Part shown: positions 1 to 64,000 of the stretch, piece by piece
How positions within the stretch are numbered: position 1 is the first letter of the stretch
Layout: each line of letters begins with the position of its first letter
Assembly (NCBI GenBank): GCA_946965045.2
Contig: OX337240.1
Span: 2,542,001-2,606,000 of the forward strand
Length of the DNA stretch: 64,000 nt
Origin: Epithemia pelagica
Lineage: Eukaryota > Protista > Bacillariophyta
Direction: 5' to 3'
Notes under the pieces: generated by a model
Databases searched by the model: none
The model's input: the letters and a program-made list of their open reading frames with translations, nothing else
Told to the model about the DNA's origin: nothing
Program-made: the position numbers and the translations under genes

Positions 1-3
1 AAC

Positions 4-1173
4 GTGTACGGCATTCTTTCTACGTACTCATCATGGCGATTCTTTCGTTGGTTGCCCTCCGAGGAGGATGAAATTCGTGCGGACGAATCATTGGAAGAGT
101 CTGAAATCACAAAAAAGCTGGAAAACCTTGGTATGTCTGATAATAAAATTGAGGAGGGCTCGTCGGTCGTAGAAGCGTCGCAATATCGTACGCCCCGTAA
201 GGCAAGGAGCGGCACCTTGGGACCTCGCAACTCTCCTCCGACGTCACCCAAGCCATATTGCGACTGTGATCAAACGGAACAAGACGGAGACGAGGATCAA
301 GAATCTGATGGTGACACTACGACTAAGCGTGGCATACTATATGCATCAGAGGTAATATCAGACGCTCCAAAGGCACTGCGAGTTTTGGCGTGGGTGTTGG
401 GAGAAATGTACCGCTCCCCGAGGCAGTACGTCCCCTCCCATCAACGCGATTTCCTCTATGTTGTCAAGAAAGGGGAGGACGACATCGTAGGGGGCTACGA
501 ACGCGTTCCACACGACGCGGAGTTTTACAAAGGACGCATGCCACGATTGGATGTTGAGAAACTGTATATCTTGGAAGAACTCGGCCACAGGTCGCATGGA
601 AGAGTCTTTCGTGCAATGAGTAAGGGCGGCAATCTCTGCGTGATCAAGTACTTTGTCAAGTCCCAATACGCTCTGAACGAGAATGGCAAACGCGTACAAT
701 TTGATGCAAGAGCTGCAGCACAGAAATCTGTTTCGTATTGGAACGCAGTATACGCCCACAACTGGCTACCAGCGGCAAGATTTGGGACATGGGGTGGGGG
801 CGATGCTATCCTTATGCCTGATTTGGAGAAAATACCAGTGATGGAGGCAGAAGAGCGAGTTGTTGTCATGAACAAGCTGGAAGAGACGATGAAAGAAAGG
901 TTCCACCGGAGGGGCATCTGGCATGATGATCCGGCATGGCGCAATGTTGCACTTGTTCGCAACCAACTTGGTCGCATTACAAAAGTCTGCATGATTGATT
1001 TGGAACCTGCCCGTATGATAGAGAAGGTTGAATCAGACAAGTGGGGGGAGTTTAAGACAATGTGGGGGGAGTTCCAGAAGGTGCTCGACGCAGATTGGGA
1101 CAATTTCAAAGCTACCTTTATCACTCCTCGTCGTGCCATTCCCTACTTTCACCCCCAAATAGATAAGCCCTAA
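4..1173 (+). CDS. Crinkler(CRN)-like protein kinase-fold effector, C-terminal part (5' end outside window)
   Basis: Near-identical to 20856-21970. It has the REase tail 'YGILSTYSSWRFFRW', then kinase-like motifs LGHRSHGRVF, VIKYF, GIWHDDPAWRNV and MIDLE. Confidence 0.75.
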   Translation: MYGILSTYSSWRFFRWLPSEEDEIRADESLEESEITKKLENLGMSDNKIEEGSSVVEASQYRTPRKARSGTLGPRNSPPTSPKPYCDCDQTEQDGDEDQESDGDTTTKRGILYASEVISDAPKALRVLAWVLGEMYRSPRQYVPSHQRDFLYVVKKGEDDIVGGYERVPHDAEFYKGRMPRLDVEKLYILEELGHRSHGRVFRAMSKGGNLCVIKYFVKSQYALNENGKRVQFDARAAAQKSVSYWNAVYAHNWLPAARFGTWGGGDAILMPDLEKIPVMEAEERVVVMNKLEETMKERFHRRGIWHDDPAWRNVALVRNQLGRITKVCMIDLEPARMIEKVESDKWGEFKTMWGEFQKVLDADWDNFKATFITPRRAIPYFHPQIDKP

Positions 1174-1393
1174 AAACTACTGTACTTGGATTTTTATTTT
1201 AGTGTAAGAATGTAGAATAGCCCAAAACGGAAAAGTAGCACCCACAGAAAAGTAGCACCCACAGAAACGGAACGCGCCAAAAACGGAAACAGTCGAAAAC
1301 GGACAGAAACGGACAGTCAACCAGCAACAGACCAACAGACATAGGGGCAACATGACAAAAGGCGGAGACAACGGACAGAGACAGTTACGTAAA
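1116..1393. mobile_element. 278-bp copy-specific insertion resembling a DNA-transposon end
   Basis: Absent from copy 2 (GCTAC-AC-TATTGAC). It contains GAAAAGTAGCACCCACA twice in tandem and several AAACGGA motifs, and ends ...CAGTTACGTAAA. No matching other end was found. Confidence 0.45.
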
Positions 1394-1395
1394 TA

Positions 1396-2831
1396 TTGAC
1401 AGGAAGCTCAAACTCTTCACGTGATTCGAGCACCACGGACCAATACTGTTGCGCCTTGAGATTGCACCAGATGAGTCTCGATCTTTTACCTCTACTTCTT
1501 CAAAAGTACAGGCAGAAAAATCCCTATAGGCGCGTTCTCACTGCATCCTTCTTGAAGGAACGAAAAGTGATGGAGGTCAAGGTGTGGTATTCTCTGAAGG
1601 AAATTAAGGACAGAGATGCTTCCCTTCCCCACTTTATACATCACGGAAAGGATATTCCGTTCCAGCTATGCGAACTCTACCTCTACGACGGACCTCCTGA
1701 CATGGTTCCCATGGGGAACACCCGAATGGTTGCCTTCTCTTACCACAACTCGGGTTGGTTTGAAACGATGAGGAAGGGCCAGCATCGCGTGCGACTCTAC
1801 ATGCCCATGTCGACTCCTCTGTCTGAACTCAAGGAAGCCGTTTATGTGCTTGGTCTAGAAGTGTCCCCAGAACAATTGCTTGGAAGGATTGAACTCTTCG
1901 GGGGCACTGGAGGGCAAGGAAGCCATCGATGCCACTTTGGGCAAGATAGAATCGTTGGATTACGTGTCAAGGTGCTTCGAGGGAAAGGTGGACTTGGAGA
2001 ATGTCGTCCATCGCCTAATGCACTACGTCAGGGACGATGCCGACTGGAGGGATAAAAAAATTGAAACCGGCTTCCAAGATGGTCGCTTCGATGATACACA
2101 ATAAGCTCACCCAGAGTCTCGACTCTGAGCGGCAAAAGCTGGACGGAGCGGGCAAGGCTGGTCCGTTTCTCGCCTGGCTCTTTGAGGAGTTTGCGCACGA
2201 GATTTTTCTGAAGGGACGGGAGTTTTGCTTAAGGCCTCTGATGGAAGGAGTATCGCCAGCCACGCTAGTCATTGAGGCGGCAACGGGCCACTACAAGCGC
2301 TTCAAATTGGAGGAGCCCCTCGAGGAAATGCTGGTGAATGCGTATAACATACCCGACGCGCCGAACCTACAGTCGATTGATTCGTACTATGAAAACGAAT
2401 CTGGGATATGGATGTTTCAGATGACGAGGTTCTTCAATCACGAAGAAGACCTTGACGTCATTGTAGACTTGCTGAAGTCTTTGGGACATCTGGGAAAAGT
2501 AAAGTCGAACCCGTCTTTCGCGAAGCTTGTTTTCGTCATGCCAGCCAAAGTGGAAAGCACGTTCATGAAGCAGAAGATATCAAACGATCTGATCTTTGAG
2601 GGCAAGACAAGTGTGGATGCGATAATGACTGCTGATTGCTCTGAAATCAATGGGATTGAAGAAGGGAGGAAGAAGATTTTGAACGATAACGGAATCTTCA
2701 CTATTCAGCAGTTGCTGGACTCCCACAAGAAAAAGCCAATGACACTCGTGAAAACCTACATCGAAAGTTCCTCAAAAAGCTGGACACTTTTCAGGATGCA
2801 AAGAGATATCAGAAGATACCTCAATACGTGA
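1396..2831 (+). pseudogene. Frameshifted CRN/RHS-type NTPase + REase + helix-hairpin-helix gene
   Basis: Motifs fall in three frames (1396-2055, 1880-2104, 2037-2831): RLYMP..LSELKEA, VVHRLMHY, AWLFEEFAHEIF, PNLQSIDSY..IWMFQMT, and HhH-like EINGIEEGRKKILNDNGIFTIQQLL. No intact Walker A. The same frameshifts recur in copy 2. Confidence 0.65.
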
Positions 2832-3029
2832 TTGGGATAGACTACAGCTTGGAACACGATGAGTCAACAAAGGGTTGAGCAATAGTACAGTGCATTATTT
2901 AAAGAAAGTCACAGGGTGTGTAATGACAAGCATCGCAACAAGTAGGAGGTCGATGGGAAACTATCGTCATCAAAACCACCGTGTTCTAGGCAATTATGCT
3001 TTCGCTGAGGCGTCACAGCATGTCTAGTT

Positions 3030-3086
3030 TCGGAAATTGTGAACTTTGCACAAGGCGATGTTATGATGTTCGGTGCTTATTTGGTG
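3030..3086 (+). pseudogene. livH: Bacterial LivH-like (branched-chain amino-acid ABC permease) micro-fragment
   Basis: Translates SEIVNFAQGDVMMFGAYLV, matching the LivH signature (E/G)xxNFA(H/Q)G(E/D)xxMxGAY. Flanking codons do not continue a LivH sequence. Confidence 0.6.
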
Positions 3087-3145
3087 TTACCAAAGTGGAC
3101 ACGATTAAAGCCTTTGTGCTCGAATGACGGGACAATGCGTGTGGT

Positions 3146-3900
3146 TCACAGAGTTGACGCGGCTACTACGGATCTACCGGTAGTGGTGGGTCCACCTTCT
3201 TTTCCTCCTTGGCGCCAGGATCCGTAGGATCCGTTTCCGGCGACGCGTCCACCACCACCAATTCGGGTCCATGTTTTGCCACGGCCTGGCGCAAGGCAGT
3301 CGCCAAGGCGGGAGACGCTTTCCTGCACGGCTTGCCAAAATCGAGTCCAATTGGGAAAGGGCGTGGCATAATTTTCCGTCAAGAAGGCCACGGACGACGG
3401 TTGCAAATTGAGGACACTGTGTGGCCAACCGGTCGGTACATGGACGGTTTCGCCGGGTTGTTGCCAAACGTGCACAGCCACGTCCCCATATAGTACTCCA
3501 TGGCTCTCGTTGGTAATGACCTTCTTGCGCAAACCACACAAGGCCGATGGAATTTGTGGCAATTGCATGCCAATGAGAGCGCGGTCCACCGTGGGAGGAA
3601 ACACAAGGCCCATCGTTTGGCGCCTTGTATTAGTAACGTGACCCAGGCACGAGTACCGACGGGATCGACGTGCAAGCCCGTACCGGAACGTTCTCCGCCC
3701 ATGAAAATCCAACGATTGGGAGGACGCGAGACGGTGGCGGAGGACGACGCGGTGGTGGACGCTTCGTCGTCCGTTTCTGGTTCGCTGCTGTCGTCGTCGT
3801 CCTCGTCCTCCTCGTCATGATCTTCTTCTTCTTCCAACAAGGCCAACAAATCTTGGGACCAATCACATCCCCATCTGTCCATGGGAGCACTACTACTGGT
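3146..3900 (-). pseudogene. JMJD6-like JmjC hydroxylase/demethylase, frameshifted
   Basis: [33 protein letters not shown] (HxD) is in ORF 3379-3882. [20 protein letters not shown] (distal His) is in a different frame (3174-3539). The upstream part (to ~4900) is fragmented. Confidence 0.75.
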
Positions 3901-5534
3901 TCGTCGTCGTCCATTTCATTGTTGCTGCTGTCAGCTGTATGATTGTCGTCGTCTTGATGATACACGTCGACGAGTTCGGGCCGTTCGGCCATTTGGACTT
4001 GCGCCAACTGTCAAACCGTTCTTCCGCCGACGACAACAAGACGACAGTTCGACCCAGATGGCGGAGCCGGAAGTCGTGGAGACGCGACTCCATTACGACT
4101 AGTAGTAGTTGTAATAGATACCATGGGATTCTTGGCTGGTTGTGTAGTAGTAGTGGCAGGGAACGAAAAAAATGGACACCACCGGTCCAAATGTTCACCG
4201 ACAGTGGAAGGAGCAGTGCCCATTCGGCAGCAGCCTCCGTCTTGACGGGTCTGGAGGACCGAGCCGTTGGTTGGTGGACAGGCTCGATTCCAGTATCCCA
4301 CACACCAAAAACTGCCTCCCAGCAGCAATGGCAGCAGTTCCGCCATGTCCATCCTCCATGCCGACTGGAAATGGTGGTGGGAATCATTGGCCCGGCACTA
4401 CTACGTGCCCCTTGCGAGTGCCAGAGCGGTGTGGGTGTTGCCGGTTGGCCATTGTTGTGGTTTGGGTCGCAGTTGTTGTGGTTTGGGTGGGTGAGTGGGT
4501 GGTTGGTTGAGACTTTATATCGTAGTGTCTCAATGGTCCTGCAACTTGTCGGGCCGTCGTCATCATGCTATCCAGTCGTCTTGGTTGCTGGATGCAACCA
4601 GGGGGAATCGCATGACTGGGGGCCGTTGTACGTACAGTCTTGTTCCTGAAGCAACATCATCATCACCCATTTCTCTACCACAGCCGAGTGTCGGTTCCCA
4701 AACGCGAGGCTTGTTCCAATCCTGTACAGTCCCGATCCAAGACTCCAGCCATGGGAGGCATGGTTCTGGCAGACATTTTTGGATCCACAAGGGTCTCTCT
4801 TGTGGTCGTGTAGAGTTGTTGTGCTTCTTGTGGGTCGTTTCGAATAAGGTCTACCAGCAATAATACGATGGTGGCGAGATTTCTGGCCATCACGACGGGT
4901 GCTGCTTACAGAAATGTCGTTTGTTGATCTGGTGAGGAGGAGGAGGACAAGGACGGCGGCGCATGATCTGACATCACCATCCCACAACCGCAGAAACGAC
5001 CTGTTGTGGATCGATCAATTCCAAGGTCGTCGAGGTGAACAGAGAACACCATGAAAGAGAGGAATCTTTGTACTTTTGTTTGTGTTTCTTGAACAACATA
5101 ATTGCATGATGTCACGGCAACAGATACTGAGCGGCGTGTCATGTAGTCTATGTGCGATTGCCTCGCGTTCGTCCGTCGGTCCCTCCATGGCCAGGGGCGG
5201 TCCGATGCATGCCCTGGTGGCGAGAGCAGCGATTTTTTTGGTCGGCACAGTTGCGGGAATACACGCACAGAACACTGTCGGTCACATATGATATAAAAAA
5301 GATTCACAAGGGTATCTTTTTTGGCGTGTGTTGCTCTCCAGCCCATTGAATAGAGATCTATCCCTCTCGTTCGACATGTCTGTATCATTCAATTTTTGTT
5401 TGTGGTTGCTGTCTGGAACAAAGAGACACACTGGTGGTACTCCAGACGCCTAGTGAAAAGATTCCCCAGGAAGAAGACCAATCCAACGATTGTTTGTACA
5501 AACGAGTGTTTGAAAGAAGAAGAGCAAAATCATA

Positions 5535-8500
5535 ATGGTCTTGACTCATGAAATTGTGGATGGTGTGGAAGCTAAATTAAGCATTCATGGTGTCTTGGAA
5601 AAGACCAAGTACACCTTGTTTTATTCCATGGTGGGCGTGGTGTGCCTCACCATTTTGATATCCTACGGCAGTGTGGCCTTGGTCTTGGAAACGATTGCTC
5701 GCAACAATCCCAATTGGAATACCTGGCAACGCTTTGACACATCCAATAATGCCTTTCGAAGGCCTTCCACAGCCATTTATGTACAGGACATGGTGTCCCA
5801 GAACATTCCCTTTGCGCAACGGTGGTTTCAAGATTATGTTCGGACTACAACTACTAGCTCCTTGCAAAATGATGATAGTGCCCTCTTAGTCAAGGTGCCC
5901 TGGGATCGTCCCACAACAAATTCTGTCACCAAGCACCAGGAGGGTCCTTTCGAGCAGGAAGGCGAGGTGTCGGAATCCACCTGTTTGGTCAATTTCCTCT
6001 CCTTGGTGCAAGCAGTGTTGGTGCAAGAACCAGACCCAGCAGACACCAGCATCAACCATACTACCAGCACGATCATGACAAATCCAGAGTACGTTGAGTT
6101 GGTATTGGAGCACATGGGGTTGTGGTACAGCATTCCCATTCGTCGCGCCTTGTCGGCCTACTTGAACGAACCCCAACCCTTGGAACACTGGTTTCTGTTT
6201 CCTAGTGGCAGTATCATTGCCAACAATCCCCTCTTGGATTGTTGGATGGGCATTGTGGGGTTGCCCGAATTGGCCTGTGCGTTACAAGAAAGCACCCATG
6301 AGTGGGAAGTTTTGCGCCAAGCTGCTGCTGCTTTTTCGGATGCATCGTCCTCTTCACCTCTGCGTGAATATATTCTCTATGTGGTTCATGTGGCGGTGGT
6401 GCTGGAAACCTTGATTGCCGGTGACAATAAGGCTAAAGTCGCTGCTGGCTTGGTCCAGAATGTAGATACATTGGAAGAAATATTTTCCATTTTGCAACAG
6501 GATCAATGGAGTGCCCTTCAAAAACAACAGCAGCAGCAGCAACAGTCCTCTACCAAACCGTCCAACTACCACCCAACCACGGTCCAACAAGATTTCCATC
6601 GCTATGGAAGAATGTTTCAAACCATGATTCAAGAATCCGTAGGACCAACCATGTCGTCGACATCGACCTTGTTCACCATGAATATACTACAAACCATGCA
6701 ACAACAAGTCGCATTGGGCCATGTGGACCAAGCCCGCGTCGGATTGACCTTGGCCACGACTCGAAGCAATTCTACAACAACAATGGGTTTTTCTCGTCGT
6801 TCCACCGAATGGACCAATGGGTACACCACATGGAGTGTCGTCCATGCCATTGCCACTCAACCCTTGTATCATCTCGTCCAATTCCTCATCCCATCCGTCA
6901 CGTGTTCAGCTTCTTTGGCAGCAGCGTCGTCGGAATGGCTCGATCGTCACATTGTGGTTGCCGCCTTGGCCCATATGATTGTCCCCACTATGAATTCATC
7001 CCTCGCGATACTGGGAAATTTCAGCCAACCCCTTCAGCAGTACATACTGGAAGAGGAATATAATTTGCCCGAGAGTCGATGGTCCGAGGCACAACTTTTG
7101 GGAGCGCTCAATACCGAAACGATTCAGTTGTCAAGTCCATCCAAGAGCACTGTAGAAGAACGTTTGTATGACTGGTGCGGTGAAAGATGTCATTACCGAA
7201 ACAGTGGTGGGCCATGGAGATTTACCAAAGATTCCATTCCTTTCTTGACCAATTTGTCCGATGAGCAATTTCGATTGTACTATTCCATGTTTTTGTGGGT
7301 CACTGGTGTTTTGACGGGCCTAGGATCCAAAGTCTTTGTCTGCCTCTTGTATCTGCGTACGTGGACGGCCGACCGTGAAATGTGGTGGCGGTACGTCCAA
7401 TTAATCTTTCCTCTCTTGGTCACAACTGGCTTGGCCATGGCTGCCCAGCGGGATTTTTTGTCACTTCTGTTTATGGTGGTTGGCTTGTGGAAGTTTGGCT
7501 TTCCCGAGGTCATTATGTATCTCTACGTCGGCTTTTTGGATGTCAAGGCGCCTCGATTACTGCGAGTTGCAGACGTTTTAAATGGTCTAGGAACCATTAT
7601 TCATCACAGTATTACTGTATGGTTTGCCGCCATGCAGCTGGGAGGCGTGTTTGTGCCGGACCGCTATGTCATTGCCTGTACCACTGTACCCTTGATGCAA
7701 CATTGGTTTGTTTTGCTGGCCTACGCCAATCCCAATCTTTACAGTACCATTGAACTCATCTTGGAAGTCTACTTTGAATGGATTGCTTTCTCGTACATGG
7801 GACATTACTACTATGCACAGGGACTTGCGGGCGCCATGGCACCGGCCACCATGGTCTTGGCCCATTGGTTTTATTTGGCGGCCGCCACGATTGAACTCTT
7901 GGCTCCTTCTATGGAAGATGAAGACGACGATGACGATGCGATTTCCGTCAGTACCAACAATACACCCTTCCGCAATATGCATACACGAGGCGTTCAAGTA
8001 TTTGCCCGTCGCAACTCGAGCGATCTCGAGTTTCGGCCGCCCTCCAAAATGGAAATTCGCCGCAGCACGTCTATAACAGCAAACGAAACGGACGTTAGTG
8101 GAACAGTGGACCTATGGGGAGGACTCAGCAGCAGAGAGTTGTATCAAGACAGCACATCGTTTTTGCGAGGAGGATCCATCAATGATGATGATGGCTTTGA
8201 CAATGGTCCCGACCATGCAAAGCTCGGCACCAGTCCGATGCGTCGTCGCCACACTTTCCCGAGCTCGGGATTGATGGACCAGGAAATGAGGTCCTTGTCA
8301 CTTTTTAGCAGCAAGCACAACGAGGAATCAAAACAACCAACAATCCCTCTGTCTCGTCCCGGGAAAAGTATCCTGGTAAGGAAAAATGATGATAACCCCA
8401 GTGTTGTAGGAAATGGTGAGATGAAGAACATTCCAGCGGGGGTCCATGTCCTGGATAGTCCCACGACAGGTTGGACTAGCAGCCACGACAATCTCCTCAC

Positions 8501-8783
8501 CCCAAATACTCGCAATAAAGGAGACCAGGAGGACGAAACTGTAAACCGTGCCGTGGAGAATAGTCCCTCTTCGCCTTTTCCGGGTATTGAGCAAAGCAAC
8601 CGTCAACATGATAACACAAATACAGAGCTTCTCGCCACCACCCAGACGAGTAGTCCCGATCAGGAGGTTGTGAGCAAAATCAACAGTCCATTCCAAGTAC
8701 TCAAAGAGCGCAATGAATATACCACCAGGAACCAGAACAAGGACTCACCCGCTACAACTTTGGAGAGGCGTTCCTTATTCTAA
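5535..8783 (+). CDS. Large multi-pass membrane protein of unknown function (1082 aa)
   Basis: Uninterrupted long ORF with an N-terminal TM helix, a cluster of hydrophobic helices (LWKFGFPE, TIIHHSITVW) and a disordered C-tail. Confidence 0.75.
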   Translation: MVLTHEIVDGVEAKLSIHGVLEKTKYTLFYSMVGVVCLTILISYGSVALVLETIARNNPNWNTWQRFDTSNNAFRRPSTAIYVQDMVSQNIPFAQRWFQDYVRTTTTSSLQNDDSALLVKVPWDRPTTNSVTKHQEGPFEQEGEVSESTCLVNFLSLVQAVLVQEPDPADTSINHTTSTIMTNPEYVELVLEHMGLWYSIPIRRALSAYLNEPQPLEHWFLFPSGSIIANNPLLDCWMGIVGLPELACALQESTHEWEVLRQAAAAFSDASSSSPLREYILYVVHVAVVLETLIAGDNKAKVAAGLVQNVDTLEEIFSILQQDQWSALQKQQQQQQQSSTKPSNYHPTTVQQDFHRYGRMFQTMIQESVGPTMSSTSTLFTMNILQTMQQQVALGHVDQARVGLTLATTRSNSTTTMGFSRRSTEWTNGYTTWSVVHAIATQPLYHLVQFLIPSVTCSASLAAASSEWLDRHIVVAALAHMIVPTMNSSLAILGNFSQPLQQYILEEEYNLPESRWSEAQLLGALNTETIQLSSPSKSTVEERLYDWCGERCHYRNSGGPWRFTKDSIPFLTNLSDEQFRLYYSMFLWVTGVLTGLGSKVFVCLLYLRTWTADREMWWRYVQLIFPLLVTTGLAMAAQRDFLSLLFMVVGLWKFGFPEVIMYLYVGFLDVKAPRLLRVADVLNGLGTIIHHSITVWFAAMQLGGVFVPDRYVIACTTVPLMQHWFVLLAYANPNLYSTIELILEVYFEWIAFSYMGHYYYAQGLAGAMAPATMVLAHWFYLAAATIELLAPSMEDEDDDDDAISVSTNNTPFRNMHTRGVQVFARRNSSDLEFRPPSKMEIRRSTSITANETDVSGTVDLWGGLSSRELYQDSTSFLRGGSINDDDGFDNGPDHAKLGTSPMRRRHTFPSSGLMDQEMRSLSLFSSKHNEESKQPTIPLSRPGKSILVRKNDDNPSVVGNGEMKNIPAGVHVLDSPTTGWTSSHDNLLTPNTRNKGDQEDETVNRAVENSPSSPFPGIEQSNRQHDNTNTELLATTQTSSPDQEVVSKINSPFQVLKERNEYTTRNQNKDSPATTLERRSLF

Positions 8784-9712
8784 TGGGCTTTGGAACAAGC
8801 GACACCTCAAAAGAGGCGCTGATTGGGCCTGACTGTCGTGGATGAACAGAATGGGGATCCTCAAGGATGTCACAATAACATGTTTTCTCCCAAATAACAA
8901 CCCACGGAAGCGTAGTGACCAACGAATGGCTAGTATCCCTAATCTTGCCACGCAGACCACCGGCGATTCAGCGAAATTTTGACTCCCACCATTGCAACCA
9001 ATCAACAACCGGAGCAGATCCGATTACCATGGTCACAATAACATGTTTTCTCCCGAATATCAATTGATCTGTTCCCATGGGAACCGAATAACCAACCAGA
9101 TGCGAACACGCACGTTTTTCTCCGATCAACCAACGTCTATTTGGCATGACAGTGAGACCCATGTCGTGGTTGGACTCGCACGACCTTCTTCTCTGTTCGA
9201 TAAGGGCAAGCCTCTGTGGTAGTACCATCGACATACGATTGTGATATCCTTGAGACTCGCAGCAGGGACCTCCGGGATTATCGCTGTCCAACCAAAATCG
9301 TCCTCCAGCTCCACGACACACGTTCGAAAACATGGTAACGTGTAGGAAAAGAGTCTGCCTTATGCTGCTCCCACTAGTGGCACTTCGTGGAGCTACAAGT
9401 CTATGGAGCGGGATCAGAAAGTACCATGCTCTACTTCTTCGCTACATCGTCTTTTCAGTTTCAAAACAGATCGTAAAAAGCCCATCAACCAAACAAAATC
9501 ATTCTCAGTTGCTGATGACTCGTTGTTGACCAACCATGTCAAGAGTTTCAATGAAATCTCTGAACCCCGCGGGTTACAAGAATGTTAATTTGAGACAAGA
9601 GCCCCGTCAGTGGTCATAAAAATCCGAAATCCTTCGTCAGTTTGGTGCTCCATCTTCTCATAATTTCCAATCGAGCAAACGATCAAGCAAGCTTCTACCT
9701 TAGTCTACGATC

Positions 9713-10739
9713 ATGTTGTCATTCTCTCTTTCATTCCTCTCTGTCTTTGCGTTGACCGTTGTCAACAGTGTCTCTGCCACGGCAGCAACATGGAAGGCTT
9801 ACTCGGTAGCCGCTTGTCATGGTGTTGATTTTAACACCCTTTCCTCCGCGGAACAAGAAAACTTTGCTGCAGCCATACAGACTTCGTTCAACCGAATCCA
9901 CGGACCCAACGAAGTCCTTTGGGACACGAAATGGGACGCTGTGATTCCGGATGCGTTCCCAGGTTATTCTGAGACGCGCTTGGGTTGGCCTGAAGGGTAA
10001 GACTTTCTCGCCACCTCCTGTGCTTACATGACACGAAGAAGCATCATCTTACCCTTGTTGATATTTTTGTTATCTTTCTTGACGATACAGCGGTGGATCA
10101 AATTCCCATCTTGAATGTCACTTATGCCCGGATGACGACGACAACTTTGACGACACCCTTCCCCTTTCTTTTTCACAAACATTCAAGCCGGATCTCGTTG
10201 AATGGGCGGCAGATCTCACCACGGAACTCCAGAGTAGCGGCCTAACTGGTTTGAAGGAGGCCACCGCTTGCTCTGTCAAAATCGACTTTACGCGAGTTGC
10301 AATGGTGGACACGGCTGTTCGTGTGCAGTGCCAGAACGTTGACTGGGGTGTTCTGACGACATCGGAGCAGCAGTTTGCGGCTTCCGAGATACAAAACTCC
10401 TTCCATAACGTCCATTCTGTTGATAAAGACATGATGCGACTCCACGACATGAAGAGTGTTCCGGAAGTTGGAAAAGTCAACTCGTTGATTGACGTATTGA
10501 TTGGTTTTGCGTGGCCTTCGAAATATGGTTATTTTACTGGAAGCTTCTCGGCCGACGTTGATGCCAAGGTAGATGTACCAGCTGCGACCCTACGACGCAC
10601 GAACACCAAAGATGTGATGGCGTTTTATCTTTGGGAAACCGAATTTGAAAAGCTTCTTCACAGGGGACCCTATTCTGCTCTTTCTCATGCCGCCGACTGT
10701 CGCATTGAAATGAAAGTTGTGGACAGCAACATGGATTGA
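9713..10739 (+). CDS. Secreted protein with CxxCPDDD motif and two internal repeats; intron 9997-10090
   Basis: Signal peptide MLSFSLSFLSVFALTVVNSVSA. The GG|GTAAG...GATACAG intron joins ORF 9713-10000 in frame to ORF 10251-10739 via GGSNSHLECHLCPDDDD. Confidence 0.8.
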
Positions 10740-11152
10740 GAATCGCTGCGGGTTGAGAACATTGGTTCGCAATCTGTTGGAGTCGATTGCAAAGCTCTGT
10801 TCTGGGGTAAGTTCGATTGGATTGGGGATTGGATAGGTTAGCAATAGGAGATCAGAAGCGTTAATATAGTAGACTCCTAGCATGATAAAAGAGGTTCTCT
10901 GTTGCGTTTCTAAATATGTTCATAAACGGGAGGCTAGTCAACCCTACCTAGTACCTTCTCGTTTTCGCTGTGAAAGTCATGTCCAAGTTCCGCTGGTCGC
11001 TAGAGCACAAGTACTTTTTCTCATTTGGATGTGGCAAAAATTAAGAAGGGCACGACAACGACACCATCTTTCAAGTATTTATTAGAAATTCTAACACTAA
11101 AATGTATGTCCAAGATCTTATTCACCATGTTGATAAATGTGTTTCCTTCCTA

Positions 11153-11609
11153 CTAGCCAGATGATTGCCCCCACCTCCCCAAGGTACACACGGGATGACC
11201 GTATCTGCGGGGGGAGTACATAAAAATGATGGCGGCCAAAAAGGTATCGCGACCGGTCCGAGTGGGTTTGCGTTGAATGTCGGCACTGTTTTCTCGCATG
11301 CGTTGGAAATATTCCATGAGAATGGCGGCATTGGGAAAGGAGACCTGGAAGGTGTCCACATCAATCGTGGGCAGGGTAAAGCCGGCACGTTGCAAGAGTC
11401 CTCACACCACCTTCGCGTTCCAATTCCGCCATGAGGAGGGCGACGCGGAGTTCCGGTAAGGTGGTACCACCAATCATGGCCCACATGAAACAGCCATCGG
11501 GTTTCAAAACGCGCTGGATTTCCGACAAGACTCCTGGAAGATTGTTGACCCACGGGTGTGAGTGCTGCACTCGCCCACATGTGGTACGGAATCTCACAAC
11601 AACAGACAA
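11153..11609 (-). pseudogene. NDUFAF5: Internal fragment of NDUFAF5-like methyltransferase (complex I assembly factor)
   Basis: [44 protein letters not shown] and [21 protein letters not shown]. There is a deletion relative to copy 2, and the N-terminus is missing. Confidence 0.7.
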
Positions 11610-11778
11610 GTTAAAACAGACTTGACCAGTTGTTAAAGACTGCTATTAATAGTCTTCTGGGAACTAAAAGTCCATCATTTCACTATTCCCCATGCCCCAT
11701 GGTTTCAAGGTCTCTGGGTGGTATGGCACAAGAGTATGTTGTTTCATGTCCTTGCGGTGTCAATGACACAATGCTCTG

Positions 11779-12020
11779 TTAGAGGTTATTGCTGTGGTAG
11801 GATATGATTGCGACTGCAGGACCATGCTCTGTTGAAGACAGCATTGCAATTGTGGTTCCCAAGGCAGACAAGGCAAAGGAGTTCATTGGACGCTGTTTGG
11901 CCATGATTGTGGCAATGGAAGTATTGGTCCACAAGTCTATCGTGTCGCTCTTGTTTTGGGTCTTGTCGCTGGTGCGGATGGGTGTCACGGAATCGTTCCA
12001 TACCGCCACGTGCGGGTGTC
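11779..12020 (-). pseudogene. 3' fragment of the beta-propeller gene whose long copy is at 39099-41458
   Basis: Encodes VAVWNDS..IDLWTNTS..FALSALGTTIAML, as in the C-terminus of ORF 39099-40511. It is cut at the duplication edge. Confidence 0.85.
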
Positions 12021-12612
12021 GAGGATGGGTCATCGGTTTGGTTGTTGTTTGATGGATTTCCACGTTATTGGTAGTCAGTGGTTCGACCAATAACAGGGTC
12101 CGCGCCTGCCATATAAAATGCCACAAGGGTCCCTTGGGGTAGTAGAGATAGGAGCGACATGTCGGTGGCGATTGCAAGGGGCCATGGGTGATGTTACAAC
12201 CACAGCAAGATGGGCCTCGTGTTGTTTGTGTGAGTTTTTGTCAAAGTCGAGATTTTGAGGATCGCGCCTTGTGGGTGAGTATCAGGCCGTTCCTTACGGC
12301 CAACCAAACCCCTCAAATTTCACCGTCTGGACGTCATATATCCGGGTTTTTGGGCTTTTCAGGTTTGGTTCAAACTGATTCGAACCAAACCTGAAATCAG
12401 GTTTGGCGCGTTTACCAAACCTGAAACACACTAGGGATAAAGTTTTCGTTATGCTACTGTAATAATTTCCTACAGTTTCGAATTCGACTTGGCATGCGTG
12501 CGTTCAACTCCAACGGTCACACGTCCCCCCATTTCTCATGAAATTAGACGATATGTCTTTTGTACGATGGAATTCTTTTAGTACAATATTCAATTTAACG
12601 CCAATCGTAATC

Positions 12613-12662
12613 GAGTAGCGCATAGCTGTCTCCCATATATGGGAGACAGCTATGCGTTACTC
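12613..12662. repeat. 50-bp subterminal palindrome at the piggyBac left end
   Basis: Perfect 38-bp palindrome CGCATAGCTGTCTCCCATATATGGGAGACAGCTATGCG (12619-12656), extended by GAGTA/TACTC across one G-T mismatch. Confidence 0.95.
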
Positions 12663-12963
12663 CCTTAACTTTCACTTCAAATAACTTCATCAAAATCCAC
12701 TTTCATCCAAATCTAACTTCATCGTTCGATAGATCTTACAATTCTGAACAACTTCATATATGATACTCTACAGTAGAAATGAAGTCATAATGGCGATATT
12801 TCGCTTTGAAAAATTGGCGATTTCCCTCATTTTTGTCCATTTTCAGTTTCCTTCGCCCGAAGCCCAACTTGGTGCCCTTATATGTTCGGTCTCTCTGAAC
12901 CGATCGTTGCAGGACTCTCCATTCTGGAAGTCTATATAGTGAAGAAGACTTGGACGCAAGGAA

Positions 12964-15900
12964 ATGTCGTCTCAACCTTTTCCCATTGAGTGGGACGACC
13001 ATGAGTCGACACCACCCGATTTATCGCAACCGCTCATCGATCAAGACGCAGACCAACCCGTCGTAACTCAAGCCAGTGACACTCAAACCGCAGCACCTCC
13101 AGTCGACAATTCAACAGCCGGAGAGCCTAATGCCCCGATGGAGCTCCCACCGGAGCTAGAGAGTTTTTTCGCACATTTGCCTGGACGACGACAATCTTCC
13201 CGCCCGAGATCAAGATTTTCATACGCTAAGCGGAGTTTCGTTGCGATGGACGACTTCTGGATCCATGAAAATTTCAGGGAAGATTTCCGTCGTCGGTTTC
13301 GACCCAATCTTACCGACCGTCACATTCCTCTTCTCGGAAAAATTGTGGAATGTCCCTCGAAGCAGAATGACAATATACATGCGATTGTCTGGGACAAACG
13401 CAGTATTTTGAGTTTGAACATTCCCGACAATTGGATCAAGACACAGTTCACCTCGTCGAAAGCAGTCAAAGCCAAACTTCGTCACTTCATCGAAGTCTAC
13501 AATCCCGCCAATCTGCCATTTCAACCATCACAATCGACCCAACCATCCCAATCCCAACAGTTGCAACCAACAGGTCAGTCGGCTTCACAACAAACAAACA
13601 ACACCTCCACGACGGCATCTCAACAGAACAATCACACTCAAGACGACAACAATCCTACCAACAACAGCACTGTAGACGACAACAATCCTACCAACAACAG
13701 GAATGCACAAGAACCTCCTCAACCTCCTTCCACAGCAGAGCGTGCACGCCGCCGAGCCGCCATTAGGAATGTACCAGATGCGTCTTTGAGGCGATCTCCT
13801 CGTCGTCATTCGACTTCTACATCGAACATGCCATCGACTCAAGAGCGTGCACTGGGTCGTGCTGCACTCATGACTGCACCAGAAGGAGTGCTATCTCCAA
13901 GTACTCAAGGAGGTACTCCAACTAACGAAGTTGCAACTCGTCTCTTCGGAAGTGCTAGTACTGGTGGCTCCTCCAGGACGACACGACAGCAGCGGGTAAA
14001 TAACAACAACAATTCCACCGAGGCCTCCGACGACGAACCAAATAATGACAACTCTTCATCAGACGAAGATGAATATGGTGGCTATGATTTAGATGTAAAC
14101 GAAACTGTGCACAGGGATAGCGATCCATTGATGGAATACAATGACAGTGACGACGAGGATAACCCTGACGAAGAGAATGCTTCCTCAGGATCGGACAACG
14201 AAGATCCCAACAATTCAACAAATTTGAAGGTGTTGATCGATAATTTACACTTCCACTTCAAGGAAGTTGATTCGTCTGATAATGCTTTCTCATGGGTTGG
14301 GCAGGAGCGCAACAACAGATCGATGTTTCGTGGTGGAGACGGTCTAAAAGTGGGGATTGCAGATGTATTTCATACTCCCTTTGACTGTCTTCGAGTTGTT
14401 GGAGGATTGTCTAAATCCATCATTTTGGACATGGCTGCGGCAACGAATCAATATTTCCGCAACAAAATCCGTCCAAACCTAATGGGACGACGAGGATATT
14501 TTCATTCTCAGAAATGGAGAGACGTGACAATGCAAGAAATGACTCGGTTTCTTGGTATCATCTTGATGATGTCCTTGAGACCCGTTGATGGTGGTGGTTA
14601 CGCAGCTTACTTTTCCAACTCCAACATGATGTACAGCCTGGGAACTGCAATTCCAACAATGGAAATTGCAGATAGTGCTGGTTGGGCATCAAAATACATG
14701 CGCCTTGCTCGATTCCGACAAATCAGAGGAGCATTCCACCCCGAATCGAAAGAAGCTGGACGGGGAGGTGACAAATGTTACCAACTGCGAAGACTCATCC
14801 AGGCTGTAAATTCTGCGTCAAGACGATCTTTCCAAATTCCACAAGATTTGGCATTCGACGAAGGAGGTATTGGATGCCGTTCGAGGTACTGCCCGGTCAG
14901 GCAGTACAACAAGGACAAACCAGCCAAGTTCCGCGTTGATTTCTTCATCCTGGCTTCGTCCACTAGCTATGCAATCTTGCATTTGGACGTATATCAGGGA
15001 AAGAATGCTACTAATTCATACATCCGACACGAGGCACGACGTCTTCCTACAACAATGAAGGCTGTTGTGAATGCGTGTTACGCGCTGGAATTGAACAACG
15101 AAACCCGTGGATTCCGCCACTTATCCATGGATAATAGGTATGCCGCTCCACAACTCCTGGTGATCTTGCGAGATCGACTGAAAGTCCTTGCTACTGGTAC
15201 TGTTCGTGTAAACCGTGTTGGATGGAACAAGGTTCTCATGGATTTGAAAAAAACAAAGACCAATCGTGGAACGATGAAACTGGGACATGATGAAGTGAAC
15301 GGAATCCTAATCGGGCAATGGGTAGACTCTAAGGTGGTTAATTTTGTTTCAAGTTACGAGAATGTTGGGACAGGGCAACTACAACGCCAAGTTGGTCAAA
15401 CGAAGAAAGACTTCAGGTGCCCCCAAGCATTGATACGATACCAAGACAACATGGGGGGGATTGACCGTGGCGACCAAATGCGGTCACAAATGGGCGGATT
15501 TGCCACACATGGCCATTTCAAGAAATGGTATAAAAAAACTGCCCTCGGTATCATGGATATTATGTTGCTCAATGCTCTCATAGCCTGGAACATGTCCGCT
15601 GGGGATAGAATTCGTTCAAGGCGTACAAAGCTTTCAAGACTTGCTTTCTACACGTGTGTCGCACAAGCTATGTGCAGTTACGAAGATACAGAAGAGGTTG
15701 ATGCCTTGGCGCGGCGGACCCAACAACCTTCACAACCAAGTTGTGAAGATGGACACTTTCCAATCCCTTTGGAGGGCAACAAACGGTTGGCGTGTGCTGT
15801 TTGTTTGTTGGAGCACCGTTGGAAGAAGAAAACATTGGGGATGAAAGGATTGTACTCGAATGTCGGTCAATGTGCCAAATGTGGAATTGTCACACATTTG

Positions 15901-16212
15901 GTGAATTCCACAGATGAAAGAGAGGATGGTTGGAAGATTCATAAGCTACCACAATTCGCAGGTAATACCTGTTTCGAGATTCTGCACTCAATTCAAGGCA
16001 GGGAGATATTCATGTGCCGTCCGGCTGATGGAGGGGACAGCAGATATAAGTACACAACAAAGAAAAATCACCCTCTTGTATTGGATTTGAGAGAGAAACA
16101 TGGTCTGCCGCCGGAGTTCACAAGAAAGAGAAGACGGATTGAAGCCTCGGCCCCTATGGAAGAAGACAACGAGAGTGAGAATGAAAGTGGTGAGGAAATC
16201 CATGAATTGTAG
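12964..16212 (+). CDS. piggyBac-family (DDD) transposase, intact, 1082 aa
   Basis: LAFDEGGIG, HLSMDNRYAAPQL and MGGIDRGDQ give the catalytic triad; C-terminal Cys-rich domain CAVC..CAKC..H..C. A 33-bp tandem repeat encodes DDNNPTNN twice. Confidence 0.9.
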   Translation: MSSQPFPIEWDDHESTPPDLSQPLIDQDADQPVVTQASDTQTAAPPVDNSTAGEPNAPMELPPELESFFAHLPGRRQSSRPRSRFSYAKRSFVAMDDFWIHENFREDFRRRFRPNLTDRHIPLLGKIVECPSKQNDNIHAIVWDKRSILSLNIPDNWIKTQFTSSKAVKAKLRHFIEVYNPANLPFQPSQSTQPSQSQQLQPTGQSASQQTNNTSTTASQQNNHTQDDNNPTNNSTVDDNNPTNNRNAQEPPQPPSTAERARRRAAIRNVPDASLRRSPRRHSTSTSNMPSTQERALGRAALMTAPEGVLSPSTQGGTPTNEVATRLFGSASTGGSSRTTRQQRVNNNNNSTEASDDEPNNDNSSSDEDEYGGYDLDVNETVHRDSDPLMEYNDSDDEDNPDEENASSGSDNEDPNNSTNLKVLIDNLHFHFKEVDSSDNAFSWVGQERNNRSMFRGGDGLKVGIADVFHTPFDCLRVVGGLSKSIILDMAAATNQYFRNKIRPNLMGRRGYFHSQKWRDVTMQEMTRFLGIILMMSLRPVDGGGYAAYFSNSNMMYSLGTAIPTMEIADSAGWASKYMRLARFRQIRGAFHPESKEAGRGGDKCYQLRRLIQAVNSASRRSFQIPQDLAFDEGGIGCRSRYCPVRQYNKDKPAKFRVDFFILASSTSYAILHLDVYQGKNATNSYIRHEARRLPTTMKAVVNACYALELNNETRGFRHLSMDNRYAAPQLLVILRDRLKVLATGTVRVNRVGWNKVLMDLKKTKTNRGTMKLGHDEVNGILIGQWVDSKVVNFVSSYENVGTGQLQRQVGQTKKDFRCPQALIRYQDNMGGIDRGDQMRSQMGGFATHGHFKKWYKKTALGIMDIMLLNALIAWNMSAGDRIRSRRTKLSRLAFYTCVAQAMCSYEDTEEVDALARRTQQPSQPSCEDGHFPIPLEGNKRLACAVCLLEHRWKKKTLGMKGLYSNVGQCAKCGIVTHLVNSTDEREDGWKIHKLPQFAGNTCFEILHSIQGREIFMCRPADGGDSRYKYTTKKNHPLVLDLREKHGLPPEFTRKRRRIEASAPMEEDNESENESGEEIHEL

Positions 16213-16696
16213 AAGCAGCATTATATAAGAGACATAGTAAACACAGACGACACAGACTCACCTTGGACAGGTCATTCATAGGTTACTTGTGCCATTGTTG
16301 ACATGGATCGATGATCTTGGCTGTGTTGAATGTCACAAAAATGAGACCTGCGTTTTAAGGTTAAAACAGCCTCTGTTAAGGCGCTCGCATGGGAGACAGC
16401 AAATTCGAGCATCTGGCTGACTCCCATAAAATTTATGGGACACAGCTATTTGATACTCCGATAAGCTTAAAACCCGTTCTTTACGATTGGCGTTAATGAA
16501 GTCAAATGGGGGGAAGTTGGGGGCAGGGCTGTGTAGTACGATAGTCCAATTTTCGACGAAGTCCCTTACTTTGTACTGTACTTCACCGACTTTACGCATT
16601 CCCTTAGTATAGTCCCCCTCTCTCTCTCAAGGGACTGCCAGTCCCTCAGTCCATTCCCTATAGTCACTCACAACCGACTATAGTCTCTACCGTCAT

Positions 16697-16720
16697 CCCC
16701 CCCCCCCCCCCCCCCCCCCC
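16697..16720. repeat. C24 homopolymer upstream of the hAT transposase
   Basis: Run of 24 C read directly. Confidence 0.95.
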
Positions 16721-17031
16721 AGCCTTCAATCGTACTATATTCCCTCTCTCGAGTCCCACCAGTCTCTCATATCGTACTTTAAGTCCTAAAGTCAAGTACC
16801 TCCAGCCAAATATATAGACTGTATAGTACAAAATCACTCCTCATCTCCATATGAAACGACTACAACCATGATATCATGTGTTTATCATTCCAAATCAACA
16901 CAAGAAAACAGATGAGGATAATCACAACACAGAGGTACGTTACCCATATCTTGGTTGCTTCGCCTCTCTTCAACAATCAAACCATTGTCCTCTCTTATCT
17001 TGTCTCATACAAGGAGACGAGGTCGAATCAA

Positions 17032-19654
17032 ATGGAAGGAGTCCAAGATACCGTTTGGACATTGGAAGATCCTTCCAGGAGGGATCCCCCTTCCTCCAAC
17101 AAGAACAAATCTTCTTCCAACAAGAACAAGCCACGGCCCTCATCCAGTAAGAAGACGACTTCCAGTTCAAAGAAGAAAAAGAAGAAGAAGCCTCCTCCTG
17201 CAGGTTCCAACGAATTGAAACGAAAACCCTCTGCACTCGAAGCCGAGAAGAAAATTGTTGAGGAAGAGCTTGCACCAGTTGTGGAAGCCAAAGATGATTT
17301 CTTGGCAAATGAGAAATCTCTTGTTCCTCTTCTTGATTCTCCAAATCCATTATTCTTCGGCCATCCTAGTTGTTCACCGTACTGGCGTTGGATCCTTCAT
17401 GTTGACTGGCCGGTGTTTGAACAATATCTGATCGATAACTCGGATGATATTCCCCAAACCCCCGGCATTCTCAAGCTGATAAACAACATGAAGACCAAAA
17501 CCAAAATAGGAGACATGAAGAATCTCAAGTCGGCATTGACTCCCCAAGCCAAGAATAAAGCCATGAAAGAGAAATACTCAAATCTTGTCCGTTATGTTGT
17601 CATCTGCCCACGCTGTTTTGCGAACAAAGACAAACCACTGGACGAATGTATCCTACTTTGTGGGCTTAACAAAACATCCAACATAGCAACTCATATCGGC
17701 AAGTACCACAAAGATGTTCAAATTCAAGACGACGCCGATGATCCCTCTCCGATGAAAAGCCAAGGCACGCTAAGCTCCATGGTCATAAAGGATGCATCCA
17801 AATCTACTGCTTCTGCGGAACTAAGGCAGCTCATGTATCGGTTCATCAATGACTGTGCACTACCGGCAATTACGGCCGAGAAAAAAGAATTCCGAGATCT
17901 CATCCGGTACGCAATCAACAACAGTGCTGCTCTCCGCGACACACCGGCAGAGATCATGAGCCGGCGGGAAATTTCCAAACTTCGTATCTCTTCCTACGAA
18001 AGTTTTTTCGGTGTGGCGACGAACCTTATCAATGCCTGTCGCTCTGAATACGAACGATTGTGCTACCAGAAGGTTCCTTTTATCTCCGTGTGCCATGATA
18101 TTTGGCAAGCGAGGGACCATGACGTCCTTGGGGTTACAATAATGTTCATAGACCCTCACAACTGCGAGGTCTATCGCATCCCCATTGGTCTTGCAGAATG
18201 CAAAGGACACGCAGCAACGGACGTGGCAAACCTAACTGATGTTCTCCTTCTTGGCGTTGGCATCACTACAGGAGATCTGTCGGCCTCTGTGAATGACAAC
18301 ACGACGGCCACTGTGTTGGCGGGCAAGTACATAGTGGGCCAAAAGGATAAGACTGGAAAGTGTGATATGCACAAGGCTGAACTTGTGCTAAAGCACGCCA
18401 CGGGGTTAGTTCAACGCTACCACAATCGCCAGCTCATGGATTCTAACACAGAGTTTCTTGAGCTATGGCAAATCTTCAAACAATTTGCGTCGTGGTTGAC
18501 CAGCAAAAAATCTCCAAAGCGAATGAGAAAGTTTCGAGAGGCCTGTATTGCGATGGGAATGAAGATTGTTTCTATTCCACTCCCAAATGACACTCGAGTT
18601 GCAGGACTTATCCTAACAATTCAAGCCTTGCTACGATGCAAATTTGTCATGGATAACTACTCTACTCTGACTGCTTTCCGGAGCGACCCAAAGTTCAAAA
18701 AGCTATATCCAGAGGAAAAGGAATGGAAGTTACTTGCTCAGAACGAGGGAATCCTTGCTCCCTTGAAACAAGTGTCCATGTCTTTACAATCTGATGAACC
18801 AGGAGCAAGTTCCGCGGCCCTGCTTGAAATCTATTGCGCTTATTTTCAAGCAACAACTATGCGCAGTGACAGTAAAGAGTATGGTGGTGTCTCCTGCTTG
18901 AATGTGTCTAGTGGAGCCGAGACTCAATGGGACGCTTGTGATACCATGGACGATCTAGACAGACTGCGCGATCCGATTTCTCTACAAGGATTTAGAGGCT
19001 GGACCACGCCGCCTAATTCGCCGGATTATCGCAGAGTACAAGCATTACTTATTCCATCATGACGAAGATGGAATAAAAGCTGTTTGTGCTAATCCTCTAT
19101 TGGGAAATGTATACGAGAATATGTTCGTGAATTTCGGCGTTTTTGATCAAGACACCGTCAAAGAGTGTCGTAGGATCATCATCAAAGACGTGGTCGCCAA
19201 ATTCAGCAACAAGAGTGTCTCTCAGATTGGACTTGCGCTCTCTAAACAAGGGGCCACGGGGAGAGAAGGTGATGACGATGAGAATGTTGAAGAACAGGCG
19301 ATGTCCCCTTCCAGAAAAACTATTCGGCACAAAACCCGTGATGTATTTGCGAACATGAGGCGCTCGCATGACCTACAACAACAAGCGTTACTGCATCTTA
19401 GTGGCAAGGCATCCAACGCTGCCTCTGAAAACGAAATGGTGATGGCCTTACAGAAAGCTTGTACATCATGCTACGACGAATTTCGCGAACATTGCAAGGG
19501 TCACATAGACAACCATTGGGATCAAATGATGGAAGACTATGGAACTCTAGCCTTCTATAAGGCTCGCGACCGCTGGAACGATAATCAGAAGAGAAAGTCA
19601 GAGAGTTGTCAACTCTCTGACTTTGGTTTGGTTGAGTGTAAGGACGGCAAATAA
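17032..19654 (+). pseudogene. hAT transposase with one frameshift (~18980) and an apparently truncated C-terminus
   Basis: BED-like finger CPRC..SNIATHIGKYH, ISVCHDIWQ, SVNDNT, CDMH (CxxH), PNDTRV and NEGILAPL. The frame of ORF 19100-19654 is open back to ~18980 (LYKDLEAGPRRLIRRIIAEYK..ANPLLG). No 'SERxFS' dimerisation motif before the TIR. Confidence 0.8.
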
Positions 19655-19994
19655 TCGCGCCTTTTTCCAAACAAATCCTGGAAAGGTCTTCACAGGTTTG
19701 GTTTGGTTTGCCGTAAGGAACGGCCTGAGGCCGTTCGACCAGGACTCACCCTTCCGCTAGGGGGTACGTCCTACTGAAATTGTATAGTGTTTCTAGCAGA
19801 GGTATGTCCGGAGTCTTTGTTGTTTTCCCACCCCCAGACCCCCTTTAGCCTGCCGGCTTACCCGACTCCGTTCTTTGAACTCAGTCGAACACAACCAATA
19901 GTCACTTCTTTCTTGTGCATGACGATTAACAGTCTCAAGTCTTTTGTTTTGTTGTTGTGTTGTTGTTGCTGAAATATTATTAGTTCATTTGACC

Positions 19995-21995
19995 ATGTCA
20001 GACCCTGCCAGTAAATCAAACATGCCTGACACGATGGAGGAAACAGATGCGACGCCCGTCACCCCTGTCAGGAGATCTCCCGATATGGCTGCAGTGGTAG
20101 AAACCATGGCTTCATTGCTGGCAGCTCCTGATGACAATGCATCCGCCTTGAGGACTGATCTTGAGGCCATGTTCTCGTCGTGGAAAGTCACTCGTTGGGA
20201 AGACTTGATGGCTGTAAAGGACACGGACGTGGAAGATTATATTGCAGACAAAAAGCCTGAACAGCTCTCCCCCCTTATCATCGAGAGGCGTTTGGGTTAC
20301 CTGGTCCGGTATGCCAAGCTTGATAAGCCCTTGACTAGCGCTCTCACGATGGCTTCTGTGATTCGGGAGGTGGATAAACAGCAGCAACCGTCGACGCTGT
20401 ACAACTTGGTGTTTCGAGCCATCCAATCGGGCAGCTCGGGTGTGCCCCACATCCTTGAAGATCTTGAAGAGTTCCCCATGGCGGAATTAAAATTGTTGCA
20501 AGTGCAAGAGTACACCAAGCCGCTGTATCGTCGTCTCCATTTACCTCGGAGGAAGGGAGAAATCCACTACAGCCGCGAAAATCAGGTGCAGGCTCATTTG
20601 GAGACTTTGGTTACTGACGTGATTGAAAGCTGCAATTATGGCCTAACAACAGACACAGAAGCGGCCTTGAACGGACTGAAAGTGGATATTGGCTTTCTCC
20701 GGGACGACAACGACGACCTTTGTGGCACAATGGAAGTCAAACAACCATATAGAAGATATGCTCAACCTCCGGATCCAGATCCTATGACCCATCCGAAGGT
20801 TGTCACGCAGGTGTTATCTCAGATGATACCACTTCGTACCATGTATGGAGTGAAGAACGTGTACGGCATTCTTTCTACGTACTCATCATGGCGATTCTTT
20901 CGTTGGTTGCCCTCCGAGGAGTATGAAATTCGTGCGGACGAATCATTGGAAGAGTCTGAAATCACAAAAAAGCTGGAAAACCTTGGTATGTCTGATAATA
21001 AAATTGAGGAGGGCTCGTCGGTCGTAGAAGCGTCGCAATATCGTACGCCCCGTAAGGCAAGGAGCGGCACCTTGGGACCTCGCAACTCTCCTCCGACGTC
21101 ACCCAAGCCATATTGCGACTGTGATCAAACGGAACAAGACGGAGACGAGGATCAAGAATCTGATGGTGACACTACGACTAAGCGTGGCATACTATATGCA
21201 TCAGAGGTAATATCAGACGCTCCAAAGGCACTGCGAGTTTTGGCGTGGGTGTTGGGAGAAATGTACCGCTCCCCGAGGCAGTACGTCCCCTCCCATCAAC
21301 GCGATTTCCTCTATGTTGTCAAGAAAGGAGAGGACGACATGGTAGGGGGCTACGAACGCGTTCCACACGACGCGGAGTTTTACAAAGGACGCATGCCACG
21401 AGTGGATGTTGAGAAACTGTATATCTTGGAAGAACTCGGCCACAGGTCGCATGGAAGAGTCTTTCGTGCAATGAGTAAAGGTGGCAATCTCTGCGTGATC
21501 AAGTACTTTGTCAAGTCCCAATACGCTCTGAACGAGAATGGCAAACGCGTACAATTTGATGCAAGAGCTGCAGCACAGAAATCTGTTTCGTATTGGAACG
21601 CAGTATACGCCCACAACTGGCTACCAGCGGCAAGATTTGGGACATGGGGTGGGGGCGATGCTATCCTTATGCCTGATTTGGAGAAAATACCAGTGATGGA
21701 GGCAGAAGAGCGACTTTTTGTCATGAACAAGCTGGAAGAGACGATGAAAGAAAGGTTCCACCGGAGGGGCATCTGGCATGATGATCCGGCATGGCGCAAT
21801 GTTGCACTTGTTCGCAACCAACTTGGTCGCATTACAAAAGTCTGCATGATTGATTTGGAACCTGCCCGTATGATAGAGAAGGTTGAATCAGACAAGTGGG
21901 GGGAGTTTGAGACAATGTGGGGGGAGTTCCAGAAGGTGCTCGACGCAGATTGGGACAATTTCAAAGCTACACTATTGACGGGAAGCTCACACTGA
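19995..21995 (+). CDS. CRN-like effector: N-terminal domain + PD-(D/E)xK REase + kinase-fold domain
   Basis: KVDIGF..GTMEVKQP (REase D..ExK), VYGILSTYSSWRFFRW, then kinase-like LGHRSHGRVF / HDDPAWRNV / IDLE. The ATG at 19995 is preferred over the upstream TTG. Confidence 0.75.
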   Translation: MSDPASKSNMPDTMEETDATPVTPVRRSPDMAAVVETMASLLAAPDDNASALRTDLEAMFSSWKVTRWEDLMAVKDTDVEDYIADKKPEQLSPLIIERRLGYLVRYAKLDKPLTSALTMASVIREVDKQQQPSTLYNLVFRAIQSGSSGVPHILEDLEEFPMAELKLLQVQEYTKPLYRRLHLPRRKGEIHYSRENQVQAHLETLVTDVIESCNYGLTTDTEAALNGLKVDIGFLRDDNDDLCGTMEVKQPYRRYAQPPDPDPMTHPKVVTQVLSQMIPLRTMYGVKNVYGILSTYSSWRFFRWLPSEEYEIRADESLEESEITKKLENLGMSDNKIEEGSSVVEASQYRTPRKARSGTLGPRNSPPTSPKPYCDCDQTEQDGDEDQESDGDTTTKRGILYASEVISDAPKALRVLAWVLGEMYRSPRQYVPSHQRDFLYVVKKGEDDMVGGYERVPHDAEFYKGRMPRVDVEKLYILEELGHRSHGRVFRAMSKGGNLCVIKYFVKSQYALNENGKRVQFDARAAAQKSVSYWNAVYAHNWLPAARFGTWGGGDAILMPDLEKIPVMEAEERLFVMNKLEETMKERFHRRGIWHDDPAWRNVALVRNQLGRITKVCMIDLEPARMIEKVESDKWGEFETMWGEFQKVLDADWDNFKATLLTGSSH

Positions 21996-22809
21996 ATGCG
22001 CACACAGGGACCACTTTCCTTTTTTGGCCCACGTCAAACTCTTCACGTGATTCGAGCACCACGGACCAATACTGTTGCGCCTTGAGATTGCACCAGATGA
22101 GTCTCGATCTTTTACCTCTACTTCTTCAAAAGTACAGGCAGAAAAATCCCTATAGGCGCGTTCTCACTGCATCCTTCTTGAAGGAACGAAAAGTGATGGA
22201 GGTCAAGTGTGGTATTCTCTGAAGGAAATTAAGGACAGAGATGCTTCCCTTCCCCACTTTATACATCACGGAAAGGATATTCCGTTCCAGCTATGCGGAC
22301 TCTACCTCTACGACGGACCTCCTGACATGGGGAACACCCGAATGGTTGCCTTCTCTTACCCCAACTCGGGTTGGTTTGAAACGATGAGGAAGGGCCAGAG
22401 CATCACGTGCGACTCTACATGCCCATGTCGACTCTGTCTGAACTCAAGGAAGCCGTTTATGTGCTCGGTCTAGAAGTGTCCCCAGAACAATTGCTTGGAA
22501 GGATTGAACTCTTCGGGGGCACTGGAGGGCAAGGAAGCCATCGATGCCACTTTGGGCAAGATAGAATCGTTGGATTACGTGTCAAGGTGCTTCGAGGGAA
22601 AGGTGGACTTGGAGAATGTCGTCCATCGCCTAATGCACTACGTCAGGGACGATGCCGACTGGAGGGATAAAAAAATTGAAACCGGCTTCCAAGATGGTCG
22701 CTTCGATGATACACAATAAGCTCACCCAGAGTCTCGACTCTGAGCGGCAAAAGCTGGACGGAGCGGGCAAGGCTGGTCCGTTTCTCGCCTGGCTCTTTGA
22801 GGAGTTTGC
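20856..22809 (+). repeat. Segmental duplication, copy 2 of the CRN cassette
   Basis: Matches 1-2194. It carries a private 47-bp insertion (21990-22036, flanked by a TCA duplication) and stops abruptly at the bacterial DNA. Confidence 0.95.
22037..22809 (+). pseudogene. Truncated copy of the CRN NTPase-REase pseudogene
   Basis: Same frameshifted motifs as 1396-2194; cut at FLAWLFEEFA by the bacterial insert. Confidence 0.75.
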
Positions 22810-24278
22810 CAGCCACTGACGCACTTCACGCGCTTCATCTCGCTCATCGGCCGCAATCGCTGGGACATACCAAATGCGATCATAGGTTTCGCTCAGCGTT
22901 TGCAGGGCGGTTTCGGTGTCGGCCAAATAGAGGGTTGGATAAACGGGCAGGGTGGTAAACGTCAGCTCCGGCCGGGTCTGATAATGATCGTGCCCCAGCA
23001 TCACAATCGCATCGCTGTAGACAACCACATCATTTTCACCAGCCGTTCGTTCGATAAACCGTACCAGGCTGCGGATGTCGTCTTTGGCCACAACCGGGTT
23101 GTTGTAGCGGGTCACGAGCGAACTAATTGAGGCAGCCAGCGGGACTAAAATCGCCAAAAGCTCAATTGGCTTGGCCCAGCTGAGATTTCTTTTTTGATGG
23201 GATGTAAGTTCCCAACCCAGCATGATAGCGGCCACGACCAGCAAGATATAGCCGATATTGCCCAGCATGATGTGCCGGATCCCTTGATACATCGGCTTAA
23301 TCATCGATGCGAAGAAAATGCCAACGGCCGGGAAAAACAGGGAGAGGCCAAGCAGAGCCGCTAGGATCGGGCTTCGTTTTTGCCAGAGCAGCACCAATCC
23401 GGCTAAGACGACAATCAAAAATCCCCACCAAAGTGTTGAAAAGAGCCACGGGAGATTGGCCGGGGTAACACCCATTCCATATCCTCGGACAAGGTCGTTA
23501 AAGATGGTGTCAAAGGGGACAAATTTAAAGCCTCTTTCGGCCGGGGTAAATAGGCGCGGAATTAGGGGGGGGGCAAAAGCGGGATAACGGCCAGTGCGCC
23601 CGCAACGCCTCCGATCACGAGCCAACGGCCCAATCGAGTGTGTCGCCAGAGCAGATACCCCCAAATGAATCCATGACCCGCAATGTAAAACACCGCTGCG
23701 ATATGGGTCCCAATGGCGATCAGGGCTAAAAATAGATAAATCCCAAACCAACGCCAGATTTCGGCCGGAGAAGCGTTCTCTTCGGCTTGCTTGACGGCCA
23801 AGAGCACAACCAAAAGCAGAAGTAGCCCCTCGACGTTGAGCAAGGTGTACATACGTGCTTCTTGGGCGTACCAAAGCAGAAGCGGATTGATGGCTGCCAG
23901 CAGCCCGGCCAAAATGCCGGCCGTCTGGCGGCCGGTCAGCCGCGTTCCAAGCTGAAACATCAGGGGGACTGAAAGTACCGCGAATAAAGCGGACGGAAAG
24001 CGAAACGCAAAATCGCTATCGCCAAAAATCTGTCTTGTAAAGTGGATGAGGAGGTAGTAAACGGGGAGGTGGGTGTCTTGTGTTGGCTCCCCTTGGATTG
24101 TGATCCGGTTGCTCAAGATTTCGGGAATCGAATAGCCAGATCTTAGCGGTGTTAAGGCTTCGTCGATCCAAAAACTAAAATCGTCGATTTGGTGTAGGGC
24201 AAGCCAGAAGCTCAGCCAGATGATCCCGATTAGGCTGAGCTGTCGTATTAGTTGCCTCTTCCCGAAAAATGACAGCAT
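22810..24278 (-). pseudogene. Bacterial GT-C / glycosyltransferase family 39 (PMT-like) membrane protein, frameshifted and 3'-truncated
   Basis: FSFWIDEALT, DTHLPVYYLL, AFRFPSALFAVLSV and LLWYAQEARMYTL. A frameshift in the G9 run at 23565-23573 joins IPLLPP to LIPRLF. Cut at EVRQWLA (22810). Confidence 0.85.
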
Positions 24279-24342
24279 TCTGCCAATTTTATATCGCCCC
24301 CTGCAAAAGTCGATGAACGTAGGGTAAGTGTTGAATTTAAAC

Positions 24343-25131
24343 TTAAAGGTTGCTGGCGTCTTCTGGTGTTTCTTCCTCTGGGGGATCGAGGTAGATGTCA
24401 GGGATTTCGAGGTTGTTGTCTCGGCAGAACTGGCGCACCAGCGCGTTTCCGCGCGTGGCCGATTTGACGATCCAGTCGAGCTTAACTTCGTGCGCATCCG
24501 CTGTGCTCAGTTCCCACGGCACATCGCTTGTCCGCAGCCGATGAGTAAGTTCCTGAAAGCTGAGGGCTGCGCTGACAGAGATGTTAAGGCTTTGGGTAAA
24601 GCCGTACATCGGGATGGTCATGAAATGGTCTGCGAGATCATGGGCTTCTTCAGAGAGGCCAGTCTCCTCGGTGCCAAAGCAGAGGGCCAGCGGCCGGTCG
24701 ATCGGTACGTCATAGAGCGAAGTCGCACCCGGCCGGAGCGAAGTCGCCACAACCGTATAGCCATCCGCTTTGAGCCGGGAAATACAGCTCTGGGTCCCAC
24801 TTGGTTCACCGGGGGCATGGGGGATCGGTGTGCCGTCTTCGGCCCATTCTCCGTAGCGATGGAGGGTGAGCCAGCGTGAGGCACCCATCGCCACTTCAGG
24901 ATTAATTTGGTACTCGTTTTTGTCTTCGATAATGTGAACGTCTTGAATGCCAAAGATGTCACACGAGCGCAGAACGGCGCTGGCGTTGTGGGGCTGGTAG
25001 ATGTTTTCAAGCACGGCCGTAAAGTGACGGGTACGATTAACGAGGATTTGATCGATTAACTGGAGCCGCTTTTGAGTTATAAATTGGCTCATCCAGTCGA
25101 TGAGCGGGCTGGTGTGGGATGCGTTCAACAT
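24343..25131 (-). CDS. trmH: TrmH/SpoU-family RNA 2'-O-methyltransferase (bacterial), ORF intact
   Basis: VLENIYQPHNASAVLRSCDIFG, ALCFGTEETGLS and IPMYGFTQSLNISVSAA are the SPOUT motifs 1-3. Confidence 0.9.
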   Translation of the reverse strand: MLNASHTSPLIDWMSQFITQKRLQLIDQILVNRTRHFTAVLENIYQPHNASAVLRSCDIFGIQDVHIIEDKNEYQINPEVAMGASRWLTLHRYGEWAEDGTPIPHAPGEPSGTQSCISRLKADGYTVVATSLRPGATSLYDVPIDRPLALCFGTEETGLSEEAHDLADHFMTIPMYGFTQSLNISVSAALSFQELTHRLRTSDVPWELSTADAHEVKLDWIVKSATRGNALVRQFCRDNNLEIPDIYLDPPEEETPEDASNL

Positions 25132-25247
25132 TGAACCGATTGTAGCGAAATTGTTTCGGGGGGCGAAAAGCTTACAATTGGGTGGCAATGCGCCGTTACT
25201 TAAGCCCCCCTAATCAAAAAACAACCGAATCGGGTTAAAATTGCCCT

Positions 25248-25662
25248 ATGATTATTAATCTCTCTCCATCCCCCTATCCGAGACGCGGGGGGCCTAGCTG
25301 TATGACGCTCATCTTGGTCTTTTTCGCGGCCGGGGCTGGGATGTATTTGTTTTCTAACGTTGAGCAGGTGGTTGACGTGATTGTCCCTACGGTCACGCCT
25401 GAGCCAACCCGCTCGGCCGAGTCATTTGCCTTTAGCGCCGCTCTTTACAATCGAGATGGCGATACGGAAAAAGCGATCGATTCTTATCGTAAAGCGATCG
25501 CGCTTGATCCCGATAATTCAAACTACTATATCGACCTGATTAATTTGCTGACAATTGAGGGTGATGCCGAAGAAGCGCTCGAGATCGCAGAGCAGGTTAG
25601 CCTGATTGCCCCAGACGATGCGGAAGTGCTTGTTGCCGTTTCATCCGCCTATCTTACACACG
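25248..25662 (+). pseudogene. Bacterial TPR membrane protein, 5' part (split by transposon)
   Basis: TM helix plus VIVPTVTPEPTRSA linker, then TPR 'GDTEKAIDSYRKAIALDPDN'. It ends at SSAYLTH, where a purine-rich eukaryotic sequence begins. Confidence 0.85.
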
Positions 25663-28600
25663 AAAATAGGGGGGGGAGAAGGCAGAGGAGAGGGGGAGAG
25701 GAGGGGGAGAGAGAAGGAGAGAAGAAGGAGATTCTGTAAGTCAGATTCCTTCATGAAACCGATCCGCGTATTGCTCGCAGTCTCACGTTTGTTTCCTCTG
25801 ACGTATGAAATGCTCTAGGAAGCTCCAAACTTCCCTCAGAGGGGAGAAGGCACTTCCCCTCCAAAACGATTAAGCCCTTCATGTCGTTTCAGCACCTTTT
25901 TGTTATTGAAACGACATTCTACACTGGTACAATCCTCCCAACCATCCGATGACCTTTCACGTGGTTCTACGTAGCATGTGATGAGGCGTATCCAGTCTGT
26001 GCTTCGCATCACAATCGGAACTGCTTGCACCTTGCACAAGATCTTGTCATAATTTTTTTTGCTACAATGTTACTCACTACGAATTTTTCTTTTTGTTGTT
26101 TGTCATGCAGGTATTCAGGTCAATCAAGAGAATGAAGATGGTGCCTTGTTCAAGGCTCGTTTGGGGCAGCGTCGGTCATGGGGTGGACGTCCTTTCCCTC
26201 GTTCTACGCAGTACTTCATGTACTTGACGCAACAGAACTGGGTTTGGACACGACGTGGTGGTCCGAAGGGAGGAAAGGTGGGCATGCATCTCGGGACGGA
26301 TTGAAGACCACCCCAGCCATGGGGATTGCAGTGGAATGCAAAGGGGTATTGCTGTTGATCGGGGAGTGTTGTTGGCCGTTGCTGATTTTGCTTGTACGGG
26401 TTGACAGGTTGGTTTTTCTGTCTTGTTGTCGTTGTTGTTGTTGCCGATTGCAGTACCACCAACCCATTTGCTGTTGTTGCCATTGCAGGTGTGCTGTTTG
26501 CTGCATTTTGAGGCTCTTTGTGTTGTTGTTGTTGATCCTGCACTGTCGCTGCTGATTGATTTGTTGCTGCCATCGTTGTTGTTGGTAAGGCTTCGCTGTT
26601 GTTTGTAACCTTTTGCTTTTTGTTGCTGGTGTTGTTCTCATCCAAATCGTCGCTCTCTTTTTCTTCTCCCTCTCTTTCCTTTCTCTTATTGCTACTGATT
26701 GCCTGTGCTTGTGCTGTTTCTTGTTGTTGTGTCTGTTGTTGTGTTTCTTGCCGTGTCTGTTGTTGTGTTTCTGGCTGTGTCTGTGGTTGTTGTATTTTGG
26801 CTGGATTCTCCTCGCTGTCCTGTTGTTGGATTTCATCTTCGACCTCTGACTCCTCCTCTGCCAAACCCAACAATGGAATGGACGTGTCATGCGGCAACCT
26901 CTTCTTGTTGCTCGCACCTTTTTCGGCACTGGCATCGATCGTTGAGTGGATGCTTTGGAACTTGTTGCGTGATTTCTTTTCTCGTTTCCAGGTACTCGGA
27001 GAAAAACCGTTCTCCTGTATCTTCTGGAAGCTTCTCAACCTCTGGAAAGGGAGGGCGAGAAGCTCCAGACATCGAGGCAAGTATATTGATCATGTTTGTT
27101 TTGCATGCGTTACCAAAACTCACCACCATTTCCCATCCTGCACGTTCTTCTTGAGACTTCGTCATGATTCTCATCTTGTGACGAATTGCCCTGTTATACT
27201 GGGCCGTGCCTGCCAAATTCAAAGCATCTGCGAGACTTTCTCGCATGCCACAGTTGGCAAAATGCGTCAAATTATCATGAAAGCTCTCGAGCTTACTCTC
27301 TCCTCTCAAAGGTACGTACTCCACTAGCTGGTTGCTTGATCTTGGTGATGGAGGTATCTCACGATACATTTTCTCCACGGGCAAGGGATCAGCAAGGAAC
27401 TTTGCCTTCTCTTTACAGTTTTCCAGTGCTTGATGTGTTTCGGCCGTAAAAAGAGGTTGATTGGAGTGTGGATCCAATCGGCCTCGTGCTGGTGGCTTGC
27501 CAGGAGTGGAAGTGCACTTGTATTTGCACTTCCACTCCTCCAACTTGAGGACAATCGTATCGCCACCCCGAATAATCTTCCGTAAGTTCTTTGAGTACCT
27601 CTGTCGAAAGGTCTTGGTTCCCATCATTTCACTGATCTCTTCGTCTGTGTATTGTTTCTTGGAGCTTGACATGGTTCCATTTTTCAAAGAACCAACAAGT
27701 TTCTCCAAGTCTTCAGGATGGTACTTGTAGATCGCATCCAACAAATCCTTCATGGCTATCCCAAAGTCAATGTGCCGTTGTCTGAGCGTCTTGGTTATCC
27801 TCTGTATGAAATGGAAAAGGCCAAGACGGCCCTCCAAGTCATCAACCAACAACAACCAAAAATCCTTGCCACAAGGCCATGTGTCAGAGTACATGGCCTT
27901 GGGGCAAAACCCGGTACGTCTCAGCACTTGTTCCGCAGCATGTGCAAACTCGAGTGCTGATGTGTCGTGCACTAACACTGCACAAGCAATTTCTCCTGCC
28001 TCTGTTGCCATGGTCCACATTGCAGCTGCATTGAGGCGTCTTGGATAATTTTTCACTACCTGGTGGGTGTGGTCGTGAGCAAACATGTGCTGGCATCTAA
28101 CCCCTTGAATCTCTCTTGTGTTTCTCTCATTGTCAGACACCATCCAGGGTTGCCATTCGGAGCTTGCTCCATCATCATATAGCTGGCGGATTGTCTCGCC
28201 TAAAGGTGGGTAGCGAACCAGAAACTCACCATCCTTTTGCACGTAGTCTTCTGATTCTTTTCCTGTAGCAGCACAATAAGAATAGTACCTCATTGTCTTG
28301 TCTTCATAGCATGTGTTGATTCCTTCATATAGCATCCGACTGATGTAATCCCCATTGCCATAGGTTACCATTGATGCTTCCATTATCCTCGTAGCATCTT
28401 CAGCTAGATGCGATGTTCCTCTAGCATACTTGGGTTCCACTGGGTAACACATAGCCATGTAGGGAGGCAGTCGTGCGAGCAATTCTCCATCATTTGCATA
28501 GAAGGCAGCCGAGCACCCGGCACACTTGTATCCCATAAGTATTGCATACTTTGGGGGACCAGACATGGCGAAAATGGGGAAAAGGGACTTGTTTTTTGAA

Positions 28601-29749
28601 AAGTTCGATCGCGTACGCTGGAGATTACCCCGGCAACGAGGACAACGCAAGTGGTTACTGGGGAAAAACAGCTCCCAATCAGCAACCAGGAGTTCCTGTC
28701 CCACAATCGAGTCGTACAAAGCACTCGTGTTGTCGGCAATGGGGGGTACATTAACGGTAATATTAGTGAAGAAAGGTTTCAAATTCTCAACACAACGCTT
28801 AGAACCAAGGCACGTGTCGGTCACATAACTCGCCAACGCATGCACAGCACGTGGGACATGCACCTCCGTAGGTACTGCTGTCACACGCATAATTACCTCA
28901 AACTTGAAATCTTCGGCTGTTGGAACATACGCGCCTTCCTCGCCACCAACGGTAGAACTTTCCGTTGCCAAAGTCACACTAGTAGATTCTGTGTTTTCAT
29001 TTTCAGCCCCTCTCTTTGCGTTTTTCGACGTGCAATTGGGACGAGGTCGCATGAAAACGTCCACTGCCTCCTTCGTAACATTGGAGGCGGACAGTTTCTC
29101 ACCACTGGTAAGTGGTTTGCGAATTGCTGCTGCATGGACAGCCTGGGCCTTTTCTGAGGCCACCACCTCTGCTCCTCTTCCATCGTTCATTCCCTTGCCC
29201 CTTGTTGTTGTGTTTTTGCTGCATCTGGGGTGGTGAGGGCGATGAGGGATGGCCATTCCTCTTGCCTTGGCCCTGCAGATGGGGCAGTCGATGTCGGACT
29301 CAAAGATGACCGAAAGGTCCATCTTTCTCCAACCTGAACGCTTCTTCCAACTCTTCTTTGGCCAACGAGAGTACTGATTTCCGTATCGTTGCGACTGTGG
29401 CCCCATGGCCTTGGCCGCTGTGAATTGTGCTGCAGAACTCATGATCTCTATTTGTTATTCTAACTTATTGAAGTGTATCCTCTTTTCCAGGCTTCTGACC
29501 ATGCTCAAAAGGGTCATGAGATGGTCAGAAGAGGACTTGTCGCAATGGTCAACTTGGCCATGCCATGGGCGACCGTGAAGGACCGACCGGATCGGCTGAT
29601 GGAATCTTCCCTCCATGTTTTTTGTCCGTGATTCGATGGGTTCCCGGGACACGGTAAGACACTTGTAACGACATTTGTTTCCTAAGTGATTTTTTGTGAA
29701 ACGACATTTCTAACCCAATCATATTGCTGCCTTTTGAAACTAACACCCA
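25663..29749 (-). mobile_element. TIR-less DDE transposon, Dada-like
   Basis: Bounded by a direct repeat ACACG (25658-25662 and 29750-29754) inside the TPR gene. No terminal inverted repeat. It carries one large transposase-like gene. Confidence 0.7.
26124..29442 (-). pseudogene. Dada-like transposase with a +1 frameshift near 26920
   Basis: Zn finger CPRC..YKCAGC, then FAHDHTHQVVKN, MYSDTW, RLGLFHFIQR and RGESKLESFH, matching the pattern I recall for Dada (DxT, YxD, DxxH, RGxxxLExFH). Removing one A in the run at 26919-26923 joins ORF 26887-29442 to ORF 26124-27080. CxxC..HxxxC motifs at both ends. Confidence 0.65.
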
Positions 29750-29963
29750 ACACGGAGAACGCTTGAATCAATACGAGCGGGGCCGAGCGAGCCATCGGCA
29801 AAAATCCGAACTTGGCCACCTTCAGGCTGGGGCGCTGATTCAGCAGGATCGAGACAACTTTCAGCGTTCCAACGAGCTAACCGATTTGGCCATTGCGCTC
29901 GACTCTCAAAGCGAGGTTGTTCACTATTACCGTGGCGTCGTGCTTGAAACGCAGGGGTATTAT
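29750..29963 (+). pseudogene. Bacterial TPR gene, 3' continuation (right part of the bacterial DNA)
   Basis: HGERLNQYER..AERAIGKNPNLA (shifted frame)..AGALIQQDRDNFQRSNELTDLAIALDSQSEVVHYYRGVVLETQGYY. This is TPR-like and continues ...YLT|HGER in frame across the element. Confidence 0.8.
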
Positions 29964-29976
29964 TGAGCGACGAGTG

Positions 29977-31473
29977 ATGGAGATGCTACCTGCCTCCGGA
30001 ACGGTTGTTACTGTGCAACACGTGGAAGAATCGGGCTTGAGAGCGGAACCTACTATTCGCTTCATGACAAGAGCTCAACACGCAACGCTATGGGCGGAGC
30101 TCGAAGCTGCGAGTTGTCTTTTGGAGGGCCCTCCTGGTGCTGGAAAATCTACTGCCGTCTGGTTTTGGCTCACACAGCGAGTCCTACGTACGGGCGAGAA
30201 AGCGCTCTGGTGTCACTTCATGAAACTTGGCTTTTGGGTGGTGCGTGTTATTAGCCGTGGAGAGGATGGCAAACTCACTTTCAAGAAAATCAATGCTCGT
30301 GATGACCCGTTCGCGCATGTCTACGATAATGAAGAAAAGATAGAAATATGTGTGGTCGATGGAGTTACACATGACAACAAAGAAATGGCCGGCAAGAGTT
30401 GGAGATCGTTTGGCTTCGATTCAAGCTTGTATAAGCACTGCCATATGATCTGGATTTCGAGTCAACAGCTGGTCGTGCCACGAGAACATCTACACGCTGT
30501 GAATATGAAGTACCTATCTCTTTACTCATGGACAGAGACCGAAATAAATGAATACGCAGCTACCTTTGATGACGGAATGAAGCGAGCATTTGTAGATGAG
30601 GTTATGGCCGGAATACCCCAAAATCGCTCTTTGCCTTCGGCCACAATTGACTTTGAACAGGCTTGCACGATCAAAAAGTACTTCTGCGGGTGTTCTGCAA
30701 GGTGGATGTTTGGGATGAGCTTGAAAGATGCATTGGAAGACATAGAAATCCACCTCTGGAAGGTGAATAATGTCCAATTGATTCAAAATGGGTTGGCTGG
30801 AGTGCGTGGAATGACTGCAGTGAACCACGTTTTTGCAATGTATCCATCTAACAATTCTGATCGGCTGGGCCTCTTCAAAATCTCGAGCTCGTTCATGATG
30901 GAGAAAATATCGGAAACGGTTGGTTTAGAGGCAATTCGAGCGATGTATTCTAGCCACTGGGTGCAAAATAATCCTTCTGTCCATGGGTTTGTTTTTGAAT
31001 GGGACATTATCACGCAACTTCAGAAGAATAATTCGCTCACTCTCACCGTGGGCTCTTTGGAGTCAACTTGGACGATAACAAAGACTGTTCGCCTTGAAGA
31101 GTTCCTACGCCATGGTATAGCTGATGATGAACAATTGCTGGTCCTCCCCGAAAAATGGAATCACCCTGAATATGACGGTTTGTATATATACAAGGATGGA
31201 GATCGACATCTCCACTTGGTGGCCTGGAATGCATCGGAGGCTGCCACTCACTCTGGAAGTGTTTCCAAACTGCTTGTTATGTTGGAATCGCTGAGTCAAC
31301 GCGAAGCGGAGTCAATCAATTTTGATACAGTCAGGTTCCTGTTTCTTGTTCCACACGAGAGACTGCTCAATTTCAAGATGCCTCCGAGTTCGCAATGCCT
31401 CCTAGCAAAGCAACAGCTTACAGCTTGGTCATTTGGAGGGTTCGAAGTTGGTGGTACGGCTCGTACCCAATAG
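29977..31473 (+). CDS. CRN-like P-loop NTPase + C-terminal REase protein (probably 5'-truncated by the bacterial DNA)
   Basis: Walker A LLEGPPGAGKS, Walker B ICVVDG, GCSARWMF, GFVFEW and NHPEYDGLY. The first 28 codons of ORF 29893 lie in or at the edge of the bacterial DNA. Confidence 0.75.
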   Translation: MEMLPASGTVVTVQHVEESGLRAEPTIRFMTRAQHATLWAELEAASCLLEGPPGAGKSTAVWFWLTQRVLRTGEKALWCHFMKLGFWVVRVISRGEDGKLTFKKINARDDPFAHVYDNEEKIEICVVDGVTHDNKEMAGKSWRSFGFDSSLYKHCHMIWISSQQLVVPREHLHAVNMKYLSLYSWTETEINEYAATFDDGMKRAFVDEVMAGIPQNRSLPSATIDFEQACTIKKYFCGCSARWMFGMSLKDALEDIEIHLWKVNNVQLIQNGLAGVRGMTAVNHVFAMYPSNNSDRLGLFKISSSFMMEKISETVGLEAIRAMYSSHWVQNNPSVHGFVFEWDIITQLQKNNSLTLTVGSLESTWTITKTVRLEEFLRHGIADDEQLLVLPEKWNHPEYDGLYIYKDGDRHLHLVAWNASEAATHSGSVSKLLVMLESLSQREAESINFDTVRFLFLVPHERLLNFKMPPSSQCLLAKQQLTAWSFGGFEVGGTARTQ

Positions 31474-32399
31474 ACTTTTTTTTTTGATTTGCGGTACAAA
31501 CGACCCTGTGCGCTTTCAAGCCTTTATAGGCACTAGTTGGCATTTTGCCGTTAACGAGTAATCATTGTGTTATTATTATTATCATCTAGAAGAAATAACG
31601 AATAATGAGTAGGGCCAATATTCCTTTTCCTCTCTTCTTAGCTTTGAAGTCTACTTCCAAAGTACAAGTACTTCGAAATACTTGAGTAGTCTAGACGGCC
31701 GTAGGCCAGACGAACATCAATCCAAATTCCACGTGGAGCTTTTGCCGCGATGACGCAGACTTGAAGACCTCTCCATCATCACAACATTTCAAACTCTCTT
31801 CACAGGAAGCTAGCTAACTATCTGCCGTTTCTTCATACCATTGTGAAAGAGAAAACGAAAGCCTGGAATACGATCCATGACAAGAGCCAGTGATTGAGCT
31901 CTGCAACAACAAAAGTACAGAGAAGCACGACCACCATGCCGACAAATGATTTTCGACAAGCCGATGCGGCATCAAGCATGCGACAACTTACCATGGGCAT
32001 GCTTGTCTCTGATACTTTCATGACGAAAAATGTCGCAACGACCAGCTCAAGAACTGTTCCGCAAATATCCAACACCTGCTTGTTTTCGGCTCCCGTCGAA
32101 GAACAACAAGATGTGTGGCAAGATCCCGATGCGCCGGAAGTCGATGTGGAAATTTGTAATTTCGATATCATTCAACTTGCCTTACCAAAAACATCCAAGG
32201 TTCCTCGACATGGCCTTCACTACGCTTGCTTTTGAGCAATGATTCTTCGTTGGAATATACGAAAGAAGGCGGATAGGATGTTCCAGCGGGTTTCGTCGTG
32301 CGGCTTCTTCACAACAATTTGACTCTTCTCTCTAGATTCTCATCATCATATCCCAGGAAATAAGTGCCACCTCATGCTTTTGTCCTTTTCTACTCGGCT

Positions 32400-35088
32400 T
32401 TACCATGATGGTTCCAGAGCCATTTCCCGGAAATAGGGTAGGTCTTGATGTAGCTTTTCCCAATAGAGGAGTTCCAGTTGAAATTCGAGCATAGATCTGC
32501 CGCCCTCGCCGCCGCCTTCGTCTGGTTCCGAGGAATCATCGTCCACAATCATAACACGACACGGACCGCAACAAATGAAATCATGGGTTCCGTCGCGAAT
32601 AAACAGTACCACCGTGGTTGCCGACGGATTCTCCTCATCGCCATCACCAACTCCTCCTGATGACCCCACCAGTTTGTGCGCCAAACGCGAGGTGCCGTCT
32701 TGCCAATCCTGGCGGCGAAGAAACCACGTCAAGAATCTACCCTCTTGCAACCATCGATTGCAATACCTTGCACCTCCCCCTCGTCGTCGTTGACTGGAGG
32801 GAGTTTCTCCGGGTCGTAGGGGTGAGTTCACAAAGAGTGCCATCGCGTTCTCCAACTCGACGTAGCCCGAACGTGGATAATATTCCAAGACACACCCTTT
32901 GGGGAATAACGGAGAGTCCTCGTCTGAAAACAAGGAACGGAGGCATTGATCCTTGGATCTTCCCGTGGATAATCCAGTGATTCTTTTTAAATGGTCATCA
33001 TCCTCCACACGCAACTTCATCGTTGGCACTCGCAATGTACCATGCAGATCCACGTACGGTTCGCCGTCTGTCACATCCGAGAGGGTAGGAAGAGCTGGTG
33101 CCATCTGCCCCGTCACCCACGATTGGCCCACAATCCATTCCTGGGACACGAGTTTCTTGGCCTTGAGTCGTCGAACTAAGCCAGGACTGGGTACCTCGAG
33201 AAACGAAAATCTCGTCGACGTGATCGCACGAGCAAAGGCTGTGTCGCCTTCGTATCGACCTAGCGTCGGCACTGATGATGTGTCCATCCCCCAGGTGGCC
33301 TCGACTAAATCCATAGCTTTTGATAATAGCTCAGGAGGAGTGGCAGCATCCAATGCCGCATAGTCCAATTGTTCTTGCGTCAGAGGTCGAAGGGACCAAT
33401 CCGAAATTTGCTGCTCCTTGTGGATGGATTTTCCCAACAGATGCAGGGTGAGTTTGGATAAAGATTCCGTCATTTGCCGTGCCGCATTGCTCCGACTACT
33501 AATTTGAATGGCCATTTTGGCCATGGATCCCACCTCGGCCACGGCCTGAATGGTTCGAAAGGCGGGAATGTGAGGATAGCTACCAGCGAGTCGTTCCAAA
33601 TCGGTAGCGATTTGAAAGCCGACTTTGAGAAAGTTTTGGGAAGACAACCACTTGGAAAGCGCGTGAGAAGTCGTGGCTTCCAATGGGTTGAGTGGTTCGT
33701 TTCGTCCAAGACAGGGTCGCAGTAAGGTCGGCAAATCGACGAGGTACACCTTGTTCAGTCGTTGCAGACTAATTTGCAAAAGTAGAACGGGTTGAATCTC
33801 TCCTGGCGATGCCAAGAGAAACTTGGGCTTCCACTCACAATCAATGCCCGTGAAAATGGGACAGGACGAATGGGTACTATCTGTCGCGTGAAGATCCAGC
33901 AACTGGTCCAAACTCTTGGAAAATCTTTGAATGGAAGGTTCGTCATCCACCAGTTCAATCATCATGGAATCCCCATTGACTTTCGTGAAAACATCCGTCA
34001 GCTTGAGACACGTTTCTGGATCCGGAGGGGTTTTGACCACCAACGGCGCTGAAGAAGCTTTGGGGGTATCCTTTTCACGGGACGCTTGTTTTCCTCGCTG
34101 GCGGATGCTTGAGGAGGATGAAGAGGACGATTCGGGAGGTTCTTCCAAAATGCGAAAGTCGAATACGACGACGTCGAGGGAGCGTTTGTCCCGCCAATGT
34201 TGGAGGGATTCTCGATTGCCCACGTTGGTCTTTCCCTCGACGCACAGGACCTGTCCGACCCGCAAGGCTCGCAAGGCCGCGGCGCCGGGTCCGTCCCCCC
34301 GGGCACGACAAAAGGTTTTACCGGCAATCAATTGAGCCGCCATGGCGGCTCCGTCCCGCCCCGACGTCCACGGCAAATCTTGGGCGTCCACCTTGGTGCC
34401 GGTTCCCACGTAATCGATCGGAGCAATGTCGCAAAAGACCAATCGTCGAGCCATGCGTCGAATGCCATTGACTCGACCGACAAAGGTGAAAGGGATAGGT
34501 TGGAGCGGATTGGGTTGATCGGGATGGGACAAAATGGCGTGGACTTGCTCCATCGAAGGCGGAGGTAATGGAAAGAATGGTTTGATGCGCTTGGTCCTTG
34601 TAGGAATGGCAGACGGTGACATGTGTCGGGATGTGCTACTACTACTAGTAGTAGAATCGTCGGAATCGGTATGACTGGACGTTGAATCCGACAGTTTAGT
34701 AACATTCACAAGCTCCGTACCCTCCACTTTCAACAGAATGTCGGCGTCGATCAAGCATCCGATCCTGGGATGCCCCCCACCACCGTACAAAATTTTGGTT
34801 TTGGCACTAGAGTCTTCCTCGGCGGGTCGATACAAGGATTCGTCGACGAGGATTCGTAACGGGGACGATGGTGCCACGTGTCCCAGAGGTGGTACAGACT
34901 GAGGAGGAAATCCACAGAGGCTCTCCACTTGGTCTTGGGGCGCCAACGAACACGAGACGCGTGGATTGGGAAATCGTTCGTCATGATTGTCACGTTCCAA
35001 GTGTCGTTCCAAACGTTTCACGATGACTTTGGACGACGCGGGAAGAACGACCACGACGGGAAAGGTCGTCGTCGTTTCGGTACCATTC
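32400..35088 (-). CDS. OB-fold + DEDDy 3'-5' exonuclease (EXD3/Mut-7-like) + DUF3427-like C-terminus; 5'-truncated
   Basis: FTGIDCEWKP, KVGFQIATDL and QQISDWSLRPLTQEQLDYAALDA. OB-like FVGRVNGIRRMARRLVFCDI..VGQVLCVEG. The frame stays open up to the duplication edge at 35089 with no ATG there. Confidence 0.8.
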
Positions 35089-36044
35089 GACTAGCGGGCG
35101 CCATGGCACCGGCCATCATGGTCTTGGCCCATTGGTTTTATTTGGCAGCAGCCACGATTGAACTCTTGGCTCCTTCTATGGAAGATGAAGACGACGATGA
35201 CGATGCAATTTCCGTCAGTACCAACAATACACCCTTCCGCAATGTCCATACACGAGGAGTTCAAGTATTTGCCCGTCGGAACTCGAGCGATCTCGAGTTT
35301 CGGCCGCCCTCCAAAATGGAAATTCGCCGCAGCACGTCTAGAACAGCCAGCGAAACGGACGTTAGTGGCAGAGTGGACCTATGGGGACGTCTCAGTAGCA
35401 GAGAGTTGTATCAAAACACCTCATCGTTTTTGCGAGGATCCATAAATGATGATGGCTTTGACAATGGTCCCGACCAGTCAAAGCTCGGCACCAGTTCGAT
35501 GCGTCGTCGCCAGAGTTTCCCGAGCTCGGGATTGATGAACCAAGAAATGAGCTCCTTGTCGCTTTGTAGCAGCAAGCACAAAGAGGAATCAATACAACCA
35601 ACAATCCCTCTATCTCGTCCCGGGAAAAGTATCCTGGTAAGGAAAAATGATGATAACCCCAGTGCAGTAGGAAATGGTGACATGAAGAACATTCCAGCGG
35701 GGGTCTATGTCCTGGATAGTCCCACGACAAGTTGGACTAGCAGCAACGGCAATCTCCTCACCCAAAATACTCACAACAAAGGAGACCAGGAGGACGAAAC
35801 AGTAAACCATGCCGTGGAGAATAGTCCCTCTTCGCCTTTTCCGGGTATTGAGCAAAGCAACCGTCAACATGATAACACAAATACAGAGCTTCTCGCCACC
35901 ACCCAGACGAGTAGTCCCGATCAGGAGGTTGTGGGCCAAATCAACAGTCCATTCCATGTACTCAAAGAGTGCAATGAATATACCACCAGGAACCAGAACA
36001 AGGACTCACCCGCTACAACTTTGGAGAGGCGTTCCTTATTCTAA
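35089..36044 (+). pseudogene. 3' fragment of the 5535-8783 membrane-protein gene
   Basis: LAGAMAPAIMVLAHWFYL...ATTLERRSLF. The N-terminal part of ORF 34878 is the antisense of the exonuclease gene. Confidence 0.85.
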
Positions 36045-36982
36045 TGGGCTTTGGAACAAGCGACACCTCAAAAGAGGCGCTGATTGGGCCTAACTGTCGT
36101 GGATGAACAGAATGGGGATCCTCAAGGATGTCGTAATAACATGTTTTCTCCCAAATAACAACCTACAGAAGCGTCGTAACCAACGCATGGCTAGTATCCC
36201 TAATCTTGCCACGCAGACCACCGGCGATTCAGCGAAATTTTGACTCCCACCATTGCAACCAATCAACAACCAGAGCAGATCCGATTACCATGGTCACAAT
36301 AACATGTTTTCTCCCGAATATCAATCGATCTGTTCCCATGGGAACCGAATAACCCACCAGATGCGAACACGCACTTTTTCTCCGATCAACCAACGTCTAT
36401 TTGGCATGACAGTGAGACCCATGTCGTGGTTGGACTCGCACGACCTTCTTCTCTGTTCGATAAGGGCACGCCTCCGTGGTAGTACCATCGACATACGATT
36501 GTGATATCCTTGAGACTCGCAGCAGGCGCAGCAGGGACCTCCGGGATTATCGCTGTCCAACCAAAATCGTCCTCCAGCTCCACGACACACGTTCGAAAAC
36601 ATGGTAACGTGTAGGAAAAGAGTCTGCCTTATGCTGCTCCCACTAGTGGCACTTCGTGGAGCTACAAGTCTATGGAGCGGGATCAGAAAGTACCATGCTC
36701 TACTTCTTCGCTACATCGTCTTTTCAGTTTCAAAACAGATCGTAAAAAGCCCATCAACCAAACAAAATCATTCTCAGTTGCTGATGACTCGTTGTTGACC
36801 AACCATGTCAAGAGTTTCAATGAAATCTCTGAACCCCGCGGGTTACAAGAATGTTTATTTGAGACAAGAGCCCCGTCAGTGGTCATCAAAATCCGAAATC
36901 CTTCGTCAGTTTGGTGCTCCATCTTCTCATAATTTCCAATCGAGCAAAACGATCAAGCAAGCTTCTACCTCAGTCTACGATC

Positions 36983-38009
36983 ATGTTGTCATTCTCTCTT
37001 TCATTCCTCTCTGTCTTTGCGTTGACCGTTGTCAACAGTGTCTCTGCCACGGCAGCAACATGGAAGGCTTACTCGGTAGCCGCTTGTCATGGTGTTGATT
37101 TTAACACCCTTTCCTCCGCGGAACAAGAAAACTTTGCTGCAGCCATACAGACTTCGTTCAACCGAATCCACGGACCCAACGAAGTCCTTTGGGACACGAA
37201 ATGGGACGCTGTGATTCCGGATGCGTTCCCAGGTTATTCTGAGACGCGCTTGGGTTGGCCTGAAGGGTAAGACTTTCTCCCCACCTCCTGTGCTTACATG
37301 ACACGAAGAAGCATCATCTTACCCTTGTTGATATTTTTGTTTTCTTTCTTGACGATACAGCGGTGGATCAAATTCCCATCTTGAATGTCACTTATGCCCG
37401 GATGACGACGACAACTTTGACGACACCCTTCCCCTTTCTTTTTCACAAACATTCAAGCCGGATCTCGTTGAATGGGCGGCAGATCTCACCACGGAACTCC
37501 AGAGTAGCGGCCTAACTGGTTTGAAGGAGGCCACCGTTTGCTCTGTCAAAATCGACTTTACGCGAGTTGCAGTGGTGGACACGGCTGTTCGTGTGCAGTG
37601 CCAGAACGTTGACTGGGGTGTTCTGACGACATCGGAGCAGCAGTTTGCGGCTTCCGAGATGCAAAACTCCTTCAATAACGTCCATTCTGTTGATAAAGAC
37701 ATGATGCGACTCCAAGACATGAAGAGTGTTCCGGAAGTTGGAAAAGTCAACTCGTTGATTGACGTGTTGATTGGTTTCGCGTGGCCTTCGAAATATGGTT
37801 ATTTTACTGGAAGCTTCTCGGCCGACGTTGATGCCAAGTTAGATGTACCAGCTGCGACCCTACGACGCACGAACACCAAAGATGTGATGGCGTTTTATCT
37901 TTGGGAAACCGAATTTGAAAAGCTTCTTCACAGGGGACCCTATTCTGCTCTTTCTCATGCCGCCGACTGTCGCATTGAAATGAAAGTTGTGGACAGCAAC
38001 ATGGATTGA
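36983..38009 (+). CDS. Second copy of the secreted CxxCPDDD protein; intron 37267-37360
   Basis: Same exon/intron structure as 9713-10739, with a few substitutions. Confidence 0.8.
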
Positions 38010-38442
38010 GAATCGCTGCGGGTTGAGAACATTGGTTCGCAATCTGTTGGAGTCGATTGCAAAGCTCTGTTCTGGGGTAAGTTCGATTGGATTGGGGAAT
38101 GGATAGGTTAGCAATAAGAGATCAGAGAAGCGTTAATATAGTAGACTCCTAGCATGATAAAAGAGGTTCTCTGTTGCGTTTCTAAATATGTTCATAAACG
38201 GGAGGCTAGTCAACCCTACCTAGTACCTTCTCGTTTTCGCTGTGAAAGTCATGTCCAAGTTCCGCTGGTCTCTAGAACACAAGTACTTTTTCTCATTTGG
38301 ATGTGGCAAAAATTAAGAAGGGCACGACAACGACACCATCTTTCAAGTATTTATTAGAAATTCTAACACTAACATGTATGTCCAAGATCTTATTCACCAT
38401 GTTGATAAATGTGTTTCCTTCCTACTAGCCAGATGATTGCCC

Positions 38443-38926
38443 CTACCTACCCAAGGTACACACGGGATGACCGTATCTGCGGGGGGAGTACATAAAAATG
38501 ATGGCGGCCAAAAAGGTATCGCGACCGGTCCGAGTGGGTTTGCGTTGAATGCCGGCACTGTTTTCTCCCATGCGTTGCAAATGTTCCATGAGAATGGCGG
38601 CATTGGGAAAGGATACCTGGAAGGTGTCCACATCAATCGTGAGCGGGGTAAAGCCGGCACGTTGCAAGAGTCCTCCCACATTGGCCATGCCGACAAAGGG
38701 TCCGACATGTGGGGACTCACACCACCTCTTCGCGTTCCAATTCCGCCATGAGGAGGGCGACGCGGAGTTCCGGTAAGGTGGTACCACCAATCATGGCCCA
38801 CATGAAACAGCCATCGGGTTTCAAAACGCGCTGGATTTCCGACAAGACTCCTGGAAGATTGTTGACCCACGGGTGTGAGTGCTGCACTCGCCCACATGTG
38901 GTATGCAATCTCACAACAACAGACAA
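38443..38926 (-). pseudogene. NDUFAF5: NDUFAF5-like fragment, copy 2
   Basis: ELERE(GA)GGVSPH(AT)[19 protein letters not shown]: two 2-nt insertions break the frame. Confidence 0.7.
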
Positions 38927-39098
38927 GTTAAAACAGACTTGACCAGTTGCTACAGACTGCTATTAGTAGTCTTCTGGGAAGTCGTGTCTACTAAAAGTCC
39001 ATCATTTCACTATTCCCCATGGTTTCCAGGTCTCTAGGTGGTATGGCACAAGAGTATGTTGTTTCATGTCCTTGCGGTGTCCATGACACAATGCTCTT

Positions 39099-41458
39099 TT
39101 AGAGGTTGCTGTGGTAGGATATGATTGCGACTGCAGGACCATGCTCTGTTGAAGATAGCATTGCCATTGTGGTTCCCAAGGCAGACAAGGCAAAGGAGTT
39201 CATTGGACGCTGTTTGTCCATGATTGTGGCCATGGAAGTATTGGTCCACAAGTCAATCGTGTCGCTCTTGTTTCGGGTCTTGTCGCTGGTGCGGATGGAT
39301 GTCTCGGAATCGTTCCATACCGCCACCTTCGGGTGTCCGGCTCCGTGTTCTTCTGCCGCGACCATTGTGCCCGGTTGTCCCTCCACCAAGGAGGACGATG
39401 AGAACACGTGTACCTTATTGCCCAATTGACAACCATGACATCTTCCAATCCAATCCCGTCCCATGGGGACCCACGGCTGCTGTTGGTCCACAGGATTGTT
39501 GTTCTTGTCGCTGCTACCCATGTCATATCGATAGGTTCGAACCAAGCCTAGATTCCAGTCGTGAAACGGAGCTCCTACCGTGAGTCTGGTTCCATCTCGT
39601 GAAAGGGCCACGGCGGATCCAAAGGAAGTGAGAGTATCGTCTCGATAAATATGACCGGTTGCTGTATCATTCTCCTCCTTCCAAATGAAATGCATTGATG
39701 CAGCTACCAAAGGTTCCCCTTGCGGGTACCATTGATTGTCGTGCGTCTGATACGAATACACTCGAACGCTTCCTCTGGGACCTTGACCCTGTTGCACTTT
39801 TTGCGGATGGGGAGTGCCCACAGCCAAGACGTGTCCATCACCGGACAAGGCCAAACGAACTTTCTTGGAACAAGCGCAGGAATCAGCCGTGGTGTTGGTA
39901 CTGTACTGTTTCGGAGTCTTATCATCCACCTGCTGGGCACACATGGATGCCAAGGATGAGTTCGTTCCCAAGGGTTCCCATGAGTCCCGTGACTTGTTCC
40001 AGGACCAAACATGAATGACACTTTTACCATCATCATCCGCGTGTGATGGTTGTAGAGTCGTCTTCTGCTTCTTTTGCTGGGAGACTGTGGCGACAACTTG
40101 GGCATTGGCCGAAAGTACCAGCGTGGATACGCTGCTGCTGGGACCACCACCCGACAAGGGTTGTCCCAGAGGGTTCCATGCGGTTCCATTCCAGGCAAAG
40201 ACCATACCTTGATACAGTGTCGGATTTGTGGTATTCGTGTTGTTATTCTTGTCGTTGTTGTTGTTGTTCTCAGCTGTGTCGTTCGTGTTGTGGTTGGCCG
40301 CAACCACGGCCAAGACACGACCATTGCCAGAAAGTGACAAGACGGGAGTATGAGAGGCTGAATGGATTGGTTGAATGATCATGGGACCCATTTGCCTCCA
40401 ACCATCCTCAATCTCCCTTGCGGGTTTTTTGGCTGTGGCATTGTGGTTCTTGTTCTTTTTCGGCAAGGACGATGTGGTAGCTGTGTGGTTCTTGTTCTTC
40501 ATCATCTTCATCTTCTTGTTGTTGTTGTTCTGTTTCTTTGGTTTGTTTTGGTTGTTTGTTTCTTGGTCCGTGGTATCATTGTCATTTACTCGTTGGTAGA
40601 CTGTTACAAATAGATGTTGCTATTTGTGCGGTTCATTGAGGTATTTTGTGGAATGAAACAAGAGGGCAACAATGGTTCCGTCATCGGACAGGGCCACAAG
40701 CTGAGGAACCAAAAAGGAGTGCATGGAATAATTGAGTCGCCGGTCCAATCGAGGAGCCGCGTCCACCTTCCATTCACCGGCCGGTGTGTCATTACTAGAG
40801 GTGGTGGTGCTGGTGCTGGTAGTGCTGTTGCGATTCGAGAGAGACGGTAGTGTGCTTGCAGCGATGGTGGTGTTGCTGTTCCTTGGAATGGTACTTGTCT
40901 TGTTGGTCGCCATAACTGGGATGATACTCGCAGGATGCATGTTGTTTTCCTCCGTAGAACCACTTTCGGGCAAGCCTACTTGAATCTCCAGCCCATACTC
41001 GTGCTCCTCTTCCTCCTCCACTTGTTGTTCTTCCTGGGCCAACCACCATGACATGGTCACACCCGACGAGGGAGCCACCACAAGTTTCAAAGCTCCAAGT
41101 ACTGCCATGACAAATAGAACCAAACACATCAACCATAACTTGGTATAGTAGTGACGACGACGTGCTGCTGCTGCCACACCAATGTTGCTGGATCCATGGT
41201 GAGTTTATCCTCCTTCTTGTGGCACATTACAAGAGCATCTTTGGACACGTCATGACACTGCCATTCCATTTCATTGGAATGGTCCTGTTCTCTTCCACTT
41301 AGAGCCACAAGTTCGAATTCTGGTTTCTTGTTGGGTGATGATGAATAGGGTGTTTCGCCTTGTGGTGGTGGTGGTGGTGGTTGTTCCGCTAGAGCCATTG
41401 TACAAGTTGTTGTAGGAAGGGTGGAAAGCCTCTGGTATGAATGAGACTGGTAGTTCAT
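39099..41458 (-). pseudogene. Type II membrane protein with FG-GAP-like beta-propeller repeats, disrupted
   Basis: ORFs 41129-41458, 40620-41177 and 39099-40511 are joined by one frameshift (~41170) and one in-frame TAG (40620-40622). Repeats LSLSGNGRVLAV, LALSGDGHVLAVG and VALSRDGTRLTVGAP. Confidence 0.7.
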
Positions 41459-42350
41459 AATGGCGACGATGAGGATGATGATGAGGATTCTACCGAGTCT
41501 TTAGTAAGTCGATGTCTTGTTGGTCGATCGTAAGGTGTATACTGTGGTTCGTTGGAAGGTCGTGTGCGGTCGAGAATGTCTCCGACAAGAACCCAAACCT
41601 CTGGTGGTACATCGGTGCCTCTCCAAACAATGGAACGAATGGCAACGTCCGAGAATAACACCATCATCATCACGCTTCAACAGCATCCTGTTTCCACATT
41701 AGCGTCTCGTTTCTCTTTTTGGAACTTGAAACAAAAAAGTGTGACTGTGCGTAATGGTTCGTGATTCGTGGTGATTATCGGAGTCCATGCGGAGATTCTT
41801 TTGAGCGGGGCATATGTGTTTGATCCCCCAAAAGGATGTAGTCGCTCCAAAGTCGCGTACATTCATTCCCTCATAACCATGACTCGACTAGGTACGTCGG
41901 AAGACATAGACATATGTTCGGTGAGATTTTTCTACCTTTATCCCTATCGGAAGCTTGAGTCCTGTTGGTTCGTGATTCAAAGACTGACAGGATGGACCCT
42001 TAGACCCATTCACGAGCAGGACCTGGAATTTCTTTTCTACTAGCTAGGGAGTATCATCCGCGCCAAGGCTGCAGTTGCATTTCCCCCCCCCCCCAAACGT
42101 CAAAATCGTGACTAACTTTTTTCCTGCTTCCGCGAAATTTGTGTCACCGTCTCTCTTGTTCATCTCTCTTCATGTCCGGTGGTGCAAGGGAAAGGGGGAT
42201 CACATTCGCCAATAAACGAAACAATAGGATTGGGGATTGAGGAGAGTCGGTCGAAACAGAGAGAGAAACTTTTCTATTGGCTGCAAATTTCTTGTTGTTT
42301 TTATTTTGTTCCGAATCCAAACTCCCCCCGTCACAACAGAATCATTGACC

Positions 42351-44993
42351 ATGAAGGCAAGGAAGCCTAACGGTAGCTTCCAGGTTGTGGGCGGGGTCTT
42401 CTTATTCCTTATGGCGTTGGTGACAGGCGTTTTGAACCAGACACTACCGACAGGAGATATGAAAGCAGCAGACTTGCTCCAAGCACAACAACAACAACCA
42501 CAACGTCCGGAACTATCGGTTGCCATTAGAGAAAAGCTTGAAAGAGGTCAGCGTTTGAATCGAGTCGAGCGAGAAGAAATTCGAAATTTGGAACACAAAG
42601 TTTACCTGTGGGAACGGGCGTCCTCTGATGAGGTGAGTTTTTTTTGTGTGTGGTGGTTGGTGAACAGTGCTGTATCAGCAGCACCCGCTCGTCTCAGTTT
42701 CATTTGTTGATCCTCTTGCTCGAAACCGAAATAACTCCTCCCCCGCTGTGTGTGTGAGCAGGTATCGAATACTTACAAGGCGGCGGCCTTGCGTGCGTAT
42801 CGTTTGCGATTTATGCGGCGTCAAACAGGCATTTGGAGAACTCGAGAAAAGACGTCATCCGAACTGCTCTTTCCAGGCGTGCCTCCCAAAAGTTACCAAA
42901 CTGGAGAGTCCATGTCTGTCTACGTGGATTTGGTGGATTCCCTCCATACATCCATACCTTACGAGTATTACGGGTTGCCAGCGTGTTCAGAGCCATATCC
43001 GACAGAGCGAGAACGTCAAGACCTTCATAAGCGACAAAACCTTGGTGCTTGCTTGCAGGGTCACAATTTCAGAACGGCACCCTTTCCAAAGCTTCGCGTC
43101 AAGACCAATATGGGATGTACTCCCAAATGTGTGGGCGGTTTAGATTCCAAAACCATGCGCAGAATGCGTCGTTTGATTGATCGACAATATCGTGTTCAAC
43201 TCACCTTGGATCACCTCCCCGTTTTGACACGAAGCAAAGAACGCAATCACGTGACTCGTGGATACCCCCTCGGCTTTCAGTCATTTCCCGCAACCGTGCT
43301 CAAGGCACCCATGTTGGGAGAATTTTATCTGTTTAATCACTTCAAGTTTGTCATTACCTACCAGGAGGATCCTTCTTCCTTTTATGGTGTCCGAATCACT
43401 GGCTTTGATGTTCACCCCATGTCCATAAACCATGAATTACCCATTAATGGATCGGTCAGCACTTGCAGTGGAGGAGCAGTGGAAGATGACCCCGACAAAT
43501 ATTTTGTTCTTCTCAGGCAAAATACTGATCCACGTCGCGTTGTCTACTCATATGAGGTGGAATGGGTTGAATCCGAGCTTCCTTGGTCTGATCGTTGGGA
43601 CGTCTATCTGCTGGAGTCTCGGGATGATCACTACTACCATTTCAAGAATAGCAGTGGTGTCTACTCCCTCATCCTTTTCATGCTGTGTATTGTCGGCATT
43701 ATCACAAGGCGATCTGTTCGCAACGATATTGCCAAGTACAATAGCCTGGATGATCCCCATGACAGAAACGCTGGAATTGGATGGAATCTTGTCCATGGAG
43801 ATGTATTCCGCCCTCCGATCACCACTGATCCTTTGCTCCTTTCTGTCCTTTGTGGAACTGGATTTCAAATTGGCAGTTCCTTTGCCCTCACGGTACTTGC
43901 GTCCATGGCGAACATGTTCAACCCTGTAGAGGAAGGACAAGCTCTCGCTGCCATGCTCATGTCATTTGCTCTTTGCGGTGGTATAGCTGGATACGTGAGT
44001 AGCTACATCTACAAATTGTCCAATGGAAAAAAGGAGGATGATAATGTGATAATGACTGTCATGGGTTTACTGGGCCCCGTATTGGCAGTCTTGGGTATCC
44101 TTAACGGTCTCTTGATCAATGCAGGCGCTGCGAAAGTTATGAGTACTTTGGTCCTTCTGTTTTTCCTTTTTCTTTGTGCATTTGCCTTGACATTGTTCAA
44201 ATTCACCAACATAACAAGCTGTCGGGCCAAGGCGATCCTGATAGCCATCATGATGGATTTCCAAGAATATGCTTATCCAAGCATATTTCTTTTTGTTGTT
44301 GTCCTCTACAGTCTTAAGAACATTGCACCAGGAGCGACAACAGTTGTAAGCTCCTTGGTCCTTCTCTTTGTCTTGTTGCTCAAAGGGTGTATGATGTCAT
44401 TTTTGGTCGCTACATGTGCTCCTATGGGAAGTGTACAATGCTGGCTGACGAAATGTCGAGTCCCGACGAATCCAATTCCACGGGTCGTTCCTCCCTTGCC
44501 TTTTTATGCGGACCCAAAGTTTACTTGCATTGTGGGTGGTCTTGTCCCATTTGGTACCGTGTATCTGGAACTCCATTTGGCATTGTCAGAGCTGTGGCAT
44601 CACCATGTCTACTTTGCAATGGGATCCTCCATGTTGGTTGCGTTCATTCTCCTCACGGCCACGTGTGCTCAGGTGAGCATGGTCTTGACCTATGTGCAGC
44701 TCCGTGCCGAAAACCATTCCTGGTGGTGGTCATCCTTTGGGAGTTGTGCCAGCGCGGGACTCTACGTCTTTCTTTACGCTATCTGGTTCCTCCAGACTCG
44801 ATTGGAACTGATTGGATTCTTGTCAGTCTTCATGTACCTGTGTTACACGGGTTTGATGGCCGTGTGCATGGGTCTGTATTGTGGTGCGGTGGGTTTCTGG
44901 TCATCCTTGTGGTTTGTTCAGACTCTCTATAATGCCTCGGTGGCAAAGAACAAGATACAAAAGTCCCCTTTGGTTCCATTGGGCAATCCATAA
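42351..44993 (+). CDS. TM9SF/EMP70 nonaspanin family protein; intron 42633-42761
   Basis: IPYEYYGLPAC, YRVQLTLDHLP, FYLFNH, GWNLVHGDVFRPP, GGLVPFG..YLEL and ENHSWWWSSF. A phase-0 intron (GAG|GTGAG...GAGCAG) links an upstream exon. Confidence 0.9.
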
Positions 44994-45477
44994 TGCGTGC
45001 CATACGTGCCATGACTCAACGACGAGAACGTCCACCGCATTGCCCCTTTTCTGTGACAAAACACAACACTGAAACCGCAGCAACACCCGATCCTAGTGTT
45101 TATAGTAATCATCTTGTATACAGAGTTTGTTGCCCATTTTTCGTTCTTCTAAAAGAACCTTTTGTTGGCAAACTTTTGGATTGTGGAAGTTGGTTCTCTT
45201 TGGCCCATCCAACTGTGGAGTGGCACACTCATGGAACTCTCGTTGTACGGTGGTGCCATTTGCCGGGTGTGTGTAGTTGTTTGGGATTCTATAATAGATG
45301 TAGTATATCTACCGTAGTTTCGTTTCTTGGAGAAATAGGTACTTAGGAAGGTAGTTTTGTTTCTTGGAGAATGCATCAGGTATTAGTTTGGATGGAAACG
45401 ACGGAAACGACTCTTCCCTCCACAGCTTCCAAAGGTAACATTGTACTATAGGATTATTTTTTAGTTTCGTAGTATTA

Positions 45478-46464
45478 TTATTTGTGATCGGCCGCTTCAT
45501 GCGAGGACACGAGCAAGTACAAGCGATGATCGTTGGTGACGACCTGATCGGGTGGCACGGCCGTTTGCCAAAAGGATTTTTCCGCGTCAAAGGCGGCGGG
45601 ATTTTGGGGTTCCACGCCGCCGCCGCCGCCCGACGACGACGAGGCGAGCGGTGTATGAGCTGCCCATTGGCCGTAATTGACCACTTGGACACTATCGACA
45701 CTGGCATGAATGGTGGACGTTACCAATCCGGAATGATCTTGTTGCGTACTGGCTGGCAAATGATGCAACATACAATTGACCAATTGTTGGGCATTGGCTT
45801 GAGTTTGGGCCGTGGCGACGCGCAAAATCCCAAAATGCACCAAGGGATATTGCAGGGGATCAATGACGGGCACCGGTCCCCCCGCGGTTTGCGCCGACGA
45901 TCCGACAATTTGATATACGTGTCGATTGACTTTGGTTTCATCGACATTCATGACATATTTGAGGGACATGCGGACGGCTGTGGGCAAGGAGGTAGGTTGA
46001 TAACTCGCCACACATTGTTCGTACGAGGCCCATTGTTCGTACATGGCCACGGTAAAGCCATCCAAACTCATGTGTAAGTGACACGACACAAAACCCGGTT
46101 CTTGTAATAAAATGGGCAAGACGGAATTGGAATAGGCCGTCAAAAAGGTTTGCTGATGTTTGGCATCGGTCGTGGGGAAAAAGGCAATCAAGGTGGCCAT
46201 GGAATTGTCCAACGACAAGGCGGACGCCATGTGCAAGGCAGTCGACTTGTTTGGGATGATTGGGAACGACCGAGTTGTCGTTGCTGTTGTTTGGTCGGGA
46301 CGACAAGGACGAGCGGAAAAGAGCAACCCTCCTGGTGCAGCTCGTTGGTGTGGTCGCATCACCGAAAAGGCCCACGTAGAGAGTGGCAAGCAGGACCATA
46401 CCAACAACCACAACAAGCCCCAAATGCTGCTGTTCGAAAGAATGGTATTTGTCGTTTTCTTCAT
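45478..46464 (-). CDS. Tandem ABM (dimeric alpha/beta barrel) monooxygenase-like protein, probably plastid-targeted
   Basis: QEPGFVSCHLHMSLDGFTVAMYEQW and HSGLVTSTIHASVDSVQVVNYGQW. The signal peptide ends ..STWA|FSV. Confidence 0.75.
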   Translation of the reverse strand: MKKTTNTILSNSSIWGLLWLLVWSCLPLSTWAFSVMRPHQRAAPGGLLFSARPCRPDQTTATTTRSFPIIPNKSTALHMASALSLDNSMATLIAFFPTTDAKHQQTFLTAYSNSVLPILLQEPGFVSCHLHMSLDGFTVAMYEQWASYEQCVASYQPTSLPTAVRMSLKYVMNVDETKVNRHVYQIVGSSAQTAGGPVPVIDPLQYPLVHFGILRVATAQTQANAQQLVNCMLHHLPASTQQDHSGLVTSTIHASVDSVQVVNYGQWAAHTPLASSSSGGGGGVEPQNPAAFDAEKSFWQTAVPPDQVVTNDHRLYLLVSSHEAADHK

Positions 46465-47907
46465 CCTTGTCACACCGCGCTCTCTCTCTCTTTCTTTCTC
46501 TCTCTTTCTCTCTCTATGTTTCCGACTAATGAACCACAACACAAAGGATCGAAGAATCCTTTATTTGGTTCAGAGTTCTAAGTTCGCAACGCGGCGAAAA
46601 AAAGGAGATCGAAAAGATACCATGCAACGCCCGACAGACGTTTACCCACGACTCATGGAGTCCCGGATAAGAGGGGAACCACGACCACGACCAAAGACGA
46701 CGGAATGACCAATGACGACGGATGTTCTGGGTTGGTCCTCCATTACGGAACAAATGACCCCACAATCATCACAATGAACAGAACAAATGCTTTGGGAAAA
46801 TTTTCGTAGCAACCTGCAGGCCATTCGGAATGAAGCACAAGCGGCGAAAAGAATCCAGACGAAACTGGAAGAGTGACAATAATAAGCACTATATACAGCA
46901 CCAAGTGTTGGATAAGTTGTCGATTATTCTACATGATGATGCTTTCGAATGCAGACTCTCTACTACAATGAGTCTTGCATAAACAGTCTCTCGTGACATC
47001 CTCATTGAAAAAGAAGAAGGAGAAGAAGAAGAAGAAGAAAGAGAAAGAGAAAGAGAAGGAGGAGAAGAAAGAATTGCAACCGTACACTTCCAGTAGCAGT
47101 TGCTGTGGTCCAATGGGTTGGTGGTCATGTCGAGGGTGGAACAGGACGACGACTCTCCACACACTTCGGTCCATGATGATGACCAATCGAAACAGCCTGC
47201 CAAGAAAAAGCTAGTTTCAGATCATGATGCGACGTTACCCTAGTGATTCTTCCACACACATTCTTCACGGTGTGTGCACAGCAAGAGCTTGCTTTTGTTT
47301 GGTTAGAAACGCTCGTACTATCCAAGTCTCTCGTATACTACCGCTGCCATTATTCTCTGTCATTCTGCTCTTTCAACAAGAGTTTGCGGCATCATAACGA
47401 CTAAAGCAAACTCTGGAGCTTCGTGATTCGGATGGAGAGCACCTCTTCCTTCTCACTTGACCCTGAGTTGCGGCGGTCTGACATGAAACCACGGCACCGA
47501 TTCCATACGCGTGCAAGATCGCAAAAAAAGGGTGGGTCCCTTTGTTTACTCTCTTCTGGCATTACGTTATGCTATAGAACCAGAGTGGTGCTCAGTTTGT
47601 TCGCTCTACTGGCGTTGCTCTTGTTCACTTTTGGCATTGCTTTGGACCCTGTGGTACACGAAGAAGGACAAGGTCCATGACACGAACGCCTGTGTGTGTT
47701 ACGAATACCAGGTGGTTCTACGGCTCACACTTAATGTCAATGAATTACGATTTGATTGATGACGCCTGGTAAAACGGATTTCTAGCTTCGAAAGAATTCA
47801 ACAATCATCTTTTATCGACAGCATCTTTTGATAATGGCGCTCATTTTCAATCAGAGGAACAATCCAGGTGGGTTTGCCGGTTGGCTGAGGATTTATTGTG
47901 AACGGCT

Positions 47908-49320
47908 CTAGAGGCCGTTCGGATTCGGTGGAGATCCCTCCCGATCATAGATTTGCACTGCCTCTGGGGAAGAGGCAGAGAAAAATGCCACCAATTGCGC
48001 ACGCATCTCCACCGCTTCAAGAAGCATGCGATAGTGTTCATGTGTGTTGCCCTCCTCGAAAGGATATTCCGACGATTGAATCCATCCCTCCAAGTACGAT
48101 TGGAAACTGTTGTTTCTGTGGTCTTCCATGGAAGGAACCGGACCTGCGTTTGTGTTGGGATGCAAGTCCGTCAACTTCTGGTGCAGCTGCTGCACATCTT
48201 CACTCCGCTGGAACGATTGCAAGGTCACCCAGTGCTCTTGGTCGTTCCTGAACAAGTATGGACAGGTTCGAACGGTGAATACCAAAAGGTCGTTGGTGAT
48301 TGGATAATGAACTGCAGAAGTGAAATTCTCCAGGCTCACAAAGCGTCGTCGTAAGATTGCAAATTCTGCAGCTTTCAACATGTCGATCACAGCCCTAATG
48401 TCATCGTTCTTTTCGTTATTGTTGAGATCCAAAATGGCGTGGAACCGATCGCATCGCAACAAGACTTGAACGGCAAACGATGACTGCATTTGTTCCAGAT
48501 CATGATCGTCTTCCTCATAGTTATGGCCATTTTGCCTTTCTTCTTCAACGAACGGGCCAAAGTGCAGCTGAAATGACTCCGCCACGATGCGGGGTAGTTC
48601 CATGCAATTGACGCGTGGCAGGTTTTCATCTTCAAGGGTTGTGACAAAATTATCCAACTCAGTTGCGAGGTTATTGACACTTGGTCTGTCAAAGTACGGA
48701 TCTCGCATACGAGCCATGTCGTTACGATCACGTGAATGGAGTTGAGTGATCCGGTTGATGGTTTCCAGGGGCCTCCATATAATGGCGTCATTTCCAGTTC
48801 CCACACGAGCATGCCTATTACCCGTCTTGCACCAAAATGCCACGGTTTGGCAACTTTGGCGGTAGATATCATATCCAATATCTCCCAACATGCACAATCG
48901 TCGAGCTCGCTGGAGAACCACTTGTAGATCAGACTCTGTTTCCGTGAAAGAACTCACTCCATCCAGAGAAGCATACGGGGCTCCGTATGCCACACGTCTC
49001 AGGGATTTGCCTTCCGGCAAAAAGGAATCCAACGGAGCTTCGCGGATGATACGATTCATATTATTGGCTCGTGTATGATCCGTGCCAAAATCCACTATGC
49101 GAATGTCTTCTTTACTTGTGCCCACTCGGACAACGATTCCATGATGGGTGAGGGCTCCACAGATACCACTCATATAGTAGTATACTTGATCTCCTTCCTG
49201 GAGATCTTCCCATTGCAAAGGGCCCTCCTGGTTTTCGGTAGTATGCTCTGTGGTAGTCTGCCGCCCAGAAAAGGATTCTTTGCCTGTTTTCTTTGATGGC
49301 TTCGTTGGCTTTCCTCCCAT
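47908..49320 (-). CDS. LRAT/NlpC-P60-like (NC-domain) protein
   Basis: LQEGDQVYY..THHGIVV..IVDFG and YDIYRQSCQTVAFWCKTG (a variant of NCEHFA..CKTG). N-terminus MGGK. Confidence 0.75.
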   Translation of the reverse strand: MGGKPTKPSKKTGKESFSGRQTTTEHTTENQEGPLQWEDLQEGDQVYYYMSGICGALTHHGIVVRVGTSKEDIRIVDFGTDHTRANNMNRIIREAPLDSFLPEGKSLRRVAYGAPYASLDGVSSFTETESDLQVVLQRARRLCMLGDIGYDIYRQSCQTVAFWCKTGNRHARVGTGNDAIIWRPLETINRITQLHSRDRNDMARMRDPYFDRPSVNNLATELDNFVTTLEDENLPRVNCMELPRIVAESFQLHFGPFVEEERQNGHNYEEDDHDLEQMQSSFAVQVLLRCDRFHAILDLNNNEKNDDIRAVIDMLKAAEFAILRRRFVSLENFTSAVHYPITNDLLVFTVRTCPYLFRNDQEHWVTLQSFQRSEDVQQLHQKLTDLHPNTNAGPVPSMEDHRNNSFQSYLEGWIQSSEYPFEEGNTHEHYRMLLEAVEMRAQLVAFFSASSPEAVQIYDREGSPPNPNGL

Positions 49321-50576
49321 CTTTGTACAAGTCGTAGCGCGTTTCCACAAATGCTTTTTTCTTCTTGTGCCAACTCTATAGAGTACCGCAGTGGGTTTTC
49401 ACGTGAAACATTGACTGCGCACCGCTTTTTTTCTCGTATTCCGCATTTAGGGTCGCAAGGCATGGCATGCGTTCGGCTTGCTAATTTGTGTACTCCTAGT
49501 GTGTAATTCGTTGAATGAGACGGAACGGGAGAGTAACGTCTAGGATCCTATTGAAATGCGAGAGAATGGAAGAGTCCCCTGGCGTCATAATAGATGTAGA
49601 TACTACTTCACATTACTTTGAGAATTTCCCGCAATCCTTCCCTCGATGCAAAAGATGAAAAGGGGGCATCGGGAACATAAAAAGGATCAGGATATATCTC
49701 TTGCATTCTCTGGATTTACTTTCAATTGCATAGAGAGATAATCGATAAGATATCCAGCGAGACTACATAGAAGCACATCCTCTGTCCTTGGTCTATGTCG
49801 TCTCGTGGTTCGTTGCTTTATGATGTCGATAATGGATGATGATTTTGATGCCGCAGCAAACTTATGAACGTTTGTGTCTTGAACGAATATACAAGGTGGC
49901 TCCTCAAGGTTCCTACCTAGTTGCGATTGCTACGACTCGTTGAGTCCTGTTCTACAACCTTTACTATATCTACCATATGTTCGCTAGCAGGCACGGTATG
50001 TGAATCTCGCGATGCATTATGAGTGGCATTCTTCGTGTTTGCCACGCCACGAATGTTTGTGTCACAACCGTACGCGATATCAAATCTGCTTCTTGGCTCT
50101 AACGTTTACGATTTGAGATTCGAGACGATTGAAAAGTCCCCCGGCGTGCAATATCCCGGCGCGCGAGAAGAGCCTGAAATGGCCAACAGGTGCGTATTGT
50201 GCCCTTATTTCCATTGCCTGCCCCCAATGCCATCTAGAACTTGGGGGCGCATGAAACACTCGAGACTCGCGACACCATGACCATGACATGGGGTGCGATC
50301 TTTGCGACTCGAGGCAACAAGAGATCGCGTAATGTACTAGAACAAACCCCAGAAACATTTTTCATCATCGTTCAATAGACACAAGCGCATCAAGCTACTG
50401 GCCGCCACGGAAGCATTGGCGTTCGCAAAAGAATGGCATTTATTGACTGACCGGTTGCTGCTTGAGAATCACAAAAGAAGTGCAAAAAGAAATAAGAAGA
50501 CATATCCTTCAGCATCTTGAACAACTAGTTTGTTTCGAATCGCACGTTTTGCACGGATAAAGCTACCACACTCAGG

Positions 50577-52215
50577 ATGAACGAACCAGCGCAACGACCG
50601 AGACAGTCTCACTACGAGACACTCCACAGAAATGAGACTGCTTCTGCGCAACACCGAGAAGAAGAATTGGAAATGGTGGCTGTCACCAAAAATGGAATTC
50701 AGTCTCAGTCTTACTCGGACGATTCGACCAATCCGGCTCTGCGAGAAAGCCGCGAAAGGGGTCTACTGCCACTCACAAGGATGGTGTACCGATTATGGCA
50801 GAAGAAGAAGCTTTTGGTCAGTGGTTGTTGTTTGGTCTTGGTATTGGGACTCATATTGGTCCCAGTGCTGATCATGCCCTCACTCTGTGATGAAAATGGA
50901 GTCGAGCTAGACTTGACCGAGAATACGACTACTTTTGCACCAATTTTGCCAAATGAGAAGATTGCTGTTGATAGCCAACCGGCAATCTCCAGGTTCCCAC
51001 CCGGTGGTTCTTGGAAGACAGAATCTTCACCACTCCACGAGTCACTCAAGTACTCGTCATCCCCAAGAGTCGTAGCCATGTCGGGTGATGGAACGGTTAT
51101 TGCAGTGTCATTCTTGGAGCTTTACGCAGTTCAAGGCAAGGCAAATGTGGTAGTCTTTCAACGACTTCCTGGACTGACGAATCGTACCAGCCGTGACAAC
51201 AAGTGGTGTCCGTCAAGCACAAAATTATCATTGGAAGCAAATGGGTCCCATGATTCGGATTGAACGGGACTTTGGAGATGTCTTGTCACTGTCCGAAAAT
51301 GGTCAGGTTCTGGCATTGTATGGATTCGACCAAGAAATTGGATCAGTGAGTGGTTTTGTGTATTCCTATAATGGTACAGTTTGGGAACGCATGGGTCAAC
51401 CACTTTCAAACGTTTCTGATATCCTGCTCGCGGCCAATGGGCAAGTCGTGGCAAGCATTTCCAAGGACGAGGGACAAGGCGATTATGGTCATGATGACCG
51501 TGATATCCAGGTCTGGTCCTGGAATGAATTCTCCCAAACCTGGGAACCCTTGGGGATCCATTCGCTGCAATCGTTTACCTCGGCTTGTGGAGATGGTATA
51601 CTGCACAATAACTATTGCGGTGTCCTGAGAATGTCACTGTCGGGCGATGGTCACACCTTGGCCTTGAGTAGTCAACATCCTCTTGCAATTCATGGAAAAG
51701 TCGTTGTCTTTTCTTTCGATGCAGAACAAAATCAATGGTACCAACTGGGACAAACTTTGACGGTTACAGGAACTTCTTCCAGCTTTGCCCGGTTTCTCGG
51801 GGTTGCAGTGACATTGTCGCGAGATGGGACACGAGTGTCGGTGGGACCTCCCGGGTTGGTGCAATCCTACGAGTATTCGAACGAAACCAACCAATGGGCA
51901 CGTGTTGGACCAGATTTGAGGGGAGCGCGCACACATCCGACAATTGGTATGGCTGGTTGGGCTGTGTTCACTTCGGCACATGGCCAGGTGGTTGCTTCGG
52001 GAGCGACCAGATCGACGGACATTTTAGTCGCTGTTTGGGATGAAACCAACGCCGAGTGGAAACCCTTTCCGATCAAGTTGAACTCGTTCTGGAAGTTTCG
52101 GTCCAACATCTATGCCGTATATCCAGTCGGCTTATCCGCCGATGGTACCACCATTGCGCTCGTTGTCAAAACCAAGGATTGTTATTATGAGTTGAGAATC
52201 ATGTCGTTTCACTGA
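50577..52215 (+). pseudogene. FG-GAP-like beta-propeller type II membrane protein, one frameshift (~51222)
   Basis: ORF 50577-51263 and ORF 51193-52215 are offset by one extra base; the paralog reads KWCPSSTKYYWKQM across this point. Confidence 0.7.
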
Positions 52216-53001
52216 TTCGCTCTACAGAGAACAAGAAGCACCCTGTCTTTTTCTTGGCACTATGGGGAAGTCTTGTCACTTTTTGGCAATGGCCGTTTTT
52301 TGGCAATACTCGTTGGACAGGATTTGTTGCATAACGCAAGGGGACCATGTATTAGTGTACGAGTGGGACTGAAGAATCCCCGCCTGCTCGGTCCCCAACA
52401 CGCTGACAAGGAAACTTTACGATTGGAAATGAGGATGATGTTGCTGCCTTGCCGTCTTCGTTCTTCCGGTGGTTCAATGTGTGTCTTTGTTTTTCGGACA
52501 TAGCATGACCGTCATTTTTCAAGCTATACTCTTGATTCCGGCATGTCATCCTGCATTTTCTTTCTTCCCTACCTGCTGTGCCTACGGTTCCATTATGCAC
52601 GTTTTTGTCCACAGACAGAATACTCTCGATAGCAGGAATGAATTTCACGATGTATTCTGAAATTGTATTCATTATGGATGTACGCCATGTCATGGCAAGG
52701 TGGACCAAACATGAAGCTCACCGTTTACAATTATTTGAGATTCGAGACAGTCGAAAAGTCCCCCGGCGTGAAACATCTGCCCCGCCCAGCGCGGGCGAAA
52801 CGCTTCATAGACCCCCCAACAAATAATGAAGTCTGGAATTTGGGGGCGCATCTTGGAGAAACCAAATCTTATGACAGTGGCACAATCTTTTTCCATGGAA
52901 ACAAAAGGATCCGGAAGAACCAATCCAAGACACATTCTTCAACATTGCTTTCAATCAAGAGACAAGCTAGCGGTCATAACGTGAACACTGGTCTTCTCAT
53001 C

Positions 53002-54596
53002 ATGAACCTTCCAGCTTCACGACCGAGACAGTCTGAGTACGACAAGGTCGACGCCGCTATGCAGTATCAAGACGAGGAATCTGAAGTGGAAATGGTGAGC
53101 GTTATTGAAACTGAAATAGATTCTCAAAAGGCGGACGATCCTACCAATCTGATTCCTAGAGGGAACCACGAAAGGGGAGCATTGTTCGGAAAAAAGATGA
53201 AATGGTCATGGCGAATGTGGCGAAAGCTGCTTTTAGTCAGTGGTTGTTTGGTGCTAGTATAGTGGGAATCGCAGTTTCTCCAGGAACAATCATGGAGCCT
53301 TTTTGTGACCACAATGGAATGGAGTTGCAAATGGACGAGAATACGACTAGGTATCGACCATCTGTGCCACGTGATGAGAGTATGAGTAGTATTGACAAGG
53401 AGACAGCAATCTCCAGGTTCCCACCCGGTGGTTCTTGGAAGACGGAACAGTCACCACTCAACGAGTCCTCAAAATATTACACGTCCCCGAGGCCCGTGAC
53501 CATATCGGGTGATGGAAACGTTGTAGCAACGTTACACTCGGTGTGGTTGTATATCAACGATTTCCCAACCACAATAACAAATGGTGTCCTTCTTCGACCA
53601 AGTATTATTGGAAGCAAATGCGTCCCATGATAGGGTTACAGTACAACTCTTGTCGCTGTCCGAAAATGGTCAAATTTTGGCAACGTATGGATCCGAAGAA
53701 CTATGTGGACCAGGGCGTAGTTTTGTGTATTCCTTCAATGGGACAGTTTGGGAACGGATGGGTCAGCGACTGCCCGACATTTATCAAGTTACCGATATCA
53801 TGCTTTCAGCCAATGGAAAAGTCGTGGCAACCATTTCGAGGGACGGCGGAGAATGTAGTTTTGGTAGTGATGGTATCGTCAATGTCTGGTCCTGGAATGA
53901 ATCGCCCCATGCATGGGAACCCTTGGGGGTTCATTCGTCCCAATCCTTTTTTTCGGCCTGTGGGGAAAAACCACCGTACGAAAACTATTGTTGTTCTCTG
54001 CACATGTCTCTGTCAGGTGATGGTCACATCTTGGCCTTGGGCAATGCAGATCTACGACAAGTCTTTGTTTTTACGTACGATGCAGACCAAGATCAATGGT
54101 TCCCCCTGGGACAAACTTTGACGGATACAGGAACTTCTTCCAGTTCGACTCGTCGTCGGAAAGAAATTCATTACTTTGGCGGTGGAGTGTCACTTTCACG
54201 GGATGGAACACGACTGACCTTGGGAGCTGAAAGACTGTTGTGTTCCTTCCAGTATTCAAACGAAACCAACCAATGGATGACTTTCAGTCATGATTGACTT
54301 TCAGTCATGATTTGAGAGGAACACAAGGTTGGGATGTGGTAACTTCGGCAGATGGGCGGGTGGTTGCTTCGCGAGAGGCATACAGGTACATTCTAGTCGC
54401 TGTTTGGGATGAAACCAAAGTCGAGTGGAAACCCTTTCCGATCGACTTGAACTCCTTCTGGAAGTTTTGGTCCAACGTCGAGTCTGCGTATCCATTCGCC
54501 ATGTCCACCGATGGTACTACCATTGCACTCGTGGTCCAATCGAGAAAACAATCTAGACATGATGAGTACGACTTGAGAATCATGTCGTTCCGCTAA
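53002..54596 (+). pseudogene. Tandem paralog of 50577-52215, several frameshifts
   Basis: Shared ISRFPPGGSWKTE, WERMGQ, MSLSGDGH, LSRDGTR and WKPFPI.LNSFWKF, spread over at least four frames; duplicated ACTTTCAGTCATGATT near 54280-54312. Confidence 0.7.
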
Positions 54597-55003
54597 TTTG
54601 CTCTCTGCAGGGAACATTAGGCACTCTCTGTGTCGTACTTGTTCAGGTCCATGAAATGGTGTTTAGTTCTTGGTTGCAATGAACTAAAAATTCTGTGAAA
54701 ACATGAGTTGACGGCCACTGATGGTACCACCAGTGCGCTGGAGTTTCAAACGAAGAACTGCGACAATGAACTAAGAATCTGTCGAACACGAGATGACTTC
54801 TCGTTGGAAAGAAAGGCAGATTCTATAAGAACGGTGCATCTCTATAATGATGAGTATTCTTCGAGCACAACAGAATGAGTGAAGGACCACTACCACAACT
54901 ACATTCATTGCAGGATCCAACAAGAATCATATCAATGGACAAACAAGTTGTATGGGTGATCGAAGAATGCACACATTGACCTCTGCTGCGTCCATCGCCC
55001 TCT

Positions 55004-56317
55004 TCAACCAGTCATGATGTATTTCGAAACCACACGGTTGACACGTTTTTTCATGTCCTTCAGTTTTGTTTCGCTTTTACAATCCAAATTTTCACTCGTT
55101 GTGTCACCGTCGACCTTGGAATCCTCCAAGGTATCCAAGACATCTTGCAAGGTTTCATTAATGATTCGCTGCATTTCGTCAACCCTACGAGAACGATCCT
55201 CCATTTCTCGGATTTCATCCACGCTGCACGGTGATTTGGAGAGAACAGAATGAAGCGCCAGATGAATTTGGCGGTCCAACAATGCTTCTGAGGACGTTTC
55301 ATCGTGTGTCGGGACTTTTGGTTGACGCTGCTTTTTCGCATAAGCTTTTACTTTCTCTTTGGGCTCCATTTTCTGGAACTTTGTTTCATACACTTGTTCC
55401 AGTTGATCGATCGCGGATCGAAGGGATTCTGAGGCATGCAATTTGCTGACCACGCTTGGACTAAGAACAAAATTGGATTGTTCTTCAAATTGTCCCGTCT
55501 TCCATTTTGCACCGAATACAAACTTTCTTGTTTCCGTCTCTTTGGTTCGGGCGAAGGTTATAAAGACACCCTCAAAGTGGACGTGTGGAGGCTCTAACAG
55601 TTGTGGATACAAGGTATCAATTGCTTCACACAATGTACCCTCAAACAACAGAGGAGGGGGCTCGATCCCGCAAGCTTTTATTTTGTGATACAGACGGGAC
55701 GTCATGGTTTGTACCTCGTCGGTAGAAACAGTGATGCTTGAGGGAATAGAAGCGCGGTGTGCTTCCTCGGCCGTCTGGTCACCGTCAACAGTTGTCTCCT
55801 CGTGACGAAGGAGGGTAAAAGTATATCCAAACGGATACCAAGAAGGTTCATGCATTACTTCAGGGACCTTTTCTTTGTACCATTCTCCAAAGAAGGTGAT
55901 CCTCTTAGATTGCACTTCAACGCCATGACAGCACGAGCTATGGTCGGGCGGGGTAACCAGACGTTCTTTTGCATGGGCTTCCTCTTCGTCAATGAGCTGC
56001 TCGGCCAAAGTTTGTAGTTTTGGAATGAGAGTGGCAATGGGGTGCAGGGTTCCCTTTACGGAACCGTACTTCCTTTCCAGCGCATCTTGAAGTGGATCAC
56101 TTGAGGGTGATGTATCAATCTTGTCTTGTGACGTTTTGGACCATAATACGCTACTACGACCATGAATCGCCACGAGGCCTTCTTGGGGATGTATTTCGAG
56201 ACCCAGATTGGAGCCATCCAACTTCTCTAGCACCACGACTTGTTCCTCTCCATGGAGGAATTCTTCGGCAATCACCTTTTGAATGTTTTTGAACTTTGGC
56301 CACTTTTGATGCTTCAT
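55004..56317 (-). CDS. ATP-dependent RNA ligase (Rnl2-like nucleotidyltransferase)
   Basis: Motif I EKLDGSN, motif III FFGEW, motif IV FEGVFI and motif V AKWK. Confidence 0.8.
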   Translation of the reverse strand: MKHQKWPKFKNIQKVIAEEFLHGEEQVVVLEKLDGSNLGLEIHPQEGLVAIHGRSSVLWSKTSQDKIDTSPSSDPLQDALERKYGSVKGTLHPIATLIPKLQTLAEQLIDEEEAHAKERLVTPPDHSSCCHGVEVQSKRITFFGEWYKEKVPEVMHEPSWYPFGYTFTLLRHEETTVDGDQTAEEAHRASIPSSITVSTDEVQTMTSRLYHKIKACGIEPPPLLFEGTLCEAIDTLYPQLLEPPHVHFEGVFITFARTKETETRKFVFGAKWKTGQFEEQSNFVLSPSVVSKLHASESLRSAIDQLEQVYETKFQKMEPKEKVKAYAKKQRQPKVPTHDETSSEALLDRQIHLALHSVLSKSPCSVDEIREMEDRSRRVDEMQRIINETLQDVLDTLEDSKVDGDTTSENLDCKSETKLKDMKKRVNRVVSKYIMTG

Positions 56318-56707
56318 TCTCAACCTGCAATGCTGTTTCAGTTCCTTGCGAGAAAATGATATTTGTTCAAAATTTTATGAGAGCGGAGGGGTTTTCGGTG
56401 TCCGTTTTCAATCGCATTCGCAATTCGCGAGTCACAAGAGCGGCTGTTGCATGTTTCAGCCAGACGTGCGACTTCTGCGCGCCAGAATCGCCGTTAAGCG
56501 GCGGACTGACGTCAAAACTATGTTATGCATAGAGTGAAACTTTTGAAACGAGATTGCCTTATGGTAGCATAGTTACTAGAAACACGGAATACAACTACTA
56601 GACACGTGAGATTCGAAGTGGATGGAGTTGCAAACAATGGTCTGATTTCGCAACAGCCTTGGGATTAGAGCATTTTAACGATGTGAATGTGGTTGCTGGG
56701 CAGTCGA

Positions 56708-57832
56708 TTAGAGGGTGCTGCCATAAATGGCTTCTTCGGCCCACAATGGCAATACAAACGAGGCCGTTTGCAGGCCCGGATGATAGTACTTGGTTGATAT
56801 GGATCGGAACCGTTCGTAGGTGGCTTGCGTGGTGGATCGTGATTGTTCGATGGGACTCTTGTCACACAGTAAAAATCCTATTTGTCCCGTCGGATAAGAG
56901 GCAATGGACACGGAACCATAACGGCACCGGGAAAAGCCAGTGTCCATGGCCGATTTCCTCCAGGCCGCAACTCCTTCTAGATCAGAAGGGATTTGCAACA
57001 TTTCGGCTTGAAAGACAAAGATTCCATTGTCGGGCTCCAACAAACTGTAGACATGCTGCAAGTGCTGTTGCGTATACAATACACTACTGGGAAGTGCCTG
57101 TTTGCGCACATGCCCCTCTTCTTCTTCGGTGGTTGTCCAGGGGTCTGAAGAATCTTGAATAATGACATCGTACGTGACATTTCCCAAGGCAGCTTGTTTT
57201 CGACAATAGGCTGCACCATCAGTAATGTGCAATCGAACTCGAGGGTCATCCCACTTGTTCCATTGCGGAAAATACTGTTTGCAAACACCAATCACATGAC
57301 CATCCAAATCCACATGATCTACGTGTTCCACTGAAGAGTGCTTGAGGACTTCGGACACAACATGACCATCGCCACCACCAATCACCAAGACTCGACGGGG
57401 GTGCGCATGTTGAAACAAAGCGACATGAGCCATCATTTCATTGTAGGCCGCTGCATCGCCTTCGGCCAATTGCAAGACACCGTCCAATACCAGAATGCGA
57501 CCATAGTAGGGCTTGGCCGATTCATAAACTTGAATTCGTTGATAGCGAGAGGTCGTATCTACCAGCTTATGCGATACTTGAATTGATTGGGAAAACCCAG
57601 TCTCTTCGATACCTTCACCCACGGACTGGACTGGTGGGAGAGCGGTGGAGGGCGCGGGAGCAGATGTCCCAAGAATGGATGGAAGAAAGCACATGCATGA
57701 CACTAGCGCCCAAAAGAGCAGGACATAATGGATGGTAGACACGGCGGGGGATGGTCCTTTGGGTTGCGAGGAAATCATGAGGAGCGATTGGTCTCCTTTG
57801 TTTTCATCAGGCATGCGTTTGGAGCTGCACAT
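56708..57832 (-). CDS. Spermidine/spermine synthase family aminopropyltransferase
   Basis: SRYQRIQV, GRILVLDGVLQ, YNEMMAH, VLVIGGGDG and YDVIIQDSSDP; extra N-terminal hydrophobic segment. Confidence 0.9.
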   Translation of the reverse strand: MCSSKRMPDENKGDQSLLMISSQPKGPSPAVSTIHYVLLFWALVSCMCFLPSILGTSAPAPSTALPPVQSVGEGIEETGFSQSIQVSHKLVDTTSRYQRIQVYESAKPYYGRILVLDGVLQLAEGDAAAYNEMMAHVALFQHAHPRRVLVIGGGDGHVVSEVLKHSSVEHVDHVDLDGHVIGVCKQYFPQWNKWDDPRVRLHITDGAAYCRKQAALGNVTYDVIIQDSSDPWTTTEEEEGHVRKQALPSSVLYTQQHLQHVYSLLEPDNGIFVFQAEMLQIPSDLEGVAAWRKSAMDTGFSRCRYGSVSIASYPTGQIGFLLCDKSPIEQSRSTTQATYERFRSISTKYYHPGLQTASFVLPLWAEEAIYGSTL

Positions 57833-58528
57833 TTTGGATGATTATATTCTTATTTCTTATTGTTCTTGATCAGAGGGAAGAAAGAAACAATGAGAAACAG
57901 ACACTTTCCATTGACGCAATCTAATAATATGAGGATGTAAGATGGAGAAACATAGATCAAATGGCGAACCACAAACCACAGCTTGCTTTACAAGTTCGAA
58001 GAGTAGCCTTTCGTTCTTCCAAGCGTCTGCGCGCCTATAGGTATTTGAAAAAGACAGAGCGTTGAACGGACATGGTCACACCTCCGCGGTCTATGTTTGT
58101 TGGATTTAGATTAATATTATGGAATGTATTACCATATAACGCTAGATATCTATTTAAATAACGGTCGGCGTATGTGGAAGGCCCGAAGGCGTGACAGTCG
58201 CTTGCAAGACCCCCAAGCTCCCCTCAATTTTTTACTCGAAGGTCTAGCCTCTCTACGAAACGAAAGTTGAGAGCTGACATTTCGTTTTGGCGGGATTTTG
58301 CTTCCTTACGCGTCTGCGAAACGAAAACTACGAGCTGGTTCACGTTGCGGAGTGCATGAGTATATTAGTGTACAAGACTGTACCCGAAAAAAACCAGTAC
58401 ACAAAACTCCACAGTGGATAATCCGCAGCAACCATGACAATGGGATGGATCGATGTTTGGACAAATACGATGCCATTCCTGGCTACAAACACAACAAGTA
58501 CTATTGCTAATCGACTAAGTAGGTTCTA

Positions 58529-59068
58529 TTACGCATCTGCTGTAAAGAACAGGCTCTGGGTAGGGTATTTTGTCGTCATGTAGGCAAGAGCAGTCTTGAG
58601 CTCTTCCATGTGGAAGAGGCTCATGTAGAGGGTGACGACCATTGGGTCCATGCTGCTCTTCGTATCGATCGTGCACCGTGTGTAGAATTGAATGCGGCCC
58701 TTCTTCTTGCTGGAGTCCGTGGGTGAGAGAACTTCCTTCATCACTGTCTTGACAATGAACCCAACTGGCAGCACAAGCAGCGGGTCGGCAAACTCGGACC
58801 GCGCTTCCCTCTTGTAAAATGCCAACCGAAGATAGTCTGTGCTTGTCTCCCGTTGGAGGAGAACATGCCCACGGTCGACAACATTCCGTCCATTTTGTTC
58901 TGCGCCGTTGTCGACAATGTCTCCAACGAGAACATTGACCCTGTCCGCGTAAAAGCTCGTCCGAAAGTTACATCGACTTCGATCGTCTTCAGAGCCAAAC
59001 TTGTCCTTGTTGAAAAAGAACTCGACCTCGTCCTCCATGCCGTTGTTGATTGTTGGTGTTGGTAGCAT
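58529..59068 (-). CDS. Hypothetical protein
   Basis: Coding-like ORF divergent from 59348; no family recognised. Confidence 0.5.
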   Translation of the reverse strand: MLPTPTINNGMEDEVEFFFNKDKFGSEDDRSRCNFRTSFYADRVNVLVGDIVDNGAEQNGRNVVDRGHVLLQRETSTDYLRLAFYKREARSEFADPLLVLPVGFIVKTVMKEVLSPTDSSKKKGRIQFYTRCTIDTKSSMDPMVVTLYMSLFHMEELKTALAYMTTKYPTQSLFFTADA

Positions 59069-59347
59069 CGTACTCCGAACTCCGCACGTTAGGTTGATTG
59101 TTCGATCGATTCAAAGCAGTGGGTTGTTTCGTGTTTGCATGTTTCGTTTCCGGATGCATCCAAAATGTGGGAGCCACACGGGTTGGTCGGATCTTTACGC
59201 GCACCTCTTTCCGTTCAGCTATCCGTTGATCTAAGTAGGTTGTTTGAGTTTGGTCTTGAGATCGCGAGCAGGTACATTCCACATCCCATTACAAGACACA
59301 GCACGATGCTCTCAGTTGTGTGTTCGTCTCACAAAAAACAAAACAAG

Positions 59348-60273
59348 ATGAGCAACAACAGCCATCGTCGCTACCCAAGTCGCACCCGCACCAAAACACC
59401 AAGCTTCCTGGATGACATCCAGGAAGATACTGTTCCTCCACCAGGGAAGACGCCAGGGAAGACACCAGCGAAGACACCAGCGAAGACACCGGGCAAGAAG
59501 CTCCCTCCGAAGAAGAGCTCCACGAAGAAGAACGCAAACAAGAAGCGTCGAACAAAGAAGACGAGTCCGGAGCTCCCCCCACCCCAGTCTCCAGATTTCG
59601 TCATTTCCAAGGTGGTTGAAGGGGAGACTCCAAGAGGAGCAAACGAGGACATAGTGGTATTGATGCCGGTGGCCATCGACGACAAGGCGCAGAGGCTCAA
59701 GGATGCATTGAACAAAGCAACGCAGTGGCATCTCATCCTTGGTGATGAGAATGGAGCCACGACCCTGGTGCTTGGTCGAAACCACAAATATCATTCGGGC
59801 AAAGTCTCGATTGCCGAGATTGTGGAAACGCTTAAGCAGTCTGAGCGTAGCCACAAGCCCAGAAACAATGAAACAATCAACGAAAATGGTAAGTTGATTG
59901 TGCCTTTGTAATTGATTGGAACGATCGTAGTACTCACCTCATTTTGTTTTCAGGACAAGAGGGTGGAATGCTGATGGAGACTCGCACTCCATTGAAGAAG
60001 GAGGAGTCCATTGGTGAGGCGGAGACTGTCATGAAATCCAATGTGGTGGATTGGCAGTACTTGACGCCTGGTGAGAAGCACGCCCAAAAGAGACGTGAGG
60101 CCGAGAGGGCTGTGCATTTCATGGCTGACAGTTGTGCAAGCCCGAGTCTCTTTCGTGAGGCTGCTTCAACGACGTCGGATGATGACGCCACGTATGACTC
60201 TCACGTTGATGATGGATTTGAAGATACGCAGGAGGAAAATATGTTTAGTCAGGAGGACTACTACAAGTATTAG
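59348..60273 (+). CDS. Basic/acidic nuclear-type protein with KTP(G/A) repeats; intron 59889-59953
   Basis: GKTPGKTPAKTPAKTPGKK and a K/R-rich NLS. The AATG|GTAAG...TTTCAG intron joins ORF 59135 to ORF 59944 in frame. Confidence 0.65.
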
Positions 60274-60337
60274 TTACGTAAAATAAACCATTCTAAATAC
60301 TGAATAATTGTTGTCCTTTACTTTCATCATCGTGGCC

Positions 60338-61423
60338 TTAGTCGCTTTCTTCTTCTTCATCGTCATCTTCGTCTTCGTCGTGCGAATCCTGATCTTTCTC
60401 GTTGTTGTTGCCTTCGTCATCTTCCTCGTCATCCGAATCCGAATCTGAATCCTCATCTTCATCTCCTTCATCATCCGACTTCTCGGATTCCTCGTCGTCG
60501 TTGCCATCTGAAGATTCATCTTGCTCATCCTGGCTGCCAGTCCTCATGCCCGACGCCAGATTGTAGCACCAGAACAACTCTTGATTTTTTTTAATGTTGC
60601 GTTTGGCTGTAGCCTTGAGCTTTCCGTCGACCTGGACGTTGTAGCATTTGTCGTCCGGGTCAACAGGTTGGTTGTCGTGATACTTGGCATAGTTTGGATC
60701 GTTTGCAAAGTGCAAACCCATCCAAAGGTCTGCCGCGGATGGATCAACGAAGACAGAAGGCCTTGTACGCAGTCGGACAGCGTAAGCAGAAGGCGGACGA
60801 GACTTGTCAAGGACCTTACCACCATAGAATCCCAGCATTTCGCCTTTTTTGTAGGGCTTTGCTGCAAAAAGCCCGAGACGAGCGTTGTCCAAGGTTGATC
60901 GCTTGATGACAAACAAGTCTTCGTCGACGTACCGAACAATGCACTCGTACTTTTGTGAATTGTCGTTTAGGTCCACCATCATTGTCCCTTCGACAAGTAG
61001 ATTGTTCTTGTGTTTCTTGTTGATTCCCGACCCTTTCTTTTTGTTGTATTTACTTGGAGCATAGTGTTTGATTGCTGTGCCAACAGGTTTGCCCTTGGAG
61101 CCGTGGGCTTTCCGGACCTGTGCACCTTCGATGCTCACGATGCCCTTGATGTGGGAGGAAATGAACCGATATAATTCGGTTCTTTCCTCCAAAGTACCTG
61201 ATCCATACAGGCCTTCAAGCTTGGCCATGAGATTCTCCGCCTTCACTGCCCGTGGCGTTCTCGTTGTTGCAATCTTCTTCCTCGCTCGTTGTTTCTGATT
61301 GAGCTCATCCATTTTGTATTTTCGATTTTGCTGCATGCGACGAGGCGGCTTTGCTGCTCTTGTTCGTGTTCTTGCGGAACTCGCCTGTTGCTTTGTAGCG
61401 GAACGTGTCTGTCGCTTTCCCAT
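60338..61423 (-). CDS. SET-domain lysine methyltransferase with a long acidic tail
   Basis: IKRSTLDNARLGLFAAKPYKKGEMLGFYGG, HFANDP and KRNIKKNQELFWCY; D/E-rich C-terminus. Confidence 0.85.
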   Translation of the reverse strand: MGKRQTRSATKQQASSARTRTRAAKPPRRMQQNRKYKMDELNQKQRARKKIATTRTPRAVKAENLMAKLEGLYGSGTLEERTELYRFISSHIKGIVSIEGAQVRKAHGSKGKPVGTAIKHYAPSKYNKKKGSGINKKHKNNLLVEGTMMVDLNDNSQKYECIVRYVDEDLFVIKRSTLDNARLGLFAAKPYKKGEMLGFYGGKVLDKSRPPSAYAVRLRTRPSVFVDPSAADLWMGLHFANDPNYAKYHDNQPVDPDDKCYNVQVDGKLKATAKRNIKKNQELFWCYNLASGMRTGSQDEQDESSDGNDDEESEKSDDEGDEDEDSDSDSDDEEDDEGNNNEKDQDSHDEDEDDDEEEESD

Positions 61424-61433
61424 GGCTGTTGCA

Positions 61434-61504
61434 GGCTGCTGCACTTTGTCGCTGTCGAAAAATTCTGACTGCTGCACTTTTATGAACTTGGGCTGCTGCA
61501 CTTT
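61434..61504. repeat. Three direct repeats of (G)CTGCTGCACTTT just upstream of the SET start
   Basis: Copies at 61434-61447, 61467-61480 and 61491-61504. Confidence 0.8.
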
Positions 61505-61773
61505 TTGGAGAAGGCGCAGAAACGCCAACCCCTTTGAGCTTCCGAATGAGAGTGAAAACCGCATTGACAGTCATCAGACTGTCGTTTGTACACTGTGGAC
61601 CAGTCTATTTTTGGTGTCACCAATGAACTTCGCAGCACTTGAGACGTACAAAAAAGATTCTCTCATAAAATTTGCTTCTGGAAAAAGTGAAACAGAGTCT
61701 CGTGCATGACAAGCCTACAAGTATGAAGATGAAGAGGAGTTCTATGGTACGTAAATGTGTTACAATATGAATT

Positions 61774-64000
61774 TCAGCGTTCTGCTTCTTGTGCCTCCTT
61801 CCAGACTTGCTGGATGAACGAGTGCTCTTGATCGAGCGTGCACCGGTGAGTCTTCATACTCACATTCACATACTTCTCGATTTCGACAAACAGGATGTCA
61901 TCTGTTGCACTTTGATTCCTGCTGTCAAACAACAAATAGGTAAGCATGTACCGCCTTGCTTTCGCTGAGAACCTGCGAACGGTTCTCAGCGAAACTTTCC
62001 CCATACTGTCTCTCACCACTTGCATGAACTTCGTCTTGTTGCCTTTCTTGTTTCTTGTCAAGCGTCGGAAGTATCGCTTCCCAAGACCCCATGCGTACTC
62101 GATCCCTTCACCCGCCAGTTCGCAGTGGTATTTTGGTGTGACGAGGATTTCAAGGTTGCGAGAATATCGCTGCGAGAGATCAGCCGCCAGTTGTTCGAGG
62201 GCTGATCTCTCATTCTTGAAGTCCTCGCACGATCCCATCAGGTAAGTCAAGGAATACTTCTTGTATTCCTCCATCTTGTCCTCACGGACCTGTCCTGAAC
62301 CATCCAACCATGTCTTACTCATGTCCTTGCGGTATTCCTGGAGCTTGGTGGTGTCAATGAAACCACGCTCGCCCAGAACTTGGAAGAGACCCTTTGGTTG
62401 CCCGAGCCAGCCCTGCTCCATGACAACTCGGTCTACCTCGGTTGGTAGCTGCCTTGCTGTCGAAATTGCCTGGAGCTGGTCAAGGGATTTGGAATGGTAG
62501 GCTTGAAGTGCCCTGTCGCCATGTTGAGCTCCTTGTTGAATGTCATGGCGAATGAGCTCACCAATCAATTCTTTCTTGGACAGCTTGTGTTTCTTTGTTT
62601 GATTGGTTGGGTGGTCGAACTTCATTCGTTGTCGTTGCTCCTCAGTGAGAGGAACACCCTTATAAGCAAATGGGCCAGGGTCCGCATCCGTGTATACCAT
62701 GGATTGCTTCGACCCTGGCTGAAGACGATGAGGGTGTGGATATGGACCGATGCACTCAACAATTGTCTCATGCATTTTGGGTACCACTCCACCCCAATCC
62801 TTGTTCATGGTCTTCTCGTTGAGCCCATCCTTCTGTTTTCGTCCATGACCGCTACTGTTGTCAAAGAGAAAAGCGAAATCAAAGGATGGATAGAGGACCA
62901 TCAAACAATCAACCAAGTCCTCAAATTGGAGGGCCATGTGATCGTAGTTCCACCAGCCATCATTGTTGGATCCATAGTCAAAATACGTGCAGAACGCACT
63001 GGCATCCGTGATCTGCCGGATCCGCTTGCTGCTGCCACCAAGTACTTGACTGGCAGAGTCCTCGGCCAAGTACGTCTGCGCTCGACGAGATTGATTGATT
63101 GCCTCTAGCTTCTCGGGGGTGAGCAGGACAACTTCGCCTGAGTTGTCTGAATAGAACCCCCATGCGCGACTCACGAATGCACTAAGCATTAAACCGTGCC
63201 CGTCGTCTTTGGGCAAAAGAACTCCACGCCCTTTGTGGTCCCCCCAACTCTTCTTCGAGAAGGACCATTGCTTGAAAATGGCTTCATCTTGGCCAACAAG
63301 CACAACAGGACGACGCTCAGAAGGGAAACGATGCGACAAATTTCCTCCCAGCAGCTTGTTTTCATCTCTAATGTATGATGAAAACACATCAGGAAAACAA
63401 TCCACATGGTATTCTCGCATTGTTTGGTTCGTCGAAGGGTCTCGAAACTCGAAAGCCCAAACATCCTTCATGAGCTTTTCGGAGACACCCTCAATCTCCC
63501 CGTTTTCTAGTTTGATTGCTTGGTCGGATGGAATCTGAATCCATTGATGCGCAAGCTTTTCCAACTCGAAGTATTTCGAGATGAACTGCTTCCGGGCTTG
63601 AACATTGTCGGCGTCCTCGTGACGGTCCGTGTAGTATGTCTTCTTTGTTTCAGAGAATCGAAACCCAGCATATGTGAGAATCTTCCATGCCGCACCGACT
63701 GAAACACTGGGGAGATTCACTTTTTGACGGAACTCGTCCAACGTGAGCGGCTCTGTGGATGGCTCCCCATCTTCGGTGTCCGTCTGTTGCTCTTTTTTAT
63801 ATATCAATGGGATCAAACTGTCTCGAATGTACATGGCTGCCATCTCGCAGGAGAGGGTCTCCAGATGTTGGCTCGCCCACTTCTGCAGCAATGGGAGTGC
63901 TTCTGGATATTGAGCCAGAAAGCATGGGCACGGCTTCTTCCCAATCTGGATGTACCAGTTTGGATGCGGGAACTTGCCGCTGACCCGGAATGCAACGTTG
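61774..64000 (-). CDS. IS630-Tc1-mariner-like DDE transposase (5' end outside window)
   Basis: YYTDRHEDADNV..R, LVGQDEAIF (D), FLFDNSSGH (D) and PKYHCELAGEGIEYAWG (E). The frame stays open from 63891 to the window end. Confidence 0.8.
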   Translation of the reverse strand, partial: NVAFRVSGKFPHPNWYIQIGKKPCPCFLAQYPEALPLLQKWASQHLETLSCEMAAMYIRDSLIPLIYKKEQQTDTEDGEPSTEPLTLDEFRQKVNLPSVSVGAAWKILTYAGFRFSETKKTYYTDRHEDADNVQARKQFISKYFELEKLAHQWIQIPSDQAIKLENGEIEGVSEKLMKDVWAFEFRDPSTNQTMREYHVDCFPDVFSSYIRDENKLLGGNLSHRFPSERRPVVLVGQDEAIFKQWSFSKKSWGDHKGRGVLLPKDDGHGLMLSAFVSRAWGFYSDNSGEVVLLTPEKLEAINQSRRAQTYLAEDSASQVLGGSSKRIRQITDASAFCTYFDYGSNNDGWWNYDHMALQFEDLVDCLMVLYPSFDFAFLFDNSSGHGRKQKDGLNEKTMNKDWGGVVPKMHETIVECIGPYPHPHRLQPGSKQSMVYTDADPGPFAYKGVPLTEEQRQRMKFDHPTNQTKKHKLSKKELIGELIRHDIQQGAQHGDRALQAYHSKSLDQLQAISTARQLPTEVDRVVMEQGWLGQPKGLFQVLGERGFIDTTKLQEYRKDMSKTWLDGSGQVREDKMEEYKKYSLTYLMGSCEDFKNERSALEQLAADLSQRYSRNLEILVTPKYHCELAGEGIEYAWGLGKRYFRRLTRNKKGNKTKFMQVVRDSMGKVSLRTVRRFSAKARRYMLTYLLFDSRNQSATDDILFVEIEKYVNVSMKTHRCTLDQEHSFIQQVWKEAQEAER

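Follow-up and report, generated by a model that had tools for sequence, protein, structure and literature searches.

The window, by which we mean the whole 64,000-nucleotide stretch of Epithemia pelagica DNA that was analysed, lies ~1.0 Mb into a 1.41-Mb contig and carries, between host genes, ~3.1 kb of bacterial DNA (22810-25662 and 29750-29963) that corresponds to one collinear piece of a Chloroflexota-type chromosome. Three neighbouring genes make up this block: a truncated PMT_2 glycosyltransferase, a complete TrmH/SpoU ORF and the first half of a TPR protein, the last of which is split by a multi-copy host element (Table 1). Its base composition differs from that of the host, with a GC content of 53% vs 48% and a GC3 of 0.60-0.64 vs 0.49-0.55, and no second copy of it was found within the window. 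The four boundary positions (22810, 25662, 29750 and 29963) proposed in an earlier sequence-only reading proved right almost to the base.

Table 1. Features of the bacterial block, the inserted element and the host flanks, in window coordinates.
Feature	Position	Strand	Remarks
Left host flank gene, 683-aa ORF, C-terminal DUF5898	19944..21995	+	PF19250, E 3.2e-9, above cutoff
Truncated copy, 5' part of host gene	22034..22809	+	Paralog at window 1408-2194
GT-C glycosyltransferase remnant (predicted), distal piece	22810..23577	-	~aa 260-517 of ~963; cut at 22810
GT-C glycosyltransferase remnant (predicted), N-terminal piece, PMT_2 domain	23571..24338	-	aa 2-262
TrmH/SpoU-type RNA 2'-O-methyltransferase (predicted), complete ORF	24343..25188	-	Pfam PF00588, E 2.3e-31
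TPR protein gene, first piece	25248..25662	+	aa 1-138 of ~423; TPR Pfam families match
Target-site duplication ACACG, left copy	25658..25662	.	Read from sequence
Host multi-copy transposon-like element, 4,087 bp	25663..29749	-	Ends shared with L022-L025
Element ORF, DUF6729-family protein	26887..29442	-	851 aa here, ~1,100 aa in intact copies
Target-site duplication ACACG, right copy	29750..29754	.	Read from sequence
TPR protein gene, second piece	29750..29963	+	To ~aa 225; broken mid-gene at 29963
Right host flank gene P0173, intact, P-loop NTPase-like, 498 aa	29977..31473	+	Paralogs

The bacterial genes and their donor

The glycosyltransferase survives as two pieces, both with their matches in the glycosyltransferases of three Chloroflexota MAGs (L004, L006 and L008) by tblastn, at 41-45% identity for the distal piece, whose final bacterial residues (...REVRQWL) fall at 22810, and at 46-48% for the N-terminal piece. 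Among Pfam models, PF13231 (PMT_2), at 39.6 bits, clears its cutoff of 26.1, whereas the CAZy GT39/PMT model PF02366 reaches 21.3 bits, under its cutoff of 22.7; the GT39 label initially attached to this gene is accordingly not supported, and the product is described here as a predicted GT-C enzyme of the PMT_2/ArnT-like kind. Its sole frameshift, a 1-nt loss in a 9-10-nt homopolymer (the G9 run at 23566-23574), lies between the two pieces and, being in a homopolymer, could be a sequencing error.

The trmH ORF encodes 281 aa from a TTG, or 262 aa counted from an ATG at 25131, and its PF00588 score of 109.2 bits stands well above the curated cutoff of 29.7. With all three SpoU motifs in place (NASAVLRS, FGTEETG and IPMYGFTQSLNISVS), the product is predicted to be a SpoU/TrmH RNA 2'-O-methyltransferase. 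Its best matches are Chloroflexota/Anaerolineae MAG proteins at 61-66% identity, and in a phylogenetic tree it falls within a clade of 11 such proteins with support of 100/100. The branch leading to it is long (0.43); post-transfer decay was rejected as the explanation, as that much change would have wrecked the ORF, and the length reflects, for the most part, an unsampled donor lineage. Four SNPs were seen in trmH, two of them synonymous. The ORF is indeed complete in the reference, as first described, but it is not conserved, since in run X2 from sample S2 the SNP 24679 G>T converts TGC to TGA and Cys170 to a stop. This stop falls just before SpoU motif 2, with the loss of motifs 2 and 3, and the only contig present there shows it at full depth; any suggestion that the intact trmH matters is contradicted by this nonsense allele in a second sample.

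The TPR gene is divergent from trmH, as in the donor clade. Its first piece aligns gap-free to the TPR protein of MAG L001 at 84% identity, while its second piece shows 62-67% identity by tblastn to homologs of the first. Indeed, the same bacterial homologs match both pieces, covering aa 1-138 and then ~139/146-225 of ~423, so that a test on which the idea of one interrupted gene could have failed came out in its favour. The second piece is damaged: 30 nt are absent in frame near the transposon junction, and deletions of 11 and 10 nt follow further along. We considered and rejected the reading of a 7-residue tblastn gap as loss at the transposon site itself, as multiple alignment shows an exact junction with the 30-nt deletion just downstream; an alternative placement of the deletion as 21 + 9 nt leaves the target duplication unaffected.

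The order and orientation of TPR, trmH and glycosyltransferase genes are the same in five Chloroflexota MAGs (L001, L004, L006, L008 and L009). Together with the trmH tree and the 84% TPR identity, this shared three-gene order bears out the original suggestion of an Anaerolineae-like source, and supports a Chloroflexota bacterium, probably Anaerolineae/Promineifilaceae-like, as the donor. No donor closer than 66% trmH identity was found, the maximum being 65% among GTDB species genomes and 51% among JGI metagenomes; without a close donor, the time since transfer is not measurable on the bacterial part itself.

A host element inside the TPR gene

Removing the 4,087 bp between the two pieces rejoins the TPR gene at the residue predicted by its bacterial homologs, to give AYLTH/GERL where the homologs have AYLQN/GERL (the slash marks the join). 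This confirms that the gene stops at 25662, resumes at 29750 and reads on in frame once the insert is taken out. The element is ~97-97.8% identical to four other copies in the same assembly (L022-L025) over exactly the same ends, and since those copies fix the ends, the left end is independent of the ACACG reading. Flanking repeats measure 5 bp here, 7 bp at L022, 6 bp at L024 and 6 bp with one mismatch at L025; among the five copies compared, L023 has no clear flanking repeat. The copy in the TPR gene has 71 private substitutions and appears to be older or more diverged than the others.

Several further observations agree that this is a host transposon of ~4.1 kb with a target duplication, as had been proposed. 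The element protein belongs to a cluster of 51 members, and the read-derived depth of the element is 2,500-5,000, against ~120 on the flanks (20-40x more). The DUF6729 family is found in eukaryotes only, and among the neighbours of the protein by feature and by fold are MULE and KDZ transposases. The 851-aa form of the ORF has no exact entry on record, the gene caller having set different boundaries. Of the features of cut-and-paste DNA transposons, multiple copies, discrete ends and a target-site duplication are present; no terminal inverted repeats of the element were found, nor was a second copy of it within the window.

Junctions, host flanks and reads

The left junction lies between 22809 and 22810. 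By blastn, a host paralogous copy at window 1408-2194 matches 22034-22809 at 97.6% over 789 columns, both ending exactly at 2194 and 22809, respectively; the paralog runs on into a 264-aa ORF (2037-2831) that is missing from the truncated copy. The adjacent 683-aa ORF likewise has a 99.2% duplicate at window 1-1115. At the right junction, between 29963 and 29964, bacterial homologs cease aligning at 29963 and the host paralogs L028 and L029 begin aligning at 29965-29967. The paralogs of P0173 are 484-503 aa long and 80-86% identical, and an MMETSP transcript homolog exists. The upstream region of P0173 is cut 12 bp before the ATG, and the 51 bp of further upstream sequence that L028 and L029 share is absent there. 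The DNA upstream of L028 and L029 is unrelated, so that these right-flank paralogs offer no empty site. Both end genes of the block, the glycosyltransferase at 22810 and the TPR gene at 29963, are thus broken mid-gene, as first noticed, exactly where host paralog similarity stops, and host duplicated units have their breakpoints at both outer junctions. The flanking genes had been called CRN genes, a label that finds no support: no Crinkler N-terminal header domain was found in them, Pfam gives only DUF5898 (in the 683-aa ORF), and neither P0173 nor the paralog of the truncated gene has a significant Pfam match.

The block was found in sequencing runs from samples S1, S2 and S3, all of one study. 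In run X1, read-derived contigs have a depth of 121.8 on the bacterial part vs 112.6-119.8 on the host flank, and they agree with the window without a single difference along the bacterial part; X1 is probably the sample behind the assembly. Bacterial depth equals host flank depth in two samples, and S2 carries the block with the same structure and 6 SNPs in 1.19 kb (0.5%). Read-derived contigs bridge the right junction (144/150 letters in X1, 82/424 in X4). A 2,909-nt unitig ends 28 letters into the repeat both at the left junction, where this number comes from the extent of the unitig alone, and at the left transposon junction, against a bridging threshold of 31 letters; the right transposon junction was not seen among the read-derived pieces listed. 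The check on coverage and junction reads that had been proposed for the locus agrees, with the host-paralog breakpoints, in placing bacterial DNA within a eukaryotic chromosome.

Run X4, which behaves like RNA, contains a contig of high depth over 22780-24927. The contig spans the glycosyltransferase remnant as far as the host junction and ends at 24927, leaving out the first ~87 codons of the trmH ORF, which fits better with read-through from the truncated host gene than with a trmH mRNA. If X4 is RNA, transcription from the truncated host gene may already extend 2.1 kb into bacterial sequence. A marine sediment metagenome run has words in common with the window; in the compared stretch it contains the transposon alone and none of the bacterial DNA.

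Discussion

Here we describe a block of bacterial DNA, present in at least two samples, which the evidence supports as a real, old and non-functional lateral DNA transfer and not a chimera. We consider it very probable that transfer, integration, transposon insertion and neutral decay followed one another at this locus. A chromosome piece of at least 3.1 kb from a Chloroflexota bacterium, with TPR and trmH as a divergent pair followed by the GT-C glycosyltransferase, would have entered the diatom nucleus and been joined at a chromosome break by end-joining, with the glycosyltransferase and TPR genes cut mid-gene. Since the neighbours on both sides are truncated copies of host duplicated units, this may have involved multi-fragment repair, or later trimming by rearrangement. 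A DUF6729-family host transposon would then have inserted into the TPR gene, making the 5-bp duplication, and the block would have drifted neutrally since, acquiring the three TPR deletions, the homopolymer frameshift, the broken transposon ORF and, in the other sample, the trmH nonsense allele. Three parts of this sequence of events are inferred: that the joining was by end-joining, by which route the DNA came in, and whether the outer truncations preceded or followed the transposon insertion. There is no selective maintenance of the block, in which two genes are cut mid-gene, a transposon is inserted, deletions have accumulated and S2 has the trmH stop; it would have no function, and the trmH ORF would be open in the reference only for shortness of time. 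In its main points (integration, later transposon insertion, then decay) the sequence-only reading survives testing. The frameshifts that it had taken as decay in both genes stand for TPR, with its 11- and 10-nt deletions, and shrink to one 1-nt homopolymer frameshift for the glycosyltransferase.

It is possible, though on balance unlikely, that the 3.1 kb survives from a much bigger insertion in which several fragments of foreign and host DNA were combined, or that it moved with host segments by duplication or capture, instead of arising by one simple insertion at this site. The outer ends are breakpoints of host duplicated units, so that the block may indeed have been reduced from something larger or more complex, and a LivH-like bacterial snippet at 3030-3086 lies near the paralogous copy. 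Yet the block keeps strict collinearity of its three genes with donor-type genomes, shows no internal rearrangement and occurs once in the window. We find it very improbable that trmH is a working host gene under selection and the remainder debris. Its uninterrupted 262-281-aa ORF with three SpoU motifs, the two synonymous SNPs among four and the X4 contig might be taken to speak for such domestication. However, motifs 2 and 3 are lost to the S2 stop, which the only contig there shows at full depth; the X4 contig lacks the start of trmH and instead crosses the glycosyltransferase remnant to the host junction; GC3 is still bacterial (0.635); and no intron or other eukaryotic signal was seen. 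We give next to no credence to an assembly chimera or contaminant, in which the assembler would have joined a stretch of a co-sequenced bacterium to host contigs. In its favour, the bacterial genes are intron-free and of higher GC, diatom cultures are seldom axenic and the run that matches the block best was probably itself used for the assembly. Against it, one of the bacterial genes harbours a ~50-copy host transposon, complete with precise ends and a target duplication. Two samples show host-flank depth, contigs of X1 and X4 cross the right junction, and the structure recurs in a second sample at 0.5% SNPs. The bacterial end genes are cut exactly where host paralog similarity stops, and the sediment metagenome run has only the transposon in the compared stretch.

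Non-functional lateral transfer of bacterial DNA into a eukaryotic nuclear genome is a kind of event already known. Wolbachia-to-host nuclear insertions in arthropods and nematodes consist of multi-gene fragments, mostly pseudogenised and at times split by host transposons. Bacterial HGT pseudogenes are likewise found in termites (10.1101/2025.03.16.643567). The donors in the Wolbachia and termite cases are germline-associated animal symbionts, whereas the recipient here is a unicellular alga. Closest at hand are the NUDTs of the diatom Epithemia clementina, nuclear integrations of DNA of the diazoplast, a cyanobacterial endosymbiont (PMC11383321). Like our block, these are raw bacterial DNA in a diatom nuclear chromosome, with host-depth reads and donor base composition kept, and their genes are truncated, decaying and non-functional; no expression was observed, even of a full-length gene (PMC11383321). 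In contrast, the NUDT donor is the cell's permanent endosymbiont, at 98.4% identity, and the inserts are mosaics of 8-42 distant fragments, whereas the present block is collinear, has a later host transposon insertion and derives from a Chloroflexota donor with no close source genome known. We saw no sign that this donor is an endosymbiont, having found no donor genome above 66% trmH identity. To our knowledge, Chloroflexota have no endosymbiotic link to diatoms, and the donor was likely an environmental or surface-associated bacterium. A route from bacteria to the diatom nucleus exists in experiment, in the form of conjugative DNA delivery (PMC4411287). That is a laboratory system of E. coli and episomes, whereas the block has no plasmid, relaxase or oriT genes and thus holds no pointers to conjugation.

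Functional bacterial HGT genes of diatoms have been surveyed by Vancaester et al. (10.1101/2020.01.24.918219), who reported young transfers near transposable elements and used retention across strains to argue against contamination. Such genes are expressed, under purifying selection and gain introns (10.1101/2020.01.24.918219). In the block, by contrast, genes are truncated, one has a nonsense allele and there is no sign of selection, a stage invisible to gene-based screens. More broadly, claims that protists acquired bacterial genes frequently meet with doubt, since it is difficult to rule out contamination and phylogenetic artefacts, and since working, assimilated genes are usually all that is seen. 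Here, contamination is excluded by the transposon in a bacterial gene, the paralog-defined junctions, the host depth and the polymorphism between samples. The block is a record of the transfers that are 'dead on arrival', which theory predicts to be the majority and gene-based surveys miss. It offers a clear snapshot of bacteria-to-alga DNA transfer ahead of any gene's use, as well as some of the material for estimating how frequently bacterial DNA enters the algal germline and the speed of its decay. A wider reading, which we put forward tentatively and with somewhat less than even confidence, is that this diatom lineage repeatedly takes in raw bacterial DNA from the environment and fixes it in its nuclear chromosomes, leaving undomesticated transfers of different ages that host transposon insertions would date. 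If that is true, a single organism would let one measure directly at what rate and by what mechanism bacterium-to-alga gene domestication proceeds, and what its first steps are.

Bacterial genes and their probable donor

From 22.8 to 25.7 kb, ORF listing and Pfam scans reveal three reading frames of bacterial type, the last of which is taken up again beyond an intervening insert (25663-29749). The bacterial pieces differ from their surroundings in composition, with a GC content of 53-54% against 48% for the window and a GC3 of 0.60-0.64 against 0.49-0.55 in host genes. The glycosyltransferase had been labelled GT39 in the sequence-only reading; the Pfam match above cutoff is instead PMT_2.

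Reading frames of the bacterial block and its insert
Feature	Coordinates	Strand	Basis
PMT_2 glycosyltransferase, two frames		minus	PF13231, 39.6 bits, above cutoff
SpoU/TrmH methylase ORF, 281 aa		minus	PF00588, E 2.3e-31
TPR protein	start 25248	plus	ORF listing and Pfam scans
851-aa ORF separating the TPR pieces		minus	no good Pfam match
Short ORF carrying on the TPR reading	29724-29966		ORF listing

Among 5.8 billion proteins, the closest trmH relatives come from MAGs assigned to Chloroflexota, Anaerolineae or Promineifilaceae (61-66% identity), and a trmH search of GTDB species genomes agrees. A maximum-likelihood tree of 54 proteins puts the window protein inside a clade of 11 Chloroflexota-type sequences (support 100/100), as sister to the remaining ten and on a long branch (0.43). 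Furthermore, the MAG loci carry TPR (minus), trmH (plus) and a large PMT_2 glycosyltransferase (plus), an order and orientation identical to that of the window. In tblastn searches, both TPR pieces align to the same bacterial homologs (amino acids 1-138 of the MAG proteins to 25248-25661 at 74-84% identity, amino acids 146-225 to 29754-29963), and the glycosyltransferases of three loci with matching gene order (L004, L006 and L008; 880-964 aa) align over amino acids 2-262 to 24338-23571 and over 260-523 to 23577-22792. Relatives, tree and synteny thus support the earlier guess of an Anaerolineae-like Chloroflexota donor at the level of phylum and, probably, of class. A closer donor was sought in JGI metagenomes and none was found, the top identity there being 51%. 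One further locus with Chloroflexota-type TPR, trmH and glycosyltransferase genes (L009, JBLIMP010000060.1; TPR 79% identical to the window) is binned as Cellvibrionaceae, probably through a MAG binning error.

A host transposon within the TPR gene

The TPR gene breaks off at ...TATCTTAC ACACG (25650-25662) and resumes at ACACG GAGAACGC (29750-29762). All homologs (8/8) read ...AYLQNGERLAEIGERDLALNQYERAIQSAERAIGKNPNLA.AYALQAGALIQQ... where the window has ...AYLTH to the left and GERLNQYER... to the right, an alignment that puts the insertion at one exact point in the bacterial gene, with the frame kept. The ends of the element are fixed independently of this argument by the limits of four full copies elsewhere (L022-L025), which align with the window at ~97.8% identity over 25661/2-29748/54 and are flanked by ordinary eukaryotic genes, e.g., ATG9, a protein kinase, HSF and SRP68. 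The insert protein has a relative at 95% identity that stands for a 51-member cluster, found entirely on 0.15-1.6 Mb contigs of one ENA assembly. This DUF6729 family is known from eukaryotes only, and by features and fold its neighbours are MULE and KDZ transposases. Flanking direct repeats measure 5 bp in the window, 7 bp in L022, 6 bp in L024 and 6 bp with one mismatch in L025; L023 has no clear flanking direct repeat, and a search of the insert for terminal inverted repeats found none. Multi-copy, with shared ends and ACACG on both sides, the insert is a host transposon with a target duplication inside the bacterial TPR gene, as had been proposed.

While L022-L025 are mutually 99.1-99.8% alike, 71 substitutions are private to the window copy, whose ORF is broken (851 aa vs ~1,100); this marks it as an insertion of greater age or, possibly, as belonging to another subfamily. 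One low-depth contig of sequencing run X4 omits 113 nt at 26582-26696, where the transposon gene is glutamine-rich towards its 3' end; either copies vary in length here or the contig comes from a spliced form, its ends as listed being non-canonical.

Decay is evident on the bacterial side. Downstream of the break, the TPR gene lacks 30 nt in frame and then 11 and 10 nt that take the frame out and back; these deletions, visible in three translations and in DNA alignments to two bacterial loci (L001, L004), are not homopolymer errors. The glycosyltransferase remnant has one frameshift only, a base missing from a run expected to be ten long: the run of nine G at 23566-23574, where an extra G would keep the frame open (PLLPPP-LIPRLFTP). 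Either true slippage or an error in sequencing could account for this. Left of 24500, the contigs of three runs are offset from one another by 1-2 nt, so the length of the G-run may vary between samples.

Read support and host flanks

Of the words sampled from 21500-26500, 64-84% are present in each of four runs, which represent three samples of a single organism. Read-derived contigs were placed on 24500-30499, and the depth of the bacterial part is near that of the host flank both in run X1 (121.8 vs 112.6-119.8; transposon 2,500-5,000) and in run X2, from a second sample (149.1 vs 136-142; transposon 3,000-10,000). A single contig of 2,909 nt in X1 (2,908 nt in X2) covers 24500-25690; its total span puts its start near 22782. 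By that span it extends 28 letters into repeat on each side, below the 31-letter rule applied to junctions, as expected of a 31-mer unitig meeting a repeat. Junction 29963/29964 is bridged by contigs of X1 (144/150 letters) and of X4 (82/424 letters); the contig pieces listed include none across the right transposon junction. Within 24500-30499, the only part matched by run X5, from a marine sediment metagenome, is the transposon; its near-identical pieces at 25830-26848 (depth 2-3.5) show 1-3 differences from the transposon per 150-300 nt. Marine sediment is thus a probable habitat of the host or of a close relative.

The window lies ~1.0 Mb from the start of contig ctg1347l (1.41 Mb; assembly ERZ21939226). 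To the left of the block, 20856-21970 is a 99.2% copy of window 1-1115 and 22034-22809 a 97.6% copy of 1408-2194, with similarity stopping at 22809 and 2194. Past 2194 the paralog runs into a 264-aa ORF; past 22809 the window reads ...REVRQWL, the glycosyltransferase read backwards, so that the second copy (20856-22809) ends exactly where bacterial DNA begins. To the right, gene P0173 (498 aa) is full-length against 484-503-aa paralogs and an MMETSP transcript, and two paralog loci (L028, L029) align from 29965-29967 onward, sharing a further 51 bp upstream that the window lacks. At both of its ends, the bacterial block therefore also meets breakpoints of duplicated host units, a coincidence that fits either multi-fragment end-joining or later trimming. 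The label CRN for the flanking genes was not upheld.

The segments 1-2194 and 20856-22809, ~20 kb apart, are a recent host segmental duplication that takes in a DUF5898 gene's 3' half together with the 5' part of the gene after it. The host gene cut at 22809 has an intact paralog, and about 200 bp beyond this paralog a short stretch (3030-3086, plus-strand translation ...VSEIVNFAQGDVMMFGAYLV...) resembles a motif conserved at the N terminus of bacterial ABC permeases of the LivH type, which serve branched-chain amino acids. The P-loop NTPase-like P0173 sits in a ~1.6-kb unit (gene, ~70 bp upstream, ~45 bp downstream; window 29965-31491, L028 5932-7536, L029 5932-7529; 88-89% identity) that recurs amid unrelated DNA, both elsewhere among the contigs and in another assembly (ERZ25042306), as if the gene were itself mobile or retro-copied.

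Fate of the bacterial genes

Six sites in 24500-25690 distinguish X2 from the window. Four lie within trmH: two synonymous, one K90T, and 24679 G>T, which turns Cys170 (TGC) into TGA immediately before SpoU motif 2, FGTEETG. The stop-bearing contig is the sole contig at that site, at full depth. The intact reference ORF is therefore best read as having no disabling mutation so far; trmH bears no mark of selection, and the importance implied for an intact gene falls away.

X4, whose contigs total 39 Mb and reach 19.6 kb at most, is almost without transposon sequence and very uneven in depth, as an RNA library would be. Its 2,148-nt contig (~22780-24927, depth 446) runs from across the host/bacterial junction through the remnant of the glycosyltransferase and into trmH, of which it takes in the 3' two-thirds, with nothing placed at 24928-25690, although gaps in X4 coverage are not evidence of absence. 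Should X4 be RNA, the contig is most simply explained by transcription that starts in the truncated host gene and reads through into bacterial DNA, not by a trmH mRNA.

In the literature searched, the nearest case is that of NUDTs in Epithemia, integrated pieces of endosymbiont DNA that are fragmented, in decay and not expressed (PMC11383321). Surveys of diatom HGT that work gene by gene concern expressed genes under purifying selection and argue against contamination by retention across strains (10.1101/2020.01.24.918219). Our literature search found no account of non-functional DNA from free-living or associated Chloroflexota in a diatom chromosome. The original observation is confirmed, and its interpretation is supported apart from the two gene labels and the weight placed on trmH: the locus joins the known cases of bacterial DNA that lies without function in the nucleus of a eukaryote, and the proof by structure is here unusually good.
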